Made by a program: the position numbers and the translations under genes. From Minisyncoccia bacterium (GTDB lineage Bacteria > Patescibacteriota > Minisyncoccia > Phycocordibacterales > Phycocordibacteraceae), in NCBI GenBank assembly GCA_038212075.1, contig JBBQUV010000002.1, forward strand, positions 7,343 to 71,342: a stretch of DNA of 64,000 nt, in the 5' to 3' direction. Numbering within the stretch: position 1 is the stretch's first letter; every line of letters starts with the position of its first letter. Below, piece after piece: positions 1 through 64,000 of this stretch. The notes below the pieces were generated by a model. It ran no database searches, had not been told where the DNA came from, and saw only the letters and a list, made by a program, of their open reading frames with translations.

Positions 1-477
1 TTCTTTTACTTTCTCTCCAGTCTCCTCGCGCATCTGGCGTGTGGTTAAATTAAGAATTTCAAACTTTTGATTCACTAGTTCTTGATAAAATTTCTCTAGG
101 GTTTTAATATCTTCCAAAAGTTTTTTTGTTGTCAACCATCTAAAAAGAAGGGTGACAAAAATAGATACAGCGGAGATGGCAACCGCACATAAGGATATTT
201 TTCTTAGAAAATCTATGTCTATATTTTTTATCGTGTTGGAATCTACAGCAAGAGTAGTTACAAGTACCGTGGAGGAAACAATTAGAAAATTTTTTCCTGC
301 TTCTAGTAAAATATCTAAATGTTTTAGAAATAGATCAGCTGTGACCGGCGAAATTTGCATTCTTCTTTCAAAAAGCCTCTCGGCTATCTCGGTTTGTTTT
401 TGTAATAAATCCTGACCTTCTTCCAGCTCTTGTGATACCTTCTCTTCTATCATTTTTTCTATTTCTTTCTTTTCCAT
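1..477 (-). CDS. Partial hypothetical protein whose N-terminus starts at 477 and which runs off the window edge. It looks coiled-coil/charged at the N-terminus with a hydrophobic middle segment. It is AT-rich compared with its neighbours.
   Basis: I translated the minus strand by hand from the ATG at 475-477. The frame stays open for at least 159 codons down to position 1 (MEKKEIEKMIEEKVSQELEEGQDLLQKQTEIAERLF...). It is missing from the ORF track because there is no in-window stop. ORF 152..415 on the plus strand is its antisense shadow. Confidence 0.5.
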   Translation of the reverse strand, partial: MEKKEIEKMIEEKVSQELEEGQDLLQKQTEIAERLFERRMQISPVTADLFLKHLDILLEAGKNFLIVSSTVLVTTLAVDSNTIKNIDIDFLRKISLCAVAISAVSIFVTLLFRWLTTKKLLEDIKTLEKFYQELVNQKFEILNLTTRQMREETGEKVKE

Positions 478-503
478 AAGTTAATGAGATTCTTAAGTTA
501 AAA

Positions 504-1154
504 TTAGAGCCCGAGCGCCCACCGCTCAAGTGCCGTACCAAGGTCTACACCTTCTGAACGGGAGTCCGAAAGAAGTTCAATTAAATCAAGCGAGAGCTTC
601 CGTGATTCTTCGTTCGTCCACGCCCGACTTCCTTTCTGCATCACATCGCGTGCCTTCCAATGCAAAAGTCCATGAAGCATTTCAGGCGGATCTCCAGCTC
701 GTAATGCTTTTTCAATTTCCATCCATAATACTTTTCCATTTTTAGCTCCAAGCGCGTTCACGAGCCCTGAATTAAATCCCCTTCCCTCTTTTTTTATCGT
801 TACATCAACCTTGAATTCTTTTTCTGCTTTTGCTTCAAGCTTTTTTGTTTCGGCGGCTTTTAGTTTTGGCGCGAGTATGGCAATTGGGTTTGGCGACTCT
901 GCCAGAAGCATGAGTGAATCCATCACCGCCTCACCCGAAGCAGAAAGCGAAAACGGGTCATCTAAAAGCACGAGTGACTTTGTGAAGAAAAGCCCACTTG
1001 CGGTTGCCACCTGTTCAAGCGCTTCCGGTGTTGTGTCTTCAGCAGAAAGACGCACGTAGTGTGCTTCTGGTGCTTTTTTGCGTGAAGCCTCTACCCATTG
1101 GAACGCTTTTGCTCGCACCTTCCCTGTGTCTGAGCCGTGGAAAAGATAGATCAT
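504..1154 (-). CDS. holA: DNA polymerase III delta subunit (HolA-like).
   Basis: 216 aa. The N-terminus MIYLFHGSD is typical of HolA, the length fits, and it sits next to polA with a 4-nt overlap. Confidence 0.55.
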   Translation of the reverse strand: MIYLFHGSDTGKVRAKAFQWVEASRKKAPEAHYVRLSAEDTTPEALEQVATASGLFFTKSLVLLDDPFSLSASGEAVMDSLMLLAESPNPIAILAPKLKAAETKKLEAKAEKEFKVDVTIKKEGRGFNSGLVNALGAKNGKVLWMEIEKALRAGDPPEMLHGLLHWKARDVMQKGSRAWTNEESRKLSLDLIELLSDSRSEGVDLGTALERWALGL

Positions 1155-3547
1155 AGTGCCTGCATCTGCCCCCAGTTAGCGCCCGACTTTGCTTCGGCGA
1201 TAATCGGCACACCATTTGCTTCGGCTTTTGAAAGTACTGACTCCATGAGGAGTTTGATTTTTGCCGTAAGCTCTGCGACGCGCGCGGTACGAATCTCAAA
1301 CACTAATTCATCGTGCACTTGGAGTAGAAGAAACGCGTCGTTTTCAGCACCTTCTTTTTTCAACATGTTATCAATGTGCACCATCGCGAGCTTAATGATG
1401 TCTGCTTGGGTGCCTTGAATCGGTGCGTTAATAGCCATGCGTTCTGCTTGTGCGCGTACGTACGGAAGCGGTGACTTCATCCCAGCAAGTTCACGGCGGC
1501 GACCAAACAGTGTTTCGGTGTACCCGTGCTTCCGAGCGAAACCTTTTGTGGTTTCTAAATACTCCGCGAGTGTTTTAAACGTACTGAAATAGTCATCATA
1601 AAACGTGTGCGCCTCTGCAGTGGTGGTACCAAGCTGGGCGCGGAGTGAGTTCACTCCCATGCCATACAAAATGCCGAAGTTAATGATTTTTGCGCGTCGG
1701 CGCATTTCAGTATCCACATTTTCCGGAGCAACACTGAACACTTCTGCGGCAACTTCGCGGTGAACATCGCGACCGCTTTTGAAAATGTCGCGCAGTTTTT
1801 CATCACCAGAAAGCACCGCCGCAAGCCGCAGTTCAATCTGCGAGTAGTCGAGCGCAACAAGCGTGAAGCCCTTCGGGGCAATAAACGCGTTGCGAATGGC
1901 GCGACCACGTTCACTCCGAATAGGAATGTTCTGTAGGTTTGGATTTGCGGATGCCATGCGTCCTGTTGCGGCACCGGTTTGCAAATACTCGGCGTGAAGT
2001 CTTCCCTCTGCGTCTAGAGCAGGAGGAATGCTCTCTATATACGTGGAAAGAAGCTTTTGAATCTCACGGTATTCCAAAATATCTTCCACGATAGGATGTA
2101 GGTCGCGGATTTTTTCTAGCTCTGATTCACGAGTTGAACGCTGACCGCCAGCAGTCTTCTTTTGTCCTTTTGCCGTCAACTGCAATGTATCAAACAGAAT
2201 ATTTCCTAGTTGTTTTGGAGAATTGATATTGAAAACCACGCCAGCGGCCTTATGAATACGCTCTTCAACGGTGGCCAGTTCTTTTTTGTATCGCTTCGAA
2301 AGATCGGCAAGCACGTCCCTATCAACAAGCACGCCATGCGATTCCGACGCGCGCAATACCGGAATAAGCGGTTTTTCAATATGTTCGTATACATCAACAA
2401 CTCTGCCAGTCTCTTTTATTTTCTTATCAAGTTCAGCATATGCTTCATCAAAGGTTTTCTTTTTTGTGTATGCAAGCACATCGTCCACGCTTGGATTAGT
2501 GAAGTCGCTCGCAAGAAGCCACAGCATTACTTGTGCTTCAGAAAATCGTGTTGGGTCAATCGCTTCTTCCTCAACCACCTCTCCTTCCTCTATATCTTCT
2601 TCCTCGCCACCCGCGTTACCAGAAATCACACTGCGTGCACGGGTACGCAGTGAACGAAACCCAAGCTCGTCAAAGAGCGCAAGAATTTTATCTAAGCGGT
2701 CACTAATATCCCATCCTTCTTTCGGAAGTGAGAATGCGATAGGCGCATCGGTACGAATGGTTGCAAGCATTTTTGAAAACAAAGCATCTTCTTCGTGCTT
2801 TTTTAAAAGCTCCACCATGCGTGGTTTTACCTTTCCTTTTGCAGTAAATTTCGCTTCGTCTTTTTTAAGTTCCTTGTATATGTCTTCGATGGTCCCGAAA
2901 GTAGTGACCAGTTCAGTGGCTGTTTTGTCCCCCACACCCGGAATACCAATGATGTTGTCGGAAGGATCGCCGCGAAGACCTTTATAGTCAGGAACGAGCG
3001 CTGGAGAGAAGCCATAGCGTGTCATTACCGCCTTTTCGTCGTACATAATTATGTCGTTCAATCCTTTCTTGAGCGTGTATACCTGTACGCGCTTATCATG
3101 CACCAGCTGTAGGGTGTCCATATCACCGGAGGCAATCACAATGTCCACCAGTGGGTCATCCTTAAACAGATGAACGATGGTGCCTAAAATATCGTCAGCC
3201 TCGAATCCTTCACGTTCGTAAATCGGAATACAGAAAGCTTCAAATACCGACCGAGAACTTATAATTTGCGCCACGAGCGCATCATCACTTTTTTGTCGTG
3301 TTGCCTTGTACCCTTCGTATGCTTCATGACGAATCGTTGGTTTTGGAAGGTCGTAACACGCAACAAGATAATCGGGACGCAAATCCGCGATAATGCGAAG
3401 CAACATCGAGGACAGGCCGTACAGAGCGCCTGTCGGTTGACCGGAGGGACCGGTAAATTCTGGGAGCGCATGATACGCCCGATGAATAATCGCGTGCGAA
3501 TCAAGCAATACAAGCCGTTTCTTCCTTTGAATTCCTCCTTTAGGCAT
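1151..3547 (-). CDS. polA: DNA polymerase I: a 5'-3' exonuclease domain plus a family A polymerase domain. It is short at 798 aa.
   Basis: The N-terminus is 5'-3' exo/FEN-like (LLDSHAIIHRAYHALP). The C-terminal polymerase motifs are DYSQIELRLAAVLSGDEKL (motif A) and QVHDELVFE (motif C). Confidence 0.9.
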   Translation of the reverse strand: MPKGGIQRKKRLVLLDSHAIIHRAYHALPEFTGPSGQPTGALYGLSSMLLRIIADLRPDYLVACYDLPKPTIRHEAYEGYKATRQKSDDALVAQIISSRSVFEAFCIPIYEREGFEADDILGTIVHLFKDDPLVDIVIASGDMDTLQLVHDKRVQVYTLKKGLNDIIMYDEKAVMTRYGFSPALVPDYKGLRGDPSDNIIGIPGVGDKTATELVTTFGTIEDIYKELKKDEAKFTAKGKVKPRMVELLKKHEEDALFSKMLATIRTDAPIAFSLPKEGWDISDRLDKILALFDELGFRSLRTRARSVISGNAGGEEEDIEEGEVVEEEAIDPTRFSEAQVMLWLLASDFTNPSVDDVLAYTKKKTFDEAYAELDKKIKETGRVVDVYEHIEKPLIPVLRASESHGVLVDRDVLADLSKRYKKELATVEERIHKAAGVVFNINSPKQLGNILFDTLQLTAKGQKKTAGGQRSTRESELEKIRDLHPIVEDILEYREIQKLLSTYIESIPPALDAEGRLHAEYLQTGAATGRMASANPNLQNIPIRSERGRAIRNAFIAPKGFTLVALDYSQIELRLAAVLSGDEKLRDIFKSGRDVHREVAAEVFSVAPENVDTEMRRRAKIINFGILYGMGVNSLRAQLGTTTAEAHTFYDDYFSTFKTLAEYLETTKGFARKHGYTETLFGRRRELAGMKSPLPYVRAQAERMAINAPIQGTQADIIKLAMVHIDNMLKKEGAENDAFLLLQVHDELVFEIRTARVAELTAKIKLLMESVLSKAEANGVPIIAEAKSGANWGQMQAL

Positions 3548-3974
3548 AGGTTATTTTACGGGCACCTTCGGCAAGCGTTTCTATAGAAATATGCACTGAC
3601 GCACGAGGAAGCGTGTCATGCACCTTTTCCGGCCATTCAAGCATAACTAGATTGTCTGCTTGCTGAACCACTTCGTCAAAGTGAAGCGGAGCAAGCTCCG
3701 TACCCCCCTCTAACCGGTAGGCATCTATATGAATAAGTCGTTTCCACGGTCCTGCGGGCAGTTCATACGATTTCATCAAAACGAATGTGGGGCTGGTAAT
3801 GTCTCCTTCCACCCCCAGCGTGCGCGCAACTACCTTCACCAGGGCTGTTTTCCCTGCACCAAGGTCTCCGGAAAGGGTTATGAGTGTTGCTCCTGCCGGA
3901 TTTTTTGCGAGACTTTTCACAAATGCTTCTGCCACGGCAGTGAACTCTTCTAGGGAATGGGTGACTTTCTCCAT
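3540..3974 (-). CDS. tsaE: tRNA threonylcarbamoyladenosine biosynthesis protein TsaE (YjeE ATPase).
   Basis: 144 aa. P-loop GDLGAGKT and SPTF motif, both characteristic of TsaE. Confidence 0.8.
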   Translation of the reverse strand: MEKVTHSLEEFTAVAEAFVKSLAKNPAGATLITLSGDLGAGKTALVKVVARTLGVEGDITSPTFVLMKSYELPAGPWKRLIHIDAYRLEGGTELAPLHFDEVVQQADNLVMLEWPEKVHDTLPRASVHISIETLAEGARKITYA

Positions 3975-4018
3975 TTCTTCATTGTACCAAGCGAAGCCAG
4001 CGCGCTATCATTCATAGT

Positions 4019-5689
4019 ATGACGAGCCTTTTTGACAACGCAGCAGAAGATGCAAAGATACATCACCTTCACGAAGAAGAGGAAGAGGATGTTGCGCAAA
4101 TTCTTGCGAGTAAATATGGGATGACCTATACGGATCTTTCCGCAACCACCATTGATACCGATGCCCTGCGTCTTATTCCCGAAGAAAAATCACGGGCGGC
4201 AGAAACGCTCGCATTCAATAAAGAAGGAGTGAAGCTATCGCTTGCCATAAGGAATCCAAACAACGCTACCCTTCCCGCTCTTTTTACCGATCTTGAATCT
4301 CACGGGCACAAACTTGAAAAGTTTTTAGTTTCAACAAAAAGTTTTGAGTTGGCGTTCAAGCACTACAAAGAACTTTCTCTTGCTTCGGTGGTAAAACAGG
4401 GAGTATTAACTATTTCTCCCGATGAACTCGCGCGACTCTCAAAATCGCTTACCACGGTTACGGAACTGTCTTCGTATTTTGAAAACACACTGACCGATAA
4501 AAAAACGGGCGGCGTTTCGCGCATTTTTGAAGGAATGATGGAAGCGGCGTTTGCCATGAAGGTATCCGACATTCACTTGGAACCGGAAGAAACAAGTGTG
4601 CGCCTGCGTTTTCGTTTAGACGGTGTGCTTGAAGACGTGTTTGCCTTTACCCCCGAAACCTATCGTTCCCTGAACTCTCGTCTGAAGCTTTTGTCCGGCC
4701 TAAAGCTGAATGTGCATAACCGCGCACAGGACGGCAGGTTTAGTGTGGATATCGGCGGAACAGAGATTGAAATTCGTACGTCACTTATTCCGGGCAATTA
4801 CGGTGAGTCATTCGTGCTCCGTCTTCTTGATCCCGACAATATTCACATTGGATTTGAAAATCTTGGTATCCATCCCAAGCTCTTTGCGCGTTTGGAAAAA
4901 GAAATTCAACGTCCAAACGGCATGCTCCTTACCACCGGTCCAACGGGAAGCGGAAAAACCACAACGCTCTATGCCTTCCTTCAGAAAATTCATACATCCG
5001 ATATTAAAATTATTACCATCGAAGACCCGGTTGAATACCACTTGAACGGAATCGTGCAGACGCAAACAAACGGCAAAGACTACACCTTTGCATCAGGGCT
5101 CCGTTCTATTGTGCGCCAAGACCCGGACGTTATTATGGTGGGCGAAATCCGCGATGGTGAAACGGCTGATATCGCTATTCAAGCAGCGCTTACGGGACAC
5201 TTTGTGTTTTCCACTATTCACACCAACGATGCCGCTGGTACCTTCCCCCGTCTTGCCGACTTCGATATTGACCCAAAAGAATTTGCATCAGCAGTCACTG
5301 TCGCAATGGCACAGCGTCTGGTGCGCCGGCTCGACCAAAATGCGCGCAAACAAGTGCCGCTTGAAGGAGAAATGAAAGCGACGGTAGATAAAATTCTTGC
5401 GAGTGTGGTTGATAAGTCTTTGGTGCCACCAAAAGTGGACATGATGTGGGTGCCCGATCCAAAGGATGGTGGCACTGGCTACAAAGGGCGTGTGGGACTC
5501 TACGAAGCAATCTTTATGGACGACGAGCTCGGCACCTTCCTGCGTGATAACCCAAGCGCAAGCGATATACGAAAGCACGCGGCAAAGCAGGGCTATCTCA
5601 CTATGGTTCAAGATGGCATTATTAAAGCCTTGTCTGGCCTTACCTCTATTGAAGAAGTGCTTTCTGTTGCCGACATTCCCCGCGACTAG
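4019..5689 (+). CDS. pilB: GspE/PilB-family secretion ATPase (type II secretion / type IV pilus assembly ATPase paralog).
   Basis: 556 aa. It has an N-terminal GspE_N-like region, Walker A GPTGSGKTTTLYA, and VGEIRDGETA (Asp box/Walker B region). It is a second copy, distinct from the one at 54598..56349. Confidence 0.8.
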   Translation: MTSLFDNAAEDAKIHHLHEEEEEDVAQILASKYGMTYTDLSATTIDTDALRLIPEEKSRAAETLAFNKEGVKLSLAIRNPNNATLPALFTDLESHGHKLEKFLVSTKSFELAFKHYKELSLASVVKQGVLTISPDELARLSKSLTTVTELSSYFENTLTDKKTGGVSRIFEGMMEAAFAMKVSDIHLEPEETSVRLRFRLDGVLEDVFAFTPETYRSLNSRLKLLSGLKLNVHNRAQDGRFSVDIGGTEIEIRTSLIPGNYGESFVLRLLDPDNIHIGFENLGIHPKLFARLEKEIQRPNGMLLTTGPTGSGKTTTLYAFLQKIHTSDIKIITIEDPVEYHLNGIVQTQTNGKDYTFASGLRSIVRQDPDVIMVGEIRDGETADIAIQAALTGHFVFSTIHTNDAAGTFPRLADFDIDPKEFASAVTVAMAQRLVRRLDQNARKQVPLEGEMKATVDKILASVVDKSLVPPKVDMMWVPDPKDGGTGYKGRVGLYEAIFMDDELGTFLRDNPSASDIRKHAAKQGYLTMVQDGIIKALSGLTSIEEVLSVADIPRD

Positions 5690-5691
5690 TT

Positions 5692-6015
5692 ATGGGAAAA
5701 AATCTTTCAGACTTAATTGAATTTGTAGGGAAACATGTCGTGTTTAATGCTGAACACTATCCTGAACTAAAAGACGCTTCGGAAAAAGAAAAATTCATTT
5801 TTGCGATACGTCATTCTGCATTACACTTTTCAAAAACCGCAGGAAAAATTGCTGTGGTTGCAGAGGATGTAGATCATGGTTCCGAGCCTGATATTGCAAA
5901 GCTTAAAGAGCAGGTATGGAAATCATTGGTAAATGCATTTTGGCTTGCCGATAAAATTGATATGACGGAAGAAGAAATTATTTCTAGCATGGAGAAAAAG
6001 TATTCCGACAAATAA
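5692..6015 (+). CDS. MazG-like nucleotide pyrophosphohydrolase family protein (putative).
   Basis: 107 aa, all-helical small protein. The C-terminal half, KEQVWKSLVNAFWLADKIDMTEEEIISSMEKKYSDK, matches the MazG/dimeric-dUTPase pattern (L..V...l..LA..lgiD.ee.....eK...R). It lies next to rdgB, another NTP house-cleaning gene. Confidence 0.4.
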   Translation: MGKNLSDLIEFVGKHVVFNAEHYPELKDASEKEKFIFAIRHSALHFSKTAGKIAVVAEDVDHGSEPDIAKLKEQVWKSLVNAFWLADKIDMTEEEIISSMEKKYSDK

Positions 6016-6016
6016 T

Positions 6017-6568
6017 ATGCAGGATTTTGTTTTTATTACCGGTAACCAGAATAAAGCCGACTATCTGGCGCGGTTTCTTGGACGCCCTGTTGAGCACGTG
6101 AAAGTAGATTTAGATGAAATTCAATCTCTGAGCCTTGAAGAGATTGTTCGGCACAAACTACGGCAAGCGTACGACATCGTAAAACGCCCTGTCGTCGTTG
6201 AAGACGCAGGGCTTGAATTCACCTCCCTCGGGCGACTTCCCGGCCCACTCATTAAATGGTTCCTTGAAGAACTTGGCTATCCGGGAACCGCGGCGCTTTT
6301 GGATGGAAAAGACCGGAGTGCGATAGCGCGTTGCCGTATTGGTTACTACGATGGGACCGAAGAAGTGTATTTTGAAGGCAGTCTCACCGGACGTATAGCA
6401 GACGACCCGCAAGTAGGTGGAGGGTACGGGTTTGATCCCCTCTTTATTCAAGATGGCTATGATGTGACACGAGCATTTATGAACCAAGAAGATCACGACC
6501 GCACCTACTTTGAGCTCAAACCGTTCGGAAAGTTAAAAGAGTATTTGGAGAACAAGAATACTCACTAA
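6017..6568 (+). CDS. rdgB: Non-canonical purine NTP pyrophosphatase (dITP/XTP pyrophosphatase, HAM1/RdgB family).
   Basis: 183 aa with the TGNQNK motif near the N-terminus and GYGFDPLF. Confidence 0.85.
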   Translation: MQDFVFITGNQNKADYLARFLGRPVEHVKVDLDEIQSLSLEEIVRHKLRQAYDIVKRPVVVEDAGLEFTSLGRLPGPLIKWFLEELGYPGTAALLDGKDRSAIARCRIGYYDGTEEVYFEGSLTGRIADDPQVGGGYGFDPLFIQDGYDVTRAFMNQEDHDRTYFELKPFGKLKEYLENKNTH

Positions 6569-7554
6569 CTTCCCGTTGAAGACAGTTTCTTTTCTCCGAG
6601 CATTTTCAAATTCCCATCCAATACCTTCATTTCAGGTTCTTCTGCAAGAACGACACCAGGAGCTAGTTCTTTTGTTTTTTTCCAGGAAATGCGACTACGC
6701 TCTGCTTGCATACGTGCATACACTCCCACATCATTGGCAATCATTTCTGCAACAGCGGGCGATACATTTCTGTTAGCAAGCTTTGTTTCCAAAGATTTTT
6801 TAACCAGCGCTTTAGTTACTGCCTCAATAACAGGAGGTGGGTACATGAGTGTTGCGTCACCGGGATAAAAATCTTTCCACACCTCTTCAACACGTGGCTG
6901 ATATTCTGTGGATTTATTAACATAGGAAAGTCTCGACTCGGTACCCGGTATATTGGCTTCGTCTAGAAGATTGTAATTACGGAGAATGTCACCGACCATC
7001 TGTTCCTTTTCTCCGGGAATGGCAAGCTGTTCTTCTTTTATTTGATATTCAATCTCGCCCATTTTCGCTCTCACTTCCGCTTCTATTTTATTTGGTAGTC
7101 CCGTACCACTAATACCAAGATACCGTTCACCCTCGTGTTCAAGAGAAGAGTAGGACTCGAGAGGAATATCAAGCGCAGTGAGCTTATCTATAAGCGCCTT
7201 GTTGATTGGTTGTTCTAGAGCATGTTCTGGAACAGAGCGGTCGCTATACATTTCTACTTGTTCCTCGGCTTCTGCGCGCTCGCCGTGAGCGGCGCGGAGC
7301 TCCGATTTACTTTCATCACTCAGTGGACCTGTTACCGCTTCGCGCTGGAGAGACTGTGACTGCTTTTCAACACGAGCATCGGCATTTGCTAGTTCTCGAT
7401 TAGCGTCTCCACGCTGACTTTTTTCATCTTTGAGTGAATTAAAAACAAGCGCGAGCGCAGCATGTTTTTCTTCTAGGGCTGCAATTTTCTCTTTCGCGGC
7501 ACCTTCTTTTTTTGATACTCCTTTTACATCCAGCTTTCCAGATTCAAATCCCAT
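6565..7554 (-). CDS. Hypothetical protein with a charged, coiled-coil-like N-terminal half.
   Basis: 329-aa ORF with consistent codon usage. I recognise no family motif. Confidence 0.45.
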   Translation of the reverse strand: MGFESGKLDVKGVSKKEGAAKEKIAALEEKHAALALVFNSLKDEKSQRGDANRELANADARVEKQSQSLQREAVTGPLSDESKSELRAAHGERAEAEEQVEMYSDRSVPEHALEQPINKALIDKLTALDIPLESYSSLEHEGERYLGISGTGLPNKIEAEVRAKMGEIEYQIKEEQLAIPGEKEQMVGDILRNYNLLDEANIPGTESRLSYVNKSTEYQPRVEEVWKDFYPGDATLMYPPPVIEAVTKALVKKSLETKLANRNVSPAVAEMIANDVGVYARMQAERSRISWKKTKELAPGVVLAEEPEMKVLDGNLKMLGEKKLSSTGS

Positions 7555-7615
7555 AGGTAAAAATTACGGCTATCACCCAATAGTACCTCGTACGCCAACC
7601 CATCAGCGCGGCCGG

Positions 7616-7653
7616 CTGTGTATAGAAAAAGACCCCTTCAAGGGGTCTTTTTC
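7616..7653. terminator. Near-perfect hairpin with a 17-bp stem (ATAGAAAAAGACCCCTT/AAGGGGTCTTTTTCTAT) in the divergent intergenic region. The A-run on one side and T-run on the other make it read as an intrinsic terminator in both orientations.
   Basis: Read directly from the sequence. It lies between the divergent genes at 7554 (minus) and 7904 (plus). Confidence 0.5.
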
Positions 7654-7903
7654 TATCTATCCCGACCATAATCTTCGAGGCGATCGCATCGGTAAAGATG
7701 CGTGGACAAATCGCCTGAGGATGAGCCCAGTGTCCACTAATTAAAGTGGAGCCAGGAAGTCCTTGGGGAAGAGCCCGAAGCCGTCAAGCCTTGCCTCGAA
7801 GAGTATGTGCAGGATTTCGCGAATGAAACCGTGGGTATTTTAAATCCGGGCAAGCCAGTGGCCGTCCAGAATGTACTTTTGAGCCCCTCGCTCGTATGGT
7901 AGA

Positions 7904-8929
7904 ATGGTAGCATACGGTAATTTTATGTCAAGTACCCCTAACGATATTCCTGAGGTTCCTGAAGCACAATTAGACGCGGCACTGCGTCCTTCTTCGTGGG
8001 ACGAATACGCTGGGCAAGGGCACGTGAAGGCAAATGTGCGTGTGGTTATTGATGCGGCGAAGTTGCGCGGTGGCATGCCGGAGCACTTTCTGTTCTATGG
8101 CCCACCGGGAGTGGGTAAAACAACACTCGCCCACCTTGTTGCCGTCACTCTCGATGCGCCTCTTAAAACAACATCGGGGGTTGCTATCGAACGCGCCGGA
8201 GATCTTGCCGCCATCCTCACAAATCTTGAACCAAACACCGTGCTCTTCATCGATGAAATTCACCAACTGTCACGGAAAATTGAAGAACTTCTGTATCCCG
8301 CACTCGAATCAGGCACACTGGATATTGTTCTTGGAAAAGGTCCTTCAGCACGCACGGTTGAGCTTGCCCTTCCCCCCTTCACACTTATCGGTGCCACAAC
8401 AAAAGTTGCCTCCCTCTCAAGCCCTCTCCGTTCGCGTTTTGGTGGCGGTGTGTACCAGCTCGATTTTTATTCTGACCAAGACTTACGTACCATTATTGGG
8501 CGTTCAGCAAAGAAACTTGGGCTCACGCCAACTCCTGATGTCATTGAGCGGGTAGCGGCACGAAGTCGTGCGACACCGCGTGTGGCAAACTCCCTCTTGA
8601 AGCGCGTGCGCGACTATTCTGAAGTGCACCAGAAGGATTTAACGGGTGAGGTTTGCGATCTTGCCTGCGAATTGTTTGGTATCGACACACTGGGACTCAC
8701 CAAAGACGACCGCAGGTATCTTGAAACACTTGAGAAAGGATTTCGTGGTGGCCCTGCCGGAGTTCGCGCACTCGCAAGCGCCATGCATGAAGACGAAGAC
8801 ACTATTGAACAGGTGTATGAACCATACCTGTTGCGTCTTGGGTTTATTGAACGAAGTCTGCGCGGACGTATGCTCACTCAAAAAGGTCGTTCATACCTGC
8901 GCGGGGAGTCACTGGAGACTCTTTTATAA
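7904..8929 (+). CDS. ruvB: Holliday junction branch migration ATPase RuvB.
   Basis: 341 aa. Walker A GPPGVGKTTLA, Walker B LFIDEIH, and an AAA+ RuvB-like C-terminal winged helix. A TAGAAT-like -10 element lies just upstream. Confidence 0.9.
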   Translation: MVAYGNFMSSTPNDIPEVPEAQLDAALRPSSWDEYAGQGHVKANVRVVIDAAKLRGGMPEHFLFYGPPGVGKTTLAHLVAVTLDAPLKTTSGVAIERAGDLAAILTNLEPNTVLFIDEIHQLSRKIEELLYPALESGTLDIVLGKGPSARTVELALPPFTLIGATTKVASLSSPLRSRFGGGVYQLDFYSDQDLRTIIGRSAKKLGLTPTPDVIERVAARSRATPRVANSLLKRVRDYSEVHQKDLTGEVCDLACELFGIDTLGLTKDDRRYLETLEKGFRGGPAGVRALASAMHEDEDTIEQVYEPYLLRLGFIERSLRGRMLTQKGRSYLRGESLETLL

Positions 8930-8959
8930 TTCTTTTAGAAAATGTGATAGGTTTTTTGT

Positions 8960-9517
8960 ATGTCAGGACACAGCAAATGGTCACAGATTAAACGGGCAAA
9001 GGGGGTGACGGACGCGGCAAGAAGCCGAGTATTCTCGCGTTTTGCACGACTTATCACTCTTGAATCAAAAAAAGCTAGCGGAAATATCACGTCCCCCGCC
9101 CTTGCCGCGGTTATCACGCGCGCAAAAGCCGCAAATATGCCGAAGGATAATATTGAACGCGCCGTTGCTAAAGGCATGAGCAAAGATGGGGGCGACTTGG
9201 AACAGGTAGCGTATGAGGCATACGGGCCCGGTGGTGTTGCCATCATTATTGACGCACTCACTGACAGTCGAAATCGCACCACGCAAGAAATAAAACTCAT
9301 TATGACAAAAAATGAAATTGAACTTGCGGCTCCCGGAAGTGCGGCATGGGCGTTTACAAAGTCTGCAGACGGTTCTTACAGCGCAAATGAACCGCTTATG
9401 GATATTTCCGGCGATGACGAAACAAAGCTGGGAATGCTTTTAGAGTTGTTTGACGACCAAGAGGATGTACAGACGGTGTACACGAACGCGCGTGGGTACG
9501 AAACCACCCGCGAATAA
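8960..9517 (+). CDS. yebC: YebC/PmpR-family transcriptional regulator (short form).
   Basis: N-terminus MSGHSKWSQIKRAKG is the family hallmark. Its position between ruvB and ruvC fits. Confidence 0.8.
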   Translation: MSGHSKWSQIKRAKGVTDAARSRVFSRFARLITLESKKASGNITSPALAAVITRAKAANMPKDNIERAVAKGMSKDGGDLEQVAYEAYGPGGVAIIIDALTDSRNRTTQEIKLIMTKNEIELAAPGSAAWAFTKSADGSYSANEPLMDISGDDETKLGMLLELFDDQEDVQTVYTNARGYETTRE

Positions 9518-9518
9518 T

Positions 9519-9995
9519 ATGCGCATTCTTGCGGTAGACCCAGGATTTGATCGTTTGGGTCTCGCTGTACTTGAAGGCAATCCTTCAAAACCAACCGTGG
9601 TATGGAGTGACTGTGTACTCCCCGCCAAAGGACGTCCCGAAGAACGTCTGGCGACGGTACACGAAGCGATAACAAAAGCGATACGAAAGTACAAACCCGA
9701 CGCTATCGCGCTTGAATCGCTTTTTTTTAGTAAAAATGTAAAGACAGCACTTTCAGTTGCTGAAGCTCGCGGCGCCGTACTTGCGGCAAGTGGTGCGGCA
9801 AAATTACACGTGTTTGAATTTTCTCCACAACAAGTGAAGCTGGCCGTTACTGGCTACGGCGCCGCAGATAAAAAAGCAGTGGAGCGCATGATTCCCAAAC
9901 TTGTAGTTCTTTCAAAAAAGAAACGGTTAGACGACGAATTTGACGCCATCGCGCTTGGGATTGCCGCACTTCCCTCCCGCTATCCACAACCATGA
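9519..9995 (+). CDS. ruvC: Crossover junction endodeoxyribonuclease RuvC.
   Basis: MRILAVDPGFDRLGLAV... The track ORF 9450..9995 extends upstream into yebC. The real start is most likely the ATG at 9519, immediately after the yebC stop. Confidence 0.85.
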   Translation: MRILAVDPGFDRLGLAVLEGNPSKPTVVWSDCVLPAKGRPEERLATVHEAITKAIRKYKPDAIALESLFFSKNVKTALSVAEARGAVLAASGAAKLHVFEFSPQQVKLAVTGYGAADKKAVERMIPKLVVLSKKKRLDDEFDAIALGIAALPSRYPQP

Positions 9996-10070
9996 CTATC
10001 CCCACTTGCAAAGAGAGGGTGATTCCGAGAAACTAGAGGCACTCCAACGCGGAGCTAAGTAACTCATTGT

Positions 10071-10172
10071 ATGCAGGACGATGACATGAAAAAAGATGCG
10101 GAGCCTACCGACGACGAACTCGAGGAAGAGGACGATGCGGTAGAAACGGGTGAAGAAGAGGATGCAATATAA
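10071..10172 (+). CDS. Possible small, highly acidic peptide (33 aa: MQDDDMKKDAEPTDDELEEEDDAVETGEEEDAI).
   Basis: Short ORF in the ruvC-PBP intergenic region, followed by a strong hairpin terminator. It falls below the ORF-track length cutoff. There is no homology evidence. Confidence 0.2.
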   Translation: MQDDDMKKDAEPTDDELEEEDDAVETGEEEDAI

Positions 10173-10188
10173 ACGGCGTTTCTCGCTA

Positions 10189-10220
10189 ACACAAAAGCCC
10201 CAAAAGGGGCTTTTGTGTTA
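10189..10220 (+). terminator. Rho-independent terminator (AACACAAAAGCCCC-AAAA-GGGGCTTTTGTGTT).
   Basis: 14-bp perfect stem with a T-rich 3' arm, downstream of ruvC and of the small ORF. Confidence 0.6.
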
Positions 10221-10230
10221 GCATTCTTTC

Positions 10231-12321
10231 ATGCCACGACGGCACCATCCGATACATAACCCTCACCCGATACTCAAGTTGATATTTCTCCTTGCCGGGT
10301 TACTTCTTTTCCTTCTCGGGGGCATCTTTCTTTGGATTGCGCTCACTCCTACACCCGACCTTTCTTCGTTTGAAAACCGAAAGGTTACTCAATCCACAAA
10401 AATATACGACCGCACGGGCACCATTTTGCTTTACGACCTTGATACCGACTCAAAACGAAACACTGTTGCGTTGAACGAAATTTCGCCACAGATTAGAAAC
10501 GCGACAATCGCCATTGAAGACTCCGGATTTTACCAACACGGCGGCGTATCGGTTACTGGCATTTTGCGTTCCCTGTACACCGATGTCATCCGCGGATCAC
10601 TCGCACAAGGCGGTTCCACCCTCACCCAACAGGTAGTGAAAAACACGCTTCTTACAGGGGAGAAAAGTGTTGTACGAAAAGTACACGAGTGGATTCTTGC
10701 CATTCGTTTGGAACAGCTGTACACCAAAGACCAGATTCTTGAATTTTACTTAAACGAAACACCGTACGGTGGCACCTACTATGGTGTTGAGGCGGCGAGT
10801 GAGGCATTCTTCGGAAAAACAGCAAAAGATCTGGACACTGCAGAAGCGGCATACCTTGCCGCCCTTCCGCAAGCACCGACCTACTATTCCCCTTATGGAA
10901 ATAATCGCGCCGCACTTGATACGCGTAAAAACGTAGTGCTTGCTCGCATGAAAGAACTTGGATACATAGACCAAACACAGTACGACCATGCCAAAAGTGA
11001 AGTAATTACTTTCCACTCGCAACAATCCAGCTCTATAACCGCGCCGCATTTTGTGTTTTACATTCAGCAATACCTTGAAAATACCTATGGCCCGCAAGTA
11101 CTCAACAGTGGGCTAAAGGTAATCACTACACTTGATGCAGGGCTTCAGGCATCTGCGGAAAAAATTGTTACCGACTACACAAAAAATAACAAAGCAAAAT
11201 TTAATGCATCGAACGCATCACTTATCGCTATTGATCCAAGGACAGGGCAAATTCTCGTGATGGTGGGTTCTCGCGACTATTTTGATACTTCCATAGATGG
11301 CAACTACAACGACACACTTGCACTGCGCCAGCCAGGCTCTTCCTTTAAACCGTTTGTATACGCAAACGCGCTTAGTAAAGGTCTCACCCCGAACACCGTC
11401 ACGTTTGACCTTCCAACTCAGTTTTCTACTGCCTGTTCTCCAGCAGACACACGCAATGACACGCCACCCTGCTATGCTCCAAGCGATTATGATCGCCGAT
11501 GGCGTGGCCCCATAACGCTTACGAGCGCGCTTGGTCAGTCCATCAACATTCCTGCCGTGAAAATGCTGTATTTTGGAGGAATTCAAGACGTAATAAATCT
11601 TGCCACCGCCGCTGGTATCACTACTCTAAGCACTGCAAGCCACTACGGGCTCTCTTTGGCACTTGGCGCGGCGGAAGTTCGTCTTATAGACCTTACGAGC
11701 GCTTACGGTACATTCGCCAACGAGGGCGTGCATAACCCTGCAACAGGAATCCTTTCCATAACCGATGGCAGTGGAAACGTGCTTGAAGAGTTCACCCCTC
11801 AGCCGGTACAGGTAATAGACCCAGGAGTGACCCACGACATCTCAGCGATGCTTTCTGATAATGATGCCCGCCAGCCTGAATTCCCAGCAAATAGCCCACT
11901 CTACTTCCCCGGTTATGAGGTTGCTGTAAAAACAGGTACCACAAACGATTTCCGTGACGGTTGGACGGTTGGCTACACTCCTTCTATCGTGGTTGGCGCG
12001 TGGGCAGGTAACAACGACAACAGCCCGATGAAGCCCGAGATCGCGGGATTCATTATCGCTCCAATGTGGCACGCCTTTATGCAAAAAATGATTACGAGCC
12101 AGCCGCAAACCTATTTTGGGGAACCCCGCCCCCTTCCGGACAGCCCACGCCAAATACTCCTTGGAAACTATATGGTGGACGGGCAGGCCCACGACCTTCT
12201 CTATTTCTTTGATCGGCTCAATACTTCAGGACCTATGCCTGACCAGCCAGCCAATGACGCACAGTACGCACATTGGGAATATCCGGTACGCGTATGGCAA
12301 AGTAGCGGTGGTGGTGGGTAA
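10231..12321 (+). CDS. Class A penicillin-binding protein (bifunctional glycosyltransferase GT51 plus transpeptidase).
   Basis: N-terminal TM. GT51 motifs IAIEDSGFYQHGGV and RKxxE-like. Transpeptidase motifs SSFKPF (SxxK), SxN and KTG. Confidence 0.9.
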   Translation: MPRRHHPIHNPHPILKLIFLLAGLLLFLLGGIFLWIALTPTPDLSSFENRKVTQSTKIYDRTGTILLYDLDTDSKRNTVALNEISPQIRNATIAIEDSGFYQHGGVSVTGILRSLYTDVIRGSLAQGGSTLTQQVVKNTLLTGEKSVVRKVHEWILAIRLEQLYTKDQILEFYLNETPYGGTYYGVEAASEAFFGKTAKDLDTAEAAYLAALPQAPTYYSPYGNNRAALDTRKNVVLARMKELGYIDQTQYDHAKSEVITFHSQQSSSITAPHFVFYIQQYLENTYGPQVLNSGLKVITTLDAGLQASAEKIVTDYTKNNKAKFNASNASLIAIDPRTGQILVMVGSRDYFDTSIDGNYNDTLALRQPGSSFKPFVYANALSKGLTPNTVTFDLPTQFSTACSPADTRNDTPPCYAPSDYDRRWRGPITLTSALGQSINIPAVKMLYFGGIQDVINLATAAGITTLSTASHYGLSLALGAAEVRLIDLTSAYGTFANEGVHNPATGILSITDGSGNVLEEFTPQPVQVIDPGVTHDISAMLSDNDARQPEFPANSPLYFPGYEVAVKTGTTNDFRDGWTVGYTPSIVVGAWAGNNDNSPMKPEIAGFIIAPMWHAFMQKMITSQPQTYFGEPRPLPDSPRQILLGNYMVDGQAHDLLYFFDRLNTSGPMPDQPANDAQYAHWEYPVRVWQSSGGGG

Positions 12322-12326
12322 CGCCC

Positions 12327-13427
12327 CTACTGATTCATCGGCATCACCAAGTACAAGAATGAAGCCTCTCCTGTTCCGCGAATAACAAGAGGTCGCCCAA
12401 TACCGCCGGAAGAGAGCGTGAGGTTGTCTGCGGTAATAAGGGAAAGAGGCGCCGCAAGGTAGCGGTGGTTAAACGAAAGCTCAATACCTTCACCTGATAC
12501 AGCACCGAGCAACTCTTCATTAGACTCACCAATATCTGCATTTTTTGAAACGAAAGAAACCTTTTTATTTTTTACATCAAGCCCAAGACGCACTTTTTGG
12601 AAGGTGTCTGAAAACACCGATACGCGCCGTAGTGCCGCCTCAAAGTCCTTACGGAGTACTGTGGCCTCGGCATTGAATGTTTTTGGGATAATCTGCGTGT
12701 AGTCTGGATACTGAGCGGCAACAAGGCGTGTAGTGACAACACCGCCTTCCCAAGAAAAGGCACATTGGTGTTCATCAAGAGAGAGTTTTACCTCTCCGTC
12801 GGGAAGCGTCTGAAGAATATCAACTGCATTTTTTGCTGGAATAAGTACCGAAAATGGCTTCGTTGTTTTTTCTACTGGAATCTTTTTTTCAGCGAGACGG
12901 AAAGAATCGGACGCGACAGCTTTCAACATTCCACCCTCACCTGAAAGGTACACACTCGCGAGTTCGGGGCGTACTGTTGACGGAGAGGCACACGTAACAA
13001 CTGAACCAATAAGCTCTCGAAGAAGAGTTCCAGAAAGAGTAAGTGTTTTTTCCGGTGTGTCTGGAATAGGGATAATAGGAAAATCTTCTGCAGAAAGTGT
13101 TTTGATAGTACTTTTCCCTACTCCTGACGTCATGACAATTGTGTCCCCAGCATGCTCGAGAGTTACCGTACCAGAACCAAAAAGAGAACCGGCAACCTCT
13201 CGTAAGATATTCGCAGGAAGAACAGCGATTCCTGTTTTCTTTATAGATCCTTCAATACGAAGATCAATACCGGTTTCAAGATTCGTTGCTCTGAGTTTTA
13301 TTCCGTCGTCGCCTGCAACAATAGCAATTCCTGAAAGTGCGGCGAGTGTCGCAGATCGTCGTTCAGCAAATCGAGCGACCTGCTGAACAGCTTCCGTGAA
13401 TATCTTTTTTTCTATTGTAATAACCAT
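12327..13427 (-). CDS. dnaN: DNA polymerase III beta sliding clamp.
   Basis: 366 aa, N-terminus MVITIEKKIFTEAVQQV. Three-domain beta-clamp length. Directly downstream of dnaA. Confidence 0.85.
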   Translation of the reverse strand: MVITIEKKIFTEAVQQVARFAERRSATLAALSGIAIVAGDDGIKLRATNLETGIDLRIEGSIKKTGIAVLPANILREVAGSLFGSGTVTLEHAGDTIVMTSGVGKSTIKTLSAEDFPIIPIPDTPEKTLTLSGTLLRELIGSVVTCASPSTVRPELASVYLSGEGGMLKAVASDSFRLAEKKIPVEKTTKPFSVLIPAKNAVDILQTLPDGEVKLSLDEHQCAFSWEGGVVTTRLVAAQYPDYTQIIPKTFNAEATVLRKDFEAALRRVSVFSDTFQKVRLGLDVKNKKVSFVSKNADIGESNEELLGAVSGEGIELSFNHRYLAAPLSLITADNLTLSSGGIGRPLVIRGTGEASFLYLVMPMNQ

Positions 13428-13628
13428 ACCTATTATTATTAGGGGTGTTGATAGGTGGAGAACGTGAAATACTTCAGTGTCTGCAAGCTCAAATCACGAG
13501 CGAATTTTTTATAGTGTGAGGAAAAGGCAGGGAAGATTTTTTCCTCTTTTTTATATGTGGGGAAAACAGCAGACTTTTCCCCAGCGGCCACTACAGTTGT
13601 TAGAATGTTTTTCATAGCCTTATCCACA
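13428..13628. promoter_or_regulatory. Candidate oriC region. It holds a perfect DnaA box TTATCCACA (about 13620-13628), one-mismatch box-like elements (ATCAACA near 13440, TGTGGGGAA near 13545) and AT-rich tracts.
   Basis: Read from the sequence. The dnaA-dnaN intergenic position is the canonical origin location in many bacteria. Confidence 0.5.
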
Positions 13629-14975
13629 TCATACCAACAAGCTACGCACGTCTTGAATCTCTTTAGCGAGTACTGCGTCGTCACCTACTTCCCTTTTTAT
13701 TTTCTCGCACGAGTGAATGACGGTGGTGTGGTCGCGCCCACCAAGCTTGGTACCGATGGTTGGATACGAAACACTGAAGTCTTCACGGAGAATATACATA
13801 ATTACCTGGCGCGGCCGCACCACTTCCTTCCGACGCGTCTTTTCGTAGATGCTTTCTTCGTCGATACCGTAGAATTCTGCAACTTTTGAGACCACGTTCT
13901 TAATAGAAACCGTTTTTGTGGGGCGTGAGAACGAACGGAGAGACTGACGAATCTCGGCGAGGTCGGGCGGCGTACCCCGCACTTGTGCGTGGCACACCAC
14001 CGAATTGATAACCCCCTCAAGTTCACGGATAGACCCCGGTACCGAAGTAGCGATGTATTCAATGACCTCTTCACTGATAGCGATGCCGTGTGCGGCAATC
14101 TTTTTTCGCACAATCGCGATGCGTGATTCAGTATCCGGTTCTCCAATATCAATCGTCATCCCGCTTGCAAGGCGTCCACGTAACCGTTCGGCAATGTCAG
14201 GGATGGCGGCGGGTGCTCTATCCGAGGAGAAAATAATTTGTTTGTTGTTGTCGTAGAGCGCATTAAAGAGGTGGAAGAGCTCTTCCTGCATTTTTTCTTT
14301 TTTAGAAAGGAACTGAATGTCGTCCATAATCAACAAATCGAATTGGCGATACTTTTCTTTGAAGCGGTTTGCCGTGCCCGCACCAATAGAATCGGTGTAA
14401 TCAACACCGAATTTTTCCGAAGTAAGGTAAAAAACTTTTCGATTTGGGTAGAGTTTCTTAAATTGGTTACCAATAGCTTGGATAAGGTGGGTCTTTCCTC
14501 TTCCTGTGTCTCCATAGAGAAAGAGCGGGTTGTAGGTGATGCCGGGTCGAGCGATTGCCGCCTCTGCCGCTTTGTACGCGAGTTCATTGAACGCACCGAT
14601 GACAAAGGTATCAAAGGTGTAGCGTGGGTTCAGGTTGTCACTTTTATTTATGTAGAACTCATCAAGCGGTAAACGATTTTCTTCTCGCACTTGGCGGATT
14701 TCTTTTGGTTTACGGCGATCATCTTTCACAATAAGGTATTCAATGTTGCGATACTCGTACGAAACGGAACGAATGATTTTAAGAAGAAGCGAATTAAACT
14801 TCTTTAGATACCAGTCGCGAAAAAATTGGCTTGGAACACCCACATATACGATACCGTCTTCAATTTTTACGATAGAGCTATCGCGAAACCATGTGTTGAA
14901 GTTGGCAGGGCTCACTGAAAGTTCTACCTGGGTTAGGGCGTGTTCCCAAAGCTCTCGAGGATCGGAACGATTCAT
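13629..14975 (-). CDS. dnaA: Chromosomal replication initiator DnaA.
   Basis: 448 aa. AAA+ Walker A GDTGRGKTHL and the C-terminal DNA-binding signature (DHTTVIHSCEKI). Confidence 0.95.
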   Translation of the reverse strand: MNRSDPRELWEHALTQVELSVSPANFNTWFRDSSIVKIEDGIVYVGVPSQFFRDWYLKKFNSLLLKIIRSVSYEYRNIEYLIVKDDRRKPKEIRQVREENRLPLDEFYINKSDNLNPRYTFDTFVIGAFNELAYKAAEAAIARPGITYNPLFLYGDTGRGKTHLIQAIGNQFKKLYPNRKVFYLTSEKFGVDYTDSIGAGTANRFKEKYRQFDLLIMDDIQFLSKKEKMQEELFHLFNALYDNNKQIIFSSDRAPAAIPDIAERLRGRLASGMTIDIGEPDTESRIAIVRKKIAAHGIAISEEVIEYIATSVPGSIRELEGVINSVVCHAQVRGTPPDLAEIRQSLRSFSRPTKTVSIKNVVSKVAEFYGIDEESIYEKTRRKEVVRPRQVIMYILREDFSVSYPTIGTKLGGRDHTTVIHSCEKIKREVGDDAVLAKEIQDVRSLLV

Positions 14976-15063
14976 TGACCGTCATTATACGCGCCGATGC
15001 CAATCGGGGAAGCGTTGCGGCACAGGGGAGAACCTGTTAACATCATGTGTATAACGAGAACCT

Positions 15064-15201
15064 ATGGCAAAACGAACCTACCAACCAAAAAAGAGAAAAC
15101 GAGCAAAAACACACGGATTCCGTGTACGTATGAAAAGTCCGGGAGGCCGCCGTGTTATTACGCGTAGACGCCAAAAGGGTCGTCGCAAGCTCGCCGCCTA
15201 G
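15064..15201 (+). CDS. rpmH: 50S ribosomal protein L34.
   Basis: 45-aa [48 protein letters not shown]. Below the ORF-track cutoff. It sits in the canonical position upstream of rnpA. Confidence 0.85.
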
Positions 15202-15205
15202 CCTC

Positions 15206-15520
15206 ATGATGCCCCGCGGGCGCCGCCTTCCTCGCGCCGCCTTCCCTGCACTCCTGCGGGCAAAAAGGCTCTCTAGCCCTCATTTTGGGGTTTCTGTCGC
15301 TTCTGCCCCACGGGGTGGGTGTGCGGTGGTCATACCCAAAAAAGCCGTACCCCACTCGGTTGATCGGCATCTTTTGAAACGTCGAGTACTTTCCGTGCTT
15401 AAAAAGTGGTATGCCCCCCATATGGCACTTGTGGTGTATGCAAAGAATGGGAGCTCCACCCTTCCCTTCCGCATTATCCAGAGCGAACTTGAGGCACTTC
15501 TTGGTAAACTCACTGTATGA
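15206..15520 (+). CDS. rnpA: Ribonuclease P protein component.
   Basis: RnpA-like basic protein (RLSSPHFGVSVA..., KKAVPHSVDRHLLKRR). The likely start is MMPRGRR at about 15206, not the track start at 15152. Follows rpmH. Confidence 0.75.
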   Translation: MMPRGRRLPRAAFPALLRAKRLSSPHFGVSVASAPRGGCAVVIPKKAVPHSVDRHLLKRRVLSVLKKWYAPHMALVVYAKNGSSTLPFRIIQSELEALLGKLTV

Positions 15521-16254
15521 TTTCCTTTCTCTTCCACACTTATCTTTCCCTACCAATCTACAACCTTCTCATTTTTCTTGTTGGCATCATTCCAACAGGA
15601 GATGTGGGTGTCGCGGTTATTGTTGTGACGCTCGTGGTGAAGGCGGCAGTACTTCCCCTCTCTCTTTCAGCGGTTCGCACCCAGCGTTCGATGAAAGTTA
15701 TTGAACCTGAGTTGAAAGAAATAAAGGAAAAGTATAAAGACGACAAAGAAAAACAAGCAAAAGAAACGTTCGCCCTCTACAAAAAGTACAGCATCAACCC
15801 ATTTGCGAGCTTCGGTACACTTCTTATACAGCTTCCGATTCTACTCGCTCTCTACTGGGTATTTCGTGGAGAAGCACTTCCTACGATAGATGTAGCGTCG
15901 CTCTACCACTTCGTTGCTATCCCAACCGTCATATCCACGAACTTCCTCGGTATCTTTTCGGTAATACAAAAAAGTATTACTCTCGCTGTACTTGCGGCGA
16001 TAACGCAGTTTTTGCAGGCATATTTTGCTATCCCAACGCCGGCAAAAACCGAAAATGCAACCATGCAAGAAGATTTTGGCCGTGCCATGGCGATGCAAGC
16101 GCGGTTCGTCATCCCGCTTATTATTGGCCTTGTTGCCTATGAAACGTCAGGAGCCATCGCACTCTACTTCATAACGAGTAACGTCGTGATGCTTTTCCAG
16201 GAATTTTTAGTGCGTAGAACACCAGCAAAAATTTCCCCTCTAAAGACAGACTAG
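15517..16254 (+). CDS. yidC: Membrane protein insertase YidC/Oxa1 (short Gram-positive type).
   Basis: 245 aa and multi-TM. Conserved AVRTQRSMKVIEPELKEIKEKYKDD and the NP/FG region. Canonical rpmH-rnpA-yidC order. Confidence 0.85.
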   Translation: MISFLFHTYLSLPIYNLLIFLVGIIPTGDVGVAVIVVTLVVKAAVLPLSLSAVRTQRSMKVIEPELKEIKEKYKDDKEKQAKETFALYKKYSINPFASFGTLLIQLPILLALYWVFRGEALPTIDVASLYHFVAIPTVISTNFLGIFSVIQKSITLAVLAAITQFLQAYFAIPTPAKTENATMQEDFGRAMAMQARFVIPLIIGLVAYETSGAIALYFITSNVVMLFQEFLVRRTPAKISPLKTD

Positions 16255-17513
16255 AAACGATACGCCCAAAGTGAGTCGTCGCGTTTATTTACAAATGTCA
16301 GCGTGCTCTCGTTCGGGTCAACCGACAAAGAAATGGCGTCAATTGGTTCTTTGGTGAGTTCTGGCAGATTTGCTACGAGTGTCGCGGCGCGAGCGATAAG
16401 GTCAATTTTCCAAAGGCGATCGCTAAACGCGATTGTGCCCTGATACCACCCGTCGGGTAGTTTCCCCGAAGGGAGTGCTGTAGGCACGGCGCAGTATGCG
16501 CTTTGGTTGTCCGGAGACCACACACATTTTTCCGTAAGCGTTGCCACAGGAAGCGCTATGGTGGTGTGTGTTGCCGTATCGAACACACTAAGAGAAAGTG
16601 AACTGCCTGAAAGTGAACTTACAAGCACAAGTTTTCCAGAAGGACTTGGCAAGGCAGTAAGCCCCGGAAGAGGCCCCAGGATTTTGGTGAACGCCCCTGT
16701 TTTTCTATCAATCAAAAATGCGTATCCGTTTACAGAAGCCGAAGGTTTTGTATAGGCAAGAAGATTTGTTCCGGCAAATGAAACGTGGAGCGCTGAAAGA
16801 AGCGAGGTGAACACGGTTCCTCCGCCACTGCCGTCAGGTTTAGATATCGTCCCGACGGAACCGGAGGTGCTTGGCATAAAAGTGAACACTGTCTGTGTCC
16901 CCTGAGCAAGCACTTGCGAAAGGTCGCGCGCAAGGAACCTACCGTCCGTACCATCGGCCGGCAGTACATAGGTATCAATGTGCTCTGTTTTGTCCGGGTC
17001 AACCGTAAGGAAACGAATAAAAGCGTCGGATCCATCGGAGAGCCATGCTGTTTCCTGTACACCAGGCGCAGTGTGGTTAGTAAGGCGTACGCTCGTGCCC
17101 TGCATCACGTTATAGGTGTACATATTTCCACTCTGGCGATCTATGTAGCGTACTTCGGTGCGGAATGTCGGACCAGTATCAGTTGAAGTTGCATCAGTTG
17201 TTGAAGCAAGCGCGACCGGTGCCGTAGTGCTTGCGTTAATGATGAGCACTCCGTGAGCTACCGGTGACGACGTTATTTTAACTAAGTGAGGAGCAATAAG
17301 GGTGCCTGCAATGGGTGTGTCAGCAGTGTTCTGCGTTGTATCTGCTCCCTGTCCTCCTGAACTAGTGTCTTGGCTTGGTGTGCCAAACGGGTTAGCACCT
17401 GTGCCAGTCTGAGCAACGAGCCCACCACTTCCGTTAAAAAAGTAAAAGTACCCAACAACGATAAGGCCGAGAGCGACAATGGCGAGTGCGGCGATGGTAA
17501 GGGTGCGACGCAT
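16251..17513 (-). CDS. Secreted or membrane-anchored hypothetical protein, possibly a beta-propeller (TolB/PD40-like repeats).
   Basis: N-terminal TM/signal sequence, a Ser/Thr/Gly-rich linker, and repeats with WSPDN/DGSD-type motifs. It is the last gene of the minus-strand T4SS-like island. Confidence 0.4.
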   Translation of the reverse strand: MRRTLTIAALAIVALGLIVVGYFYFFNGSGGLVAQTGTGANPFGTPSQDTSSGGQGADTTQNTADTPIAGTLIAPHLVKITSSPVAHGVLIINASTTAPVALASTTDATSTDTGPTFRTEVRYIDRQSGNMYTYNVMQGTSVRLTNHTAPGVQETAWLSDGSDAFIRFLTVDPDKTEHIDTYVLPADGTDGRFLARDLSQVLAQGTQTVFTFMPSTSGSVGTISKPDGSGGGTVFTSLLSALHVSFAGTNLLAYTKPSASVNGYAFLIDRKTGAFTKILGPLPGLTALPSPSGKLVLVSSLSGSSLSLSVFDTATHTTIALPVATLTEKCVWSPDNQSAYCAVPTALPSGKLPDGWYQGTIAFSDRLWKIDLIARAATLVANLPELTKEPIDAISLSVDPNESTLTFVNKRDDSLWAYRF

Positions 17514-17520
17514 ATTTTTG

Positions 17521-18366
17521 TTATTGACACTCCGCGGTTAGCACGTACGTTGCCCCTGCACACGCTGGCGGTATGGCCAGCGGGCGTAGCGGCGAACTTG
17601 AGTTTTTATCGATACACCAATTTTGCTGTGAGGTTCCTGCTGGGCACTGAATCGTCGGGCAACTCTTGAGATCATTTGCAGGACACGCTTGGCTAGATTT
17701 TACTTTAGGTGTGCAGGAAATATAATTATACGTTCCATAACTACATTTATAGCCCCCAAGAAAATTTGTTTCGGTAACATTGTTTCCTTGAGCATCAGCA
17801 CATACATGGTTGGCGTCTGCACCGCCGGGGGTCTTTTCGCACTGAGCGATTTGTGGGTCACACGAAGCCGCATCGCATTTAAGCAATGTGTCGCCCTGTT
17901 TTAGGGGCGTTGATGACGCGAGCGCATCCGCATTTTGTTGCGACTGAGTCTGTGCAGGCTGGGTTCCTGTCGGTGTAAGGCCGCCGGCGTCGATATTCAG
18001 ATTCAATATGTTTGGGTTGATAACCGTAAAGACAATATACGGAGAAAGTACCAACAGAAGGCCAAGGAGTGCAGTAGTGATGATATGTTTTGCTTCTTCT
18101 ATTTTTGCAAAACCACTATCGCCCATGGTGTACATAACTCCCCCCCGCACAAGTTGTAGTACCGTTAGCACTACTGCTATCCCAATAGTAATTTTATAGA
18201 GTGCATTGAAGAAATTTGGGAGGCTCCCTGCCTTTGCCGCGTCTGAAAAAACAGGAATGTCAGTGAGCGGCACAAAAGCAGTTGGGGTAGAAGCAAGGGC
18301 AATTGATGGGATACCAATGAGTACCACTAAAAAGCCAATAAAGATGAAGCTAGAGCGATTGTTCAT
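17521..18366 (-). CDS. T4SS pilin-like protein (TrbC/VirB2-like topology) fused to a cysteine-rich C-terminal domain.
   Basis: A signal peptide, then two hydrophobic helices (LYKITIGIAVVLTVLQLV...ALLGLLLVLSPYIVF) as in VirB2/TrbC-like pilins, then a Thr/Gln-rich linker. The C-terminal domain of about 130 aa has roughly 14 Cys (CDAASCDPQIAQCEK...CADAQ...CSYGTYNYISC...CPANDLKSCPTIQCPAG...WC...ACAG...AECQ). Confidence 0.5.
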   Translation of the reverse strand: MNNRSSFIFIGFLVVLIGIPSIALASTPTAFVPLTDIPVFSDAAKAGSLPNFFNALYKITIGIAVVLTVLQLVRGGVMYTMGDSGFAKIEEAKHIITTALLGLLLVLSPYIVFTVINPNILNLNIDAGGLTPTGTQPAQTQSQQNADALASSTPLKQGDTLLKCDAASCDPQIAQCEKTPGGADANHVCADAQGNNVTETNFLGGYKCSYGTYNYISCTPKVKSSQACPANDLKSCPTIQCPAGTSQQNWCIDKNSSSPLRPLAIPPACAGATYVLTAECQ

Positions 18367-19343
18367 AGGCCAAAGAAGTTAGTGCCATTTGTTTGCCCAA
18401 AATGCACCGCAAGGGCAGCCTGCCCTGACTGATATGAACCATTTTGCGATGCCTGTGCGGAAAGTGCGGCGGTACCAGGGGTATCGCCTGTAGTTCGTAC
18501 GGTAATAATTGGATCGCTTCCGCTCACTTCCCCGTTCACGCTCCACGTAAATGCAGTCTCCCCTGAGAAGAAATAGGGAACGGCACGAAACGCATCTTCA
18601 CCGCCGTTCATTGAGAAAGAAGTTCCTATTGCCATATCGAAATTTGGTCCAGCAAGGGGGCTACTATGATAAATCACCATCAACGGGTCAACGGGCGCAA
18701 CGGTAATCGCAGTGTGTGCCGCCACACTACCATCTGGTGCTGAAACGGTGAGCGAAACATCGGTGTCGCGGTAGCGTATAGGTGCCGTTGCAGAAAGAAC
18801 CGAATGCCCAATACCTGACTGAGCGGTAAGTAGTTGATTACCTACTTTCCATGTATAGATGAGTGTTTCAGGTGCAAGTAATCCCTTGGCATTTCTAAGC
18901 TCTGGAAGTGCAATAAAACGGAGTCGACCCTCAGAAGCAATAAGATTTGCTCCTGCGTAAAAAGGATGGGTTGTCGACATCGGCTCCATCACAAGCGCCA
19001 CGCTCGCCGGACGGATGACTACTGTTTTTTGATACTTTCCTTGGAGCGATTCTATGGACACCACAATAGTGTCTACCGCTCCTCCCGCTCCAACTTGGAA
19101 CGCCGCTCCTTGTGAACCACTTCCCTTACTCAAGACCGTGCCATTTGCTGATATGGTGACAACAGCAGTTGCAAGGTCAACAAGGGTGCTTTGTGGAGTG
19201 ATCGTAACCGTTTCGTACGGTGCAGGGTACTGGGGAAAAATCCCAACCGTAAGCGGGTCGGCTCCGAGCATCTGAGCGTGCACTGGTATGGTGCAGGCAA
19301 GAATGGCAACACAGCTTCCTAAGAAAAATCCCCAATGTCGCAT
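18363..19343 (-). CDS. Secreted hypothetical protein in the T4SS-like island (signal peptide; probably beta-rich).
   Basis: N-terminus MRHWGFFLGSCVAILACTIPVHAQ looks like a signal peptide. No recognisable family motif. Confidence 0.4.
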   Translation of the reverse strand: MRHWGFFLGSCVAILACTIPVHAQMLGADPLTVGIFPQYPAPYETVTITPQSTLVDLATAVVTISANGTVLSKGSGSQGAAFQVGAGGAVDTIVVSIESLQGKYQKTVVIRPASVALVMEPMSTTHPFYAGANLIASEGRLRFIALPELRNAKGLLAPETLIYTWKVGNQLLTAQSGIGHSVLSATAPIRYRDTDVSLTVSAPDGSVAAHTAITVAPVDPLMVIYHSSPLAGPNFDMAIGTSFSMNGGEDAFRAVPYFFSGETAFTWSVNGEVSGSDPIITVRTTGDTPGTAALSAQASQNGSYQSGQAALAVHFGQTNGTNFFGL

Positions 19344-19392
19344 AGATAAAGTATACCGCCTCCATGCACATCATCGAAAAGTGCACTGGGTA

Positions 19393-20217
19393 CTAAACGA
19401 TGTACTTCATAATTCCGGAGGCATGCATTTTTTCAAGTGCTCCGTTGAATAGTTTGACGATTTTCTTTTCCTTATAGAACGCCATTAGTACGATAATGGT
19501 ATTTGCAGGGATAATTTGTAGAAACGGTATAATTTCAATAAGAATTGCAATAAAAAGGCGTTTCCAAAGCCACTTAATTACGGCTTTTTTCCACCAGCCG
19601 CCGCTAATTTTATTCCACGTCCACAACGTTAAGATGGCGCCGAGCACAATCCCTAAAAAAGAAGCAAGAATTACTCCAATACCTGTTAAATCTGCAGGTA
19701 GATCAAGAATATCTTTAGCAAGACCAACACTAAACATGAAAATAGGGAACGAAGGTTTGGCTGGCGGTGCCTCGGTCGCCAATTTTTGAGCATCAGTTGT
19801 ATGGAATTCCTCTCCTTTCTGTCTGAAGTCTTCCGCAATATCATCTAAGGTTTTGTGTATATGTGCACGTACGAGTTGAGGACTTACTCCATTTATGGAA
19901 TAGCGGGATCGCGAGGTAGTGACTTCGGACTCGCTTTCAGTTTCTTCTTCATATTCAGATTCTTCCTCTTCGGAATCTTGTGATTGTGTAGAAGAACGTA
20001 GTTGCTGGAACCGTCGTGTATTTCGTCCGTAGCGTGCAATTCCTGATTCAGTTTCAGCCGCACCAGCCGCCGCTCCCTCAGACGTTGCCGCACCCGCGGC
20101 TCCTTCAGCAGCGCCGGCTGCTCCAGTGGCAGCCAATCCTTCTGCGGCCGCTCCCCCTACAACCGCTCCTTCCGCCGCCCCACCAGCAACCGCTGCTGCA
20201 ACGATGAGTGGTGGCAT
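19393..20217 (-). CDS. Membrane protein with a low-complexity Ala/Gly-rich, acidic N-terminal region and C-terminal TM helices.
   Basis: N-terminus (GAAEGAx)n, then SEEEESEYEEETESESE, then a C-terminal hydrophobic segment with Trp-rich amphipathic stretches. T4SS island member. Confidence 0.4.
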   Translation of the reverse strand: MPPLIVAAAVAGGAAEGAVVGGAAAEGLAATGAAGAAEGAAGAATSEGAAAGAAETESGIARYGRNTRRFQQLRSSTQSQDSEEEESEYEEETESESEVTTSRSRYSINGVSPQLVRAHIHKTLDDIAEDFRQKGEEFHTTDAQKLATEAPPAKPSFPIFMFSVGLAKDILDLPADLTGIGVILASFLGIVLGAILTLWTWNKISGGWWKKAVIKWLWKRLFIAILIEIIPFLQIIPANTIIVLMAFYKEKKIVKLFNGALEKMHASGIMKYIV

Positions 20218-20220
20218 AGA

Positions 20221-22050
20221 TTATTGCGCTCCCCCGCCGCCTTCCGCGTCTAACCGATCTTTTTCACGCTTTATAGAAAGGAGTTGTGAAGGATCGGAAG
20301 TGATAATTTGGTCTTCGGTGTATGACGCCACTATTTTTATGGCAACGTGTTTAAGCCCTGCAAAAAAGAGCCCCTCCCCTACTCCGGATTCAAGAAGCAG
20401 ATATTTTTCCTCGTCGGTAAGATTGAACGTTTTCTGGAGCACATCAATAGTGGTCGGTGATTGTTTTAATAAAAGCTGGATAGAAGAGTTTGTCAGAATG
20501 GGGCGCCCGTATGGTGAGGTTAAGAAGTCTTCAACGTCTTGGGTGATAGTTGCAACACCAAGGAAGTATTTGCGTCCGCGTTTTGCAAGCGAATAGAGGA
20601 ATGATGCCGTATCTTCCGACTTCATCATCCACCACGCTTCGTCGATAACAAGCAGACGTTTTTTGAGCTCACGACGAATGGCATTCCAAATGAAGTGCGT
20701 GATGATATACATCGCCACCGGTTTTAGTTCGTCTTCCATATCTCGCACCGAGAACACAATGAATTGTTTGTTGATGTCGACGTTTGTTGGCTGGTTTAAG
20801 AAACCTGACCACGTACCATGGGTATATTTTGACAGACGTTGCACCAGCGACTCACTTCCTTCCATGCCAGAAAGCACGGCTTCAAAGTCGGAGAGGAGTG
20901 GTGGCTCTACACCGCTAAAGTCACGATCGCCTGAAATATCTTTTAAGGCATAGGTCTCACTAATGGCACGGTCAACAATAGCGTCTTCCTCTGGCGTGAG
21001 CCCGCCAAGCATAATGCGGAAGAGTCCAACAAGGGTGATGATGTTAGAGCGAAGAATATCGCCTGGTTCCTCCCCTTCTCGTACTACCGGAAGATCAAAG
21101 GGGTTGATGTGGTGTTCACTCGAAAGAGAAATATCGAACATGCGTCCACCAGCCGCTTCCGCAAGATATTCATACTCACGTTCTGGGTCAATCACAATCA
21201 CGTCGGTATCAAACATAAGCGAACGAAGAATTTCGAGTTTCACCGCAAATGACTTTCCGGAACCAGACTTTGCAAAGGTTACGGAGTTGTAGTTTTCAAG
21301 CGAGAATCGATCAAAAAGAATGAGCGAAGAGTTATGGCGGTTAATGCCAAAGAGAATGCCGTGGTCACTCGTAAGATCAAATGATACAAACGGAAAGATA
21401 GAAGAAAGTGGCGAAGAGTTGAGTTTTTGATGCACATTCAATTCATCAAGTTCCAGTGGAAGTGTGGAGCGGAAACCTTGTTCCTGTTGAAACAGTGCTG
21501 GCTTTGTATATACGAGCTTCGCATCCAAAATACCGCGAATTTCACCCTCAACCTTATCCAATTCTTCTTTTGAGTTTGCGTAAAGGGTCATATAGAGCCC
21601 AATCTCAAAGAGTTTTTCCTGCACTTGTTGGAGTTGATCGCGCAGATTTTCAATATCTTGGTATGCCGTATCAAGCATTGGGTCGCGTACCAATCCTTTT
21701 TGTTCGCGTTCTGCTATCTGGCTCTGCACTTCCGCGACTTTCTTTTGAAATTGACGAAGCACCTCACCTGTTTCAAGTGGGTGTATGAAAATACTGATAT
21801 CAAGTACTTGGTCGAGGTTAATGATGGGCGTAAACCAACTATCAGTCAAAAAGCGTGGATAGGAAATAGTGTAGTAGGAACGGGCAAATTTTTCGCCAAG
21901 TTCAAGTTCGCGAGCACTTACTTTGAGCGCCGCCGGCGCAATCATGTCGGCTAAATCAAGTGCGCCCTGCGCATAAATATCACGCGGCAAAATCGGCGTA
22001 ATTTTCGGGTCTTCTTTTTTCCCGCGATTAAGAAAATCAAGTAATGCCAT
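20221..22050 (-). CDS. virB4: VirB4/TrbE/PrgJ-family T4SS ATPase, C-terminal NTPase part.
   Basis: 609 aa. Walker A AKSGSGKSF and Walker B LLVIDEAWWMM, with VirB4-like length and arrangement. Confidence 0.75.
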   Translation of the reverse strand: MALLDFLNRGKKEDPKITPILPRDIYAQGALDLADMIAPAALKVSARELELGEKFARSYYTISYPRFLTDSWFTPIINLDQVLDISIFIHPLETGEVLRQFQKKVAEVQSQIAEREQKGLVRDPMLDTAYQDIENLRDQLQQVQEKLFEIGLYMTLYANSKEELDKVEGEIRGILDAKLVYTKPALFQQEQGFRSTLPLELDELNVHQKLNSSPLSSIFPFVSFDLTSDHGILFGINRHNSSLILFDRFSLENYNSVTFAKSGSGKSFAVKLEILRSLMFDTDVIVIDPEREYEYLAEAAGGRMFDISLSSEHHINPFDLPVVREGEEPGDILRSNIITLVGLFRIMLGGLTPEEDAIVDRAISETYALKDISGDRDFSGVEPPLLSDFEAVLSGMEGSESLVQRLSKYTHGTWSGFLNQPTNVDINKQFIVFSVRDMEDELKPVAMYIITHFIWNAIRRELKKRLLVIDEAWWMMKSEDTASFLYSLAKRGRKYFLGVATITQDVEDFLTSPYGRPILTNSSIQLLLKQSPTTIDVLQKTFNLTDEEKYLLLESGVGEGLFFAGLKHVAIKIVASYTEDQIITSDPSQLLSIKREKDRLDAEGGGGAQ

Positions 22051-22052
22051 AG

Positions 22053-22751
22053 CTACTGTGGTCGATCATACACTGCCGGACTCGCTCCTTGCTGGTGTAT
22101 CGGACTTTCAAGCTCACCCAAGTTGAACGAACGGTACAAAAGTTCAATTACTTCTTCGGTACCAAGTGCCGCGGCACGCACGCCTGAACCCGAGAGCCCA
22201 CCAGCAACAAGCGACATGCGTTGCTCAAGCTGTATGCGGTGTTCATCAAAGGATGTTGTAAATTCAGTCGCTCCTGACCCTGACGAGTGACCAAGAAATG
22301 GCAATGATGTCTTTATGGCACTGATACCGGGAGCACTGTATGGCACGATGACGTAGAACGTTTTTGCCATAATGTTTGCGGCATCGGAAAATCCGCGTAC
22401 AAATTGTATATACTCGCGTACCTGAATTTTCATTAGCTCTGTTCCCTGGAGCGGTTCGCGCTCAGCCAGAAGTGACAAGTACGGACGGATATCCATTTTG
22501 CGAGAGTGCACTACAATTTGGATTGAAAAATCAAGGGTATTTAAAAAGTTTTGGAATCCGCCAATAATTCCACGCTGTTCGTCTTCTGATTTCAGCGCGA
22601 AGTTGACTGACGAACACATAAGTACGCCGCGATAACCACCGTCTTTAAGGAGAATAACGCCGTTGCGTACTTCTTTCACAGGAACAAATGTTTGTGTGGC
22701 TTTTGTGTCAGGCATATTACTGATCGAGCTGTTCGTTACTGCGTATGTCAA
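22053..22751 (-). CDS. VirB4 N-terminal domain-like protein, encoded as a separate ORF directly upstream of the ATPase part.
   Basis: 232 aa. VPVKEVRNGVILLKDGGYRGVLMCSSVNFALKSEDE resembles the N-terminus of Gram-positive VirB4 homologs (PrgJ/TcpF: I.LKDGSY..V.E...INF.L). Its stop codon abuts the start codon of 20221..22050. Confidence 0.5.
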   Translation of the reverse strand: MTYAVTNSSISNMPDTKATQTFVPVKEVRNGVILLKDGGYRGVLMCSSVNFALKSEDEQRGIIGGFQNFLNTLDFSIQIVVHSRKMDIRPYLSLLAEREPLQGTELMKIQVREYIQFVRGFSDAANIMAKTFYVIVPYSAPGISAIKTSLPFLGHSSGSGATEFTTSFDEHRIQLEQRMSLVAGGLSGSGVRAAALGTEEVIELLYRSFNLGELESPIHQQGASPAVYDRPQ

Positions 22752-23145
22752 GCGACCACGCTAGGTCGTGAAGCTTCCCGCGAGTGAGTCCAAGTTTTGC
22801 ACGAGCGTTTTTATCTGTCTTCGGTGCCGCTTTCGGCGTCATTGCCTCAATCTCTTTGTCGGTTTTAGGTATTTTTTTCCATAAATACAGCCTCCCTCCC
22901 GTGAAGTATACAAACCCTGCTTCCAAAATATCTTCAAAAGGCTTGTTGTTGACGCGGTAGAACGCCAGTGCACCTGTAAGTCCAGCAACAGGAAGCGCAA
23001 CAAGGACAGCAAAAAGTAACGGAAGGTAGAAAAAAGCGATAGCGCATACGCCCGCACCGCCCGCAATATAAATAAATTGCTTCAGCGTGAATGGTCCGAA
23101 AATCTTATCTTCAATCTCAATGAATTGAGGAACTTGGTACTCCAT
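22717..23145 (-). CDS. PrgI/TcpE-family (VirB3-like) T4SS membrane protein.
   Basis: MEYQVPQFIEIEDKIFGPFTLKQFIYIAGGAG... followed by two TM helices. This matches the PrgI family consensus (VP..i..edkifG.lTlRQ). It sits immediately upstream of virB4, as in Gram-positive conjugation loci. Confidence 0.6.
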   Translation of the reverse strand: MEYQVPQFIEIEDKIFGPFTLKQFIYIAGGAGVCAIAFFYLPLLFAVLVALPVAGLTGALAFYRVNNKPFEDILEAGFVYFTGGRLYLWKKIPKTDKEIEAMTPKAAPKTDKNARAKLGLTRGKLHDLAWSLDIRSNEQLDQ

Positions 23146-23183
23146 TCCTTTAGTATATCAGCCCGCACACGCACATTGCGTCG

Positions 23184-23777
23184 TTAATGACTGCTAGAAG
23201 ACGCGGGCTTGCTTGAGCCACTTGCTGACTTACCCGCACCTCCACCACTGCCAGCAAATTTTCGAATTTGCACGCCAAGCCATCCTATAAGAAATGGAAA
23301 TCCAAACAACAACTCAAGAGCACCCATACTCATTCCAATTGAAGCACCAAACCCAACCGTGTGGCCAGTAAGTGCCGCCGCACCAGAATAAGAAGCTGCC
23401 CCAGCCCCCGCGATACCTGCCGCCGCCGCGCTCCCTGCCCCAGCGAGTGTCCAGAGAGCAACAGCTCCTGCCCCGCCAGTAAACGATGCCCCACTTGCGT
23501 ACCCACTTCGCATAAGGGAAAAGAGAGACTTTTTTTCAACAGAAGGTACCGCCGCGGTTTGCGGCGGTACAGTATTCGGCTGAACACCTACCGACTCATT
23601 TGGTTGCACTGCCCCTCGCTCACGTAATTGCTGGAGACGTTCCGCACGTACCGTTACCGTTTCGGGGTCTGGTGGAGACACAACGGGATTACTTTCAACC
23701 GTTACCGGTTGTTCTTGCGTTACTTCGTCTTGGTGAGGGTTCTGTTCTAGACCTCGTTCGGGGGTTGATTCAGCCAT
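23184..23777 (-). CDS. Small membrane protein with Gly/Ala-rich hydrophobic helices. A second pilin-like protein is possible.
   Basis: 197 aa. Polar Pro/Gln-rich N-terminus, then two Gly/Ala-rich hydrophobic segments and a Ser/Gly tail. Confidence 0.35.
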   Translation of the reverse strand: MAESTPERGLEQNPHQDEVTQEQPVTVESNPVVSPPDPETVTVRAERLQQLRERGAVQPNESVGVQPNTVPPQTAAVPSVEKKSLFSLMRSGYASGASFTGGAGAVALWTLAGAGSAAAAGIAGAGAASYSGAAALTGHTVGFGASIGMSMGALELLFGFPFLIGWLGVQIRKFAGSGGGAGKSASGSSKPASSSSH

Positions 23778-23799
23778 TACCCACTAGAATACCACTTCT

Positions 23800-24657
23800 C
23801 TATTCGGGTGTTTCGCGGTACGGATCAACACCATAGTTTTTAAGTACCGCATGGAGTGAATCTTTTGTTGTTGGCGCGGCGGTTGTTTGAGGGTCTTGTG
23901 CCGGCGTTCCAGCTGGCGTTGGTCGCCATTGCGGTTGTACAGGCGGCATCTGTGGAGGTTCAGGCAGTATTGGTGTTGGTAGCGGAACTGGAACAGAAAC
24001 GGGTTGTATGTAAGGAGCCATAGACGGCAGTTGTGCAGGAAGCGGTGTAGGTACGCTTGGCACAGACGGTATCGAAGAATATGACGCAGGTGGCATCGTT
24101 GGCATAGGAAGCCCTGTTTCTTTTGGAGCAAGGGGTTCATATCGCGGCATAGTTGGTGCGGATTCTTGGGGGATCTCCGGTTGTTTAATCGGGGCACTTG
24201 CTTGTGCAAAAATTGCAGGCGGTGGCGGTGGTTGCTTTACCGGCATGGGCGCTACATATAAAGGAGCGCTTTCTTCGGGGATAGGCGTTGCGACCGGCGT
24301 GGGTGCGGGTATGGGTTCCGGTGTTGGTTCTTCTTGAGGCTCCGCCGGTGGCGCATTACGTATTTCATCGCGAAGTACCTTGAAAACTCGCTCGTTCAAC
24401 GCACTAATGATTGCGTCTGCGCTTGCGTCCGGTACCCCCATTTGGGCAAGTTCAGACTGGAACTGCACGGGACTTGAAAGCCCAAGGAGCATATTTGTTG
24501 CCGCCTGCGCGATTAGTCCAACCGTGTCTACATGCAGTCCGTAGGTTCCTGCCAGTTCTTGTAATAATTCAAAGAGTTTTGTGCTCGCAATATACGCACG
24601 TACCGGTTCCGGTAGTTTTTTATATGCATCACCCATTTGTTCAGGAGTAGGATTCAT
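23800..24657 (-). CDS. Proline-rich hypothetical protein.
   Basis: 285 aa. Helical N-terminal domain of about 100 aa, then long PxP-rich low-complexity sequence. Confidence 0.4.
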   Translation of the reverse strand: MNPTPEQMGDAYKKLPEPVRAYIASTKLFELLQELAGTYGLHVDTVGLIAQAATNMLLGLSSPVQFQSELAQMGVPDASADAIISALNERVFKVLRDEIRNAPPAEPQEEPTPEPIPAPTPVATPIPEESAPLYVAPMPVKQPPPPPAIFAQASAPIKQPEIPQESAPTMPRYEPLAPKETGLPMPTMPPASYSSIPSVPSVPTPLPAQLPSMAPYIQPVSVPVPLPTPILPEPPQMPPVQPQWRPTPAGTPAQDPQTTAAPTTKDSLHAVLKNYGVDPYRETPE

Positions 24658-24662
24658 ACGTT

Positions 24663-26933
24663 TTATATTCTGCGTCCGCGATTACGCGTGTTATCTCCAG
24701 CCGCCCCTCCCGCACTGCGGTAGTTATTGGCATTACTCGACTGCGTTCCACCTCCGGCAGGCGCGGCGGGTGGTGCTTTTACCTTCCAGTTCATTTGACC
24801 GGCGGAGAATGGGTTTTTGGCAAAATATGCTTCGATATCTTCACGCTGCTTCCCTGTCGTCGTCAGAAGTTCAGTACGTAATTGCTCAAGCTGTTTCGGA
24901 TTGAATTTATTTTTTGTGAGTGCGGCTTGAATAGCAGATGCATCAAAGGCTTTCAGAAGTTGTTTGTTTTTAACAATAACCTCAGCCTCAACTTTCATTT
25001 TCGTTTCCGCATTCATGTTGTTCCAAATCTGGAGGGACTCAGGATGACCGCGCTCAATTCTTCCGGCAGGCGTGTTTTGTCGCGCCATTTTACGGAGCGA
25101 ATCTGACAAGTCGTCACTTTTATCCAATGCTTCCAATTGGGTCTCCTTAAGCGCACTCTTAAATTCCGTAGTGTCATGCTGGATAATTCTCTTGAATTTC
25201 TCGTTGTCTGCCTTTGCCAATTGAACCAAATCCTTAGTAGTGAGATCTTTCGCGTTTGATTCATCGTAGCGTGCAAAACGAGCTGTACCCATTTTATGTT
25301 GAACATCTTCAGGCACTTCCTTGCTATCCATCAGTTTTGCAAATTTCTCCGGACTCAATACCTCACCAAGTTTTTTAACTTGCTCGTCGCTCATAGTCTT
25401 AATAGCCTCCTCAAGACCGTGCAAGTTCATCTCACGAGCGCGACCCTCAGCTTCTTCCTTATCTGCTGGGTTACCGCTTTGTGCCTTATCGAGAGCATCT
25501 TTCAAATCCTGCCCCTCAAGTGCAAGGTGCAATTCTTTGCCGCGTTCTTTCAGTTCTTTCTCACGATCATCATGTGATTGGAAACCTCCAATTTTTGCGC
25601 CAGAGGCACCCTTTAGACCAGAATTGATACCATCATCAACGGCTGTGCCCGCAAACCCAACTGCCCACTTCCCCACTTTGCCACCAAGTGTTGTTGGCTT
25701 CCAGAGGGCGTGTTTCTGCGCACGTTGCCCCGCTTTTACGTTGTATGCCTTTCTGAGTGCCGCGGCACCACGGCCAACAGTTTCGCGACCAAGAACGGCA
25801 AAAGGATACGACACCGCTTTCGTAGCAATGTTTGTGGCAAACGCCGCTCCATAGGCACCCATCTCTTTTGCCACCGTAAGTGCGGTAATCAGAAAGCCAA
25901 TGACAAGAGCGAAAAGAAACAGTGTGGAGAATGTCCCTGGCCCGCTTGGGTTAAACATGTCGGTAAGAGGGGCGCTAAAAAGATCGGGATTAGACGCGGC
26001 AACACCTTCGCCTATTTTGAGACCGACAAACACTAAGAGAAGAAGCACGGGAGCAAAAAAGGACTGCGCAAGAAGCGTATCCCACCATTTTTTGGCATAG
26101 CCCTCAAGAAACGGCACGGCAAGACCCGCAAAACCGATAGGTGAAAGCACCATAAGAAATACCAGCACCACCGCGCGAGTCATAAGCATGATGGCCATCG
26201 CTATCAATACCATCATTAACACCAACTCAACGACAGAGAGGCCCAGATACCCTGTAAGTCCAAAGTCGTATTTAAACCCGGGGTGTATTACGGTATTTAC
26301 TTTACTGTCACCCATTATCATTCCTGCAACTCCATAGTTCGGATTTGCAGCACAGCTTGTATCTAAAAATGACTTTTTCAAACAACCACTCCCATCTTGG
26401 TTGATAGATTGGCTGTAAAGAGCCGCACTTAAAACGTTCGACACATCAATAATTGCTTGAGACGCGAGAAGACTGAAGTTTAAAAGCACGGCAAAAATGA
26501 TAAGGCGTGGGAGCGTTTTTTTCACTTCGTAGCCATGGATGTCAAGAATGGTTGCAACGCCCATAAAGACGAAACCAAATATGAGTCCGATGTTGGCTAC
26601 ATCGCGAAGTACACCCCAGCCCGCGTAGATACCTCCATTTTTCCCAAGGAAAGCGGCAAATCCAAAAACAGTTTCCGAAATAATAATATTAAAAAGAAAT
26701 GCGGTAATGGAAAGAAAAACACCAATAAGTTCATAAATGGCATACCCAATACCGCTAAACGCGCAGGTAATTGGGCTACCGACACAGCCGACAAAATTAA
26801 ATAAAGCATCCGTTGCTCCAGCATGAGCAACTATTGGTACTTCAAGAATCAATACCAGTACAAAGACAGATAAAATGCGCCAAGGCCCTTTACCGTAGGT
26901 GGCGAAGAGTTTTTTAAAGGTAGTCCTCACCAT
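24663..26933 (-). CDS. VirB6/TrbL-like polytopic membrane protein with a large C-terminal charged coiled-coil domain.
   Basis: 756 aa. At least six TM helices in the first 400 aa or so, then a hydrophilic Lys/Glu-rich region. Domain architecture and position within the T4SS island support the call. Confidence 0.5.
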   Translation of the reverse strand: MVRTTFKKLFATYGKGPWRILSVFVLVLILEVPIVAHAGATDALFNFVGCVGSPITCAFSGIGYAIYELIGVFLSITAFLFNIIISETVFGFAAFLGKNGGIYAGWGVLRDVANIGLIFGFVFMGVATILDIHGYEVKKTLPRLIIFAVLLNFSLLASQAIIDVSNVLSAALYSQSINQDGSGCLKKSFLDTSCAANPNYGVAGMIMGDSKVNTVIHPGFKYDFGLTGYLGLSVVELVLMMVLIAMAIMLMTRAVVLVFLMVLSPIGFAGLAVPFLEGYAKKWWDTLLAQSFFAPVLLLLVFVGLKIGEGVAASNPDLFSAPLTDMFNPSGPGTFSTLFLFALVIGFLITALTVAKEMGAYGAAFATNIATKAVSYPFAVLGRETVGRGAAALRKAYNVKAGQRAQKHALWKPTTLGGKVGKWAVGFAGTAVDDGINSGLKGASGAKIGGFQSHDDREKELKERGKELHLALEGQDLKDALDKAQSGNPADKEEAEGRAREMNLHGLEEAIKTMSDEQVKKLGEVLSPEKFAKLMDSKEVPEDVQHKMGTARFARYDESNAKDLTTKDLVQLAKADNEKFKRIIQHDTTEFKSALKETQLEALDKSDDLSDSLRKMARQNTPAGRIERGHPESLQIWNNMNAETKMKVEAEVIVKNKQLLKAFDASAIQAALTKNKFNPKQLEQLRTELLTTTGKQREDIEAYFAKNPFSAGQMNWKVKAPPAAPAGGGTQSSNANNYRSAGGAAGDNTRNRGRRI

Positions 26934-26936
26934 ACG

Positions 26937-28388
26937 TTAGTGCAGGATCGTACTGCACGATGTGGCAATGTTTTTCATTTGCGTATAGAGCGACGGGGCA
27001 GAATTGTCTTTGGTATCTTGGGACTCAGTCTCTGCATAAGCTAGGTCAGTAGCGGAAGGCATAGAAGGGTCATGGAGCGCATTTTGAAATTCTATTCCTA
27101 CATCCGCAGTTTTTGTAGCATCAGATCCGGCGGCAGTGGCGTCCGTCTGGACTTTTTGTAAAAGGCTAAGAGCAGTTGTTGCTTTAGTGAGCGCCGCGCC
27201 AGCATCGCTCAGTGTTTTTGTTACGAGCGCGGTATTTTGGTCATTTGCTCCAGTCACACAACTGGTAAGTGCTGTTTGTGCGGTCTTTGCTATCGACTGA
27301 ATCGTCTGCCAATTTGTTTGAAACTGCGTTATGTCTTTTGTTTGAGACGCAATAGCATCGCTTACATTTCCGGAAATATTTCCTGCGGCACCGTTGTACT
27401 GAGAGGGGTCGGTTGCCTTATCGATAAACCCGTTACCGCCCGAAGAAACGGAAGAAACACCAGAGAGCCCACTGCCACCAAGTACATTACTGGTAAGTTG
27501 AGACATAAGCGCACTTACTATTTCGTTAAATTCGTCTGCCGTCACAAGAGTGTCCCCTGTAAGACCAAGTGTTTTGTTTATCTGTGATTGAATCACGGAT
27601 CCGGGTGTTTGGACGGGGCCACATCCAGAGCCAGAGGTGTCACGTGCGCCGAGTTGTACTGTGGCCTCGGAACCCGAGGAACCGCCACTCGGGCAATTGC
27701 GCCACGAAAGGAATCCATTGCCCCAATCGAGCTCGGTCTTTTGAACGGTTTTTGCCGTTTCAGTTTGATTCGATAGCTCCTCCTGGCCAAGACGCTGAGC
27801 GCCCAACGGATTGTTTTCCGGATTTGCAACAGCAGAAAAGAATGCGCTAATACCACCCTTAGAAAAATCGCCACCAAGAAACGCCGTATCGTCAGGAGTT
27901 ACTTTATTTAATGTGTAGGGGTGTGATTGGGTAAACGAATCTTTACTGGTTGAAAGATAGTATTTGCTCCCTACGCTTTGGGCAATTTGGCTTTGAAATG
28001 GCGAACGAAGCGCGGGGTCGCTTGCGAGTTTGGCGAGGAAACTACCTGCAACACGGTCGCTCACTTGCTGAAGGGTGCTGGTAAGGTCGGTTACGAAGGC
28101 CGGCGAGCCTTGGAATCCAGAATTAATCCAATTCACCATACTTTTGGTCATCGTTTGGATAGCCATTTTGCTCACCATCCACGCAAGAGGGTCAAGGGCG
28201 AACTCTTTATTATTCGTCGCAAATTGGAGCGCCTTCGTGGCGATCGCGATGATATGGGTAGCCCCTGTTTGAATTTCGGTTACGATATCTTCAACCGGGT
28301 ACGCATATGCCGGTTTTGGGATGCTCCAGAATGAACCGCTAAGGAGCAAAAGTGCGATGAGCGCAGATGCGAGTGATCGTTTTTTCAT
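26937..28388 (-). CDS. Secreted hypothetical protein (signal peptide; Ser/Thr/Gly-rich).
   Basis: N-terminus MKKRSLASALIALLLLSGSFWSIPKPAYA. T4SS island member. Confidence 0.4.
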   Translation of the reverse strand: MKKRSLASALIALLLLSGSFWSIPKPAYAYPVEDIVTEIQTGATHIIAIATKALQFATNNKEFALDPLAWMVSKMAIQTMTKSMVNWINSGFQGSPAFVTDLTSTLQQVSDRVAGSFLAKLASDPALRSPFQSQIAQSVGSKYYLSTSKDSFTQSHPYTLNKVTPDDTAFLGGDFSKGGISAFFSAVANPENNPLGAQRLGQEELSNQTETAKTVQKTELDWGNGFLSWRNCPSGGSSGSEATVQLGARDTSGSGCGPVQTPGSVIQSQINKTLGLTGDTLVTADEFNEIVSALMSQLTSNVLGGSGLSGVSSVSSGGNGFIDKATDPSQYNGAAGNISGNVSDAIASQTKDITQFQTNWQTIQSIAKTAQTALTSCVTGANDQNTALVTKTLSDAGAALTKATTALSLLQKVQTDATAAGSDATKTADVGIEFQNALHDPSMPSATDLAYAETESQDTKDNSAPSLYTQMKNIATSCSTILH

Positions 28389-29401
28389 GGTGTTGTGGAA
28401 GTGGCTTCGGAGAGAGCTGTCGCTGTTTTATAGAAGCCGTAGCCAGGTTCGCTTGGCTGGAACATGACTCCCCCCTCGGTAAATAGATGGCCTACAGAGA
28501 TGATAGTTTTCGTAAAGTTTGCAGAGTCTTTGTCTGCAGAACCAAGTCCAAGCATCCCGCGGATAGGATCGGTATCGATTGACGCCAAGTCTCCCACTGT
28601 TGCACCAAAACGAGCCGTCGCATTCACCAGCGCAAGGTGAGCTTGTGCCATTTCTTGGGGAACGGAGACAGCAACAAGTGCCTTAGCAGTATCAAGGTAA
28701 GACGTTGAAATTGTCTTCAGGTGTGCGATCGCTGTTTTGTCATTTCGCTCTACCGCGTCGGCAAAATACACGTCTGCATGGTAAGGCACGTTTGCGCGGT
28801 GTTGTTTAAATGCCTGTTCTACTTGTATAGCGTATGACTTTAGTGCAGTACTTCCCGTACCCGATACCTTTATTTGTGATGCAGAAAACGCGTCTATTTG
28901 TGTACGTGTTTTAAGAAGGTCACCAATGGCTCCCTGCACAAAGGTTTGCATCTGGGCGGCAGTTGGTTTGGTATCGCCGCGACTCACAACGTAGTTGTTG
29001 AAGAAGAGTTTAGAAAACTGGTCGGTAAGTGAACCGGGCGTCGCGTTGTTTCCCGGAATGTCGCTTGCAACTATTCCCGGCGTTGTTGTCGCGGTCGTAG
29101 CGACCCCGCCGTAGTGAGCGGTGGCAAGCCCTTTAGCTACCGCGTCGCCATCGGTTAGGTCAGCACGAACGGAATGTGCATTGTTTGGGTCTGTCCCATA
29201 TAACGCTTCTTCCCAGTCAGGGAGCCCATCGCTGTCAGAGTCTTTGGCGGCATACGCTTTCAGAAGATTATCGGTAGAACCGGCGTTCACCAATGTCGTA
29301 CTACCTGTATGACCGGAAAGAATGTATGCACCAACGATGATTACTATCGCAATGAGTAGCGATGCAGAGAGAATCGTTTTTCGTGAGTCAAGAAAAGCCA
29401 C
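28385..29401 (-). CDS. Membrane-anchored hypothetical protein with an acidic Ca-binding-like motif (DSDSDGLPDWEE). It may be a VirB8-like bitopic protein.
   Basis: N-terminal TM helix plus an extracytoplasmic domain. First gene of the island. Confidence 0.35.
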   Translation of the reverse strand: MAFLDSRKTILSASLLIAIVIIVGAYILSGHTGSTTLVNAGSTDNLLKAYAAKDSDSDGLPDWEEALYGTDPNNAHSVRADLTDGDAVAKGLATAHYGGVATTATTTPGIVASDIPGNNATPGSLTDQFSKLFFNNYVVSRGDTKPTAAQMQTFVQGAIGDLLKTRTQIDAFSASQIKVSGTGSTALKSYAIQVEQAFKQHRANVPYHADVYFADAVERNDKTAIAHLKTISTSYLDTAKALVAVSVPQEMAQAHLALVNATARFGATVGDLASIDTDPIRGMLGLGSADKDSANFTKTIISVGHLFTEGGVMFQPSEPGYGFYKTATALSEATSTTP

Positions 29402-29467
29402 AGCAGTACATAAATAGTATCACGCACGCGTGCTTCCCCACCCACGTGGTATGCGCCAAGATGTGTA

Positions 29468-30256
29468 TTAATCGACCGCACTCAGGTTCTGCACCAGATT
29501 CTGCCAGACAGAGAGCGAAAGATCCTCCGCGCGCGCCTTTGGCGGTATGTTCGAAGCAGTATATGCCTTACTAATAGTCTCTTTTTTTGCCACCGCGGTT
29601 AGGTTTCCTGCAAGAAGCTTCCGTTTGTGAGCAAACCCAGCTCGTAGGATTTCAAAAAACCGCGTTTCTTCTTGTTCATTTTTAAACGGCATATGAATAC
29701 CCGTGATGGTGAGCACTGCAGAGTCAACAGAGGGCGCCGGCACAAACGCACCGCGCGGAACGGTGAAAAGATATGCGGGGACACCGTATGTTTTTACGGC
29801 GATGGAAAGCAAGCTTTCTTTTTTTGATCGCGCAATGCGCTCTGCAACTTCTTTTTGCACGAGTATGGTTATGGATGTCGGTTTGTTTTTTGTTGTCAAA
29901 AAGGTACGGATGATTTCACCCGTAATGTAATACGGAATGTTTGCAACAAGCGCATACGGGCGAGTGATTGATGCGGTATCAAATGTGCGAACGTCACCTA
30001 CAATAAGCGTTAATTTCTTTTCAGAAATGTCCGATGCAAATGTTTCGGTCAATTTTTCCGCTAATGCTTTGTCAGTTTCAATGGCAACCACATGCGTTGC
30101 ACGTGCAAGAAGTGGTTTCGTAAGCATGCCGGTGCCGGGACCAATCTCAAGTACGGTTTGGTTTTCAATGTGCGCGCCGTCCGCAATGCGTTCAGCGGTG
30201 CGCGCATGCATGAGAAAATTTTGCCCCAGTGATTTTTTTGCGCGGATATTAGACAT
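29468..30256 (-). CDS. rsmA: 16S rRNA (adenine1518/1519-N6)-dimethyltransferase RsmA/KsgA.
   Basis: SLGQNFLMHARTAERIADGA...VLEIGPGTGMLT is the KsgA SAM-binding signature. The start is most likely MSNIRAKK, which overlaps the helicase stop. Confidence 0.85.
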   Translation of the reverse strand: MSNIRAKKSLGQNFLMHARTAERIADGAHIENQTVLEIGPGTGMLTKPLLARATHVVAIETDKALAEKLTETFASDISEKKLTLIVGDVRTFDTASITRPYALVANIPYYITGEIIRTFLTTKNKPTSITILVQKEVAERIARSKKESLLSIAVKTYGVPAYLFTVPRGAFVPAPSVDSAVLTITGIHMPFKNEQEETRFFEILRAGFAHKRKLLAGNLTAVAKKETISKAYTASNIPPKARAEDLSLSVWQNLVQNLSAVD

Positions 30257-32174
30257 AAATTTCTGGAAGACCATCGGTCTCCCCTTCTGATAGTACGACA
30301 AGCCCAGCATCAATATCGCGAATGAATGAAGATGGTTCTGAAAAGAAATCAGTTCCGTAAATGCGTCGCACGCTCGCTAAGGTGAGAATAAGGTGTTTTT
30401 TTGCACGCGTAACAGCAACGTAAAATAGTCGGCGCTCTTCTTCTTCGTCACGCTTTTCGTCATTCATTCCCTGATGCGGAAACAATCCTTCTTCCATTCC
30501 CGAAACAAATACCGTATCAAATTCCAACCCTTTCGCCGCGTGCACCGTCATAAGGGTTACGCCGCGCGTTTCTTTTTTTCTATCAAGCTCATCTTGATCG
30601 CTCGCGAGTGCAACGTCTGCAAGAAACAGGGAAAGCCCTTCGTACCCCATTTGTTCATCGTAGCGCGAGGCGAATGTAGCAAGCTCCTTCACGTTCTCCA
30701 GACGTTCCGCGTCATCTTCGCCACCTTTCTTGAGGGCTTCAGCGAGGCCGCTTTTTTCAATAACAAGGCGTACAAACGCCGATGGCGCGAGTGTTGTGGC
30801 CGCTCCACCAAGTGAGGCGATAAGCGCTTCAAATGCTTCAACCTTTGCGTTCTCTCCGGCGCGCAACTCTTCACGTTTGCCGGCAACAAGTTTTCCAAGG
30901 GTGGTTTTTCCAATACCGCGTGGGGGTGCCATCACTGCGCGCATACGGTCGGCTTCGCGTGTCGGTTCAAGAGTAAGGCGTATCCACGCAAGCACATCCT
31001 TCACTTCTTTTCGGTCAAAAAAGCGTGTACCAAGCAAACGGTACGGAATGCCTTCACGTAAAAATCCTTCTTCAAGCGCGCGCGATTGAAAATTCGTGCG
31101 AAATAAAATGGCAATGCTTTCTGGCACTGTTCCTTGCGCAATACGTTTGCGGGCTTCACGTGCAATCCATCGCGCTTCGTCTTCTGCAGTACGCGCGATG
31201 TGCATATGAATGGGTTCACCTTCAGCGTTTTTTGTCGTAGAGCGTTTTTCTTTTCGGTTGCGATTTTTTTCAATGATTTGATTTCCTGCAGACACAATGG
31301 TTTGTGTGGAACGATAATTTTCTTCAAGCACCACTGTTTTTGCATTGGGATATGTGGTGTCAAAGGCAAGAAGGTTGTCAATCGTTGCGCCACGCCATGT
31401 GTAAATCGTTTGGTCGATATCGCCAACGACAAACAAATTTTTGTGACGTGCGGATAAAAGTGCCGCAAGTCTTCCCTGAAGTTCATTGGTGTCTTGGTAT
31501 TCATCAATGTGCACATATTCCCAACGTGCGGCCGCCGCGTCGCGTATCTCTGCATGTTCTTCAAGCAAGCGAACGGGAAGCGAAATCAAATCGTCAAAAT
31601 CAAGCGCTTTCTCTTTTTTTAAAGTTGCATCGTAGCGTACCCATGCGTCAGCGACTATCCGCGAACGAAAACTTTCACGTGAGTGTTTTTCAAAAAATTC
31701 TGCCGCAGTACTGCCGTCACCTTTTGCTTTTGAAATGCGCGCCAGAATAGCGCGTGGCGGTGTTTCTTTCGGGTCAACGTCAAGGGCTTTTAATGCTTCT
31801 TTTATTACCCGTTCAGAATCGTCGCGATCAAAAATAGTGAAGAACCGCGGTATGCCAATGACGTGTCCATAGGTTTGAAGCAGTTCTCGCCCCAGTCCGT
31901 GGAACGTGGCGACAAAAGGTAGTTCCCCGCTTGCTTGCCCCTCTCCCTTGGAAAGCATGGTTTCTATACGCTCACGCATTTCTCGCGCGGCTTTATTGGT
32001 GAAAGTAACCGCAAGAATACGGTGCGCGGGCGTCCCCTCTCTTATTAAGTGATAGATACGGGTAGTGAGTACTCTTGTTTTACCCGCACCTGCTCCAGCA
32101 AGAACCGAAATAGGACCTTGGGTGGTAAGGACGGCTTCTTTTTGTCGCTCGTTAAGGCCTTCCAAGTACTGCAT
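30249..32174 (-). CDS. UvrD/PcrA/Rep-family ATP-dependent DNA helicase.
   Basis: 641 aa. Motif I GAGAGKTRVLTTR, plus UvrD-like helicase motifs II-VI. Confidence 0.85.
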   Translation of the reverse strand: MQYLEGLNERQKEAVLTTQGPISVLAGAGAGKTRVLTTRIYHLIREGTPAHRILAVTFTNKAAREMRERIETMLSKGEGQASGELPFVATFHGLGRELLQTYGHVIGIPRFFTIFDRDDSERVIKEALKALDVDPKETPPRAILARISKAKGDGSTAAEFFEKHSRESFRSRIVADAWVRYDATLKKEKALDFDDLISLPVRLLEEHAEIRDAAAARWEYVHIDEYQDTNELQGRLAALLSARHKNLFVVGDIDQTIYTWRGATIDNLLAFDTTYPNAKTVVLEENYRSTQTIVSAGNQIIEKNRNRKEKRSTTKNAEGEPIHMHIARTAEDEARWIAREARKRIAQGTVPESIAILFRTNFQSRALEEGFLREGIPYRLLGTRFFDRKEVKDVLAWIRLTLEPTREADRMRAVMAPPRGIGKTTLGKLVAGKREELRAGENAKVEAFEALIASLGGAATTLAPSAFVRLVIEKSGLAEALKKGGEDDAERLENVKELATFASRYDEQMGYEGLSLFLADVALASDQDELDRKKETRGVTLMTVHAAKGLEFDTVFVSGMEEGLFPHQGMNDEKRDEEEERRLFYVAVTRAKKHLILTLASVRRIYGTDFFSEPSSFIRDIDAGLVVLSEGETDGLPEIYV

Positions 32175-32423
32175 ATACGTTACTATACTTCCTTAAGGCA
32201 CTAATTAAAAAAACCAAGTAAATACAGGGTATTTTTCATCCTTATTTGTTCTCCACAGCTTCATTTTCTCTTCATTGACCACGTTCTGGGTTCGGGATAG
32301 ACTGGGCGGACTGACTGAAATGAATGCATGAAAGAAATGGCTTAGGTAAGCCGTTTTTGTACCCTCTGACACGCTGAAAACCACCACCTACTTATCTTAT
32401 TTGAACCAAAAAAGACTGGCCTC

Positions 32424-33533
32424 GTGAATGTTCACCAGGGTCAAAAGAGATATGCCATCCTCGCGGCCGCGGTTGCCCTAGGCATCGTGGCTTTTGCCGT
32501 ACCTACCAAGGCTAAGGCGTTTTCCTTTTTTGATTGGCTCACTCCTTCTGCACAGGCAGGTTCGAATGCTGTAGTGCCTGACGCCACACTTCCTATACTC
32601 AATTCCGCGGTAAATACTGACCCGAACCCCAACAAGGGTCAGCGCGGTCTCGCCCTTACTGAAAGTTCCGCACTTATTTCTGAAGCGGGACCTAATGGAA
32701 CCCCGGTGGATGCAGACACTACACCAACCGGCAGTACTATTTCTTTGTATGTTGTACGTGCTGGAGATACTCTCTCTGAAATCGCCTCATTGTTTGGTAT
32801 TTCGGCAAGCACAGTGCTTTGGGCAAACAATTTGGCAAGCGCGAAAGATATTCATCCGGGCGACACCCTTCTCATTCTCCCTGTTTCCGGTATTCAACAC
32901 ACTATTAAAAAGGGAGAAACCATTGCGACCATTGCTACAACGTACGGCGGCGACGCATCCGACATCGCTTCTTTTAACGGCCTTGATTCTGCAAAAGGAC
33001 TCGCGGTTGGCACTACGATTATTATTCCGGGCGGTGAAGCAGTTTCCGCCCCGACAGTACAAACAAAACCAGTTCAAACTATTGCCTCGTCTGTTTCAAG
33101 TGTGGCAAGTTCTATTACACGGAGTCTTGCGCGTACGAGTGGTCCTGCGCTTTTTGGATACTACAGCAACCCTGTTCCAGGTGGCATTATCACGCAAGGT
33201 ATTCATCCAACAAATGGGGTTGATATTGGTGCTCGCTCCGGCGCACCTATTTATGCGGCCGCTGACGGAAAAATAATTGTATCGCGCACAAGCGGGTGGA
33301 ACGGTGGATACGGTAACTACGTGGTTATTAAGCACGCAAATGGTACGCAAACCCTCTATGCGCATATGAGCAAAAATGTTTCAGCGCTTGGTTCTATGGT
33401 GGAAAAAGGTGAGCTCATTGGATATGTTGGTGCAAGCGGAAATGCGACTGGCCCGCATCTTCACTTTGAAGTACGTGGTGCACAGAACCCTTTTGCACAC
33501 TGCGCTGTGCTTTCCATCTGTCGCCCCCAGTAG
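32424..33533 (+). CDS. LysM-domain M23-family peptidoglycan endopeptidase.
   Basis: Signal peptide, LysM (YVVRAGDTLSEIASLFGISASTVLWANNL), and an M23 domain with HxxxD and HLHFE motifs (GVDIGA...GPHLHFEV). Confidence 0.85.
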   Translation: MNVHQGQKRYAILAAAVALGIVAFAVPTKAKAFSFFDWLTPSAQAGSNAVVPDATLPILNSAVNTDPNPNKGQRGLALTESSALISEAGPNGTPVDADTTPTGSTISLYVVRAGDTLSEIASLFGISASTVLWANNLASAKDIHPGDTLLILPVSGIQHTIKKGETIATIATTYGGDASDIASFNGLDSAKGLAVGTTIIIPGGEAVSAPTVQTKPVQTIASSVSSVASSITRSLARTSGPALFGYYSNPVPGGIITQGIHPTNGVDIGARSGAPIYAAADGKIIVSRTSGWNGGYGNYVVIKHANGTQTLYAHMSKNVSALGSMVEKGELIGYVGASGNATGPHLHFEVRGAQNPFAHCAVLSICRPQ

Positions 33534-33605
33534 TTTGACGACCTAAGGTGCCTGTGGTAGTTTGATGAAACGCCGCGATGTCGCGGCGTTTGACGTGAAA
33601 AACCT

Positions 33606-33983
33606 TTGGAGGTTACCTTGAAACTTCATACCGTTCTTATGAGCAGCATCGCTGCCCTTACCTATCCGCCGTCCGAAGCCGTCGCCGCCAAGACGTTGAT
33701 CCAGGTCCAGACGCTCGAACCGTTCGCTCGCGCGACGCCGTTCAAGCACAAGACCGAAGTCACCGACGTTCTCGACACGGCGATCGGCGCGGCCACGCAG
33801 GGCTACGGCACCAAACGCAGCGACACCAAGTCTGGTGTGCTGAAGATGCTGAAGACCATGCGCGCCGACGTCCAGGCGGTGAAGGAAGACAACGACACGG
33901 TGGCCGCCCAAACCAACGGCGCCGGCGCGGCAATCGATCGTGCGCGGCACGCTGGCGACGACGGACGTCGCACGGCGCTCTAG
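33606..33983 (+). CDS. Hypothetical small protein inside a high-GC island whose codon usage looks foreign.
   Basis: The ORF begins with TTG, and a GGAGG motif precedes a second in-frame TTG at about 33618. GC3 is far above the rest of the window. A strong intrinsic terminator lies immediately downstream on the same strand. The overlapping minus-strand ORF 33543..33950 reads as a high-GC shadow. Confidence 0.4.
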   Translation: MEVTLKLHTVLMSSIAALTYPPSEAVAAKTLIQVQTLEPFARATPFKHKTEVTDVLDTAIGAATQGYGTKRSDTKSGVLKMLKTMRADVQAVKEDNDTVAAQTNGAGAAIDRARHAGDDGRRTAL

Positions 33984-34012
33984 CGCAAGAAGATCTCCAT
34001 TTGGAGACGACA

Positions 34013-34052
34013 GTGGCCGGAGGGATAAAATCCTCCGGCCACTTTTCTTTTT
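34013..34052 (+). terminator. Rho-independent terminator (GTGGCCGGAGG-GATAAAA-CCTCCGGCCAC plus TTTTCTTTTT).
   Basis: 11-bp GC-rich stem followed by a U-tract, directly after the high-GC ORF. Confidence 0.65.
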
Positions 34053-34054
34053 AT

Positions 34055-35617
34055 TTACTCAAATCCAAATAACCCGCGTGGGCGGTACTGAAGCGCTTCG
34101 TGAATGTGCGCGGGCAAGACCTTTTCACTATTTCCTAAATCAGCAATAGTTCGCGCAACGCGCATGACGCGATGATACGCACGTGGAGACAAATCCAAAC
34201 GGTTTGCGGCAGACAGGAGTGTCGTTTTTGCTTCATCGGTAAACTCTGCGCGTTCATCAAGTTCTTTTCCGGAAAGTCGTGCATTTACCGCGCCCTTCTT
34301 CCCTGCTCGTTTCTCTGCACGCCCTCGTGCACTAGTCACGCGTTCTCGAACACGTTCTGATTTTTCTCCCGTAGAAAGTTTTGCAAGCGATTCGTGTGGA
34401 ATGTGTGCAACCTCTACCCATAAATCTAAACGGTCAACGATAGGGCGTGAAATTTTTCGCGCTTGTTTAAGCGCCGCACGCACGGCGACTTCCGCGTCTG
34501 CGCTCAGTGTGTTTGCCGGGTTCATTGCGGCAACAATCATGCAGTCAGCAGGAAAGGTAATGGTTGCTTTGGCGCGAGATACGGTAACCGCACGGTCTTC
34601 AAGCGGTTGCCGCAGTGCCTCAAGCACCCTTGATTCAAATTCAACAAATTCATCAAGAAACAGCACTCCTTTATGTGCCAAGGTTACCTCACCCGCTTTT
34701 GGGTAGGCGCCACCACCCACAATCGCCGTGTGCGAAGTGGTGTGGTGCGGCGCACGAAACGGTGGCCAGAACACTGCCTCACCTTCTTGGAGCGTTCCAG
34801 CAGTTGAGTGAATGGCAGTAACCTCAAGTACTTCGTCCGGCGTGAGCGGCGGTAAAATACCAGAAAGCGCACGCGCAAGCATCGTTTTTCCTGTTCCAGG
34901 TGGGCCATAGAGCACTATGTTATGTCGTCCTGCCGCGGCAATTTCAAGCGCACGTTTCGCACTTTCCTGTCCTTTTACTTCACCCAGATCAATAGTGGGT
35001 ATCGGGATACTGGTGCGTTTTTGTGCAATGACTTTTGGTAACATTTTCTCACCCTTCAAATGAAGCGCAAGCTCTTCAAGTGTTTTTGGTGCGTACACGG
35101 TCATTCCTTCGGCAAGAAGCGCCTCGCGTGTATTTCCAAGTGGTACGTATACGGTGATGATGTTGGCACGCTTTGCGGCAAGTACTTGTGGAAGAATGCC
35201 ACGCACACTGCGTAGTGTCCCATCAAGAGCAAGCTCACCAGCAAAGAGCGCGGGTGTTTTTTGTTCGGGTAGGTCGCCTGCCGCAATTAAATAACACAAC
35301 GCGAGTGGAACATCGTAATGGGAACCCTCTTTTTTCAAATCTGCTGGCGACAGTGAAAGAATGATGCGTTTGTTTTGCGTCTTTGGCGATTTAAACCCCG
35401 AGTGACGAATGGCGGCGCTAATGCGGTCGCGCGATTCTTCAACCGCTTTATCTGGAAGTCCGACGACGGAAAAAGAGTGAAGTCCACGCGTGAGATCGGC
35501 CTCTATGGTAACGAGTTCAGCGTTTGCGCCGACCGGCTGAGCGGCGCTAAGTTTTGCATAGCCGCGACTTTCGTCTTTCTTTTTCTTCACTGGTGCAAGC
35601 GGTTTTTGTTCAGTCAC
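34055..35617 (-). CDS. comM: YifB/ComM-family Mg-chelatase-like AAA+ ATPase (competence protein ComM).
   Basis: 520 aa, with an N-terminal Lon-protease-like domain and an AAA+ module ([13 protein letters not shown]). Confidence 0.85.
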
Positions 35618-35635
35618 TCGGATATTCTACGGTAT

Positions 35636-35670
35636 AAAAATACGCACCCGCGCGAGCGGGTGCGTATTTT
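35636..35670 (-). terminator. Hairpin terminator (AAAATACGCACCCGC-GCGA-GCGGGTGCGTATTTT) downstream of the dksA-like gene.
   Basis: 15-bp stem flanked by A and T runs. Confidence 0.55.
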
Positions 35671-35680
35671 GGAACAGCGG

Positions 35681-36028
35681 TTACATATGTGCCTTACAGG
35701 TACGCGCGGCAGGATCAGCATTCAAACGATCAGTTTCAATTGCTTCACCCGATACTTCGCATGTGCCGTACGTTCCTTTTTCTATACGCGCGAGTGCAGA
35801 AAGCACATCGTTGTAGCGAATTTCCAAATCTTTAAGGATGGCAGTGTTTTCTTCGTACCCTTCAATTTTATCGGCAACATCGTTTGGGTCAGGTTCCGGT
35901 TCCGTTTCTTGCGGCACCGCTTCCCAATCGTTTGGATTAGAAGGATTACGTCGCCCAATACTACTGAGCTCACTTTCTAGTTTTATTTTTTCAGCTTCAA
36001 GCAGATGCTGATACGTATCGGTATTCAT
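35681..36028 (-). CDS. DksA/TraR-family C4 zinc-finger protein.
   Basis: C-terminal CEVSGEAIETDRLNADPAARTCKAH is the DksA/TraR Cys4 finger. The likely start is MNTDTYQ (ATG about 36028). Confidence 0.7.
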   Translation of the reverse strand: MNTDTYQHLLEAEKIKLESELSSIGRRNPSNPNDWEAVPQETEPEPDPNDVADKIEGYEENTAILKDLEIRYNDVLSALARIEKGTYGTCEVSGEAIETDRLNADPAARTCKAHM

Positions 36029-36064
36029 GCGCGCATCGTAGCACTCGCCGCCCAAAGGAAGCAA

Positions 36065-37747
36065 CTACTGTGTTCTTGTTGCGGAAAGACGGGCGAGAAG
36101 TACGGAGAATGCGGTTTCGTCGCGAGCAATGACCAACGTGTTTTGGTCGCGGTATCCGTACAGGAAGAGTGTTTTTCCATTTGCATCTTTGTATGCTCGC
36201 ACGTCGTGGCTGTCGACAACTTCGTCGACAAAGTGCGCGCGTCCAATGCCGGCAGGAACGAGTGGTGGAGGCAGTGGTTGTGTGGTGCTTGCTGTGGTTG
36301 TGCCGATTACCATCGCTGTTTGCGGATAGGGTGGGTAAAGTGGCGCGAAGTCGCTCCCCATAGTTGCTTCCCACGAAAGCATTCCCGCGAAGGTGCGTTC
36401 ATAGGATGTTGCGGCGAGTACAAAAAATACGCGCGTTTCATCGCCTGCGTGTACGACACCAACAGTGCTGTTATCACCGATATTGCGAAGCAAAATGTCT
36501 GGCGTGGAAAGGTTCAGTGCCTTTATGAGGGTGCCACCTCCAACGGTTGATGTTGCTGATACCGCAAGATACAACACACGCACTGTTCCAATTGGTGTTG
36601 CGGTGTTTTCTGCGTCACGAAGTGCAGTAACCAGTGAACCGCCCTGTCCGGAAATGGTCGCCGACTCATCTCCAGCAATAAGTGTTGGAGGAGCATTGGT
36701 AATGATGGAAATAGGCTGTGTTCCCGTAAAGAAGGTATAGCTGTAGTACAAAAGAAGTGACCCGCCAATAAAGAGCGCCGCTCCGCCAAGCATGTATGCA
36801 AGCCCAAGGTTTTGTTTTGGTGCTTCTACACTTTGCGGCTGTAGGGCTCCTCCCGCGTCTGCTTGCGCGGCGTACACAGAAAATCCCGATGACTGTTGCC
36901 GATTTAGTTTGTTAGAAAAATCATCGGTATAGGTTCGAAGGCGTTCTGGTTCTTGTACAGCAACTACCGGAGCGAGTTTTTGTATAGGGGCAGGCGGGGG
37001 TGTGTATACCGGCACCGCTTCTGGTTTTGGTGCGGGGAAGACTGGCGGCGGAGGGAGGTTCTGTTTTTTATATGTGTCCACTTTTGTGCGCAAGCGCGCC
37101 AACACCACTTCACGCTCCTCGACATCGTTTTTTGCTTCTTCGGGTGGTTTGAATGTCGGCGCAAACACTTCCACTGCTTCTGGTGCGCGCGGTTTTTGCC
37201 ACACGGGTGCGGTAACTGGTATATAACTTTGCTGTACCGGAGGTGTCGTCGTCGGCATGCCGAAAATAAACGCAAAGAGCTTTGACGTGAACGAAAGTTT
37301 TTTTCTTGTTGCTGGGCCTTCCCACTCTCTGGGTGTTGTTGCTTCTGTCGCGGCTAACTGTATTGGCGGTTTTGTTGGCACCGGCAAGTTTTTCTTTGTA
37401 AGTTGCGGTAGATGTGGCGCTTCAATGATTGGTTCAGAAGCGGACATCTTTGCTACGGTTTCAGATAGTGAAGGACGAAGCGGTTTAGGTGGTGGAGGCG
37501 CCGGCGCCGGTTGAATGGAAACCGGTGGTGGGGTTGGGGCAATAGGTTTTGGAGGAGCCTGTACGACAGTTTGAGGCACCGGCGCAACCACTGGTGCTGG
37601 AGCACCAGTGAGTGTTGCAACATCATCGGCGTAGGTGCGCACTACTCGTTTTGGGTTTGTGGGGAAGGTTCGTTCTTGTATTGTCACACCCACTTCACTT
37701 GCGAGTGTTTTTGGTTGGACGATGGGTTGAGTATCTGCCATGAGCAA
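36065..37747 (-). CDS. Proline-rich membrane-associated hypothetical protein.
   Basis: 560 aa. Long PxxP/AP-rich low-complexity N-terminal half, one TM segment (LGLAYMLGGAALFIGGSLLLYY) and a globular C-terminal domain. Confidence 0.45.
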   Translation of the reverse strand: MLMADTQPIVQPKTLASEVGVTIQERTFPTNPKRVVRTYADDVATLTGAPAPVVAPVPQTVVQAPPKPIAPTPPPVSIQPAPAPPPPKPLRPSLSETVAKMSASEPIIEAPHLPQLTKKNLPVPTKPPIQLAATEATTPREWEGPATRKKLSFTSKLFAFIFGMPTTTPPVQQSYIPVTAPVWQKPRAPEAVEVFAPTFKPPEEAKNDVEEREVVLARLRTKVDTYKKQNLPPPPVFPAPKPEAVPVYTPPPAPIQKLAPVVAVQEPERLRTYTDDFSNKLNRQQSSGFSVYAAQADAGGALQPQSVEAPKQNLGLAYMLGGAALFIGGSLLLYYSYTFFTGTQPISIITNAPPTLIAGDESATISGQGGSLVTALRDAENTATPIGTVRVLYLAVSATSTVGGGTLIKALNLSTPDILLRNIGDNSTVGVVHAGDETRVFFVLAATSYERTFAGMLSWEATMGSDFAPLYPPYPQTAMVIGTTTASTTQPLPPPLVPAGIGRAHFVDEVVDSHDVRAYKDANGKTLFLYGYRDQNTLVIARDETAFSVLLARLSATRTQ

Positions 37748-37799
37748 TTCCCTTTCATTCTACCCCACGAACTTACTGTTTTTTCTTTACTGCGAACAA

Positions 37800-39035
37800 T
37801 TAGGCCGTATGCGCGTGATGCGAGCGTTTCATAAAGACAAATAACACAGACCATCCAAAAATCATAAGCACTCCGGCAGTGAAAAATGGTGCAGAAAGTC
37901 CAATAATACCGGCGCCCACACCAGCCACGACGGGCACCACACCTTGGGATAATGCGAGGAGTGAGCTGTTTATACCAAGTGCCGCACCTTGGCGTTCAGG
38001 TGACACGCTTTTACTAATGAGCGCAGTGGTGTTTGCAGTGGTAAGACCGATAGGAATAGAGATAAGTGGTGCAAGCGCAAACAATATAAGCACGTTCGGC
38101 ACAAAGGGATAGGTGAGAATACCGGCCGCCGTGACAAGCATTGAATAACGAAGAATGGCGCGTTCACTAAAACGGTGCGCGAGTGCACGCAATATAAATA
38201 GTTGGGTCACGACAATACCTGCACCCACGACACCAAAGAATGAACCAACGCCACTTTCAGAGAGCGAAAATTTCCCAACCAAAAATATACCGATAAATGA
38301 AGTGAAGAAAGCAAATCCGCACATATACAGAAAATTCGCGAGATAGATGGGGCGTGCTTCCCTGTCACGGAATGCCGCTTGAATATTGTGAATGCCTTTC
38401 AAGATATGGAATTTGTGTTCGGAACGGCGGTGTTTATGTGTTTCGGGAAGAAAGAGTGATACCGAAAGCACATTCAGTGTGCCAAGCGCGGCAGCAAACC
38501 AAAATGGCGCGGCGGCACTTCCGGTGAATCCAGCAATCCAGCCAGAAAGAAGTGGCCCTAAAATAAAACCGATACCAAATGCCGCCCCAACAAGTCCGAA
38601 GTTTTTCGCACGATCCTTTGGCTCACTTACGTCTGCAATTGCTGCCTGCACGATAGCAAAGTTTGCCGCGGCAATACCGGCAACGGTGCGTGCGACAAAA
38701 AGAAGTAGTACCGAACCAATACTGATACCAAAACCGAAGGTAAGCTGGGAGAGCGCAAGTACGCCAACACCAAGCGTAAGAAGCTTCTTTCGTCCGTATA
38801 CGTCAGAAAGCTCACCAAGTATCGGTGACATCACAAATTGCATTAAACCGAAAAGTGCGGTTATAAGTCCAGCAAGGAAATACCACGTTGACGGTGGGTA
38901 GCCGGTAAGCAAGAAGTCGGGCGAAGCTGGGTTTGTGAAAATGGTTGGGATAATCGGGATCACCATACCGATACCAACAGTGTCGAGAAGAAGTGTCGCG
39001 AACAGTATAAAAAGAATGTATCTACCGCTACGCAT
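37800..39035 (-). CDS. MFS transporter (DHA/TetA-like).
   Basis: 411 aa with 12 predicted TM. MFS motif A GELSDVYGRKKLL. Confidence 0.85.
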   Translation of the reverse strand: MRSGRYILFILFATLLLDTVGIGMVIPIIPTIFTNPASPDFLLTGYPPSTWYFLAGLITALFGLMQFVMSPILGELSDVYGRKKLLTLGVGVLALSQLTFGFGISIGSVLLLFVARTVAGIAAANFAIVQAAIADVSEPKDRAKNFGLVGAAFGIGFILGPLLSGWIAGFTGSAAAPFWFAAALGTLNVLSVSLFLPETHKHRRSEHKFHILKGIHNIQAAFRDREARPIYLANFLYMCGFAFFTSFIGIFLVGKFSLSESGVGSFFGVVGAGIVVTQLFILRALAHRFSERAILRYSMLVTAAGILTYPFVPNVLILFALAPLISIPIGLTTANTTALISKSVSPERQGAALGINSSLLALSQGVVPVVAGVGAGIIGLSAPFFTAGVLMIFGWSVLFVFMKRSHHAHTA

Positions 39036-39068
39036 AGAAAACTATCCTAACACAAACGACCATAATCC

Positions 39069-39617
39069 TCAGTTAAGGATATATTCCCATCCCGGTTTCC
39101 ACGCTTTTGTTTTTCGCCAATCTTCCGCAAGCGCTTGTCTCCACGTTTTATGGTTCAGTAATACGTCGAGAGAAAGTTGGGGCGCCTTATGGCCAACTAT
39201 GGCCACATGCTTTTCGTTATACTTTTTTCTCAAAAACAGTAGGAAATCAGAAACACGAACCTTAACATCATCGTAGCTCTCCCCTCCGGGGAACGCCTTG
39301 GTAATACACTCCTCTTCCTGCATAGGCTCTACTATTGTAGACAGAGCACCATTTAGCTCGCCATAGTTACACTCTCGCAATCGAGCATCAGGAATAATGG
39401 GATACACTCCATCCCACGCCAACTTCGCGGATGTGAAAGCACGCTGTAAATCGGAACAAAAAACGACATCGAATTTCAAATTCCTAGTCTGTTCTCTCAG
39501 ACCGACGGATTGTTTTATTCCAAGTTCGGAAAGCGCAACATCTTTCCACCCTGAAGATACACCCTGCTCGTTATCGATTGTTGTTCCGTGTACAAAATAC
39601 GTTATGTGTACCGACAT
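39069..39617 (-). CDS. Histidine phosphatase superfamily protein (phosphoglycerate-mutase-like).
   Basis: YFVHGTTIDNEQG in place of the RHGxTxxN motif, CSDLQRAFTSA, and a C-terminal GHKAP in the catalytic His region. Confidence 0.6.
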   Translation of the reverse strand: MSVHITYFVHGTTIDNEQGVSSGWKDVALSELGIKQSVGLREQTRNLKFDVVFCSDLQRAFTSAKLAWDGVYPIIPDARLRECNYGELNGALSTIVEPMQEEECITKAFPGGESYDDVKVRVSDFLLFLRKKYNEKHVAIVGHKAPQLSLDVLLNHKTWRQALAEDWRKTKAWKPGWEYILN

Positions 39618-39620
39618 AGG

Positions 39621-40226
39621 CTATGCAAAGTATGCTCTCAATTTCTGGTAATCGCTGAATACTTCGTTTTGAAGCTTCGGGTACGCGATTTTATTTTGGA
39701 AATCCCTATCAATTTTTGGCAGTGCCCAAGCGGAAATTTCTTCTCGCGTCTGGGATGCTTTCCTCCTTGTTTCTGCGTGTTGATAAAAATCAGTTTGCAA
39801 ATGCATTACCGCGTCTCCTGCCGCCATAGCTTTCCCTTCTAGAGTTTCAGGACGTACATCCCCACGACAGCTGTGTTTTGCGATAGCATCATCCACAACG
39901 ATCGCTATTTCTTCATCGGTAAAATGTGATGCCCGTAAAAAGTCGCGCGCGATTTCAAAACTTTTTTGTACATGTTCTGGATTTTCTCGTTTCATCACTG
40001 CATCTGCAACGTCGTGTAAAAGACCGGCTGCGGCGGCAAGTTCTGGATTGCCTCCGTATTCTTGCGCGATTTTCTTCGCAGATTCTGCGACAGGTAATAC
40101 ATGTCCTTCATATATCCAGTCTGCCCATTCAGCACGATCCGGATGTTTTGCTTGGTAGAGTTCTTCCACTCGAGGTTTCAACTGGTTAAATTTTTCCATT
40201 GATACTGTTTTCTCGTATTTTTCCAT
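39621..40226 (-). CDS. HD-domain phosphohydrolase.
   Basis: H...HD motif (GLLHDVAD) in a helical protein. Confidence 0.65.
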   Translation of the reverse strand: MEKYEKTVSMEKFNQLKPRVEELYQAKHPDRAEWADWIYEGHVLPVAESAKKIAQEYGGNPELAAAAGLLHDVADAVMKRENPEHVQKSFEIARDFLRASHFTDEEIAIVVDDAIAKHSCRGDVRPETLEGKAMAAGDAVMHLQTDFYQHAETRRKASQTREEISAWALPKIDRDFQNKIAYPKLQNEVFSDYQKLRAYFA

Positions 40227-40232
40227 AGATGG

Positions 40233-40871
40233 TTACCCAACAAGGAGGTGAAATACGTAATTCACCAGAAGTGAAAATGGACCGACAAAGAAAATGGAAA
40301 AGACGACGAGAACGAGAATTAGTCCAACAATGCCGCCTTGTTTAATACGGTCGTCAAAGTCGCGCAGGTAGGTTGCAAAACGGTACGGAAGAATACCGCG
40401 AAGGGTTGTGTACCCGTCAAGTGGTGGAAGTGGAATGAGATTAAACAAACCAAGGAATAGATTCACAAATGCCGCTACTGCGGCGATTTGAATAAACGGA
40501 TCAGGAAGCGTTCCGGCTCCAAAGCGCACCGCAAGGCCAAGCACGAGCGCAAGAAAAAGATTGGTTGCAGGACCAGCCGCGGCTACCATAGCCTCACCCC
40601 ATCGTTGATTTTTTAAATTGTAGGGGTTATAGGGCACTGGTTTTGCCCACCCGAAGAGAATCCCTGCGTTACTAAACACCAGAAATGCAGGTACAAGAAT
40701 AGAGCCGACAGGGTCAATATGCTTTAGTGGGTTTAAAGTCAGACGTCCTTCAAGTCGGGCGGTCGGGTCGCCAAGTGAATGCGCGGCGTATCCGTGGGCA
40801 ACTTCGTGAATAACAATAGAGAAAATAAGGATGGCGAGCTCGAAGGCGATCATGAGTGGGTCGGTTTGCAT
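40233..40871 (-). CDS. M50-family (site-2 protease-like) membrane zinc metalloprotease.
   Basis: HEVAHGYAAH (HExxH) lies within a TM helix. Multi-TM, 212 aa. Confidence 0.75.
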   Translation of the reverse strand: MQTDPLMIAFELAILIFSIVIHEVAHGYAAHSLGDPTARLEGRLTLNPLKHIDPVGSILVPAFLVFSNAGILFGWAKPVPYNPYNLKNQRWGEAMVAAAGPATNLFLALVLGLAVRFGAGTLPDPFIQIAAVAAFVNLFLGLFNLIPLPPLDGYTTLRGILPYRFATYLRDFDDRIKQGGIVGLILVLVVFSIFFVGPFSLLVNYVFHLLVG

Positions 40872-40904
40872 GGCTAGAGGTTATTGTGCTAGCATGCGGG
40901 AACT

Positions 40905-41147
40905 ATGGCAAGGGAATGCGCAATCACAGGCAAAACGACTCAGATAGGTGGGCGGTACTCCAACCGTACCCGTGCAACCCAATTTAATCCAACAGGAAAG
41001 GTTCGCCGTAAGGCAAATCTTCAGAAACGCCGTATTTTCGTTCCAGAAATCAACAAGACTATTATCGTTGACCTTTCGGTAAAGGGACTTCGCGAAATCA
41101 AGAAGAACGGCGCCTTCGCCACCCTAAAGAAAGCAGGCGTTATTTAA
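40905..41147 (+). CDS. rpmB: 50S ribosomal protein L28.
   Basis: 80 aa, MARECAITGKTTQIGGRYSNRTRATQ... Confidence 0.8.
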   Translation: MARECAITGKTTQIGGRYSNRTRATQFNPTGKVRRKANLQKRRIFVPEINKTIIVDLSVKGLREIKKNGAFATLKKAGVI

Positions 41148-41155
41148 GGCTTATG

Positions 41156-41182
41156 AAAAACCCCGCGAAAGCGGGGTTTTTC
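41156..41182. terminator. Bidirectional hairpin terminator (AAAAACCCCGC-GAAA-GCGGGGTTTTT) between rpmB and the convergent ComEC-MBL gene.
   Basis: Read from the sequence. Confidence 0.65.
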
Positions 41183-42056
41183 ATTTGAGTACCACGCTCG
41201 TACCGTCGCTCACAAAATCCAGTGTGCCGCGGTCTATTGTGGAGTAGATGGTCGCTCCTTCGTTTTTAATACGAGAGATGGCTTCTGGAGCAGGATGCCC
41301 GTAGGAGTTATGGGCTCCCGCTGAAATAGCGACAACTGATGGGTGTACTGCAGAAAGCCACGCGTCACTACTTGAGTTCTTGGAACCGTGATGCCCTGCT
41401 TTCAACACGTCACTTTGTAAATTGCCGTCCTTACCATCTAAACGCACAAGCCAACCCTCCTGTTCGGAAGGTAAGTCACCCGTGAGCATAAAAGACGTAG
41501 ACCCGTACACCACATGAAGAACCACAGAGCCGCTGTTTGTTTCCATTTTTGAAACATCGCGATCCGGGTAGAGCACATCGGCATACGCTCCCCCACCCAA
41601 ATTGAGCCGCATACCACGTCGCGCTATAACACGCGTAATACCTGGCTCTGCTTTAGCCGCCGCAAGTACCGCAGTAGTTGCCGCGGTGGTGTTTGGAATA
41701 CCAGGCTCCATAAAGTACGAAACGGCATAGCGGCTAAATACCGAAGGTAGCCCGCCAATGTGGTCTTTATCAGGATGTGTTTCAACCAGCATATCTATAG
41801 AGTGGTCAAAAAGACCAAGTTCCCTTCCAAGCGGCGTGAGCACCACACTACTTGGTCCGCCATCCACGAGTACCTGCACGCCTGTCGGGCTTTCTATCAA
41901 AATGGAATCCCCTTGCCCAATATCAAGTATGGAAACATGCAGTTCGTGGGGGTGGGCAGAAAAAAGTGCCGAAAACACCGCAATATTCAGCCATACCAAA
42001 AATGCAAAAATAAGATGGGGTATGTACGGGCGCATAGACTCTATAGTACTTGGCAC
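41181..42056 (-). CDS. ComEC/Rec2-type metallo-beta-lactamase domain protein, encoded apart from the ComEC channel gene.
   Basis: N-terminal TM, ILDIGQGDSILIE and HPDKDH (the HxHxDH-like MBL motif). The domain is typical of ComEC C-termini. Confidence 0.7.
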   Translation of the reverse strand: MPSTIESMRPYIPHLIFAFLVWLNIAVFSALFSAHPHELHVSILDIGQGDSILIESPTGVQVLVDGGPSSVVLTPLGRELGLFDHSIDMLVETHPDKDHIGGLPSVFSRYAVSYFMEPGIPNTTAATTAVLAAAKAEPGITRVIARRGMRLNLGGGAYADVLYPDRDVSKMETNSGSVVLHVVYGSTSFMLTGDLPSEQEGWLVRLDGKDGNLQSDVLKAGHHGSKNSSSDAWLSAVHPSVVAISAGAHNSYGHPAPEAISRIKNEGATIYSTIDRGTLDFVSDGTSVVLK

Positions 42057-42126
42057 ATAGGGGATATTTGCCTTTATATAATCTATATGTTATAATCATG
42101 TGGGGTAATACGCCGCGCGTGCGGTA

Positions 42127-42339
42127 ATGGCGGAGACCAACATGGAGTTTGCAAGAAGAATTGATGTCCTCCGGCGAGGACGAAGACCTAGAGGTAGGCC
42201 TTTGTTGTGGATAGACGCAAAAACGCGCACCGCAATGAAGGTCTTGTCCCCTCGGGAACAAGGTCTCGCCGAAGCACTTATACTCGTGACGGCGCAAACA
42301 CGCGCCGAACACGAGAAACCGACTTCGCTCGTCAATTAA
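42127..42339 (+). CDS. Possible small arginine-rich protein, or part of an ncRNA, in a 355-nt intergenic region.
   Basis: Upstream lie a TATAAT-like element and an AT-rich tract. A GGAG precedes an internal ATG (MEFARR...). The bidirectional terminator at about 42358-42388 follows. No homology evidence. Confidence 0.25.
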   Translation: MAETNMEFARRIDVLRRGRRPRGRPLLWIDAKTRTAMKVLSPREQGLAEALILVTAQTRAEHEKPTSLVN

Positions 42340-42357
42340 GTCGACGAGCAGAAATCG

Positions 42358-42388
42358 GAAAAGGGTATCCTCGCGGATACCCTTTTTC
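42358..42388. terminator. Bidirectional hairpin terminator (AAAAGGGTATCC-TCGC-GGATACCCTTTTT).
   Basis: Read from the sequence. It serves the convergent minus-strand gene 42413..42901. Confidence 0.6.
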
Positions 42389-42412
42389 GCATTTCACTAC
42401 CGTGTGCGTCGT

Positions 42413-42901
42413 TTACATTGAAACGTGCGCTTCCCCACCAGCTCCCTTCTCTTTTCCGATAGCGTCGCGTGCCTCAACGCTGTTGCCAGCATTGGCTATA
42501 AGGGCACCGCTTGCGTCAACAATAGGTACTTTCTCCCGTACGCTCTCGGTAAACCCGAGTGCATTTTTGATATTGGTATCAAATTCAGGAGAAGCGACCA
42601 TTTCCATCGTAAGCGGCTGACCTTTCAATTCTGCATCCTTTATGACAAAGGCAACGGCACGAGTAACCTCACTCTCGGTGAACTTGCCACCTGCCGCTTC
42701 GTGAACCTTTTCTGCTACGGCGTTTGAAACCGCGCTTGGCTCTACGTCATCTGACTCCGCCCGAGCTCCTCCTGTAAACATTTTGTTGAGATTGAACATA
42801 TTTTTATAGTTGAGGTGTACAGGGGTAGTATCGCACGAGGCATACCACCTGCAAGTCGGGTTTTGCATAGGTGCTGTGGTAGAGTTCTGGACATATGACA
42901 T
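42413..42901 (-). CDS. Hypothetical protein, possibly Asp23/Gls24-like.
   Basis: The 162-aa ORF overlaps the sodA start by a few nt. The resemblance to the Asp23 family is weak, and the true start may be internal (MFNLNKMF...). Confidence 0.3.
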   Translation of the reverse strand: MSYVQNSTTAPMQNPTCRWYASCDTTPVHLNYKNMFNLNKMFTGGARAESDDVEPSAVSNAVAEKVHEAAGGKFTESEVTRAVAFVIKDAELKGQPLTMEMVASPEFDTNIKNALGFTESVREKVPIVDASGALIANAGNSVEARDAIGKEKGAGGEAHVSM

Positions 42902-43488
42902 ATGAAAAACGAACGTTTACCCTTCCGGAATTGAAGGGCATCTCAAAGAAGCAGATAGACGTGCATCTTGCGCTATACGAAGGCTACGTGAAGCATGTGA
43001 ATTTGATTATGGAGAAAATTGCCGCGATGAAAGAAACAGATGCCGAAGGTAATGCGTACGCTATTGCTGAAGTGCGTCGTCGTCTTGGATTTGAGTTCAA
43101 TGGCATGCGTATGCATGAATATTACTTTGAACAATTTGAGGGTGAAAAAAGTGGAAACCCAGAATCGGGGTTGGCAAAAGCGGCTACAGAAAAATATGGA
43201 AGTGGTGAAAACTTTTTGAAGCACATTCGCGAAGTTTCTGGTTCTCGCGGTATCGGCTGGGTGGTGGTGTATTACGACAGTGTTGGGAAACAGCTTCATA
43301 CGGCGTTTGTGAATGATCACGAACTTGGCACGCTCGCCACGCTTCCCGTTATTCTCGCGCTCGATTTGTGGGAGCATGCGTATATGGTTGATTACGTTCC
43401 TGCAGAAAAAAAGAATTACATTGATGCATTTTTTGAAAATCTTAATTGGAGCGTGTGCGAAGCACGCTTTGAAAAAGCAGTTGCATAA
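42895..43488 (+). CDS. sodA: Fe/Mn superoxide dismutase.
   Basis: Metal ligands and DLWEHAYMVDY (the DxWEHAYY signature), 197 aa. Confidence 0.9.
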   Translation: MTYEKRTFTLPELKGISKKQIDVHLALYEGYVKHVNLIMEKIAAMKETDAEGNAYAIAEVRRRLGFEFNGMRMHEYYFEQFEGEKSGNPESGLAKAATEKYGSGENFLKHIREVSGSRGIGWVVVYYDSVGKQLHTAFVNDHELGTLATLPVILALDLWEHAYMVDYVPAEKKNYIDAFFENLNWSVCEARFEKAVA

Positions 43489-43500
43489 CGAATAAAAAGT

Positions 43501-43544
43501 CAGAACATAAAAAGAGTCGCTCACGCGACTCTTTTTATGTTCTG
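43501..43544. terminator. Bidirectional terminator hairpin (CAGAACATAAAAAGAGTCGC-TCAC-GCGACTCTTTTTATGTTCTG). Its right arm overlaps the comEC stop codon.
   Basis: 20-bp stem read from the sequence. Confidence 0.65.
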
Positions 43545-45013
43545 ATTCTCAACGTGCGTGGTTTTGGCAGTCTCTGCAACCGTACGACCCATCGCCACAG
43601 TAGTGCATACATAAGTACGACAAAGAAAAATGAAAACGCGGGGATGATGACGTGTGCAAACGGTAACTGTGCTGAATATATCCCAACCGAAATGATGTAC
43701 GAAAGAAACATAAACGCAGGTATACCGATAAACGGTGCAATCCATGGAATCACCATGCCAACAATCCCAGCGATACATGACAAGAGCATCGTGAAAGGAA
43801 TGACCGGGAGCACCAAAATATTTGCCGGAAGTGAAACGAGTGAAAAATTTCCCGTAAGGTATACGAGAAATGGAAGTACCGCAATTTGTGCGGCAAGGGT
43901 GGTGGCGACGATTTCACGCAGGAACATATTTTTTATAAACAACAAACGCACTTCAACAAGCGGCGTGCCAATGATAAGTCCGAGCGTCGCAAGAAATGAT
44001 AGCTCAAACCCGGGGTCATATACTAGCGAAAACGGATTCCACATAAGCATAACCAACAGCACAAAAAAGAGCGCACGCAGTGCGTTGTACGTGCGGCCAC
44101 TTGCGCGTGCGTAAAGCGCCAGACACGCCATAAGTCCTGCGCGCAGTGCAGATGTTCCGGAACCGGCCGCAACAACAAAGAGCAAGATACTTATTCCTGC
44201 AGATGAAAGTGCGATACGTTTTGGCAAAAATGACAATCCGCGAAGTACTGCTTCGGCGATAATCATGACGTTGTATCCGGAAAGCACCACAATTTGTATG
44301 AGACCGGAAATAGTAAAGGCGTTCACGAGTTCTTTTCCGAGCCCTTGTTTGCCGCCAGTAAGAAGTCCTTCAGCAAGTGCGGCGGAAGGTTCTGGTAACG
44401 CGTTTTCAATACCGTTTGTGAATATATGTTTCGCACGATAGAGCATACCGATGGCACGCGTAAAAAAACCGGACGGTGGCGCAGTGCTTTGTATGTGCGC
44501 GTCTTTAATAAGCGCGAACACGCCGTCTTTCGCCAAAAAGGTATCGTAGGCAAAGGTTCGTCCACCATCGGTTGCAAACGGTTCCGGTTTTAAAAAGGTG
44601 CCCGACACCGTTATAGCTTCGCCATACGATACGCTTGGATAGAGTGGTGCCACGGCAAGAATGAGAGACGTGGCGTCGCCGTACGTAACCATTACTGTGA
44701 CACGTTGGCTCGTCTCACGAATGTCGGGATCAACGGCTATGGTGCCGTGAAGTAGTACGTTGGCACCAACAAGTGGTAGGAATGGGCGAGGCATTGTTTT
44801 TTGCGCAAGCTCCGTGCGAGCAAGTCCAAGACTGAATGCAATGAGAGCGAGCGCGCAGGTTGCAAAGAGTTTTTCTGGGTGTGCGTACCAAAGAATAAAA
44901 AAAGTTCCTGATAACACTGCCACAAACAGAACGCTTCCCCACCCAAGAGCGAGTGTGGAACACGCAATAATACCAAGCGCAAAACCAAGTACAGAAATAA
45001 AGAAGTAGTCCAT
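43535..45013 (-). CDS. comEC: ComEC/Rec2 DNA internalization channel (DUF4131 plus competence domain). It has no attached MBL domain.
   Basis: 492 aa and multi-TM. Competence-domain features (GLLTGGKQGL, SGLIQIVVLSGYNVMII). Confidence 0.75.
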   Translation of the reverse strand: MDYFFISVLGFALGIIACSTLALGWGSVLFVAVLSGTFFILWYAHPEKLFATCALALIAFSLGLARTELAQKTMPRPFLPLVGANVLLHGTIAVDPDIRETSQRVTVMVTYGDATSLILAVAPLYPSVSYGEAITVSGTFLKPEPFATDGGRTFAYDTFLAKDGVFALIKDAHIQSTAPPSGFFTRAIGMLYRAKHIFTNGIENALPEPSAALAEGLLTGGKQGLGKELVNAFTISGLIQIVVLSGYNVMIIAEAVLRGLSFLPKRIALSSAGISILLFVVAAGSGTSALRAGLMACLALYARASGRTYNALRALFFVLLVMLMWNPFSLVYDPGFELSFLATLGLIIGTPLVEVRLLFIKNMFLREIVATTLAAQIAVLPFLVYLTGNFSLVSLPANILVLPVIPFTMLLSCIAGIVGMVIPWIAPFIGIPAFMFLSYIISVGIYSAQLPFAHVIIPAFSFFFVVLMYALLWRWVVRLQRLPKPRTLRIRT

Positions 45014-45039
45014 GCAAGCGAACTACCATTCAGTATAAA

Positions 45040-45456
45040 TTATGTTCCTCGGTCCATTGCTTTGTTTGCAAGCGCGTCGGCGTCTTTATTTTTTTCGCGA
45101 GGAATGTGTGTGAAGGTTACCTTTTGGAAACAAGGAATCATTTCTTTTACGCGTGCGGCAAGCGGCTTCAGGTTTGGATGTTTTATTTTATAGTTGCCTT
45201 TCATTTGTTCCACAACCAGTTTGCTATCCATTTCCACATCCACCGTCGCTGTTTTTGCTTCAACGCCAAGACGCAAAAGTAACAGCTCAATCCCCCGCAC
45301 AATCGCGGTATACTCGGCGACGTTGTTGGTTGTGTGTCCCAAAAAATCCGCCACTTCGCCAATAACAGTGCCGTCGTTGTCGCGAATGACCGCGCCAGCA
45401 CCGGCTGGCCCCGGGTTTCCGCGTGAACCACCGTCAGCATGAATAGTAAATCTCAT
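45040..45456 (-). CDS. rnhA: Ribonuclease HI-like protein.
   Basis: MRFTIHADGGSRGNPGPAGAGAVIRD... The RNase H fold keeps its catalytic D/E/D residues. The likely start is the internal Met at about 45456. Confidence 0.65.
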   Translation of the reverse strand: MRFTIHADGGSRGNPGPAGAGAVIRDNDGTVIGEVADFLGHTTNNVAEYTAIVRGIELLLLRLGVEAKTATVDVEMDSKLVVEQMKGNYKIKHPNLKPLAARVKEMIPCFQKVTFTHIPREKNKDADALANKAMDRGT

Positions 45457-45478
45457 AGAGTAATCATACGCGCAGTTC

Positions 45479-47188
45479 CTAGCGAACGGAAATGAGACGC
45501 AGACGCGGTCGGTTTTTTCGTGAAAATTGATCACGTTCAATATTCGCCAACACACTTACCTTCCTTCCCTTTTCAAAGAGGTGCAATTTTTTTCCAAGCT
45601 CGCGTTTTGCATAAAACGAAATTGCCTCAATATCACTGAATTCACCAGCAATTAACAATTTCAAATGTTCATTTGTTTTTCCAAACCACGAAACATCAGC
45701 GAGCGTAACATCACGAAATAAAAACACCGGTTTAGGGTTTCCTTCACCATACGGCGCAAGCCGCTCAACGCGTGAAAGTAAGGTGAATGTTGCTTCGTCC
45801 GGAGTAATCGCGATGTCGGCGCGAGCAAGTTCATCTTCAGTTGCTTTCGGAAGGCTCGCCAAACCTTTTACTAAGTGTTCTTCAAGAAAAAACACCGTAT
45901 CGTCTTTCACACTGAATCCGCCGGAGTAGGCGTGTCCGCCAAATTCTGCGAACGCCTCTTTTGCGGCAGTCATTAGTTTCACCAAATGTATGTTTCCATA
46001 GGAACGACACGAACCTTTCAGTGTTTGATTTGCTTCGCGTCCCCATAAAAATACTGGTCGTTCGTATTCTTCAGAAATACCACTAGCAACAAGCCCAAGG
46101 AGTGCTGGCTTCCACTCAGGGTCGCCAAGCGCGATGACTGAAGGTAGTTCGCCTTTTTCTTTTCGTTCGGCAAGTTTTTCATGCACGCCACGCGTAATCG
46201 CGGCCGCCGCAGAGCGGCGGCCGCGATTTGCCGCCTCAAGTTTTTTCGCGAGCGTTTCTGCGAGAACTTCGTCGTCTGTTGTAAAAAGTGTAAACGCATC
46301 GCGGGGATCGCCCATACGGCTTGCCGCATTCACCCGTGGCGCGAGCATAAATCCAACATCGTCTTCCGCGATGGTGCGCTGATTGGTACGCATTACTTTG
46401 CATAGTTTTTGTAGACCAATGCGCGGTGATTTTCGTAATACCAAAAGGCCATATTTTGCGAGCACGCGATTTTCTCCGGTAAGGGACACCATATCGGCGA
46501 TGGTCGCGAGCCCCACCATATCAAGAAGCCACTTTTCCCACCCGACAGGAACTTTTTCACGAAGTGTCGGTTCTACAGCGAGTGTCGCGCACACGAGTTT
46601 CCATGCCATAGCCGCGCCGCACAATTCGCGAAACGGATACGTCTCTCCCTCTTGCTTGTGATCTACCACAATAGCGTTTGGAAGTTCTGCCTGCGGCAAA
46701 TGGTGATCGGTGACAATCACATCCATCCCGAGTTCGCGTGCCCGTGCAATCGCTTCGTTGTCGGTGATGCCGGAGTCCACCGTAATAACGAGTGTTGCTC
46801 CGTTCTTCGCAAGTTTTTCAATGCCCATTTCGTTCACGCCATACCCTTCTTCATGGCGGTGTGGAATATAATTTTCAAAATTCGCTTCGGCTTTTTTCAA
46901 AAAATCGTGAAGCACCACTCCACCGGGGATGCCGTCGCAATCGTAGTCGCTCCATACCGCAATGTGCTCGTTTGTGGTGATCGCTCGTGCAAGCCGTGCG
47001 GCCGCTTCCGGCATATTTTTTAGCAACAACGGATCGTGGATATGTTCGTCATAGGACGGACTTAAAAACACCAACGCTTCTTCTTTAGTAGTAACACCAC
47101 GCCGAGCAAGAAGCGCCGCAATAAAGTCATCATATTCAGAAAGTTCAGTCCGGAGCGTGTCCGGAAGCGTGTCGTGGAGGTCGAACAT
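45479..47188 (-). CDS. recJ: Single-stranded-DNA-specific exonuclease RecJ.
   Basis: DHH motifs (SDYDCDGI, VTDHH) and a DHHA1 domain. 569 aa. Confidence 0.85.
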   Translation of the reverse strand: MFDLHDTLPDTLRTELSEYDDFIAALLARRGVTTKEEALVFLSPSYDEHIHDPLLLKNMPEAAARLARAITTNEHIAVWSDYDCDGIPGGVVLHDFLKKAEANFENYIPHRHEEGYGVNEMGIEKLAKNGATLVITVDSGITDNEAIARARELGMDVIVTDHHLPQAELPNAIVVDHKQEGETYPFRELCGAAMAWKLVCATLAVEPTLREKVPVGWEKWLLDMVGLATIADMVSLTGENRVLAKYGLLVLRKSPRIGLQKLCKVMRTNQRTIAEDDVGFMLAPRVNAASRMGDPRDAFTLFTTDDEVLAETLAKKLEAANRGRRSAAAAITRGVHEKLAERKEKGELPSVIALGDPEWKPALLGLVASGISEEYERPVFLWGREANQTLKGSCRSYGNIHLVKLMTAAKEAFAEFGGHAYSGGFSVKDDTVFFLEEHLVKGLASLPKATEDELARADIAITPDEATFTLLSRVERLAPYGEGNPKPVFLFRDVTLADVSWFGKTNEHLKLLIAGEFSDIEAISFYAKRELGKKLHLFEKGRKVSVLANIERDQFSRKNRPRLRLISVR

Positions 47189-47231
47189 TGGGTGATTGTA
47201 TCAAACAACCTCCCTGCGGTATGCTTTCTCC

Positions 47232-47639
47232 ATGGAAGAGACTATATTTGCGAAAATTATTAAACGAGAAATACCTGCGGAAATTATCTACGAAGATGCT
47301 GAAACGCTCGCATTTCTTGATATTGCACCCGTGGCGGAAGGTCATACGCTCGTTATTCCTAAAAACCCTGCACGCAACGTTTTTGATATAGAGCCGGAAT
47401 CATTTGCGGCCATGGCAAAAACGGCAAAGAAAGTTGCTATCGCACTGAAGACAGCACTCGGTGCAGATGGAGTGAGTATTGCCATGAACAACGAACCCGC
47501 AAGCGGGCAAGTAGTTTTTCACGCACACTTCCACATTATTCCTCGTTTTGATAACGACAAACTGGTGCAGTGGCCACAGCGACCATATCCAACAGGCGAA
47601 GCGAGTGTTGTAGCTGAAAAGATACGCGCCGCGTTTTAA
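47232..47639 (+). CDS. HIT-family nucleotide hydrolase.
   Basis: Histidine triad HAHFHIIPR. The likely start is MEETIFAKII. Confidence 0.8.
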   Translation: MEETIFAKIIKREIPAEIIYEDAETLAFLDIAPVAEGHTLVIPKNPARNVFDIEPESFAAMAKTAKKVAIALKTALGADGVSIAMNNEPASGQVVFHAHFHIIPRFDNDKLVQWPQRPYPTGEASVVAEKIRAAF

Positions 47640-47688
47640 CTATGGCGACTCCTGTCGGTTAAACACTCGATCCAGTGGAACAGTATAG

Positions 47689-48840
47689 CTACCCGAGTGC
47701 CGCGATTCCGGGAAGCGTACCTTCTGCAAGAAAATCAAGCATGGCGCCACCACCGGTTGAAATAAAGGAAAAGCGATCATTTAACTGAAGTTTTTCTATT
47801 GCCGCCACTGTGTCACCGCCACCCACAATGGAGTAAGCGTTACTTCTTGCGATATGTGCGGCGAGCGCCTCAGTCGCATCTACAAAACCATGCTCGTACT
47901 GCCCCAAGGGACCGTTCCAAAGTATGGCATTTGCGCCTGCAATGTCGTTAGCCAGCATTGCGACTGTTTGGGGGCCTTCGTCCAGAATTGCTTCCCCATC
48001 TTGTACGTCGTCGACAGTGGCAACGCGTCCAGCGTCATGACTGCTTCCGGGTGGCGCAATAACATAATCGCTTGGTAGTACCAGCCGTGGATTTTTCAAA
48101 AGTTCTGCAAGACGTGCCGGATCGCCATGAGAGGTAAGCGATGAACCAACAGAATGCCCCTTTGCTTGCATAAAGTCATTTGCGAGTGCCCCACCCACAA
48201 ACACACGGTCGTACAATGCAAGTAATCGCGTCACCACGGGTTCTTTTGTAGAAAATTTTGCGCCGCAAATAAGAGCAAGTGAAGGCTTTTTTGGCGTGAG
48301 TGCTTTGGTGAGTTCACGTACTTCTTCTTCAAGTAACAGCCCCGCGTAGGACGGTAGGAGTTTTGGGACGCTCACCATAGAGGCGTGTTCGCGATGACAA
48401 TTATCAAAAGAATCTTGCACAAAGATATCAGCAAGTGCCGCGAGCTCTATCGCAAACGTCTTGTCATTTTTCATCTCACCTGGGTTACGCCGCAGATTTT
48501 CAAGCATCAATACCTCACCCGACGGAATTGCATGTACGGCATTTCGGGCTTCAGAACCCACGGATGTTTCGCAGAACGCAATGCGAGGAATAAATGTTTT
48601 CATTGCTTCCCACATGGGGCGGAGTGTTTCGGTGCCTACGCCGGACGTGTGGCTCTCTCCGGTAATATGACTTATTAACACAACGCGTGCGCTTTTTTTC
48701 CGAAGATACTCAATCGTCGCGAGTGATTTACGCAACCGAAATGTATCGGTCACTTTCCCGTTTTCAACCGGCACATTCAGTGATACGCGCGCAAGCACCG
48801 TAACGTTCTCAAGCGTCGGTATGTCGCGTACTGTTTTCAT
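47689..48840 (-). CDS. pgk: Phosphoglycerate kinase.
   Basis: 383 aa. The N-terminal substrate-binding region and C-terminal GGGA/GGGD motifs are characteristic of PGK. Confidence 0.85.
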   Translation of the reverse strand: MKTVRDIPTLENVTVLARVSLNVPVENGKVTDTFRLRKSLATIEYLRKKSARVVLISHITGESHTSGVGTETLRPMWEAMKTFIPRIAFCETSVGSEARNAVHAIPSGEVLMLENLRRNPGEMKNDKTFAIELAALADIFVQDSFDNCHREHASMVSVPKLLPSYAGLLLEEEVRELTKALTPKKPSLALICGAKFSTKEPVVTRLLALYDRVFVGGALANDFMQAKGHSVGSSLTSHGDPARLAELLKNPRLVLPSDYVIAPPGSSHDAGRVATVDDVQDGEAILDEGPQTVAMLANDIAGANAILWNGPLGQYEHGFVDATEALAAHIARSNAYSIVGGGDTVAAIEKLQLNDRFSFISTGGGAMLDFLAEGTLPGIAALG

Positions 48841-48843
48841 GTT

Positions 48844-49587
48844 CTACGAAACTGTTTTAACGAGTGCAGAGTACATCGCCGGGTCAACCGAGGCATGGCC
48901 AACTAAAAACCCGTCCACACCGCTTCCTGCCGCAAGCTCGCGTGCATTTTCTGGTTCTGCTGAACCGCCATAGAGCACGCGTATTTTTGCGGGTGCTTTC
49001 CCCGGCAAATACTCACCGAGTACTTTGCGAATGTACAAAATCATTTCAGCAAGTTCGTGGGCAGGAAGTGCATCCGCGGCGCTCTTCCCTATCGCCCATA
49101 TTGGTTCGTATGCAATTACCACCGCCATGCGTTCTTTCTGTGAGAGTGGCGCAAACGCACTTGCAATTTGTGCACGTACAAATGAAAGATATTCCGCGTT
49201 AGTGTCACGGGTATGTTCACCAACACACAAAATAGGCGCAAGGCCGTGCGCGAGCGCGTGGCGCATTTTTTCCGCAATTACTGCATCCGATTCCCCCATC
49301 GCTCGACGTTCAGAGTGCCCGATAATCACATAGGAAATTTCAAGCGCGGCGAGCGTCTGCGCAGTCATTTCTCCTGTTTTTGCACCGCCGGTCGTTGCCG
49401 ATACGTCTTGTGCGGCAAACTGTACTCGCGATTTGTTTTTTGCGGCTAGAAGTGCAAGATACGGTGCGGCAGGAGCGAGCACGAGTTCGTGTTTTTTTTC
49501 TTTGGAAAGACGTTTTGCAAGCGCAACAAGCTTTTTCGCTTTCGCACTATCCTCAACATACGCTTTCCAATTGGAAACAATGAGCAT
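48844..49587 (-). CDS. tpiA: Triosephosphate isomerase.
   Basis: SNWK near the N-terminus, AYEPIWAIG (catalytic Glu loop), and GGS in the phosphate-binding region. 247 aa. Confidence 0.85.
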   Translation of the reverse strand: MLIVSNWKAYVEDSAKAKKLVALAKRLSKEKKHELVLAPAAPYLALLAAKNKSRVQFAAQDVSATTGGAKTGEMTAQTLAALEISYVIIGHSERRAMGESDAVIAEKMRHALAHGLAPILCVGEHTRDTNAEYLSFVRAQIASAFAPLSQKERMAVVIAYEPIWAIGKSAADALPAHELAEMILYIRKVLGEYLPGKAPAKIRVLYGGSAEPENARELAAGSGVDGFLVGHASVDPAMYSALVKTVS

Positions 49588-49612
49588 GTCCCTATTTTAC
49601 CACCCATAAGTA

Positions 49613-51022
49613 CTATTTTTGGTGCCAGTCCATAAGCTCGTAATCGCTTGCAACAGCAGGAGTAAAAGCAGGCGGATTGCTTGCCATGTTGCGATCAAAG
49701 GAATCTATACGGGTTTGGTATCCCCCATCACTTCCCCCACACCCGTTTATCCATCTGGTACCAGTGCGTTTATTTGAAACGGTTGTGCCAAGAATAGTGA
49801 GCGTTCCTCGCGGTTCGTAGGTTCCAGGACAAGAATAGAGGTTTCGACCAAAAGCACCGCTTTGCGCGATGAAAATACCGTCCAAGGTCGTATTATTTGG
49901 GGCGTTCGGTCCGACAAGTACATCATCTTGTGTGATAAGTGTAAGGCCGGCAGTACCGTCATACGCACTGTAAACAATGTTGTTTGGGATAATAGTGTCC
50001 GCGGAACCGCTTGCGCTGGTTACGTCCGCAACTACAACAGTTATTTTTTTGGTGATAGTGCCTTCAATCCACGCACGGTTTTGAACGAAAATAAGACCGC
50101 AATTAGATGGAAGCGCATACGTTCCCACTAAGGACTCGGTCTTGATTATAGAATTATCGGTTCCACCTCCCGCAGTTCCGTCTACAAAGGCAACCACCGT
50201 CGGTGCAGTAATTTTTGTAACGTGCTTTACCGTCACCGTACCGTCTGCGTTGAAGATGAGATGGTATCCGCCTTGCGTGTTTGAGGGGTTTCCATCGCCC
50301 CAATACTTTCCGCTTGCTTGGGCAGTTGTCTTTAGATTCGTAAAGTCTGCAGATATCGCACTAAAGTCTACTTGCGGTGTCGGGAAATCCCATAGGTTGG
50401 CGTTACTCCCTGTGCCAAACACGCCGTTTTTTGTCGCTGTCGGGGAACAGCCGAATGACGATGTGCATGACCACGTTGCAAGCGAGCTTGAAACCGGTGA
50501 ATTAGCAGTGCCGTCCATACGCACTCCGCCGTTTGAATGATACGGTCCTTGAATTACACGATCTGCGCCTGCCCAGACGCTGTCATTTAATATATAGGAA
50601 TAGGTTCCGACCGAAGGGCGTGCATAGCGTGCGTAAACTGTTTTTGATGCGAGTGAGTTATCTGACGGCGTGCCCACTGACGTAATGTCTATGGACGTGG
50701 TTTGACCACATGAAGTATTGCCGGCCACCGTAAGCGAAATGGTTCCGGCGGTGCCACCCTCTGGATCGGCATAAGGAAGTGAATAGGGTCCCGCGTGCCC
50801 AGTACCGTTTGTGGTATCGCCCGGATAGTGTCCGAGAAACCACTTGTAGTACTCAATACCTGCCTCAGCGATGGTAAAGCCTTCACTTTGTGCATATTTC
50901 ACTGCCTGCAGACGATTCTGAATCAGTACATAGCTACAGAGTGCGCCGATAAGGCCAACAAAGATGGCACCAAACACAAGAGCGAGCAACATAATAAATC
51001 CTTTGCGGGGGTGACGCTTCAT
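49613..51022 (-). CDS. Large pilin-like or pseudopilin-like protein with a prepilin-type hydrophobic N-terminus but no Glu at +5.
   Basis: The likely start is MKRHPRKGFIMLLALVFGAIFVGL (a KGF cleavage-like site). About 470 aa. It is Thr/Ser/Gly-rich and probably beta-rich. Confidence 0.45.
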   Translation of the reverse strand: MKRHPRKGFIMLLALVFGAIFVGLIGALCSYVLIQNRLQAVKYAQSEGFTIAEAGIEYYKWFLGHYPGDTTNGTGHAGPYSLPYADPEGGTAGTISLTVAGNTSCGQTTSIDITSVGTPSDNSLASKTVYARYARPSVGTYSYILNDSVWAGADRVIQGPYHSNGGVRMDGTANSPVSSSLATWSCTSSFGCSPTATKNGVFGTGSNANLWDFPTPQVDFSAISADFTNLKTTAQASGKYWGDGNPSNTQGGYHLIFNADGTVTVKHVTKITAPTVVAFVDGTAGGGTDNSIIKTESLVGTYALPSNCGLIFVQNRAWIEGTITKKITVVVADVTSASGSADTIIPNNIVYSAYDGTAGLTLITQDDVLVGPNAPNNTTLDGIFIAQSGAFGRNLYSCPGTYEPRGTLTILGTTVSNKRTGTRWINGCGGSDGGYQTRIDSFDRNMASNPPAFTPAVASDYELMDWHQK

Positions 51023-51023
51023 A

Positions 51024-51629
51024 CTAGTTGGTGCGCAGATTGCGGAGTGTTGCGGTGCCAATAAGGGTGAACGTGAGAGGTGCACGACGAGTGTCTACGT
51101 CTACACCAATCACCACAGACACGGACGCTATTTTGCTTATGTCTACAGGGACTGGCAATTCTGTCCCGGTGTTGTCGTAGTAATGGAAGAGTGGTGTTGA
51201 AGTGCCGTTTTGCACATACGATGCAATTGTAGTGAGTACTTCGGTTTGCCCGCCGTAGCTTGGTGGGTTGCCTCCCGGGTTTGTGACACCGCGTGTCAGG
51301 GTTGTTGAGGCAAGATAGTAATGAATTTGTTCCACTACTCCGTCATTGTCGACATCAGCATAAAACGTAATAGTGGACGTTGCGGCAGTATGTATAGGAT
51401 ACGAGCCGTCGGCGCCATACGTTGATTCGCGCAAGTTTTCAAGCGCAAATTCAACACCGCGTCGCGCGTTGTCGGTCGCAGTGGATTGTTGGAAGATAAA
51501 CGTGTTTGATTTGTACACAAACGTAATCATACTGGTGAGTGCAATGCTCACAACAGCAACAAGAGAGATGACAACCATCATCTCAACGAGCGTCATGCCT
51601 TTTTTGGATTTAGTTGAGTACTGTTGCAT
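51024..51629 (-). CDS. Type IV pilin or pseudopilin (class III signal peptide).
   Basis: SKKG|MTLVEMMVVISLVAVV has Glu at +5 after the Gly cleavage site. The likely start is MQQYSTKSKKG at about 51629. Confidence 0.7.
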   Translation of the reverse strand: MQQYSTKSKKGMTLVEMMVVISLVAVVSIALTSMITFVYKSNTFIFQQSTATDNARRGVEFALENLRESTYGADGSYPIHTAATSTITFYADVDNDGVVEQIHYYLASTTLTRGVTNPGGNPPSYGGQTEVLTTIASYVQNGTSTPLFHYYDNTGTELPVPVDISKIASVSVVIGVDVDTRRAPLTFTLIGTATLRNLRTN

Positions 51630-53310
51630 AGGTAGTGAATCCGGACACTGATACACCACTATACGAAGCGGTGAGTGCTCCAGATGTGGCAGAAATGGTA
51701 TATGCCGCACTTGCGGTGAGACTTCCGAAATACGCATTTCCACAACTCGTTGTTGTTACGGTTTGTGAAAATCCGGTACGAGACAGGGTGACCGAAGCTC
51801 CTGCAAGTGGTTGACCCGCGGCATTTTTTGCGGAAACGAGTAATGCGTTCGTGCTTGAAGGCCCTAGAATAAGCCGGTTGTCGTTACTCGAGCCGGCAAG
51901 GATGTTGTACGGCGCCGTTCCGCACGCATCGGTAATATCGTATCCGGAAACAGACACCGCATAACTATCCCACTCAAGCGTTTGTGTTGTTGACGCCGCC
52001 GCACCCGTTGTGGAATTAACGGTGGTTTTATAGATAGGGGCGCCCGCACCGGTAGAACCGATAGTTTTCGCGCCTTGGAGAGTGAACGAAACATTCGCAA
52101 GGGGGAGAGGGCCATGGGTATAAGCAATCCCCCAGTCGAGCACCGAGGGTGCTGATACCGCCGCCGCGGTTACTTCCGCCTTAAGAGCAAGCGCCGGATA
52201 GGTTGACGTAGAAATTCCTGAAAGATCTACAGGGAATGAGCTAAAGCCAGTACTGTTACCAGAAAGTGCAGAATCAGGAATGAGTGTTCCATTCCCGTCA
52301 GTAATATGAACCACGGCACTTGTGCCGGCAGGTGTTGATAGTGTTGAAGACGCATTCACCCACGTCGCAATATAAGAAGGTGCAACCGCAGTGGAGCGCC
52401 CGCTCCCAGGAGAAAGAAAACCACCAGCCCCATCTGAAGTATTGGTCAGCGCACCGCCCGACACGTTCGTATTAATTAGCGCAGTAGTGTTTGATGCGTC
52501 GGTGAAGGTATCCGTAAATGCATTGGACGCAATAGGAGAAAACGTGCGAAGGATAAGTGTGGCGAGCGCGTCTATGGCAAAGGTAGATGACGTGGTTACA
52601 TTTTGTACCACCGTGAGGTGTCCGGGGCTTGGATTTTGGTTGTTTGAATCGCGGTCGTAGGTTTGTGCAGTGGAATATCCGGACTTAGTCACACTTACGT
52701 GGTAATTCGTCGATGTCGCCGCTCCCGGTAAATACACCGTTCCTAAAGCATCTGAAAAAGTCGTGAGGTTTACACTCGGTGTTGTACTTGGATTGGTGAA
52801 CGTAACTGATGCACCTGCTACCGCCGCACCAACTGCGTTCACAATAATCGCCTTGAGTGTTCCCCCACCAGTAGTGGTTTCAATAGAAGGGGGCGTAATG
52901 TTTGAAATGATAGAAAACTGATGCGTCATGTTGTGCGCCGTAAACCCCACACTCACCTTTGCCCGTTTGTAGTCGGTGGTAATGCCGTTTGAGTCTGCTC
53001 CCCCTGTTCCGTCTGCGGGGTCGTCGTAGTAATCAATAAAAGTACGCATGGTGTAATTTATGGAGTCTTCAGTTGTCGTTGCGTTTTGTACGATGGTGCC
53101 GGCAGGAATACCACCCAGCGTACCGACTGAGTCATAGGGAAGCGAACGAATATACTCCATCTGGCTATTTGCTATTGCGGTTGCCGCCGCCGTTTCGGTG
53201 GCGAGAGTAGAAATTTGTTCCGAAGCACGCAGGAGTCCAAAAATGGCGGTAAATATCGTGGCGGCAATAGCTGAACCGACGAGTACGTCGATGAGAGTCA
53301 TACCGCGCAT
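51610..53310 (-). CDS. Large minor-pilin-like protein (prepilin N-terminus plus a Thr/Ser-rich domain of about 530 aa).
   Basis: MRG|MTLIDVLVGSAIAATIF has Asp at +5. The likely start is near 53310. Thr/Ser/Ala-rich and probably beta-rich. Confidence 0.55.
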   Translation of the reverse strand: MRGMTLIDVLVGSAIAATIFTAIFGLLRASEQISTLATETAAATAIANSQMEYIRSLPYDSVGTLGGIPAGTIVQNATTTEDSINYTMRTFIDYYDDPADGTGGADSNGITTDYKRAKVSVGFTAHNMTHQFSIISNITPPSIETTTGGGTLKAIIVNAVGAAVAGASVTFTNPSTTPSVNLTTFSDALGTVYLPGAATSTNYHVSVTKSGYSTAQTYDRDSNNQNPSPGHLTVVQNVTTSSTFAIDALATLILRTFSPIASNAFTDTFTDASNTTALINTNVSGGALTNTSDGAGGFLSPGSGRSTAVAPSYIATWVNASSTLSTPAGTSAVVHITDGNGTLIPDSALSGNSTGFSSFPVDLSGISTSTYPALALKAEVTAAAVSAPSVLDWGIAYTHGPLPLANVSFTLQGAKTIGSTGAGAPIYKTTVNSTTGAAASTTQTLEWDSYAVSVSGYDITDACGTAPYNILAGSSNDNRLILGPSSTNALLVSAKNAAGQPLAGASVTLSRTGFSQTVTTTSCGNAYFGSLTASAAYTISATSGALTASYSGVSVSGFTTYATVLN

Positions 53311-53380
53311 CGTCGGCGCCGGAAGGTGCATACCAAAATAATAACGCACGTGCGCCAAGAATGTATCGCGAGCCGTGCGT

Positions 53381-54595
53381 CTAACCGATTTTACTTGTGA
53401 GTGAATAGATAGGACCAATCATAGAAATCGCAAAGACACCGACAGCAAGACCGATGATGAGCATCAATACCGGTTCAATGATAGTAGAAAGGTCCTTTGT
53501 TCGATCTTCCACATCGTTTTCATAGTATTCCGCAACCTGCCCGAGCATTTCTGCAACCTTTCCTGTTTCTTCACCCACAGCAATCATATCGGAAAACAAA
53601 ATTGGATAGAGTTTTGGCTTCTCGGCAAACGCGGCAGACAAAGGATCACCCTTCCTGACACGATTTTCTGCGTCGGAAATAACGGCTGCAAAGGTGCCGT
53701 TACCCACCACTTCCCCAGCAATGCTGAGCGTAGTGAGCATTTCAACACCCGAAGAAAGAAGCGACGCCATGGTGCGTGCGGCACGCGCGCTATACGTTTC
53801 TTTCATAAGCGCTCCAATGACCGGCAAATGGAGAGCGATCTTCATAAAAATAAGGTTACCGGTGTTGGAACGAACGGCTGAGTAGACGGCACCCACAAAT
53901 GCAAGAAGGCCGATGATAACAATAAGTATGTTATTCACCATAAAGTTCGACATCCCAAGAATGATGCGTGTAGAAAGTGGAAGCTGTACGCCAAGCGCCG
54001 TAAATGTGCTTGCGAGTGTCGGCACTACGTAAATAAGCATTAATATGCCGATGACCACAATGGCAAACAGAATGATTGCGGGATAAATCATGGCACCACG
54101 TACTTTTTTAGTGAGGGCACTTGAGCGTTCCATTTGTTTTGCCACTACCTTGAGTGCGTCAGCAAGTGTTCCGGACTCTTCGCCAGATTTTGTCATTGCG
54201 ATAAACAGCTTTGAAAATACTTTTTTGTGTGCCGCAAGCGCTTCGTGGAAAGATGCTCCGCCTTTAATTTTGTTTCCAAGATCAATAACGATATTTTTCA
54301 ACACTTTGTTTCCTGATTGTCGTTCAGTTACCGAAAGTGCACGAGAGAGGGTGAGGCCCGCTGAAAGCATCGCCGAGAGATTTTTGGTGAACGTAATCAT
54401 CTCGTCGAGTTTTACGCCGGTGCCAATAGTAATGTTGGCGAGCTTTCCAAGAGAAAACGTTGACTGCTCTTCAATTGCCGATACTGTCTCCCCTCCTTTT
54501 TCTGCCTCGGCATATACCGCAAACCGCGATGGTGCATCCACAACACGCTTTTCTTCACTACCGTCTTCTTTTCTGAAGGTAACGCGAAAGTGCAT
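53381..54595 (-). CDS. pilC: Type IV pilus assembly platform protein PilC (GspF family).
   Basis: 404 aa with two GspF repeats and three TM segments. Confidence 0.85.
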   Translation of the reverse strand: MHFRVTFRKEDGSEEKRVVDAPSRFAVYAEAEKGGETVSAIEEQSTFSLGKLANITIGTGVKLDEMITFTKNLSAMLSAGLTLSRALSVTERQSGNKVLKNIVIDLGNKIKGGASFHEALAAHKKVFSKLFIAMTKSGEESGTLADALKVVAKQMERSSALTKKVRGAMIYPAIILFAIVVIGILMLIYVVPTLASTFTALGVQLPLSTRIILGMSNFMVNNILIVIIGLLAFVGAVYSAVRSNTGNLIFMKIALHLPVIGALMKETYSARAARTMASLLSSGVEMLTTLSIAGEVVGNGTFAAVISDAENRVRKGDPLSAAFAEKPKLYPILFSDMIAVGEETGKVAEMLGQVAEYYENDVEDRTKDLSTIIEPVLMLIIGLAVGVFAISMIGPIYSLTSKIG

Positions 54596-54597
54596 AC

Positions 54598-56349
54598 TTA
54601 TTCAGTTACTGCGCGAAGCACTTCCTCAATGGAGGTTGTGCCGCGTGCCGCTTTGTACAGCCCATCTTCAAGCATGGTGAGCATCCCCTCCTTTCGTGCT
54701 TGTGCTTCGACCGCTTCACTCGACGCTCCCTTCAAAATGAGATCGCGAATGGTTGAAGTGACCTTTAACACTTCGTGGATACCAAGACGACCAGAGTACC
54801 CTTCTTCGCATTCTGGTGATGGTTTTGGACGATAAAACGGAATAGCATCAATTTTTGTGCTTGCTTTAGCAAGTTTTTCGTCCACAAGTGCTTTCATTAC
54901 TGAATCAAAGCGGTCAGCAGATGCAATTTTATCCCGCGCGGCTTTAGTGAGTTCATATTTCTCTTTTTCATTGCAAAGCACGCGTACCAAACGCTGACCC
55001 ACAATTACTTTCAAGGTGGAAACAAGCAGAAACGGCTCCACGCCCATATCAATAAGACGCGGAATGGCACCGGCGGCGCTGTTGGTGTGAATAGTAGAAA
55101 GCACCAAGTGGCCGGTGAGTGCGGCGTTGATGGCAAGCGCCGCCGTTTCGCCGTCACGAATCTCTCCCACCATCACCACGTTCGGGTCTTGGCGCAAAAG
55201 TGAACGCAATCCGTTTGCAAACGTAAATCCAATTGCCGGGTTCACTTGTGTTTGGTTCACTCGTTTCATTTGGTATTCGATCGGATCTTCTACAGTTGAA
55301 ATGTTTACATCTGGCGTATTCAAAATATCGAGCACGGTGTACAGGGTGGTTGTTTTTCCGGAACCGGTTGGTCCGGAAATCAAAATCAGTCCCGTCGTTT
55401 GTTTGGTTGCTTCATGGATACGCTCTGCAGATTCGCCGTGAAGCCCAAGAGCATCAAGCGTGAATCCTTCTCCTGTCTCGCGCAACAAACGCATCACGAT
55501 TTTTTCTCCGTAATAGGTTGGCAGAAGCGAAACACGGAATGACACCTTGTCACTTTCCGTTTCCATTTTGAAACGACCGTCTTGCGGCAACCGTTTTTCA
55601 TCCAGTTTCAAATTGGCGAGCACTTTGATGCGCGCAACAATACCGCCCGCCGCCGCCCGCGGCAGAGTCATTGCGTCATGGAGAATGCCGTCAATGCGGT
55701 AGCGCACGAGCACTTGGTCTTCTAGAGCTTCAATATGAATATCGGACGCTTTTTGTATGATGGCGTGGCGCAGAAGGGTGTCCACAATGCGAACAATCGG
55801 CAAATCTTCCGCCATTTTCTTAAGTTCCTCCCCTGTCACTTCTTTGTCGCCCGACTCTTTCACCACCGTGAGTTTACCGGCTTCAGTGGTGATAAGGTCG
55901 CCAAACTCTTCTTTCAGTGATTTTTGGTATTGAATGAGTCCGTCTTTAACAGAATCTTCGTCAGTAAGGCGGGGGAGAATTTTCAATCCCGTTTTTTTGC
56001 GTACTGAATCGATAGCGGGTAAATCTTCCGTATCAAGCATGGCAACCTCAACCTCCGTCTCGGTTTTTTTATACGCAATAATGGAGTGGACGCGCGCAAT
56101 CGGTTCCGGAATGAGCGATAGTACGTCAAACGGAATTTTTTTATCTTTCAGGTTTACGTACGGAATACCAAGCACATAGGCTTTAATACGCCGCAAGGCA
56201 TCGGTTGAAAGCGCACCTGAAGATACGAGAATGTCGCCCACCGATTGTTTTCGGGTTTTGGCAACGTCGACCGCCGCGTCAACGTCTTTACGTGACACGA
56301 GTCCGGAATCAAGGATGAATTCCTTCAGTTCTGATTCTGAAACCTTCAT
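54598..56349 (-). CDS. pilB: Type IV pilus assembly ATPase PilB (GspE family).
   Basis: 583 aa. N-terminal T2SSE_N domain, Walker A GPTGSGKTTTLYT and VGEIRDGETA. Confidence 0.9.
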   Translation of the reverse strand: MKVSESELKEFILDSGLVSRKDVDAAVDVAKTRKQSVGDILVSSGALSTDALRRIKAYVLGIPYVNLKDKKIPFDVLSLIPEPIARVHSIIAYKKTETEVEVAMLDTEDLPAIDSVRKKTGLKILPRLTDEDSVKDGLIQYQKSLKEEFGDLITTEAGKLTVVKESGDKEVTGEELKKMAEDLPIVRIVDTLLRHAIIQKASDIHIEALEDQVLVRYRIDGILHDAMTLPRAAAGGIVARIKVLANLKLDEKRLPQDGRFKMETESDKVSFRVSLLPTYYGEKIVMRLLRETGEGFTLDALGLHGESAERIHEATKQTTGLILISGPTGSGKTTTLYTVLDILNTPDVNISTVEDPIEYQMKRVNQTQVNPAIGFTFANGLRSLLRQDPNVVMVGEIRDGETAALAINAALTGHLVLSTIHTNSAAGAIPRLIDMGVEPFLLVSTLKVIVGQRLVRVLCNEKEKYELTKAARDKIASADRFDSVMKALVDEKLAKASTKIDAIPFYRPKPSPECEEGYSGRLGIHEVLKVTSTIRDLILKGASSEAVEAQARKEGMLTMLEDGLYKAARGTTSIEEVLRAVTE

Positions 56350-56426
56350 GACTAATCAAAGTATAGCGTGTCCCTGCAGTACTCTGACGTATTTCTCGTG
56401 AAAACAGGGGAAAGAAACAAGCGGTC

Positions 56427-56455
56427 TTGACGCAAAACGCCGAAAACGGTATCAT
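56427..56455 (+). promoter_or_regulatory. Sigma70-like promoter upstream of nusA (TTGACG, a 17-nt spacer, TATCAT).
   Basis: Read from the sequence. The spacing is optimal. Confidence 0.5.
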
Positions 56456-56467
56456 TCTTGTACCTGA

Positions 56468-56494
56468 AATGTCCGCGCCGCGGGCATTTTATTT
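56468..56494 (+). promoter_or_regulatory. Leader hairpin (ATGTCCGCG-CCG-CGGGCAT) followed by TTTTATTTT in the nusA 5' UTR. It is a possible attenuator.
   Basis: Read from the sequence. It lies between the predicted promoter and the nusA start. Confidence 0.35.
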
Positions 56495-56560
56495 TAGGGA
56501 AGTGGGCGGCGGCGTGTGTGCACCAATTTAATATGTGCGAACAACTAAATATATAGAGGT

Positions 56561-57982
56561 ATGTTGGATCTCAAAACAATTAACTCAGTGCTCGGAGAGT
56601 TCCAGGATCGTGGAATCACCAAGGAAGTAATGGTGGATGCTATCGAATCTGCGATGGCAACCGCGTATAAGAAGGAATACGGTAAACGCGGACAAGTTAT
56701 CCGTGCAAAACTCGACATGGATACGGGCACGGTTTCCTTTGAACAGGTAAAGACAGTGATTGATGAAACGCTCGTTCGTTTTCCTGAAGAAGGAGAAGAA
56801 TTTATCCCAGAGCCAGAGCATTCGCACCGTCATGACACCGAAACACCTCTTGCTGAAGGGGAACTTCCACGTTTTGACGAAGAAAAACACATGCTTCTTA
56901 AGAACGCGCGCATGATTAAACGCGGCGCGGCGTTGGGTGAAGAAATCGTCTTCCCACTTGAGCCTCAGGAGGATTTTGGCCGTATTGCCGCACAAACCGC
57001 TAAGCAGGTGGTTATTCAGAAAATTCGTGAAGCGGAAAAGCTTTCGATTTTGGAAGAATTCGGTCACAAGAAAGGCGAAATTGTCTCCGGTCTTGTTCAG
57101 CGTATGGAACGCGGTGCCCTTTTCATCGATCTTGGTCGTGCAACAGGCATCATTCCGTACGAAGAACAGATCCCGGGTGAGCGCTATCGCCCCGGCGAAC
57201 GTATTCGCGCCTACCTCTATGCGGTAGATGAAGGGTTCCGTGGTGTGTATCTCCGTCTGTCCCGTTCGCACCCACGTTTCCTCATCCAGCTTTTTGAAAT
57301 GGAAGTGCCAGAGCTTGCTTCAGGTGCTATTGAAGTGAAAGGCGTTGCTCGTGAACCCGGTAGTCGTACCAAAATTGCAGTCGCATCGGTTGACTCTCAC
57401 GTAGATCCTGTCGGCTCGCTCGTTGGTCAGCGTGGCGTTCGTGTTTCAACCGTCATGGCGTCACTCGGTGGCGAACGCATCGACATCATTGAATGGTCGG
57501 AAGACGTTAAATCCTTTATCAAGGAAGCACTCTCCCCTGCTACCGTGCTTGATATCGAGCTGGACGAAGAGAATCACCGCGCAAAAGTATCGGTTTCTGA
57601 CGACCAGCAATCGCTCGCGATTGGCCGTGGTGGACAGAATGTGCGCCTCGCCGCAAAACTTACCGGCTGGAATATCGATATCGCTTCAACCGGCGGCACC
57701 GACGTCGCCGAGTCCGATGGTGAACAGATTAAAATTGCTGGTAGCGAAGAGCGCGTTAAGGCAGGAGCGGAGAGTATTAAGGAAGCAGAGAAGGAAATTG
57801 AATCCGCAGAAGAAGCGGTTGAAGATACTGCCGCAATCATCCCAACAGAAAGTGAAGAAATTATCACCGAAGATACGGTAGAGAAAAATACCCTTCCTGC
57901 AGAAGAAGAGCTCACGGCAAATGAAGACAATTCAATTGTGGATACACAGGAATCTCGCGACAAAGTCGCGGATGACGAGTAA
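56561..57982 (+). CDS. nusA: Transcription termination/antitermination factor NusA.
   Basis: N-terminal domain, S1 and KH1/KH2 (GRGGQNVRLAAKLTGWNIDI), and an acidic C-terminal tail. Confidence 0.9.
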   Translation: MLDLKTINSVLGEFQDRGITKEVMVDAIESAMATAYKKEYGKRGQVIRAKLDMDTGTVSFEQVKTVIDETLVRFPEEGEEFIPEPEHSHRHDTETPLAEGELPRFDEEKHMLLKNARMIKRGAALGEEIVFPLEPQEDFGRIAAQTAKQVVIQKIREAEKLSILEEFGHKKGEIVSGLVQRMERGALFIDLGRATGIIPYEEQIPGERYRPGERIRAYLYAVDEGFRGVYLRLSRSHPRFLIQLFEMEVPELASGAIEVKGVAREPGSRTKIAVASVDSHVDPVGSLVGQRGVRVSTVMASLGGERIDIIEWSEDVKSFIKEALSPATVLDIELDEENHRAKVSVSDDQQSLAIGRGGQNVRLAAKLTGWNIDIASTGGTDVAESDGEQIKIAGSEERVKAGAESIKEAEKEIESAEEAVEDTAAIIPTESEEIITEDTVEKNTLPAEEELTANEDNSIVDTQESRDKVADDE

Positions 57983-57994
57983 CATTGAACATAT

Positions 57995-58516
57995 ATGAAT
58001 CTTCTTCACGATGTTGCACCGGGTTCGAAAAATGAAATAAACGTTATTGTTGAAATCAACAAAGGTTCTCACAACAAGTACGAAATTGATAAGGAAACAG
58101 GCCTTATCGCACTTGATCGTGTGGCACACACAGGCCAAGACTTCCCGTTTGATTATGGCTTTGTACCTCAAACACTTTGGGATGACGGGGATGCACTCGA
58201 CGTAATACTTCTTACGACCTATCCTCTCTTTCCCGGGCTTCTCGTGCGCGCCCGACCGGTCGCCCTCATGAAAATGATCGATGGCGGTGACGTCGATGAT
58301 AAAGTCATTGCCGTTCCTCTTGAAGATCCTCGATGGTCAGAAACGAAAGACTTGCAGGATCTTAATAAGCACACCCTTAAGGAAATTCAACACTTCTATT
58401 CAACGTATAAAAACCTGCAAAACAAAGTAGTTGAAGTAACGGGGTTTGAAGATAAAAATGCGGCAGAAGCGGCATTTGAAAAAGGACGAAAAATGTACGA
58501 GGATAGTAAGAAATAA
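57995..58516 (+). CDS. ppa: Inorganic pyrophosphatase (family I).
   Basis: 173 aa with the DGDALDVIL family I signature. Confidence 0.85.
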   Translation: MNLLHDVAPGSKNEINVIVEINKGSHNKYEIDKETGLIALDRVAHTGQDFPFDYGFVPQTLWDDGDALDVILLTTYPLFPGLLVRARPVALMKMIDGGDVDDKVIAVPLEDPRWSETKDLQDLNKHTLKEIQHFYSTYKNLQNKVVEVTGFEDKNAAEAAFEKGRKMYEDSKK

Positions 58517-58531
58517 GGCAGTCTTTAGAAG

Positions 58532-58563
58532 AAGCAAACGCGCGCCCATGGGCGCGCGTTTGC
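58532..58563. repeat. Perfect 32-nt palindrome centred on CCATGG (AGCAAACGCGCGCCCATGGGCGCGCGTTTGCT). It has no flanking U-tract.
   Basis: Checked by reverse-complementing by hand. It lies between ppa and the small ORF. Confidence 0.6.
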
Positions 58564-58575
58564 TATACTCTCCCT

Positions 58576-58776
58576 ATGGAAACGCAGAACACTGAATCAA
58601 ATCCGCTCATTAGCCCCCCATCGTCCCCACGTAAAAAAGAAAACGCCTCCTATGGCGCACTCATCTCTATCGTCATCATTCTCGCTCTTGTCGTCGTTGG
58701 CGCCTTTTATTCATGGGGGAAGCGCATAGAGCAAAACCAACCAAAACAACCGGCACAAACAGGTGTGGCGAAATAA
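58576..58776 (+). CDS. Small membrane protein (66 aa, one TM helix).
   Basis: Hydrophobic segment ALISIVIILALVVVGAFY. Flanked upstream by the palindrome and downstream by a terminator (58784-58815). Confidence 0.35.
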   Translation: METQNTESNPLISPPSSPRKKENASYGALISIVIILALVVVGAFYSWGKRIEQNQPKQPAQTGVAK

Positions 58777-58783
58777 TATGCAA

Positions 58784-58815
58784 AAAGAGGCGCCTTGCGG
58801 TGCCTCTTTCGCTTT
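58784..58815 (+). terminator. Intrinsic terminator (AAAGAGGCGCC-TTGC-GGTGCCTCTTT plus a T-run).
   Basis: Read from the sequence. Confidence 0.55.
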
Positions 58816-58827
58816 TTGTGTAACCGG

Positions 58828-59727
58828 TTAAAGCGAAACCGGCATTCCAATCGAAAGTGTTCCCGAACCCTTCGGCACTGCATTCACGCCGAAGTAGATT
58901 TTGCCGTCGCGTTCCGCGCTACGTACGCGACGGTACGTTGCCAAGGTTCGCATAGGCTCGTTGTTCGGGTCGTGGTTCGCAAAGTGCGATGAACCACGAT
59001 CAGTGTGCACTTCAATCGCGCGACAACGCGAACAAAGTTTAACCCGATCAAAGACGTTACTGTCACCGAAGGTAATCGGTGCAAGCGTGTCTTCTTCGTG
59101 TGCTTCGGTGCCGCCGATGACGATGTTTGGCCGAAACCGCTCCATTGATGCAGGCGACTGATCATGCGCAATCAAACGATGCGTGAGTTGGTCGTGCGAT
59201 GCTTGCGACAGTATCATGGCGGGGTAGCCGTCTTGAGCATGAAGCGGAATTGCGCACCCCATTTGCGTTGAGTGGCGTGTCCGCTCGTGCCACGGGATTG
59301 ATCGCATCAACCGTACCTTCATTCCGAGACATTCGGAAAAAAACTTGTCGTAGGCGATGCCCATTTCGAGCATCCACGAGGTCTCGCGATGAATGATGAC
59401 CACCGCTTCGGGCAGTTCACCTGGTTCTGGTTGTTGAAGCGATATCACCATAGCGCCGACGCCATGTCGGGTTACGGTGACGCCGATTCCGCGCCTACTC
59501 ACGCTGAAGTCGGCGAGGTTCGGGAAGTCACGAAGGGTGACCATGTTCCCTTTTTCGTCGACCAGCATGAACATGCGGTCGTGTTCGAACCCTTTCGGGG
59601 TGTAGAGAGCTTCACTCACGGAGATGCCGGGGAGACTTTTGATTGGATAGATGGAAAGACCTGTAATTGATACGCCTGTCTTTGTCATGTCGTGCCCTCG
59701 CGTTTGGTTTGTGTGCACCATGCACAC
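58828..59727 (-). CDS. MOSC-domain protein (YcbX-like; N-terminal MOSC beta-barrel plus MOSC domain).
   Basis: LSIYPIKS near the N-terminus, RFRPNIVIGG, and the C-terminal conserved Cys region (KLCSRCRAIEV). The start may be the internal MTKTG at about 59688. Confidence 0.7.
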   Translation of the reverse strand: MCMVHTNQTRGHDMTKTGVSITGLSIYPIKSLPGISVSEALYTPKGFEHDRMFMLVDEKGNMVTLRDFPNLADFSVSRRGIGVTVTRHGVGAMVISLQQPEPGELPEAVVIIHRETSWMLEMGIAYDKFFSECLGMKVRLMRSIPWHERTRHSTQMGCAIPLHAQDGYPAMILSQASHDQLTHRLIAHDQSPASMERFRPNIVIGGTEAHEEDTLAPITFGDSNVFDRVKLCSRCRAIEVHTDRGSSHFANHDPNNEPMRTLATYRRVRSAERDGKIYFGVNAVPKGSGTLSIGMPVSL

Positions 59728-59837
59728 AAAAAGATGGGTATCGTCCCGCGTGATACCTTACCGCTCACACACGAAAGCGCAAGATTTACGCACTGCGCAC
59801 AGTTTGTTACCATGCACTCACGCTTAACAAAGACACT

Positions 59838-60443
59838 ATGCAACACATGACACCGCGCTCCTCAATGCTTGTTCCAATGGTGATTGAAAAATCACAATTT
59901 GGTGAACGTGCCTACGATATCTACTCTCGTCTTTTGCGCGAACGGATTATTTTTCTTGGTGGCGGCATTGACGACGACACTGCAAACCTGATCATCGCGC
60001 AACTTCTCTTTTTGGAAGCAGAAGACCCAAAAAAAGATGTATCGCTTTATGTAAACTCGCCAGGCGGTTCGGTTACCGCAGGGCTTGCGATTCTTGACGC
60101 GATGAACCATATCAAACCCGATGTTTCTACGGTGTGTGTCGGTATGGCCGCATCAGCCGCCGCGGTCATTCTTGCCGCTGGCGCAAAAGGAAAACGCTAC
60201 GCTCTTCCAAACGCCGAAGTTATGATTCACCAGCCATGGGGTGGTGCGCAGGGGCAAGCAACGGATATTGAAATCACCGCAAAGCATATTCTTGCAACAC
60301 GCGACCGTTTGAACAAAATTCTCTCCAAGGCTACCGGTCAACCGCTCGCAAAAATTGAAAAGGATGTGGAGCGCGATTACTTTATGACATCCGACGAAGC
60401 AAAAAAGTACGGGTTGGTAGATCAGGTATACAAAACGAAATAA
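59838..60443 (+). CDS. clpP: ATP-dependent Clp protease proteolytic subunit.
   Basis: Catalytic Ser region [11 protein letters not shown], then MIHQP. The start may be the internal MLVPMVIE at about 59865. Confidence 0.9.
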
Positions 60444-60460
60444 AAAATATTGGAATTAAG

Positions 60461-60490
60461 AAAGGGCCCGGAACGTCGTCCGGGCCCTTT
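60461..60490. terminator. Bidirectional terminator hairpin (AAAGGGCCCGG-AACGTCGT-CCGGGCCCTTT).
   Basis: Read from the sequence, between convergent genes. Confidence 0.65.
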
Positions 60491-60509
60491 CGATAGGCAG
60501 CGTGCGCCG

Positions 60510-60824
60510 TTAGTAGGCGTACTCGAGTTTGAACGCCACAACATCGAGGTGTGCGCTATTGCGCAAGAATCCAATGATGTTGCGGTACAGCGTGCTGACG
60601 GGGCTGTTGATGAGGCCAGGTGATTCACCCGGTTTCCGCTCATCGTCCTTCGTCAGTTCAACAATGCCGTGCACGACGACTGGTGGTGTTCCGCCACCTC
60701 TCGCCGAAGTGATGACGTAGGAGAGTTCGCCCGTGTCGATTTCCGGGACACAATCCAGCGCCATTCTGACGGCTTTTTCTATATTGTAGCCGCCCGGTAC
60801 GGCAAGCTCAAGGTTCAACTTCAT
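60510..60824 (-). CDS. Hypothetical small protein, possibly of the MTH1187/YkoF-like (DUF77) fold.
   Basis: 104 aa. The N-terminal pattern MKLNLELAVPGGYNIEKAV gives only a weak family resemblance. Confidence 0.3.
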   Translation of the reverse strand: MKLNLELAVPGGYNIEKAVRMALDCVPEIDTGELSYVITSARGGGTPPVVVHGIVELTKDDERKPGESPGLINSPVSTLYRNIIGFLRNSAHLDVVAFKLEYAY

Positions 60825-60905
60825 GTCTTCCTCCCAAGGCTGGACAATACGAGTATACTATTTTTTTACCACAAGTCAATTCACTCTGATGGCGACACCT
60901 AATAG

Positions 60906-60935
60906 AAAAAACCCGGGCGCAGTGTCCGGGTTTTT
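60906..60935. terminator. Hairpin terminator (AAAAACCCGG-GCGCAGTGT-CCGGGTTTTT).
   Basis: Read from the sequence. It lies downstream of the minus-strand gene 60960..61247. Confidence 0.6.
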
Positions 60936-60959
60936 CCTTTACAGCGCACAGAGAAGCCC

Positions 60960-61247
60960 TTACTTCCCTGCTTGGTGAAAGGTGAGATGGGTGAGAAAGG
61001 ACGCGAGTGTGAAGATGCACGCAATGGTGAACCAGATCACGACCTGCGCCGCTTCGCTCTGGATTTTGAATGAATGAACCGTCTCCACACCGACCACTGC
61101 AGTGGCGAGAAAGCCAACGGCGAACACCAGAGCAGTGAAGACCACGTGAGGCCGATTCTGAATGAGTGGCGCCTCGGTATAGGTCATGGTGAGCGTGAAG
61201 AGTGCGCCAAAGAGTGCTGGCACAAGCACGACGAGAAGGAACGACAT
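60960..61247 (-). CDS. Small integral membrane protein (three TM).
   Basis: 95 aa with hydrophobic segments and a terminator downstream. Confidence 0.4.
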   Translation of the reverse strand: MSFLLVVLVPALFGALFTLTMTYTEAPLIQNRPHVVFTALVFAVGFLATAVVGVETVHSFKIQSEAAQVVIWFTIACIFTLASFLTHLTFHQAGK

Positions 61248-61434
61248 AGGACAATTCCGCTTAGAGTTGCCCGTGCATTTTGCATTTTTTATTTAAACAT
61301 GTCAACTGCTCTCCTACGATTTTCGTGGTACCATTTTTAGGTACTGAAACGGCTGAACGAAAGAAACGACCGACCGCCTGGATTCCTTTATTTGTCTTTG
61401 AGCTCCCGCCAAGCGGGTAGTAACTGAAAGGGCT

Positions 61435-62964
61435 ATGTCTATAAATCTTGTGCTTATTTTGCTCGCGATTTCCGGCCTTGCCGGCATCGCGCTTGGGTAC
61501 GTGCTTCGCTTTTTGATATCGCTTGGACAGCGTGGGTCTTTGGAAATTGAAATCAAGCAGAAAATGCTTGAAGCAAAAGAACGCGCGAATCATCTTATAA
61601 AAGAAGCAGAGGAGCGGGCAGACGAAGTAGAGAAAGAACAGCTTGCGCCACTCGTTGAACGTGAAGAAAAATTAAACAAAACCGAAGAACGGCTTGCAAA
61701 AAAAGAAGAATTTCTTGATGACCGTGAACGGGGGTTTGTGGATCGTTCTGAAGAATTGAAGGCACGTGAAAATGACGTGGTACGCGCAAAGCGTGAAGCG
61801 GAAGCACTTTCACAAGAACGTCGCGCCGAGCTTTCTAAAATCGCACGACTGTCTGAAAACGCCGCACGCGACTTGTTGATGAAAGATATCGAAGATTCAC
61901 ACGAAGACGCGGTACTCACGCGTCTGCAAAAACTGGAAGCCAATGGTCGCGAACGTCTTGAAGCAAAGGCACGCAATATTCTCACCGCGGTTATTCATCG
62001 CCTTTCAAGTCCGGTGAATGCAGAAGTCACTACCCTCTCAGTACAGATTCCTTCTGAAGAAGTAAAAGGAAAAATTATCGGCAAAGAAGGGAGGAATATT
62101 AAAGCGTTTGAGCGTGCGACAGGTGTCGATGTGCTTATTGATGACGCACCAGACAAAATTACTCTTTCGTCGTTTGACCCACTTCGTCGGCATATCGCGA
62201 AGGCGGCGCTTGAAAAACTGATTAGTGATGGACGTATTCAGCCGGCAAAAATTGAAGAGGTGGTTGAAAATACCAAGAAAGAAATGAACGACCTTATTAA
62301 ACAAAAAGGCGAACAAGCGGCGTATGAAGCTGGCGTCGTTGGCTTTGATCCGAAACTCATTGCCCTTCTCGGTCGCCTTCATTTCCGTACGAGTTACGGA
62401 CAGAATGTCCTTCAGCACTCGGTTGAAATGGCGCACATTGCAGGAATGCTTGCTACAGAACTTGGCGCTAATGCTGACGTCGCACGTGCCGGTGCACTCA
62501 TTCATGACATTGGGAAAGCAGTAGATCACGAAGTGTCAGGCACGCATGTGGAAATTGGGCGCAGAATTCTGGAAAAGTTTGGCGTAGATAAGTCCATCAT
62601 TCAAGCAATGCAGTCGCACCACGAAGAGTATCCGTATGAAACACCAGAATCAGTAATTGTGCAGGCGGCAGACGCTATTTCTGGCGGGCGCCCTGGTGCT
62701 CGTCGCGACACGGTGGAACGATACCTTGAGCGTTTGGGTGACTTGGAACGCATCGCATCGTCGTTTGAGGGTGTGGAAAAGGTATATGCGATTCAAGCAG
62801 GTCGCGAAATTCGAGTGTTTGTAAATCCGGGGAAGGTTTCTGACATCGCAATGCATAAAATGGCGCGCGATATCGTGGAACGTATTCAAGACGAACTTAA
62901 ATATCCGGGGGAAATCAAAGTGAACATGATTCGCGAGAATCGCGTCGTTGAATTCGCACGTTAA
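61435..62964 (+). CDS. rny: Ribonuclease Y.
   Basis: N-terminal TM, a coiled coil, a KH domain (GKIIGKEGRNIKAFE) and an HD domain (HDIGKA). 509 aa. Confidence 0.9.
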   Translation: MSINLVLILLAISGLAGIALGYVLRFLISLGQRGSLEIEIKQKMLEAKERANHLIKEAEERADEVEKEQLAPLVEREEKLNKTEERLAKKEEFLDDRERGFVDRSEELKARENDVVRAKREAEALSQERRAELSKIARLSENAARDLLMKDIEDSHEDAVLTRLQKLEANGRERLEAKARNILTAVIHRLSSPVNAEVTTLSVQIPSEEVKGKIIGKEGRNIKAFERATGVDVLIDDAPDKITLSSFDPLRRHIAKAALEKLISDGRIQPAKIEEVVENTKKEMNDLIKQKGEQAAYEAGVVGFDPKLIALLGRLHFRTSYGQNVLQHSVEMAHIAGMLATELGANADVARAGALIHDIGKAVDHEVSGTHVEIGRRILEKFGVDKSIIQAMQSHHEEYPYETPESVIVQAADAISGGRPGARRDTVERYLERLGDLERIASSFEGVEKVYAIQAGREIRVFVNPGKVSDIAMHKMARDIVERIQDELKYPGEIKVNMIRENRVVEFAR

Positions 62965-62973
62965 AGAAATACA

Positions 62974-63014
62974 AAAATGTAAATCCCACACCTCTGGTGC
63001 GGGATTTACATTTT
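62974..63014. terminator. Bidirectional terminator hairpin (AAATGTAAATCCC-N13-GGGATTTACATTT). It overlaps the stop codon of the convergent pheA-like gene.
   Basis: Read from the sequence. Confidence 0.6.
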
Positions 63015-63566
63015 CTTCGCAACGACAAACGACGTGTAGTTGAATTTCAAATCTTGGATGCTCTCTTCAAGAATATCGAGTTTGTAGAGTTCAGCGGCGC
63101 GTTTTGAGGCAATGGCGGCAGTGTCTTTAGAAAGTGTTCCGTTCGCAAGGTCTTCTGCCGCTTTTGCTGTGTCTGGGTATGGAACTAAATCAACACCTGG
63201 CCACTTTCGCTTCAAATACATACGGCACTGCTTCAGCGCTTGGTCATGGGAAGCGATTTTAGTGATTTGTTCTGGGTTAGTACCCGGAAGCACCAGCAAA
63301 TTTTGATGTACATCAATCTCAAACATCTTTTCTACCGAAAAAAGGTGTTTTGCCATGGCATACACCGCCTCAATCACAATGCCACCATTACTGTTTTCTA
63401 CCGGGAAGATGCCAGTATCAATAGAACCGGCTTCAAGTGCGGAAAGTACCCCCTCCACACTTACCAACGGGACAATTTCTGCGCCTTCAATTTTCTCATT
63501 TCGTACATAGGTTGCCGCCGCTTCTTCCGAAAAGCTTCCGTGAGCTCCTGAAATACCGATTTTCAT
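63006..63566 (-). CDS. pheA: Prephenate dehydratase catalytic (PDT) domain protein, with no ACT domain.
   Basis: MKIGISGAHGSFSEEAA and ENSNGGIV are PDT signatures. 186 aa. Confidence 0.65.
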   Translation of the reverse strand: MKIGISGAHGSFSEEAAATYVRNEKIEGAEIVPLVSVEGVLSALEAGSIDTGIFPVENSNGGIVIEAVYAMAKHLFSVEKMFEIDVHQNLLVLPGTNPEQITKIASHDQALKQCRMYLKRKWPGVDLVPYPDTAKAAEDLANGTLSKDTAAIASKRAAELYKLDILEESIQDLKFNYTSFVVAKKM

Positions 63567-63680
63567 TTAAAGCACTGTACCACACTACCCTGTTTTGGTG
63601 CCTATTGCGTAAAACGGCGTATTTCCTATACTTCCGCCATACCCTGCCTAGGGCAGGAATTAGCCCTTAATCCAATCCCT

Positions 63681-63953
63681 ATGAATAAAGCGGACATCAT
63701 AGATAAAGTGCATGGCGTTCTCGGCGGCACGAAAGCAGATGCTGAGCGTGCAGTGGAGTGCATGATTCAAAGCGTTCACGACGGGCTTAAAAAGGGTGAC
63801 GAAGTATCTGTTGCTGGTCTTGGTATCTTTGTTACCAAAGCACGTCCAGCTCGCGATGGTCGTAACCCACGCACGGGTGAATCCATCCGCATTGCGGCAA
63901 CTCGCACGCCAAAGTTTCGCCCTGCAAAGGCACTCAAAGACGCGGTTAAGTAA
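63681..63953 (+). CDS. hup: DNA-binding protein HU.
   Basis: 90 aa with the arm region GRNPRTGESIRI. Confidence 0.9.
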   Translation: MNKADIIDKVHGVLGGTKADAERAVECMIQSVHDGLKKGDEVSVAGLGIFVTKARPARDGRNPRTGESIRIAATRTPKFRPAKALKDAVK

Positions 63954-63966
63954 GGTTGTATGTTCC

Positions 63967-64000
63967 AAAACGAAAACCCGCTTCAGGCGGGTTTTCGTTT
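63967..64000 (+). terminator. Intrinsic terminator (AAAACGAAAACCCGC-TTCAG-GCGGGTTTTCGTTT).
   Basis: Read from the sequence. Confidence 0.6.

Follow-up and report, generated by a model that had tools for sequence, protein, structure and literature searches.

The locus described here is probably a two-gene ComEC, made up of a membrane channel and a nuclease with a membrane anchor, transcribed as separate units, that we infer to form a complex. It is a variant of the well-known ComEC machine and not a new kind of machine. The window referred to below is the whole stretch of DNA that was analysed, 64,000 nucleotides in length.

The channel subunit is encoded at positions 43535..45013 on the reverse strand (492 aa). 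A Pfam scan found DUF4131 (PF13567; residues 22-169, E 1e-11, 45.3 bits against a cutoff of 31.6) together with Competence (PF03772; residues 217-481, E 4e-41, 141.8 bits against a cutoff of 23) and no metallo-beta-lactamase (MBL) domain, as the initial annotation had claimed for this ORF. The NCBIfam model TIGR00360 (ComEC_N-term) also matched, with 62.6 bits exceeding the cutoff of 36.5. From the N-terminus, three transmembrane (TM) helices lead into the OB fold (DUF4131); the multi-TM Competence domain comes next, and the C-terminus forms a basic tail. Alignment with fused ComECs from Chloroflexota places the end of the ORF after the last channel TM.

The MBL nuclease subunit is encoded at 41181..42056, also on the reverse strand, as an ORF of 291 aa; the true start is probably the ATG at 42035 (Met8), giving 284 aa, and the database copy of the protein is of this length. 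Residues 46-246 matched Lactamase_B in Pfam (E 9e-11), and the top NCBIfam match was TIGR00361 (ComEC_Rec2), covering model positions 435-660 of 663 (E 6e-32, 110.5 bits), with PRK11539 (ComEC) second and the non-ComEC MBL families Avs1a, AHM and 6A-MBL scoring far lower. Both ORFs stay below the 190-bit trusted cutoff of the full-length TIGR00361 model (54.1 bits over model positions 125-357 for the channel, 110.5 bits for the MBL protein), which is expected since ComEC is present here as two halves. All six phmmer matches of the MBL ORF in the PDB were ComEC proteins, the best being 9ic4 (E 1e-34; 35% identity). Foldseek with an AlphaFold2 model (pLDDT 88.7) likewise ranked 9ic4 first (E 4e-22, target-normalised TM 0.84) and Pce next (1.6e-13), and the authors of 9IC4 reported an identical fold ranking, with the ComEC nuclease domain followed by Pce. 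ComEC is hence the best match by family profile, by sequence comparison with solved structures and by fold, and no other MBL family fits better. Furthermore, the two ORFs are colinear on one solved ComEC chain (30bt/32ks): channel residues 128-474 align with residues 143-489 of the full-length protein, and the MBL ORF with residues 529-789 (30bt, E 5e-34). Relative to full-length ComEC, the break point falls in the loop that leads into the last TM helix.

The MBL subunit also carries the N-terminal TM segment that had been proposed for it (41958..42023, reverse strand, residues ~12-33), as judged by hydropathy, which peaks at 2.27 over residues 15-33, and by the AlphaFold2 model, which has a helix at residues 12-32. 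The helix is preceded by Arg and followed by acidic residues. In the fused Chloroflexota ComECs its aligned counterpart is the linking TM, and it is homologous to the last TM helix, which joins channel and nuclease in fused ComEC.

Metal-ligand residues give a similar picture. Motif II, read from the translation as H94-P-D96-K-D98-H99 (41760..41777, reverse strand), has the H-x-D-x-D-H form in which Asp replaces the second His, a documented ComEC signature (PMC8579336, PMC12455585). Motif III is Asn174. Across 22 homologues D50, H94, D96, D98, H99, N174, D194, H222, H223 and H254 are invariant. The ComEC-specific ligands have been defined as the H-x-D-x-D-H of motif II, the motif III Asn, a bridging motif IV Asp and the histidines in HHGS and GHP (PMC8579336), and the ligand set of the MBL subunit agrees with this definition. 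Aromatic 'pin loop' residues are reported to be essential in Legionella ComEC; they could not be placed on the MBL subunit, whose equivalent stretch preceding HHGS shows no obvious aromatic pair, a point against the two-gene reading. At the level of sequence and modelled fold the protein is a ComEC-type nuclease, for which DNase activity is predicted.

The two ORFs are separated by 1,479 bp, in keeping with the ~1.5 kb, occupied by sod and a small gene, of the initial annotation. A divergent Fe/Mn superoxide dismutase (SOD) lies on the forward strand at 42895..43488 (Pfam Sod_Fe_C, E 2e-19; its N-terminal domain scores 21.4 bits, under the Pfam cutoff of 27). The small gene is a lineage-specific ORF of 162 aa (42413..42901, reverse strand) in a variable sod-MBL spacer; it gave no Pfam or NCBIfam match and no tblastn match in 80 related loci, and is followed by a hairpin at ~42358-42388. 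A terminator scan and reading of the sequence revealed a second hairpin at 43501..43544, whose 20-bp stem is flanked on both sides by T-runs, between the convergent channel gene (stop 43535..43537) and sod (stop 43486..43488). This hairpin is a predicted strong bidirectional terminator. Given that sod is on the opposite strand and the terminator acts in both directions, the channel and MBL genes form separate transcription units, and it is to this extent only that the earlier description of the two functions as separately regulated holds.

Upstream of the channel gene, and separated from it by 26 untranslated bases, is the gene for RNase HI (RVT_3/RNase_H; 45040..45456, reverse strand), preceded by recJ (45479..47188, reverse strand), which encodes a single-stranded-DNA 5'-3' exonuclease (TIGR00644, 484.9 bits, cutoff 396.9). 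Pfam and NCBIfam confirmed the earlier identifications of rnhA, recJ and comM (YifB/ComM), the last elsewhere in the window. The order of rnhA at 45040 followed by recJ also stands, with one correction: RNase H probably starts at Met34 (ATG 45456), giving 138 aa, as its homologues have lengths of 136-140 aa and their matches begin at query residue 34, and with this start there is no overlap with recJ. The string recJ-rnhA-comEC(channel), headed by recJ, is kept in related loci. On the other side of the MBL gene a short M50-family membrane metalloprotease is encoded (40233..40871, reverse strand; Pfam Peptidase_M50), and most Paceibacteria-type loci likewise have such a gene downstream of their MBL gene. 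Type IV pilus genes are 6-11 kb away.

In order to follow the arrangement across relatives we sampled 80 species-level loci related to the MBL gene and examined linkage within 10 kb. The MBL clade to which the window belongs gave 32 informative loci; in all of them the channel gene was upstream on the same strand, and this linkage persisted even at 39-65% MBL identity. A sod gene lay between the two in 27 of the 32, which is also its count over the 80 loci, and in three they were directly adjacent. Loci picked from the channel side gave the order channel, opposite-strand sod, MBL in five out of five. The co-conservation and the split architecture that the initial annotation had put forward for checking were both borne out. 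None of the best 120 channel homologues contained PF00753, all having the DUF4131 and Competence architecture, while the best 120 MBL homologues contained MBL-family Pfam domains only (119 of 262-302 aa and one of 378 aa). The split layout is a lineage-wide trait of the Paceibacteria-type clade and not a peculiarity of the window's genome, and the two-gene arrangement is ancient and fixed there. The host itself is an ultra-small bacterium of the Patescibacteria/Paceibacteria type. Fused ComEC forms are present in Chloroflexota. In two Dehalococcoidia loci (L053 and L076) the halves abut, separated by 4 bp at one locus and overlapping by 30 bp at the other; both have an intact fused gene as sister and resemble a frameshift or recent break.

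The two-gene state may be ancestral, in which case no fission was involved and it was in other phyla that adjoining genes for the channel and the TM-MBL protein later became fused, an origin that we consider possible although somewhat doubtful. In the published ancestral-state reconstruction of Pimentel & Zhang, the favoured ancestor had Competence only and Lactamase_B was gained repeatedly (PMC6299819). Adjacent unfused pairs also exist among our loci (L074, L030, L032), in those of Berkelbacteria type and in some from Paceibacteria. However, the tree of MBL domains groups the fused Chloroflexota clade with CPR clades and puts more fused forms in the other main branch, so that fusion is widespread around the split clade; this tree, being neighbour-joining with a midpoint root, is weak evidence on origin. 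The adjacent Paceibacteria pairs, moreover, nest within the clade that has sod in between, and are derived for that reason.

In the present-day arrangement, gene 1 (43535..45013) encodes the OB fold that binds DNA together with the channel that takes ssDNA across the membrane, and gene 2 (41181..42056) encodes the module that canonical ComEC has as its C-terminal extracytoplasmic Mn2+-dependent MBL nuclease, with its linking TM still attached. On the model that we favour, the basic C-terminal tail of the channel protein is probably cytoplasmic; the nuclease protein would have its N-terminus inside, cross the membrane once and expose its catalytic domain on the outer side. Both polypeptides would join in the membrane as a ComEC-like complex, in which the OB fold would grip incoming duplex DNA brought by the type IV pilus and the MBL subunit would break down the non-translocated strand. 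The channel would admit the other strand to the cytoplasm, and there it could be processed by RecJ and RNase HI, encoded alongside, and by ComM.

Alternatively, the MBL protein could work by itself at the cell surface as a membrane-anchored nuclease or phosphodiesterase, scavenging extracellular DNA for instance; it would share its ancestry and neighbourhood with ComEC and not dock to the channel. Separate transcription fits this reading, as does the second-closest fold, that of the phosphorylcholine esterase Pce. Related MBLs in Peregrinibacteria and Firmicutes (Clostridium and Solibacillus among others) are unlinked to a channel gene and some are lipoprotein-like or secreted, showing that the family can act independently, and the channel-only ComEC of Southlakia epibionticum supports transformation with no ComEC-type MBL annotated, so that a CPR channel does not strictly depend on an MBL partner. 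We nevertheless regard independence as unlikely, given the linkage to the channel in every informative clade locus, even between divergent MBL sequences, the retention of the ComEC linking TM helix where a cleavable signal peptide might be found, and the ComEC-specific ligand pattern. Furthermore, DNA binding by the isolated ComEC MBL domain is undetectably weak, and strong stimulation was seen only with a DNA-binding domain in the same polypeptide (PMC12455585), which speaks for a need to assemble.

It is quite improbable, in our view, that ComEC of Paceibacteria is an obligate two-subunit machine with an independently expressed nuclease and that the type IV pilus, recJ-rnhA-comEC and the MBL protein make up a DNA-as-nutrient pathway. 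Were this so, the MBL subunit would break down the outer strand outside the cell, RecJ would reduce the imported strand to nucleotides, and the nuclease/channel stoichiometry could switch the cell between 'feeding' and 'transformation'. Finally, that comEC is broken here or was mis-assembled, for which the Dehalococcoidia pairs offer a precedent, is vanishingly improbable and effectively refuted by the conserved synteny, as both ORFs are intact, the 1.5 kb separating them holds a terminator and a gene that is conserved and functional, and the identical layout recurs in dozens of independent assemblies.

The absence of a ComEC-MBL fusion in CPR bacteria has been reported already (PMC6744442), and we found no paper on a syntenic ComEC nuclease encoded in trans. 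Almost half of ComEC proteins have no fused nuclease, and removal of their non-transforming strand has been called an open question (PMC8579336). Our data show that in one large Patescibacteria clade the nuclease is not lost and is encoded next door as a membrane-anchored protein. A 'channel-only' ComEC accordingly needs different scoring in surveys, and the ~285-aa MBL protein should not count as a complete ComEC, as it does in some pipelines. Databases often name the small MBL protein 'ComEC'. OB fold and nuclease in cis and in trans have already been compared in vitro (PMC12455585); the locus is a natural split version of that experiment, in which the separable roles of translocation and strand degradation would become directly testable.

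Among known systems, stand-alone secreted or lipoprotein ComEC-like MBLs of Solibacillus (L059), Clostridium (L061, L063), Paraclostridium (L072) and Syntrophaceticus (L077) belong to the same MBL subfamily (33-38% identity) and share GQGDS, H-x-[DH]-x-D-H, HHGS and an N-terminal hydrophobic segment. They differ in that several have lipobox or signal-peptide-like N-termini instead of the ComEC linking TM, several have the canonical H-x-H-x-D-H, and most have no channel gene in the region examined. The saccharibacterial ComEC of Southlakia epibionticum (SEML1_0777, 482 aa, 'DC profile'), experimentally required for natural transformation, has DUF4131 and Competence just as the window's channel does (~480-490 aa), and the Helicobacter pylori protein likewise lacks the MBL domain (PMC12455585). 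The Southlakia epibionticum genome has no annotated ComEC-type MBL, and none is known for Helicobacter pylori, whereas the window's locus keeps the nuclease in trans beside the channel gene. EndA of Streptococcus pneumoniae is a beta-beta-alpha-metal family nuclease, is not described as an MBL-fold enzyme, and works beside a ComEC whose fused MBL domain is still present and probably inactive. The likeness to the present locus is that a separate membrane-bound nuclease degrades the non-transforming strand on the membrane's outer face (PMC8579336; PMC12455585). Another is canonical ComEC/Rec2, as in B. subtilis, the cryo-EM structure from Neomoorella carbonis (30bt/32ks) and the nuclease crystal structure 9IC4, with which the locus shares the N-to-C order of OB fold, Competence and MBL, the linking TM helix and the Mn2+ ligand pattern (H-x-D-x-D-H, motif III Asn). 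In contrast to that machine, the same parts are here distributed over two polypeptides and two transcription units, with sod and a terminator between them.

The gene at 43535..45013(-) encodes a 492-aa product in which Pfam detects the ComEC OB fold (DUF4131, residues 22-169) and the Competence domain (residues 217-481) and no metallo-β-lactamase (MBL) domain. The product passes the NCBIfam ComEC_N-term model and ends in a basic tail, RWVVRLQRLPKPRTLRIRT. The initial annotation had described this gene as a ComEC channel lacking the C-terminal nuclease domain, and the domain content bears this out. It had also assigned the nuclease domain to a stand-alone ORF with its own N-terminal transmembrane (TM) segment (41181..42056(-), 291 aa), and here too Pfam and hydropathy agree, showing a single hydrophobic helix near the N-terminus followed by a Lactamase_B domain. 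The most probable start codon of the MBL gene is ATG 42035 (Met8); an identical database protein has 284 aa.

The top family match of the MBL product is to positions 435-660 of the 663 in the NCBIfam ComEC_Rec2 model (E 6e-32), followed by the enterobacterial ComEC model, with far lower scores for anti-phage and β-lactamase MBL families. Domain annotation of the two ORFs thus agrees with the original reading, the channel having no MBL domain and the MBL product matching ComEC families best. A search of all PDB chain sequences with the MBL ORF returned ComEC entries exclusively, led by 9IC4, a crystal structure of the nuclease domain in isolation (E 1e-34), and by residues 529-789 of a full-length cryo-EM ComEC chain (30bt/32ks, E 5e-34). 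An AlphaFold2 model of the ORF (mean pLDDT 88.7) has a long helix at residues 12-32 and an MBL fold thereafter. The closest PDB fold found by Foldseek is 9IC4 (E 4e-22, TM 0.84, 35% identity); the second is the pneumococcal phosphorylcholine esterase Pce, which the authors of 9IC4 also identified as its nearest neighbour (PMC12455585). The full-length cryo-EM entries were not among the Foldseek PDB matches listed and are probably missing from the library.

ComEC nucleases differ from other MBLs in that the second His of motif II is replaced by Asp and the His of motif III by Asn (PMC8579336). The corresponding ligands in the MBL protein are H94-P-D96-K-D98-H99 and N174, and H94, D96, D98, H99, N174, D50, D194, H222, H223 and H254 are invariant across 22 homologues. 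Judged by its sequence, the predicted nuclease has a complete set of catalytic ligands. Two fused Dehalococcoidia ComECs (L039, 1426..3852; L045, 8426..10858) have a degenerate motif II (Q-C-Q-S-D-H and Q-P-Q-A-D-H, respectively), and their nuclease domains may be catalytically inactive, as proposed for Streptococcus pneumoniae ComEC.

The channel ORF aligns with residues 143-489 of 30bt/32ks, the chain also matched by the MBL ORF. When aligned with fused ComECs of 780-830 aa from Chloroflexota, the channel ORF ends just past the last channel TM helix, and the first helix of the MBL ORF falls on the TM helix that joins the channel to the nuclease. From this alignment we place the break in a variable loop before the last TM helix, and we take the loop to be cytoplasmic because the tail of the channel ORF is basic. 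These alignments show that all three ComEC modules are present and that the linking TM helix is retained by the nuclease. A frameshift or pseudogene is ruled out by the conserved gene and terminator between the halves and by the lineage-wide synteny.

The interval separating the two genes contains a divergent gene for an Fe/Mn superoxide dismutase (sod, 42895..43488(+)) and a 162-aa minus-strand ORF, matching the sodA and small gene claimed there. Where sod and the channel gene converge there is a hairpin with a perfect 20-bp stem and T-runs on both strands (43501-43544), and a second hairpin lies downstream of the 162-aa ORF. On the other side of the channel gene, recJ, rnhA and comEC(channel) follow one another closely, the untranslated gaps being 22 and 26 bases. 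The arrangement of terminator and hairpin therefore points to at least two transcription units, recJ-rnhA-comEC(channel) and a separate MBL unit. Upstream of the MBL gene is ~300 bp of non-conserved DNA, for which DNA and protein matches were absent from 80 related loci; the 162-aa ORF (42413..42901(-)) likewise had no family match, and none of the 80 loci contained a relative. The spacer between sod and the MBL gene is variable, containing NUDIX genes in L092, extending to ~1.1 kb in L001 and measuring <100 bp in most loci. This spacer (in the window, 42057..42412 plus the orphan ORF) appears to be an insertion hot-spot.

The wider DNA-processing neighbourhood proposed initially is real, yet it consists partly of ordinary housekeeping genes. 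RNase HI and RecJ are encoded directly upstream of the channel gene and a YifB/ComM ATPase at 34055..35617(-), all as claimed (Pfam/NCBIfam); for the RNase H, a start at Met34 (ATG 45456) is most likely and gives 138 aa, in line with its homologues. A UvrD-family helicase (30249..32174(-)), RNase Y (61435..62964(+)) and NusA (56561..57982(+)) are also present, together with ribosomal protein L28 (an 80-aa ORF, 40905..41147(+)) and a HIT protein (47196..47639(+)). A type IV pilus cluster (49613..56349), just past TIM/PGK from the ComEC locus, comprises on the minus strand a PilB-like T2SSE gene (54598..56349), a PilC-like T2SSF gene (53381..54595), a gene (51610..53418) whose 602-aa product contains a CarboxypepD_reg domain, a pilin-like ORF bearing a methylation motif at its N-terminus (51024..51743) and an ORF of 490 aa without Pfam match (49613..51085). 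The PilB, PilC and pilin-like genes are 6-11 kb from the ComEC locus, and L089 has a T2SSE gene at the corresponding relative position. Elsewhere, large ORFs of 756 and 483 aa (E <= 1e-4) and 560 aa (E <= 1e-5) in 36065..37747(-) and 24663..28388(-) have no Pfam match, and the sole match of a 338-aa ORF (28385..29401) is a sub-threshold bacterial TSP3 repeat (23.6 bits against a cutoff of 25). These ORFs may encode surface proteins specific to the candidate phyla radiation (CPR). An Rfam scan of the whole 64 kb found no family at gathering score, including tRNA, rRNA and riboswitches.

Among the 120 top homologues found with the MBL ORF, all Pfam domains belong to the MBL family; these proteins are 262-302 aa long except for one of 378 aa, and come, where the host is named, from Patescibacteria, Paceibacterota, Parcubacteria or Minisyncoccia. 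All 120 of the best channel homologues have DUF4131 and Competence, and none has Lactamase_B. We then collected 80 loci around MBL relatives, one per GTDB species, and searched their ORFs with the window proteins. The order channel(+), sod(-), MBL(+) was found in 27 loci and directly adjacent channel and MBL genes in seven; in three more the channel gene is on the same strand with sod not detected, and in one it is on the opposite strand. Fifteen loci, mostly Chloroflexota/Dehalococcoidia, have a fused ComEC. This is the comparison of architectures that had been suggested. A further 14 loci, among them Peregrinibacteria, Clostridium and Solibacillus, have a stand-alone MBL with no channel gene in at least 3 kb upstream (up to 10 kb searched each side), and in 13 the flank was too short to judge.

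In a quick neighbour-joining tree of MBL domains, a single clade of 39 loci takes in the window and every sod-between locus. Every clade member with enough flank (32/32) has a linked channel gene, so the two genes are co-conserved in synteny, the other point raised for checking. The adjacent pairs L030, L032 and L038 nest within this clade and have therefore probably lost sod secondarily. The 'adjacent' Dehalococcoidia L053 and L076 each group as sister to an intact fused gene, and their halves look like frameshifts. Five channel homologues (L088-L092), picked solely for their long contigs, all showed the order of the window (39621..49587), namely TIM-PGK-HIT(-)-RecJ-RNaseH-ComEC channel-sod(-)-MBL-(L28)-M50-HD; in relatives it runs on into genes for a LexA-like S24 protein and a Y-family polymerase. 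A metagenome scan with the channel protein gave a lone true relative, L081. Collectively, the two-gene layout is lineage-wide and ancient, and the window locus is an ordinary member of it. Repeated gain of the MBL domain in ComEC evolution has been inferred by Pimentel & Zhang (PMC6299819); the quick MBL tree singles out neither fission nor genes that were never fused.

Southlakia epibionticum, a saccharibacterium, shows comEC-dependent natural transformation (PMC10633639). Its ComEC in strain ML1 (SEML1_0777, 1449 bp, 482 aa) has DUF4131 and Competence alone (PMC10633639 supplementary tables), and the ML1 genome annotation lacks a ComEC-type MBL, listing just a PF13483 hydrolase and RNase J. 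Hence a CPR channel can work without the partner. We considered the label 'uncultured Candidatus Saccharibacteria' on loci in our set unreliable, given that no such MBL is annotated in this cultured saccharibacterium; many GTDB loci so labelled share Paceibacteria-type synteny and may be mislabelled. Elsewhere, stand-alone MBL relatives have no linked channel gene, and some are lipoprotein-like, so the family can act independently. L059, L061, L063, L072 and L077 (Clostridium, Paraclostridium, Solibacillus, Syntrophaceticus) have stand-alone ComEC-like MBLs with signal-peptide/lipoprotein-like N-termini, and L072 also has a 428-aa channel gene on the opposite strand, at a distance of 4 kb. For Clostridiaceae and Planococcaceae, published work reports the loss of both accessory domains from ComEC (PMC6299819); in these families, too, the 'lost' nuclease may still be present in trans.

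We propose that the nuclease subunit would be oriented as in ComEC, with the N-terminus inside and the catalytic domain outside the cell, and would dock onto the channel subunit, the OB fold holding DNA while the nuclease degrades the non-translocated strand. On its own, the ComEC nuclease domain binds DNA too weakly for detection, which suggests that docking is needed, and its strong stimulation occurs only when its polypeptide also carries a DNA-binding domain (PMC12455585). The packed recJ-rnhA-comEC string (45040..47188), which is conserved throughout the clade, suggests that ssDNA import is functionally coupled to the 5'-3' ssDNA exonuclease RecJ. Since the string is conserved, imported ssDNA might, speculatively, be handed to RecJ, which would fit the DNA uptake proposed as a nucleotide supply in CPR bacteria (PMC6744442). 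A literature search on ComEC and RecJ in the CPR found nothing.

In the literature we found no description of a syntenic, TM-anchored, separately transcribed ComEC nuclease encoded in trans, nor of a conserved sod insertion between ComEC genes. A survey of CPR MBL genes mentions neither ComEC nor competence (PMC10459063), and strand degradation in ComECs lacking the nuclease domain has been listed as an open question (PMC8579336). The variability of ComEC domain profiles is well documented (PMC6299819), the near absence of ComEC-MBL fusions from CPR bacteria has been published (PMC6744442), and the ~285-aa protein is already called 'competence protein ComEC' in JGI and some NCBI records. Set beside these, the two-gene ComEC, with its predicted nuclease function, is not a new mechanism; its use lies in annotation and in providing a split system that occurs naturally.

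What the first reader, a model, noticed from the sequence alone, without database searches (positions are those of the whole stretch)
49613..56349. Type IV pilus cluster with two unusually large pilin-like proteins, plus a second PilB paralog at 4019..5689
pilB-pilC are followed by three genes with prepilin-type N-termini. Two of them encode proteins of about 565 and 470 aa, whereas major pilins are usually 130-180 aa. Proteins this large, Thr/Ser-rich with a prepilin N-terminus, look like tip adhesins or minor pilins. One of them (49613..51022) lacks the conserved Glu at +5. No prepilin peptidase, pilT, or pilM/N/O lies in the cluster. A second GspE/PilB-family ATPase sits alone next to nucleotide house-cleaning genes. 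It could energise a different filament, for instance the competence pilus given the ComEC genes nearby.
Basis: partly seen in the sequence, partly recalled or inferred. Interest (0 to 1): 0.5.

Follow-up and report, generated by a model that had tools for sequence, protein, structure and literature searches.

The report
Type IV pilus tip-pilin operon
This is a conserved type IV pilus operon of an ultrasmall (Patescibacteria/CPR) bacterium: a motor, a membrane platform and three tip "minor pilins", two enlarged by added binding domains, one with the predicted architecture of a known DNA-binding tip pilin of Thermus. It is a known kind of system, not a new one.

Summary
On the minus strand lie pilB (54598-56349), pilC (53381-54595) and three pilin-like genes: A (51610-53310, 566 aa), B (51024-51629, 201 aa) and C (49613-51022, 469 aa). 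A second PilB-family ATPase sits at 4019-5689.

The large proteins are best read as tip minor pilins, not odd major pilins.
- A is predicted to be a GspI/PilV-like pilin module plus four beta-sandwich modules. It has Asp, not Glu, at +5.
- B is a canonical prepilin.
- C has Gly at -1 and no acidic +5 residue. Its model has a GspK-like pilin module and an ice-binding-protein-like beta-solenoid. Its best solved match is Thermus ComZ, a proposed tip DNA receptor.

The order pilB-pilC-A-B-C-tpiA-pgk…recJ-RNaseH-comEC recurs in all 80 related genomes fetched, wherever the contig reaches; 303 species representatives encode a C relative. A, B and C are about as conserved as TpiA and Pgk.

PilB2 is an old, clade-conserved orphan paralog, 36% identical to PilB1. 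It is PilB/GspE-like, not ComGA- or PilT-like, and its role is unresolved.

Verdict: a new member of a known kind (modular tip pilins; large PilX-type pilins in CPR). Interest is modest. Whether the tip binds DNA is untested.

The parts
54598..56349 (-). pilB1: PilB/GspE-type pilus extension ATPase (583 aa)
   Evidence: Pfam T2SSE 8e-126 plus MshEN. NCBIfam PilB 523 bits and GspE 520 bits, both below the equivalog cut-offs. Best solved relatives are PilB/PilF at 382-388 bits; PilT scores about 115. Walker A, Walker B, Asp box and His box are intact, and only 2 Cys are present. Orthologs have a median identity of 78% in 68 related loci.
53381..54595 (-). pilC: PilC/GspF-type inner-membrane platform (404 aa)
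   Evidence: Pfam T2SSF 9e-58 in two stretches. NCBIfam GspF 296 bits and PilC models 248-257 bits, all below cut-offs.
51610..53310 (-). A: GspI/PilV-class modular minor pilin (566 aa). N-terminus MRG|MTLID, followed by four beta-sandwich modules.
51024..51629 (-). B: canonical prepilin-type minor pilin (201 aa), N-terminus KKG|MTLVE. The GspJ/PilW-like role is inferred.
   Evidence: Pfam N_methyl 27.8 bits against a cut-off of 21.2; TIGR02532 24.5 bits against 16.3. 32 of 34 orthologs hit N_methyl. Among orthologs, -1 is Gly in 61 and Ala in 14; the +5 Glu was required by the pattern used for that count, and is independently invariant in the 34-sequence alignment. The globular part has no database match. 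Its start overlaps the end of A by 20 nt.
49613..51022 (-). C: GspK/PilX-class tip pilin with a beta-solenoid, ComZ-like (469 aa). N-terminus MKRHPRKG|FIMLL, no acidic +5.
4019..5689 (+). pilB2: orphan, clade-conserved PilB/GspE-family ATPase paralog (556 aa)
   Evidence: T2SSE 2e-103, MshEN borderline at 23.2 bits against 23.1. GspE 425, PilB 417, ComGA 238 and PilT 172 bits. 36% identical to PilB1. Orthologs 60-78% identical. The context polA-tsaE | pilB2 | ruvB-yebC-ruvC-PBP-dnaN-dnaA recurs in two relatives. No Cys; catalytic boxes intact.
43535..45013 (-). comEC (Competence plus DUF4131 domains). Context only: the DNA-import channel, 4.6 kb downstream of C.
   Evidence: Pfam Competence 3.6e-41 and DUF4131. 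Its position after recJ and RNase H is conserved in relatives.

Best explanation
The cluster encodes the motor (PilB1), the membrane platform (PilC) and the priming/tip complex of a type IV pilus in a Paceibacteria-type CPR bacterium. No outer-membrane secretin gene was seen in the window.

A, B and C are minor pilins that fill the roles of GspI/PilV, GspJ/PilW and GspK/PilX, in that gene order.

Proposed mechanism:
1. A prepilin peptidase encoded elsewhere cleaves each protein after the conserved Gly.
2. The three N-terminal helices associate in the membrane on PilC.
3. C has no acidic +5 residue, so it has nothing to neutralise the N-terminal amine of a subunit above it. It therefore takes the topmost position.
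4. PilB1-driven polymerisation of a major pilin encoded elsewhere pushes this cap outwards.
5. The tip then displays C's beta-solenoid and A's stalk of Ig-like and lectin-like modules as binding surfaces.

The ligand is either DNA, by analogy with Thermus ComZ and for import through the nearby ComEC, or a surface glycan of a host cell.

What is shown: gene content and order, N-terminal motifs, clade-wide conservation and predicted folds. What is inferred: processing, formation of a heterotrimer, tip location and the ligand.

PilB2 is a separate, ancient, catalytically intact PilB-family motor whose partner filament is unknown.
For: - pilB and pilC domain assignments.
- Three adjacent genes with class-III-like N-termini and no other convincing one in 64 kb.
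- B passes the N_methyl models.
- C's leader with Gly at -1 is conserved in 78 of 78 orthologs, including species that lack the internal Met annotated as the start. Its +5 residue is never acidic.
- Distant C-family members hit Pfam PilX_N.
- The order pilB-pilC-A-B-C recurs in all 80 related loci wherever the contig allows, and 303 GTDB species representatives encode a C relative.
- The overlapping or abutting A/B/C reading frames fit co-translated, roughly stoichiometric partners.
- GAST content is 51%, 37% and 41% for A, B and C against 28% for PilB, as reported for exported pilins in TM7x (PMC11623550).
- Precedents: ComZ-PilA2 as a tip DNA receptor (PMC6561018); large PilX pilins with a non-canonical signal in Saccharibacteria; modular pilins (PMC8179133).
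Against: - A and C fail the sequence models for the prepilin N-terminus, and a PilFind-type rule would reject both, since neither has Glu5.
- B's fold was not predicted, so its GspJ/PilW role rests only on gene order and size.
- No prepilin peptidase, major pilin, PilT or PilMNO was seen in the window or within 10 kb of the cluster in relatives. A complete machine is therefore assumed, not shown.
- The C-family profile finds no solved relative, ComZ included, by sequence. The resemblance is one of fold and architecture only.
- C's most conserved segment (about residues 150-220) is the least confident part of the model.
- The whole neighbourhood is syntenic, so the position of comEC may carry no functional meaning.
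Confidence: 0.78

Rival explanations
1. The operon is a self-contained, ComG-like competence pseudopilus: ATPase, platform, B as the major subunit, and A and C as accessory pilins. It would be dedicated to DNA uptake through ComEC.
For: - The layout of ATPase, platform and then pilins mirrors comGA-GB-GC…GG.
- B is the only canonical prepilin in the window.
- No other pilin gene lies within 10 kb in 79 of 80 relatives.
- C resembles the competence pilin ComZ.
- recJ and comEC follow in conserved order.
Against: - PilB1 and PilC score far better on the PilB/GspE and GspF/PilC models than on ComGA (256 bits, cut-off 300) or ComGB (144 bits, cut-off 240).
- B's start overlaps A's end, with no intergenic promoter region, which is unlike a highly expressed major pilin.
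- B's weak N-terminal matches are mostly to minor-pilin models (ComGE 25, GspH 20 and ComGF 18 members, against ComGC 6 and GspG 5).
- At about 190 mature residues, B is large for a ComGC-type subunit.
Confidence: 0.12
2. A and C are not pilins. They are surface adhesins held in the membrane by an uncleaved N-terminal signal-anchor helix, and merely share an operon with the pilus motor.
For: - Neither passes the N_methyl models.
- C has no acidic +5 residue and A has Asp.
- NCBI annotates C from an internal Met, without the leader.
- Sources name A an 'autotransporter adhesin' or 'carboxypeptidase regulatory-like' protein.
- A's C-terminal modules resemble Gram-positive surface adhesins.
Against: - In both models the helix is followed by a pilin-type beta-sheet whose best pilin-class matches are specifically GspI (A) and GspK (C).
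- The basic leader with Gly at -1 is conserved in 78 of 78 C orthologs, and in all 65 A orthologs that matched a pattern itself requiring that Gly (65 of 76 scanned; alignment A2 has Arg2 and Gly3 nearly invariant).
- The acidic +5 in A is held invariant, with a single Asp-to-Glu swap, which an anchor helix would not need.
- Linkage to pilB-pilC and to canonical B is constant.
- GspK, ComZ and TM7x PilX show the same 'non-canonical' N-terminus.
Confidence: 0.08
3. PilB2 powers a second, distinct filament, as PilB2 does for the thin T4P-2 pili of Saccharibacteria, using pilins encoded elsewhere. This concerns PilB2 only and does not compete with the explanations of the cluster.
For: - TM7x has two PilB motors for two filaments (PMC11623550).
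- PilB2 is ancient, conserved (60-78% identity) and has intact catalytic boxes.
- It diverges from PilB1 (36% identity) and lacks the extreme N-terminal segment that in PilB1 weakly matches the MshE-type c-di-GMP-binding motif.
Against: - No pilin, platform or other pilus gene lies near PilB2 in the window or in two relatives.
- No second pilC was seen.
- It could equally be a second motor on the same PilC platform, or have another role.
- The competence-pilus (ComGA) version of the idea has no support.
Confidence: 0.4

Closest known systems
Thermus thermophilus ComZ with PilA1-3 (competence-pilus tip DNA receptor; PDB 6QVI/6QVF; PMC6561018)
   Same: - Both lack a canonical PilD-site prediction and both are about 470-520 aa.
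- Both sit beside a pilin with a GspI-like fold: PilA2 in Thermus, A here.
   Different: - Whether the solenoid is inserted before the last strand, as in ComZ, could not be checked without coordinates.
- DNA binding is untested.
- The partner here (A) is itself a five-module protein.
- The host lineage is a CPR bacterium; no outer-membrane secretin gene was seen in the window.
T2SS GspI-GspJ-GspK and T4aP PilV-PilW-PilX core minor-pilin tip complexes (PDB 3CI0, 5VTM)
   Same: - Three consecutive genes in I-J-K order.
- A's pilin module matches GspI/XcpV/EpsI and C's matches GspK/XcpX.
- The K-class member lacks Glu5.
- Distant C relatives hit Pfam PilX_N.
   Different: - None of the three reaches any curated GspI, GspJ, GspK or PilV cut-off.
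- C carries a beta-solenoid instead of GspK's alpha-domain.
- A carries about 430 extra residues.
- A has Asp5.
- There is no GspH/FimU-like fourth pilin and no PilY1 in the cluster.
Saccharibacteria (TM7x) T4P-1/T4P-2 loci with PilV, PilW, large PilX, and PilB1/PilB2 (PMC11623550)
   Same: - It is also a CPR lineage.
- It has two PilB paralogs.
- Its minor pilins resemble pseudopilins.
- Its largest pilin (PilX) has an accessory domain, no predicted PilD signal and high GAST content, and is proposed as a tip adhesin.
   Different: - The accessory domains differ: a jelly roll and a beta-propeller there, a beta-solenoid here.
- Here the V-class pilin is also large.
- PilB2 here is an orphan, not part of a second pilus locus.
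- Orthology between the two lineages' proteins was not tested.
Modular pilins of monoderm T4P (Streptococcus sanguinis PilA/PilB/PilC; PMC8179133)
   Same: - A small pilin module carries grafted binding modules, presumably shown at the tip.
- Two modular pilins and one small one share a system.
- The paper lists CPR examples.
   Different: - The modules differ (vWA and ConA-like lectin there).
- The S. sanguinis modular pilins have canonical class III signals with Glu5.

Membership tests
Type IV pilin (class III signal peptide) | Short basic leader ending in Gly at -1, followed by about 20 hydrophobic residues | tested here: met
   The N-termini are A MRG|MTLIDVLVGSAIAATIFTAIFGLL, B MQQYSTKSKKG|MTLVEMMVVISLVAVVSIAL and C MKRHPRKG|FIMLLALVFGAIFVGLIGAL. 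In orthologs, -1 is Gly in 78 of 78 for C, and Gly in 61 and Ala in 14 for B. For A the pattern used required Gly (65 of 76 scanned matched), and alignment A2 has Gly3 nearly invariant.
Type IV pilin (class III signal peptide) | Glu at +5 | tested here: not met
   B has Glu5, invariant in the 34-sequence alignment. A has Asp5, invariant in 54 homologs, with Glu in one further ortholog. C has Leu, and its orthologs have L, T, V, M or I, never an acidic residue. The feature is therefore met by B only.
Type IV pilin (class III signal peptide) | Match to Pfam N_methyl (PF07963) or TIGR02532 above the cut-off | tested here: not met
   B is met: 27.8 bits against 21.2, and 24.5 against 16.3. A and C have no hit at E<=0.1.
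Type IV pilin (class III signal peptide) | Long N-terminal helix packed on an antiparallel beta-sheet (lollipop fold) | tested here: met
   [not shown]
Type IV pilin (class III signal peptide) | Cleavage and N-methylation by a prepilin peptidase, and incorporation into a filament | not testable with these tools
   No peptidase gene is in the window. This needs biochemistry.
GspK/PilX-class tip minor pilin | Pilin module with a GspK-like topology and no Glu5 | tested here: met
   [not shown]
GspK/PilX-class tip minor pilin | Sequence match to PilX_N (PF14341) or T2SS_GspK models | tested here: inconclusive
   The window protein has no hit. 7 of 33 distant family members hit PilX_N, with a best E-value of 2.2e-4.
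ComZ-like tip pilin | GspK-like pilin module combined with an ice-binding-protein-like beta-solenoid | tested here: met
   [not shown]
ComZ-like tip pilin | Detectable sequence homology to ComZ | tested here: not met
   The profile of 55 C homologs searched against all PDB sequences at E<=10 returns only three chance-level hits, none of them ComZ.
ComZ-like tip pilin | DNA binding, and binding to a GspI-like partner pilin | not testable with these tools
   Only the presence of a GspI-like pilin (A) in the same operon is shown.
GspI/PilV-class minor pilin (protein A) | GspI-type fold | tested here: met
   [not shown]
GspI/PilV-class minor pilin (protein A) | Score above the TIGR01707 gspI or PilV model cut-off | tested here: not met
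   gspI scores 15.9 bits against a cut-off of 44.35, over the N-terminal 50 residues only.
GspJ/PilW-class minor pilin (protein B) | GspJ-type two-domain fold or a sequence match | not tested
The only sequence hits are weak and N-terminal (gspJ E=0.037). The assignment rests on gene order and size.
PilB/GspE extension ATPase (PilB1 and PilB2) | T2SSE domain with Walker A, Asp box, Walker B and His box, plus an N-terminal MshEN/GSPII_E_N domain | tested here: met
   MshEN scores 43.6 bits in PilB1 and a borderline 23.2 against 23.1 in PilB2.
PilB/GspE extension ATPase (PilB1 and PilB2) | NCBIfam equivalog cut-off and the tetracysteine zinc motif | tested here: not met
   PilB1 scores 523 bits and PilB2 417 bits against a cut-off of 675. 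They contain 2 and 0 Cys respectively.
ComGA or PilT (alternative identities for PilB2) | Best match and cut-off on the ComGA or PilT models | tested here: not met
   ComGA scores 238 bits (cut-off 300) and PilT 172 (cut-off 319), both far below the GspE and PilB scores of 425 and 417. Solved PilT chains score about 105-120 bits against 280-306 for PilB/GspE.

The most novel reading that the evidence does not exclude
In Paceibacteria-type CPR bacteria the type IV pilus tip is a fixed, clade-wide device: a ComZ-like beta-solenoid pilin plus a five-module GspI-like pilin, both as conserved as glycolytic enzymes. Its conserved ligand would be extracellular DNA, or another invariant polymer. The pilus would then be mainly a DNA and nucleotide scavenging harpoon feeding ComEC, not a host-specific adhesin. 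That would make ComZ-type tip DNA receptors widespread rather than peculiar to Thermus.
Probability: 0.25. Interest if true: 0.6.

Novelty: new member of a known kind. Interest (0 to 1): 0.33.

Why it matters
CPR bacteria have small genomes and are thought to lack many biosynthetic pathways (abstracts). All cultivated members live attached to host cells, and type IV pili and ComEC are thought to be central to that lifestyle (PMC11623550; PMC10936435).

This analysis gives names and testable roles to three proteins now annotated as 'hypothetical', 'carboxypeptidase regulatory-like' or 'autotransporter adhesin'. A and C each have more than 1000 homologs, and at least 303 species encode a C relative.

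It also points to a concrete candidate for the pilus-tip ligand-binding unit. The ComZ-like architecture and the housekeeping-level conservation of the tip proteins make one hypothesis directly testable with recombinant protein: that the tip binds DNA rather than a variable host receptor.

Beyond that, the cluster is an ordinary pilus operon.

Tried and rejected
- Profiles of the A and C families against PDB sequences gave no meaningful hits. The B profile hit only the N-terminal helix of Geobacter and other pilins.
- The Foldseek afdb50 library was not installed, so I could not ask how widespread the ComZ-like architecture is among predicted structures.
- I tried to extend beyond the window by looking up edge proteins and the exact PilB2 record, but none is on record. 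pilD, pilT, pilMNO and the major pilin of this genome could therefore not be located.
- The promoter and terminator scan of 47.5-56.7 kb was uninformative. Promoter-like sites were at the shuffled expectation. Terminator-like hairpins were above expectation but mostly lie inside genes; one weak hairpin sits between pilC and A.
- A true phylogeny of the two ATPases against reference PilB, GspE, ComGA and PilT clades was not built, because no reference sequences were available offline. Model bit scores and ortholog identities were used as a proxy.
- I considered the internal Met annotated by NCBI as the true start of C and rejected it. Several orthologs lack that Met, while the upstream leader is conserved.
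- Papers holding both 'ComZ' and 'Patescibacteria' were all irrelevant.

Full report
**Source and setting.** The window (48.6% G+C) comes from a Patescibacteria/CPR genome of the Paceibacteria/Kaiserbacteria type. Exact copies of three of its proteins lie on a 133-kb NCBI contig. Their homologs are named Candidatus Paceibacterota, Parcubacteria, Minisyncoccia or Kaiserbacteria by their sources.

**Observation.** Five co-directional, tightly packed genes lie on the minus strand.
- pilB1, 54598-56349, 583 aa.
- pilC, 53381-54595, 404 aa.
- A, 51610-53310, 566 aa. An alternative start at 53331 gives 573 aa.
- B, 51024-51629, 201 aa.
- C, 49613-51022, 469 aa.

tpiA and pgk follow. pilB1 and pilC are unambiguous: T2SSE 8e-126 with MshEN, and T2SSF 9e-58. 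The best NCBIfam models are PilB/GspE and GspF/PilC, all below the equivalog cut-offs.

The three downstream proteins start MRG|MTLID…, KKG|MTLVE… and RKG|FIMLL…. A six-frame motif scan picked up these three and a few other matches that lack a basic leader ending in Gly, so I read no other prepilin in the 64 kb.

**Are the N-termini real prepilin signals?**
- B passes Pfam N_methyl and TIGR02532, as do 32 of 34 orthologs. Among its orthologs, -1 is Gly in 61 and Ala in 14, and Glu5 is invariant in the 34-sequence alignment.
- A and C fail those models, but their N-termini are under clear constraint.
- In A, Asp at +5 is invariant in 54 homologs. The single exception found has Glu. That behaviour fits the functional acidic +5 position.
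- In C, the source annotation starts at an internal Met (459 aa). Across 63 orthologous ORFs, however, an upstream Met, a basic leader of 5-8 residues and [RK]G are conserved. Several species lack the internal Met altogether.
- Gly at -1 is present in 78 of 78 C orthologs, and +5 is L, T, V, M or I, never acidic.

**Predicted structures.** Both large proteins gave confident AlphaFold2 models from alignments of about 55 homologs: C at pLDDT 82.6 and pTM 0.80, and A at pLDDT 84.5.

This is the combination described for ComZ. ComZ is a GspK-like pseudopilin domain with an ice-binding-protein-like beta-solenoid inserted in it. PilFind does not predict it as a PilD substrate. It binds the GspI-like pilin PilA2 and DNA, and is proposed to cap the competence pilus (PMC6561018).

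Foldseek finds the same bead-on-a-string Ig-like arrangement as in Gram-positive surface pilins and adhesins.

Sequence evidence supports the class of C independently. The family has 1012 clusters at 50% identity. Among its more distant members, 7 of 33 match Pfam PilX_N, and some carry extra fn3, beta-propeller, CBM60 or LamG modules.

**Interpretation.** A, B and C fill the GspI/PilV, GspJ/PilW and GspK/PilX positions in that gene order. This is the conserved minor-pilin complex that primes assembly and ends up at the tip of type IV filaments. That role is established knowledge from the GspIJK structure 3CI0 and is reviewed in PMC7248040 (listed).

The absence of Glu5 in C is the hallmark of the topmost subunit, not an anomaly. 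The large sizes reflect grafted modules, as in the 'modular pilins' shown to be widespread, with CPR examples (PMC8179133). They also recall the large PilX1 and PilX2 of Saccharibacteria, which have accessory domains, no predicted PilD signal and high GAST content (PMC11623550). GAST here is 51%, 37% and 41% for A, B and C against 28% for PilB.

B's assignment to the J/W class is inferred only from position and size.

**Conservation.** A scan of one genome per GTDB species found 303 species encoding a C relative. In the 80 loci fetched, the order is constant wherever the contig reaches: nusA | pilB1-pilC-A-B-C-tpiA-pgk | HIT | recJ-RNaseH-comEC-(sod)-MBL.

Median identity to the window proteins is as follows.

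| Protein | Median identity |
|---|---|
| PilB1 | 78% |
| PilC | 63% |
| A | 53% |
| B | 50% |
| C | 57% |
| TpiA | 60% |
| Pgk | 61% |
| ComEC | 48% |

The tip proteins are thus as conserved as housekeeping enzymes. My inference is that this fits a conserved ligand or a core assembly role better than a fast-evolving host-specific adhesin. No other pilin gene lies within 10 kb in 79 of 80 loci. The major pilin, prepilin peptidase, PilT and PilMNO must be elsewhere. None was found among the 36 window proteins scanned.

**PilB2 (4019-5689).**
- It is a full-length PilB/GspE-type ATPase with intact Walker A, Asp box, Walker B and His box and no cysteines. PilB1 has 2 of the 4 zinc-site Cys.
- It is 36% identical to PilB1, while its own orthologs are 60-78% identical across the clade. 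The duplication is therefore old.
- It scores 425 bits on the GspE model, 417 on PilB, 238 on ComGA (cut-off 300) and 172 on PilT. Solved PilB, PilF and GspE chains score 279-306 bits, and PilT chains about 105-120.
- Its neighbourhood recurs in two relatives and contains no pilus gene: polA-tsaE | pilB2 | ruvB-yebC-ruvC-PBP1-dnaN-dnaA. The Ham1 adjacency is not conserved.
- comEC lies next to the pilB1 cluster, not next to PilB2.
- The competence-pilus idea for PilB2 is therefore unsupported, and its partner filament remains unknown. The Saccharibacteria precedent of two motors for two filaments is the best available analogy.

**Mechanism proposed.**
1. A peptidase encoded elsewhere cleaves after Gly at -1.
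2. A, B and C assemble through their N-terminal helices on PilC, with C on top.
3. PilB1 drives polymerisation of a major pilin beneath them.
4. The tip displays C's solenoid and A's Ig-like and lectin-like stalk.
5. The ligand is DNA (by analogy with ComZ, with ComEC nearby) or a host glycan (through A's CBM-like module).

Gene content, motifs, conservation and predicted folds are shown. Processing, complex formation, tip location and ligand are inferred.

**Verdict.** This is a clade-conserved, ordinary pilus operon whose large pilins belong to known classes, so it is a new member of a known kind.

The modestly new points are these:
- An architectural counterpart of ComZ, detectable by predicted fold but not by sequence, in at least 303 Paceibacteria species.
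- A five-module GspI-class pilin with an Asp5 signature.
- Housekeeping-level conservation of the tip proteins.

None of the ten listed papers (of eleven) holding both 'ComZ' and 'Patescibacteria' was relevant.

Noticed in passing
window 16251-29401, minus strand: A run of about 12 co-directional genes looks like a conjugation or type IV secretion-like system. It includes a VirB4/TraG-P-loop-type ATPase (20221-22050; P-loop_TraG 2e-25, weak CagE_TrbE_VirB), a PrgI-family protein (22717-23145), a 756-aa protein (24663-26933) with no Pfam hit, and several proteins with no Pfam match.
   Followed up: partly
window 41181-45013: ComEC appears to be split. The Competence and DUF4131 domains are at 43535-45013 and a separate metallo-beta-lactamase gene is at 41181-42056, with a gene at 42895-43488 (my BLAST label 'SodFe'; its ortholog in L001 carries Sod_Fe_C) and a small ORF between them. 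The same order (ComEC, sod on the opposite strand, MBL) recurs in many relatives.
   Followed up: partly
window 50993-51022 (start of C): The public annotation of this protein (P0001, 459 aa) starts at an internal Met and drops the conserved basic leader and Gly at -1. Many database homologs of 459-463 aa (98% query coverage) may be truncated in the same way; only P0001's start was checked.
   Followed up: yes
B orthologs in L009-L082 (e.g. L011:9381-9995, L015:9397-9996): About one in five B orthologs (14 of 75) have Ala instead of Gly at the -1 cleavage position (…R/K-A|F-T-L-x-E). This is uncommon for prepilin peptidase substrates.
   Followed up: partly
L061:7805-9391: One A ortholog has Glu at +5 (RG|MTLIE), where the 54 aligned family members have Asp.
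   Followed up: no
window 56170-56349 (PilB1 residues 1-60): The PilB1 N-terminus weakly matches the MshE-type c-di-GMP-binding motif (NF053729, 21.9 bits against a cut-off of 38) and NfrB-type models. PilB2 lacks this segment. Whether these bacteria use c-di-GMP was not examined.
   Followed up: no
L001:2404-6650 (relative on the 742-kb contig): In this relative five genes are inserted between pilB and pilC: an ion channel, a GSP_synth-domain protein, a DUF350 protein and two small ORFs. pilB-pilC adjacency is therefore not obligatory.
   Followed up: no
window 4019-14975: PilB2 lies about 7-9 kb from dnaN (12327-13427) and dnaA (13629-14975), assigned here by position from the orthologous genes in L003 and L004, so it is probably near the replication origin. 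The block polA-tsaE-pilB2-ruvB-yebC-ruvC-PBP-dnaN-dnaA recurs in two relatives.
   Followed up: partly
window 36065-37747 and 6565-7554, minus strand: Two sizeable ORFs (560 aa and 329 aa) have no Pfam match at all.
   Followed up: no
C residues about 150-220 (window about 50363-50575): The most conserved stretch of the C family (GPYHSNGG[IV]RMDG…W.CTSSFGC, with invariant His, Asn, Asp and Cys) is the least confidently modelled part of the protein, with pLDDT 51-70. It may be a binding or interface loop.
   Followed up: no
distant C-family proteins P0403, P0405, P0415, P0463, P0472 and others: Some distant family members are 600-900 aa. Across the 33 scanned, single members carry fn3, beta-propeller (DUF5122), CBM60 or LamG-like modules; which protein carries which was listed only for P0403 (fn3). 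This suggests that the same tip-pilin scaffold is re-used with different binding modules.
   Followed up: partly
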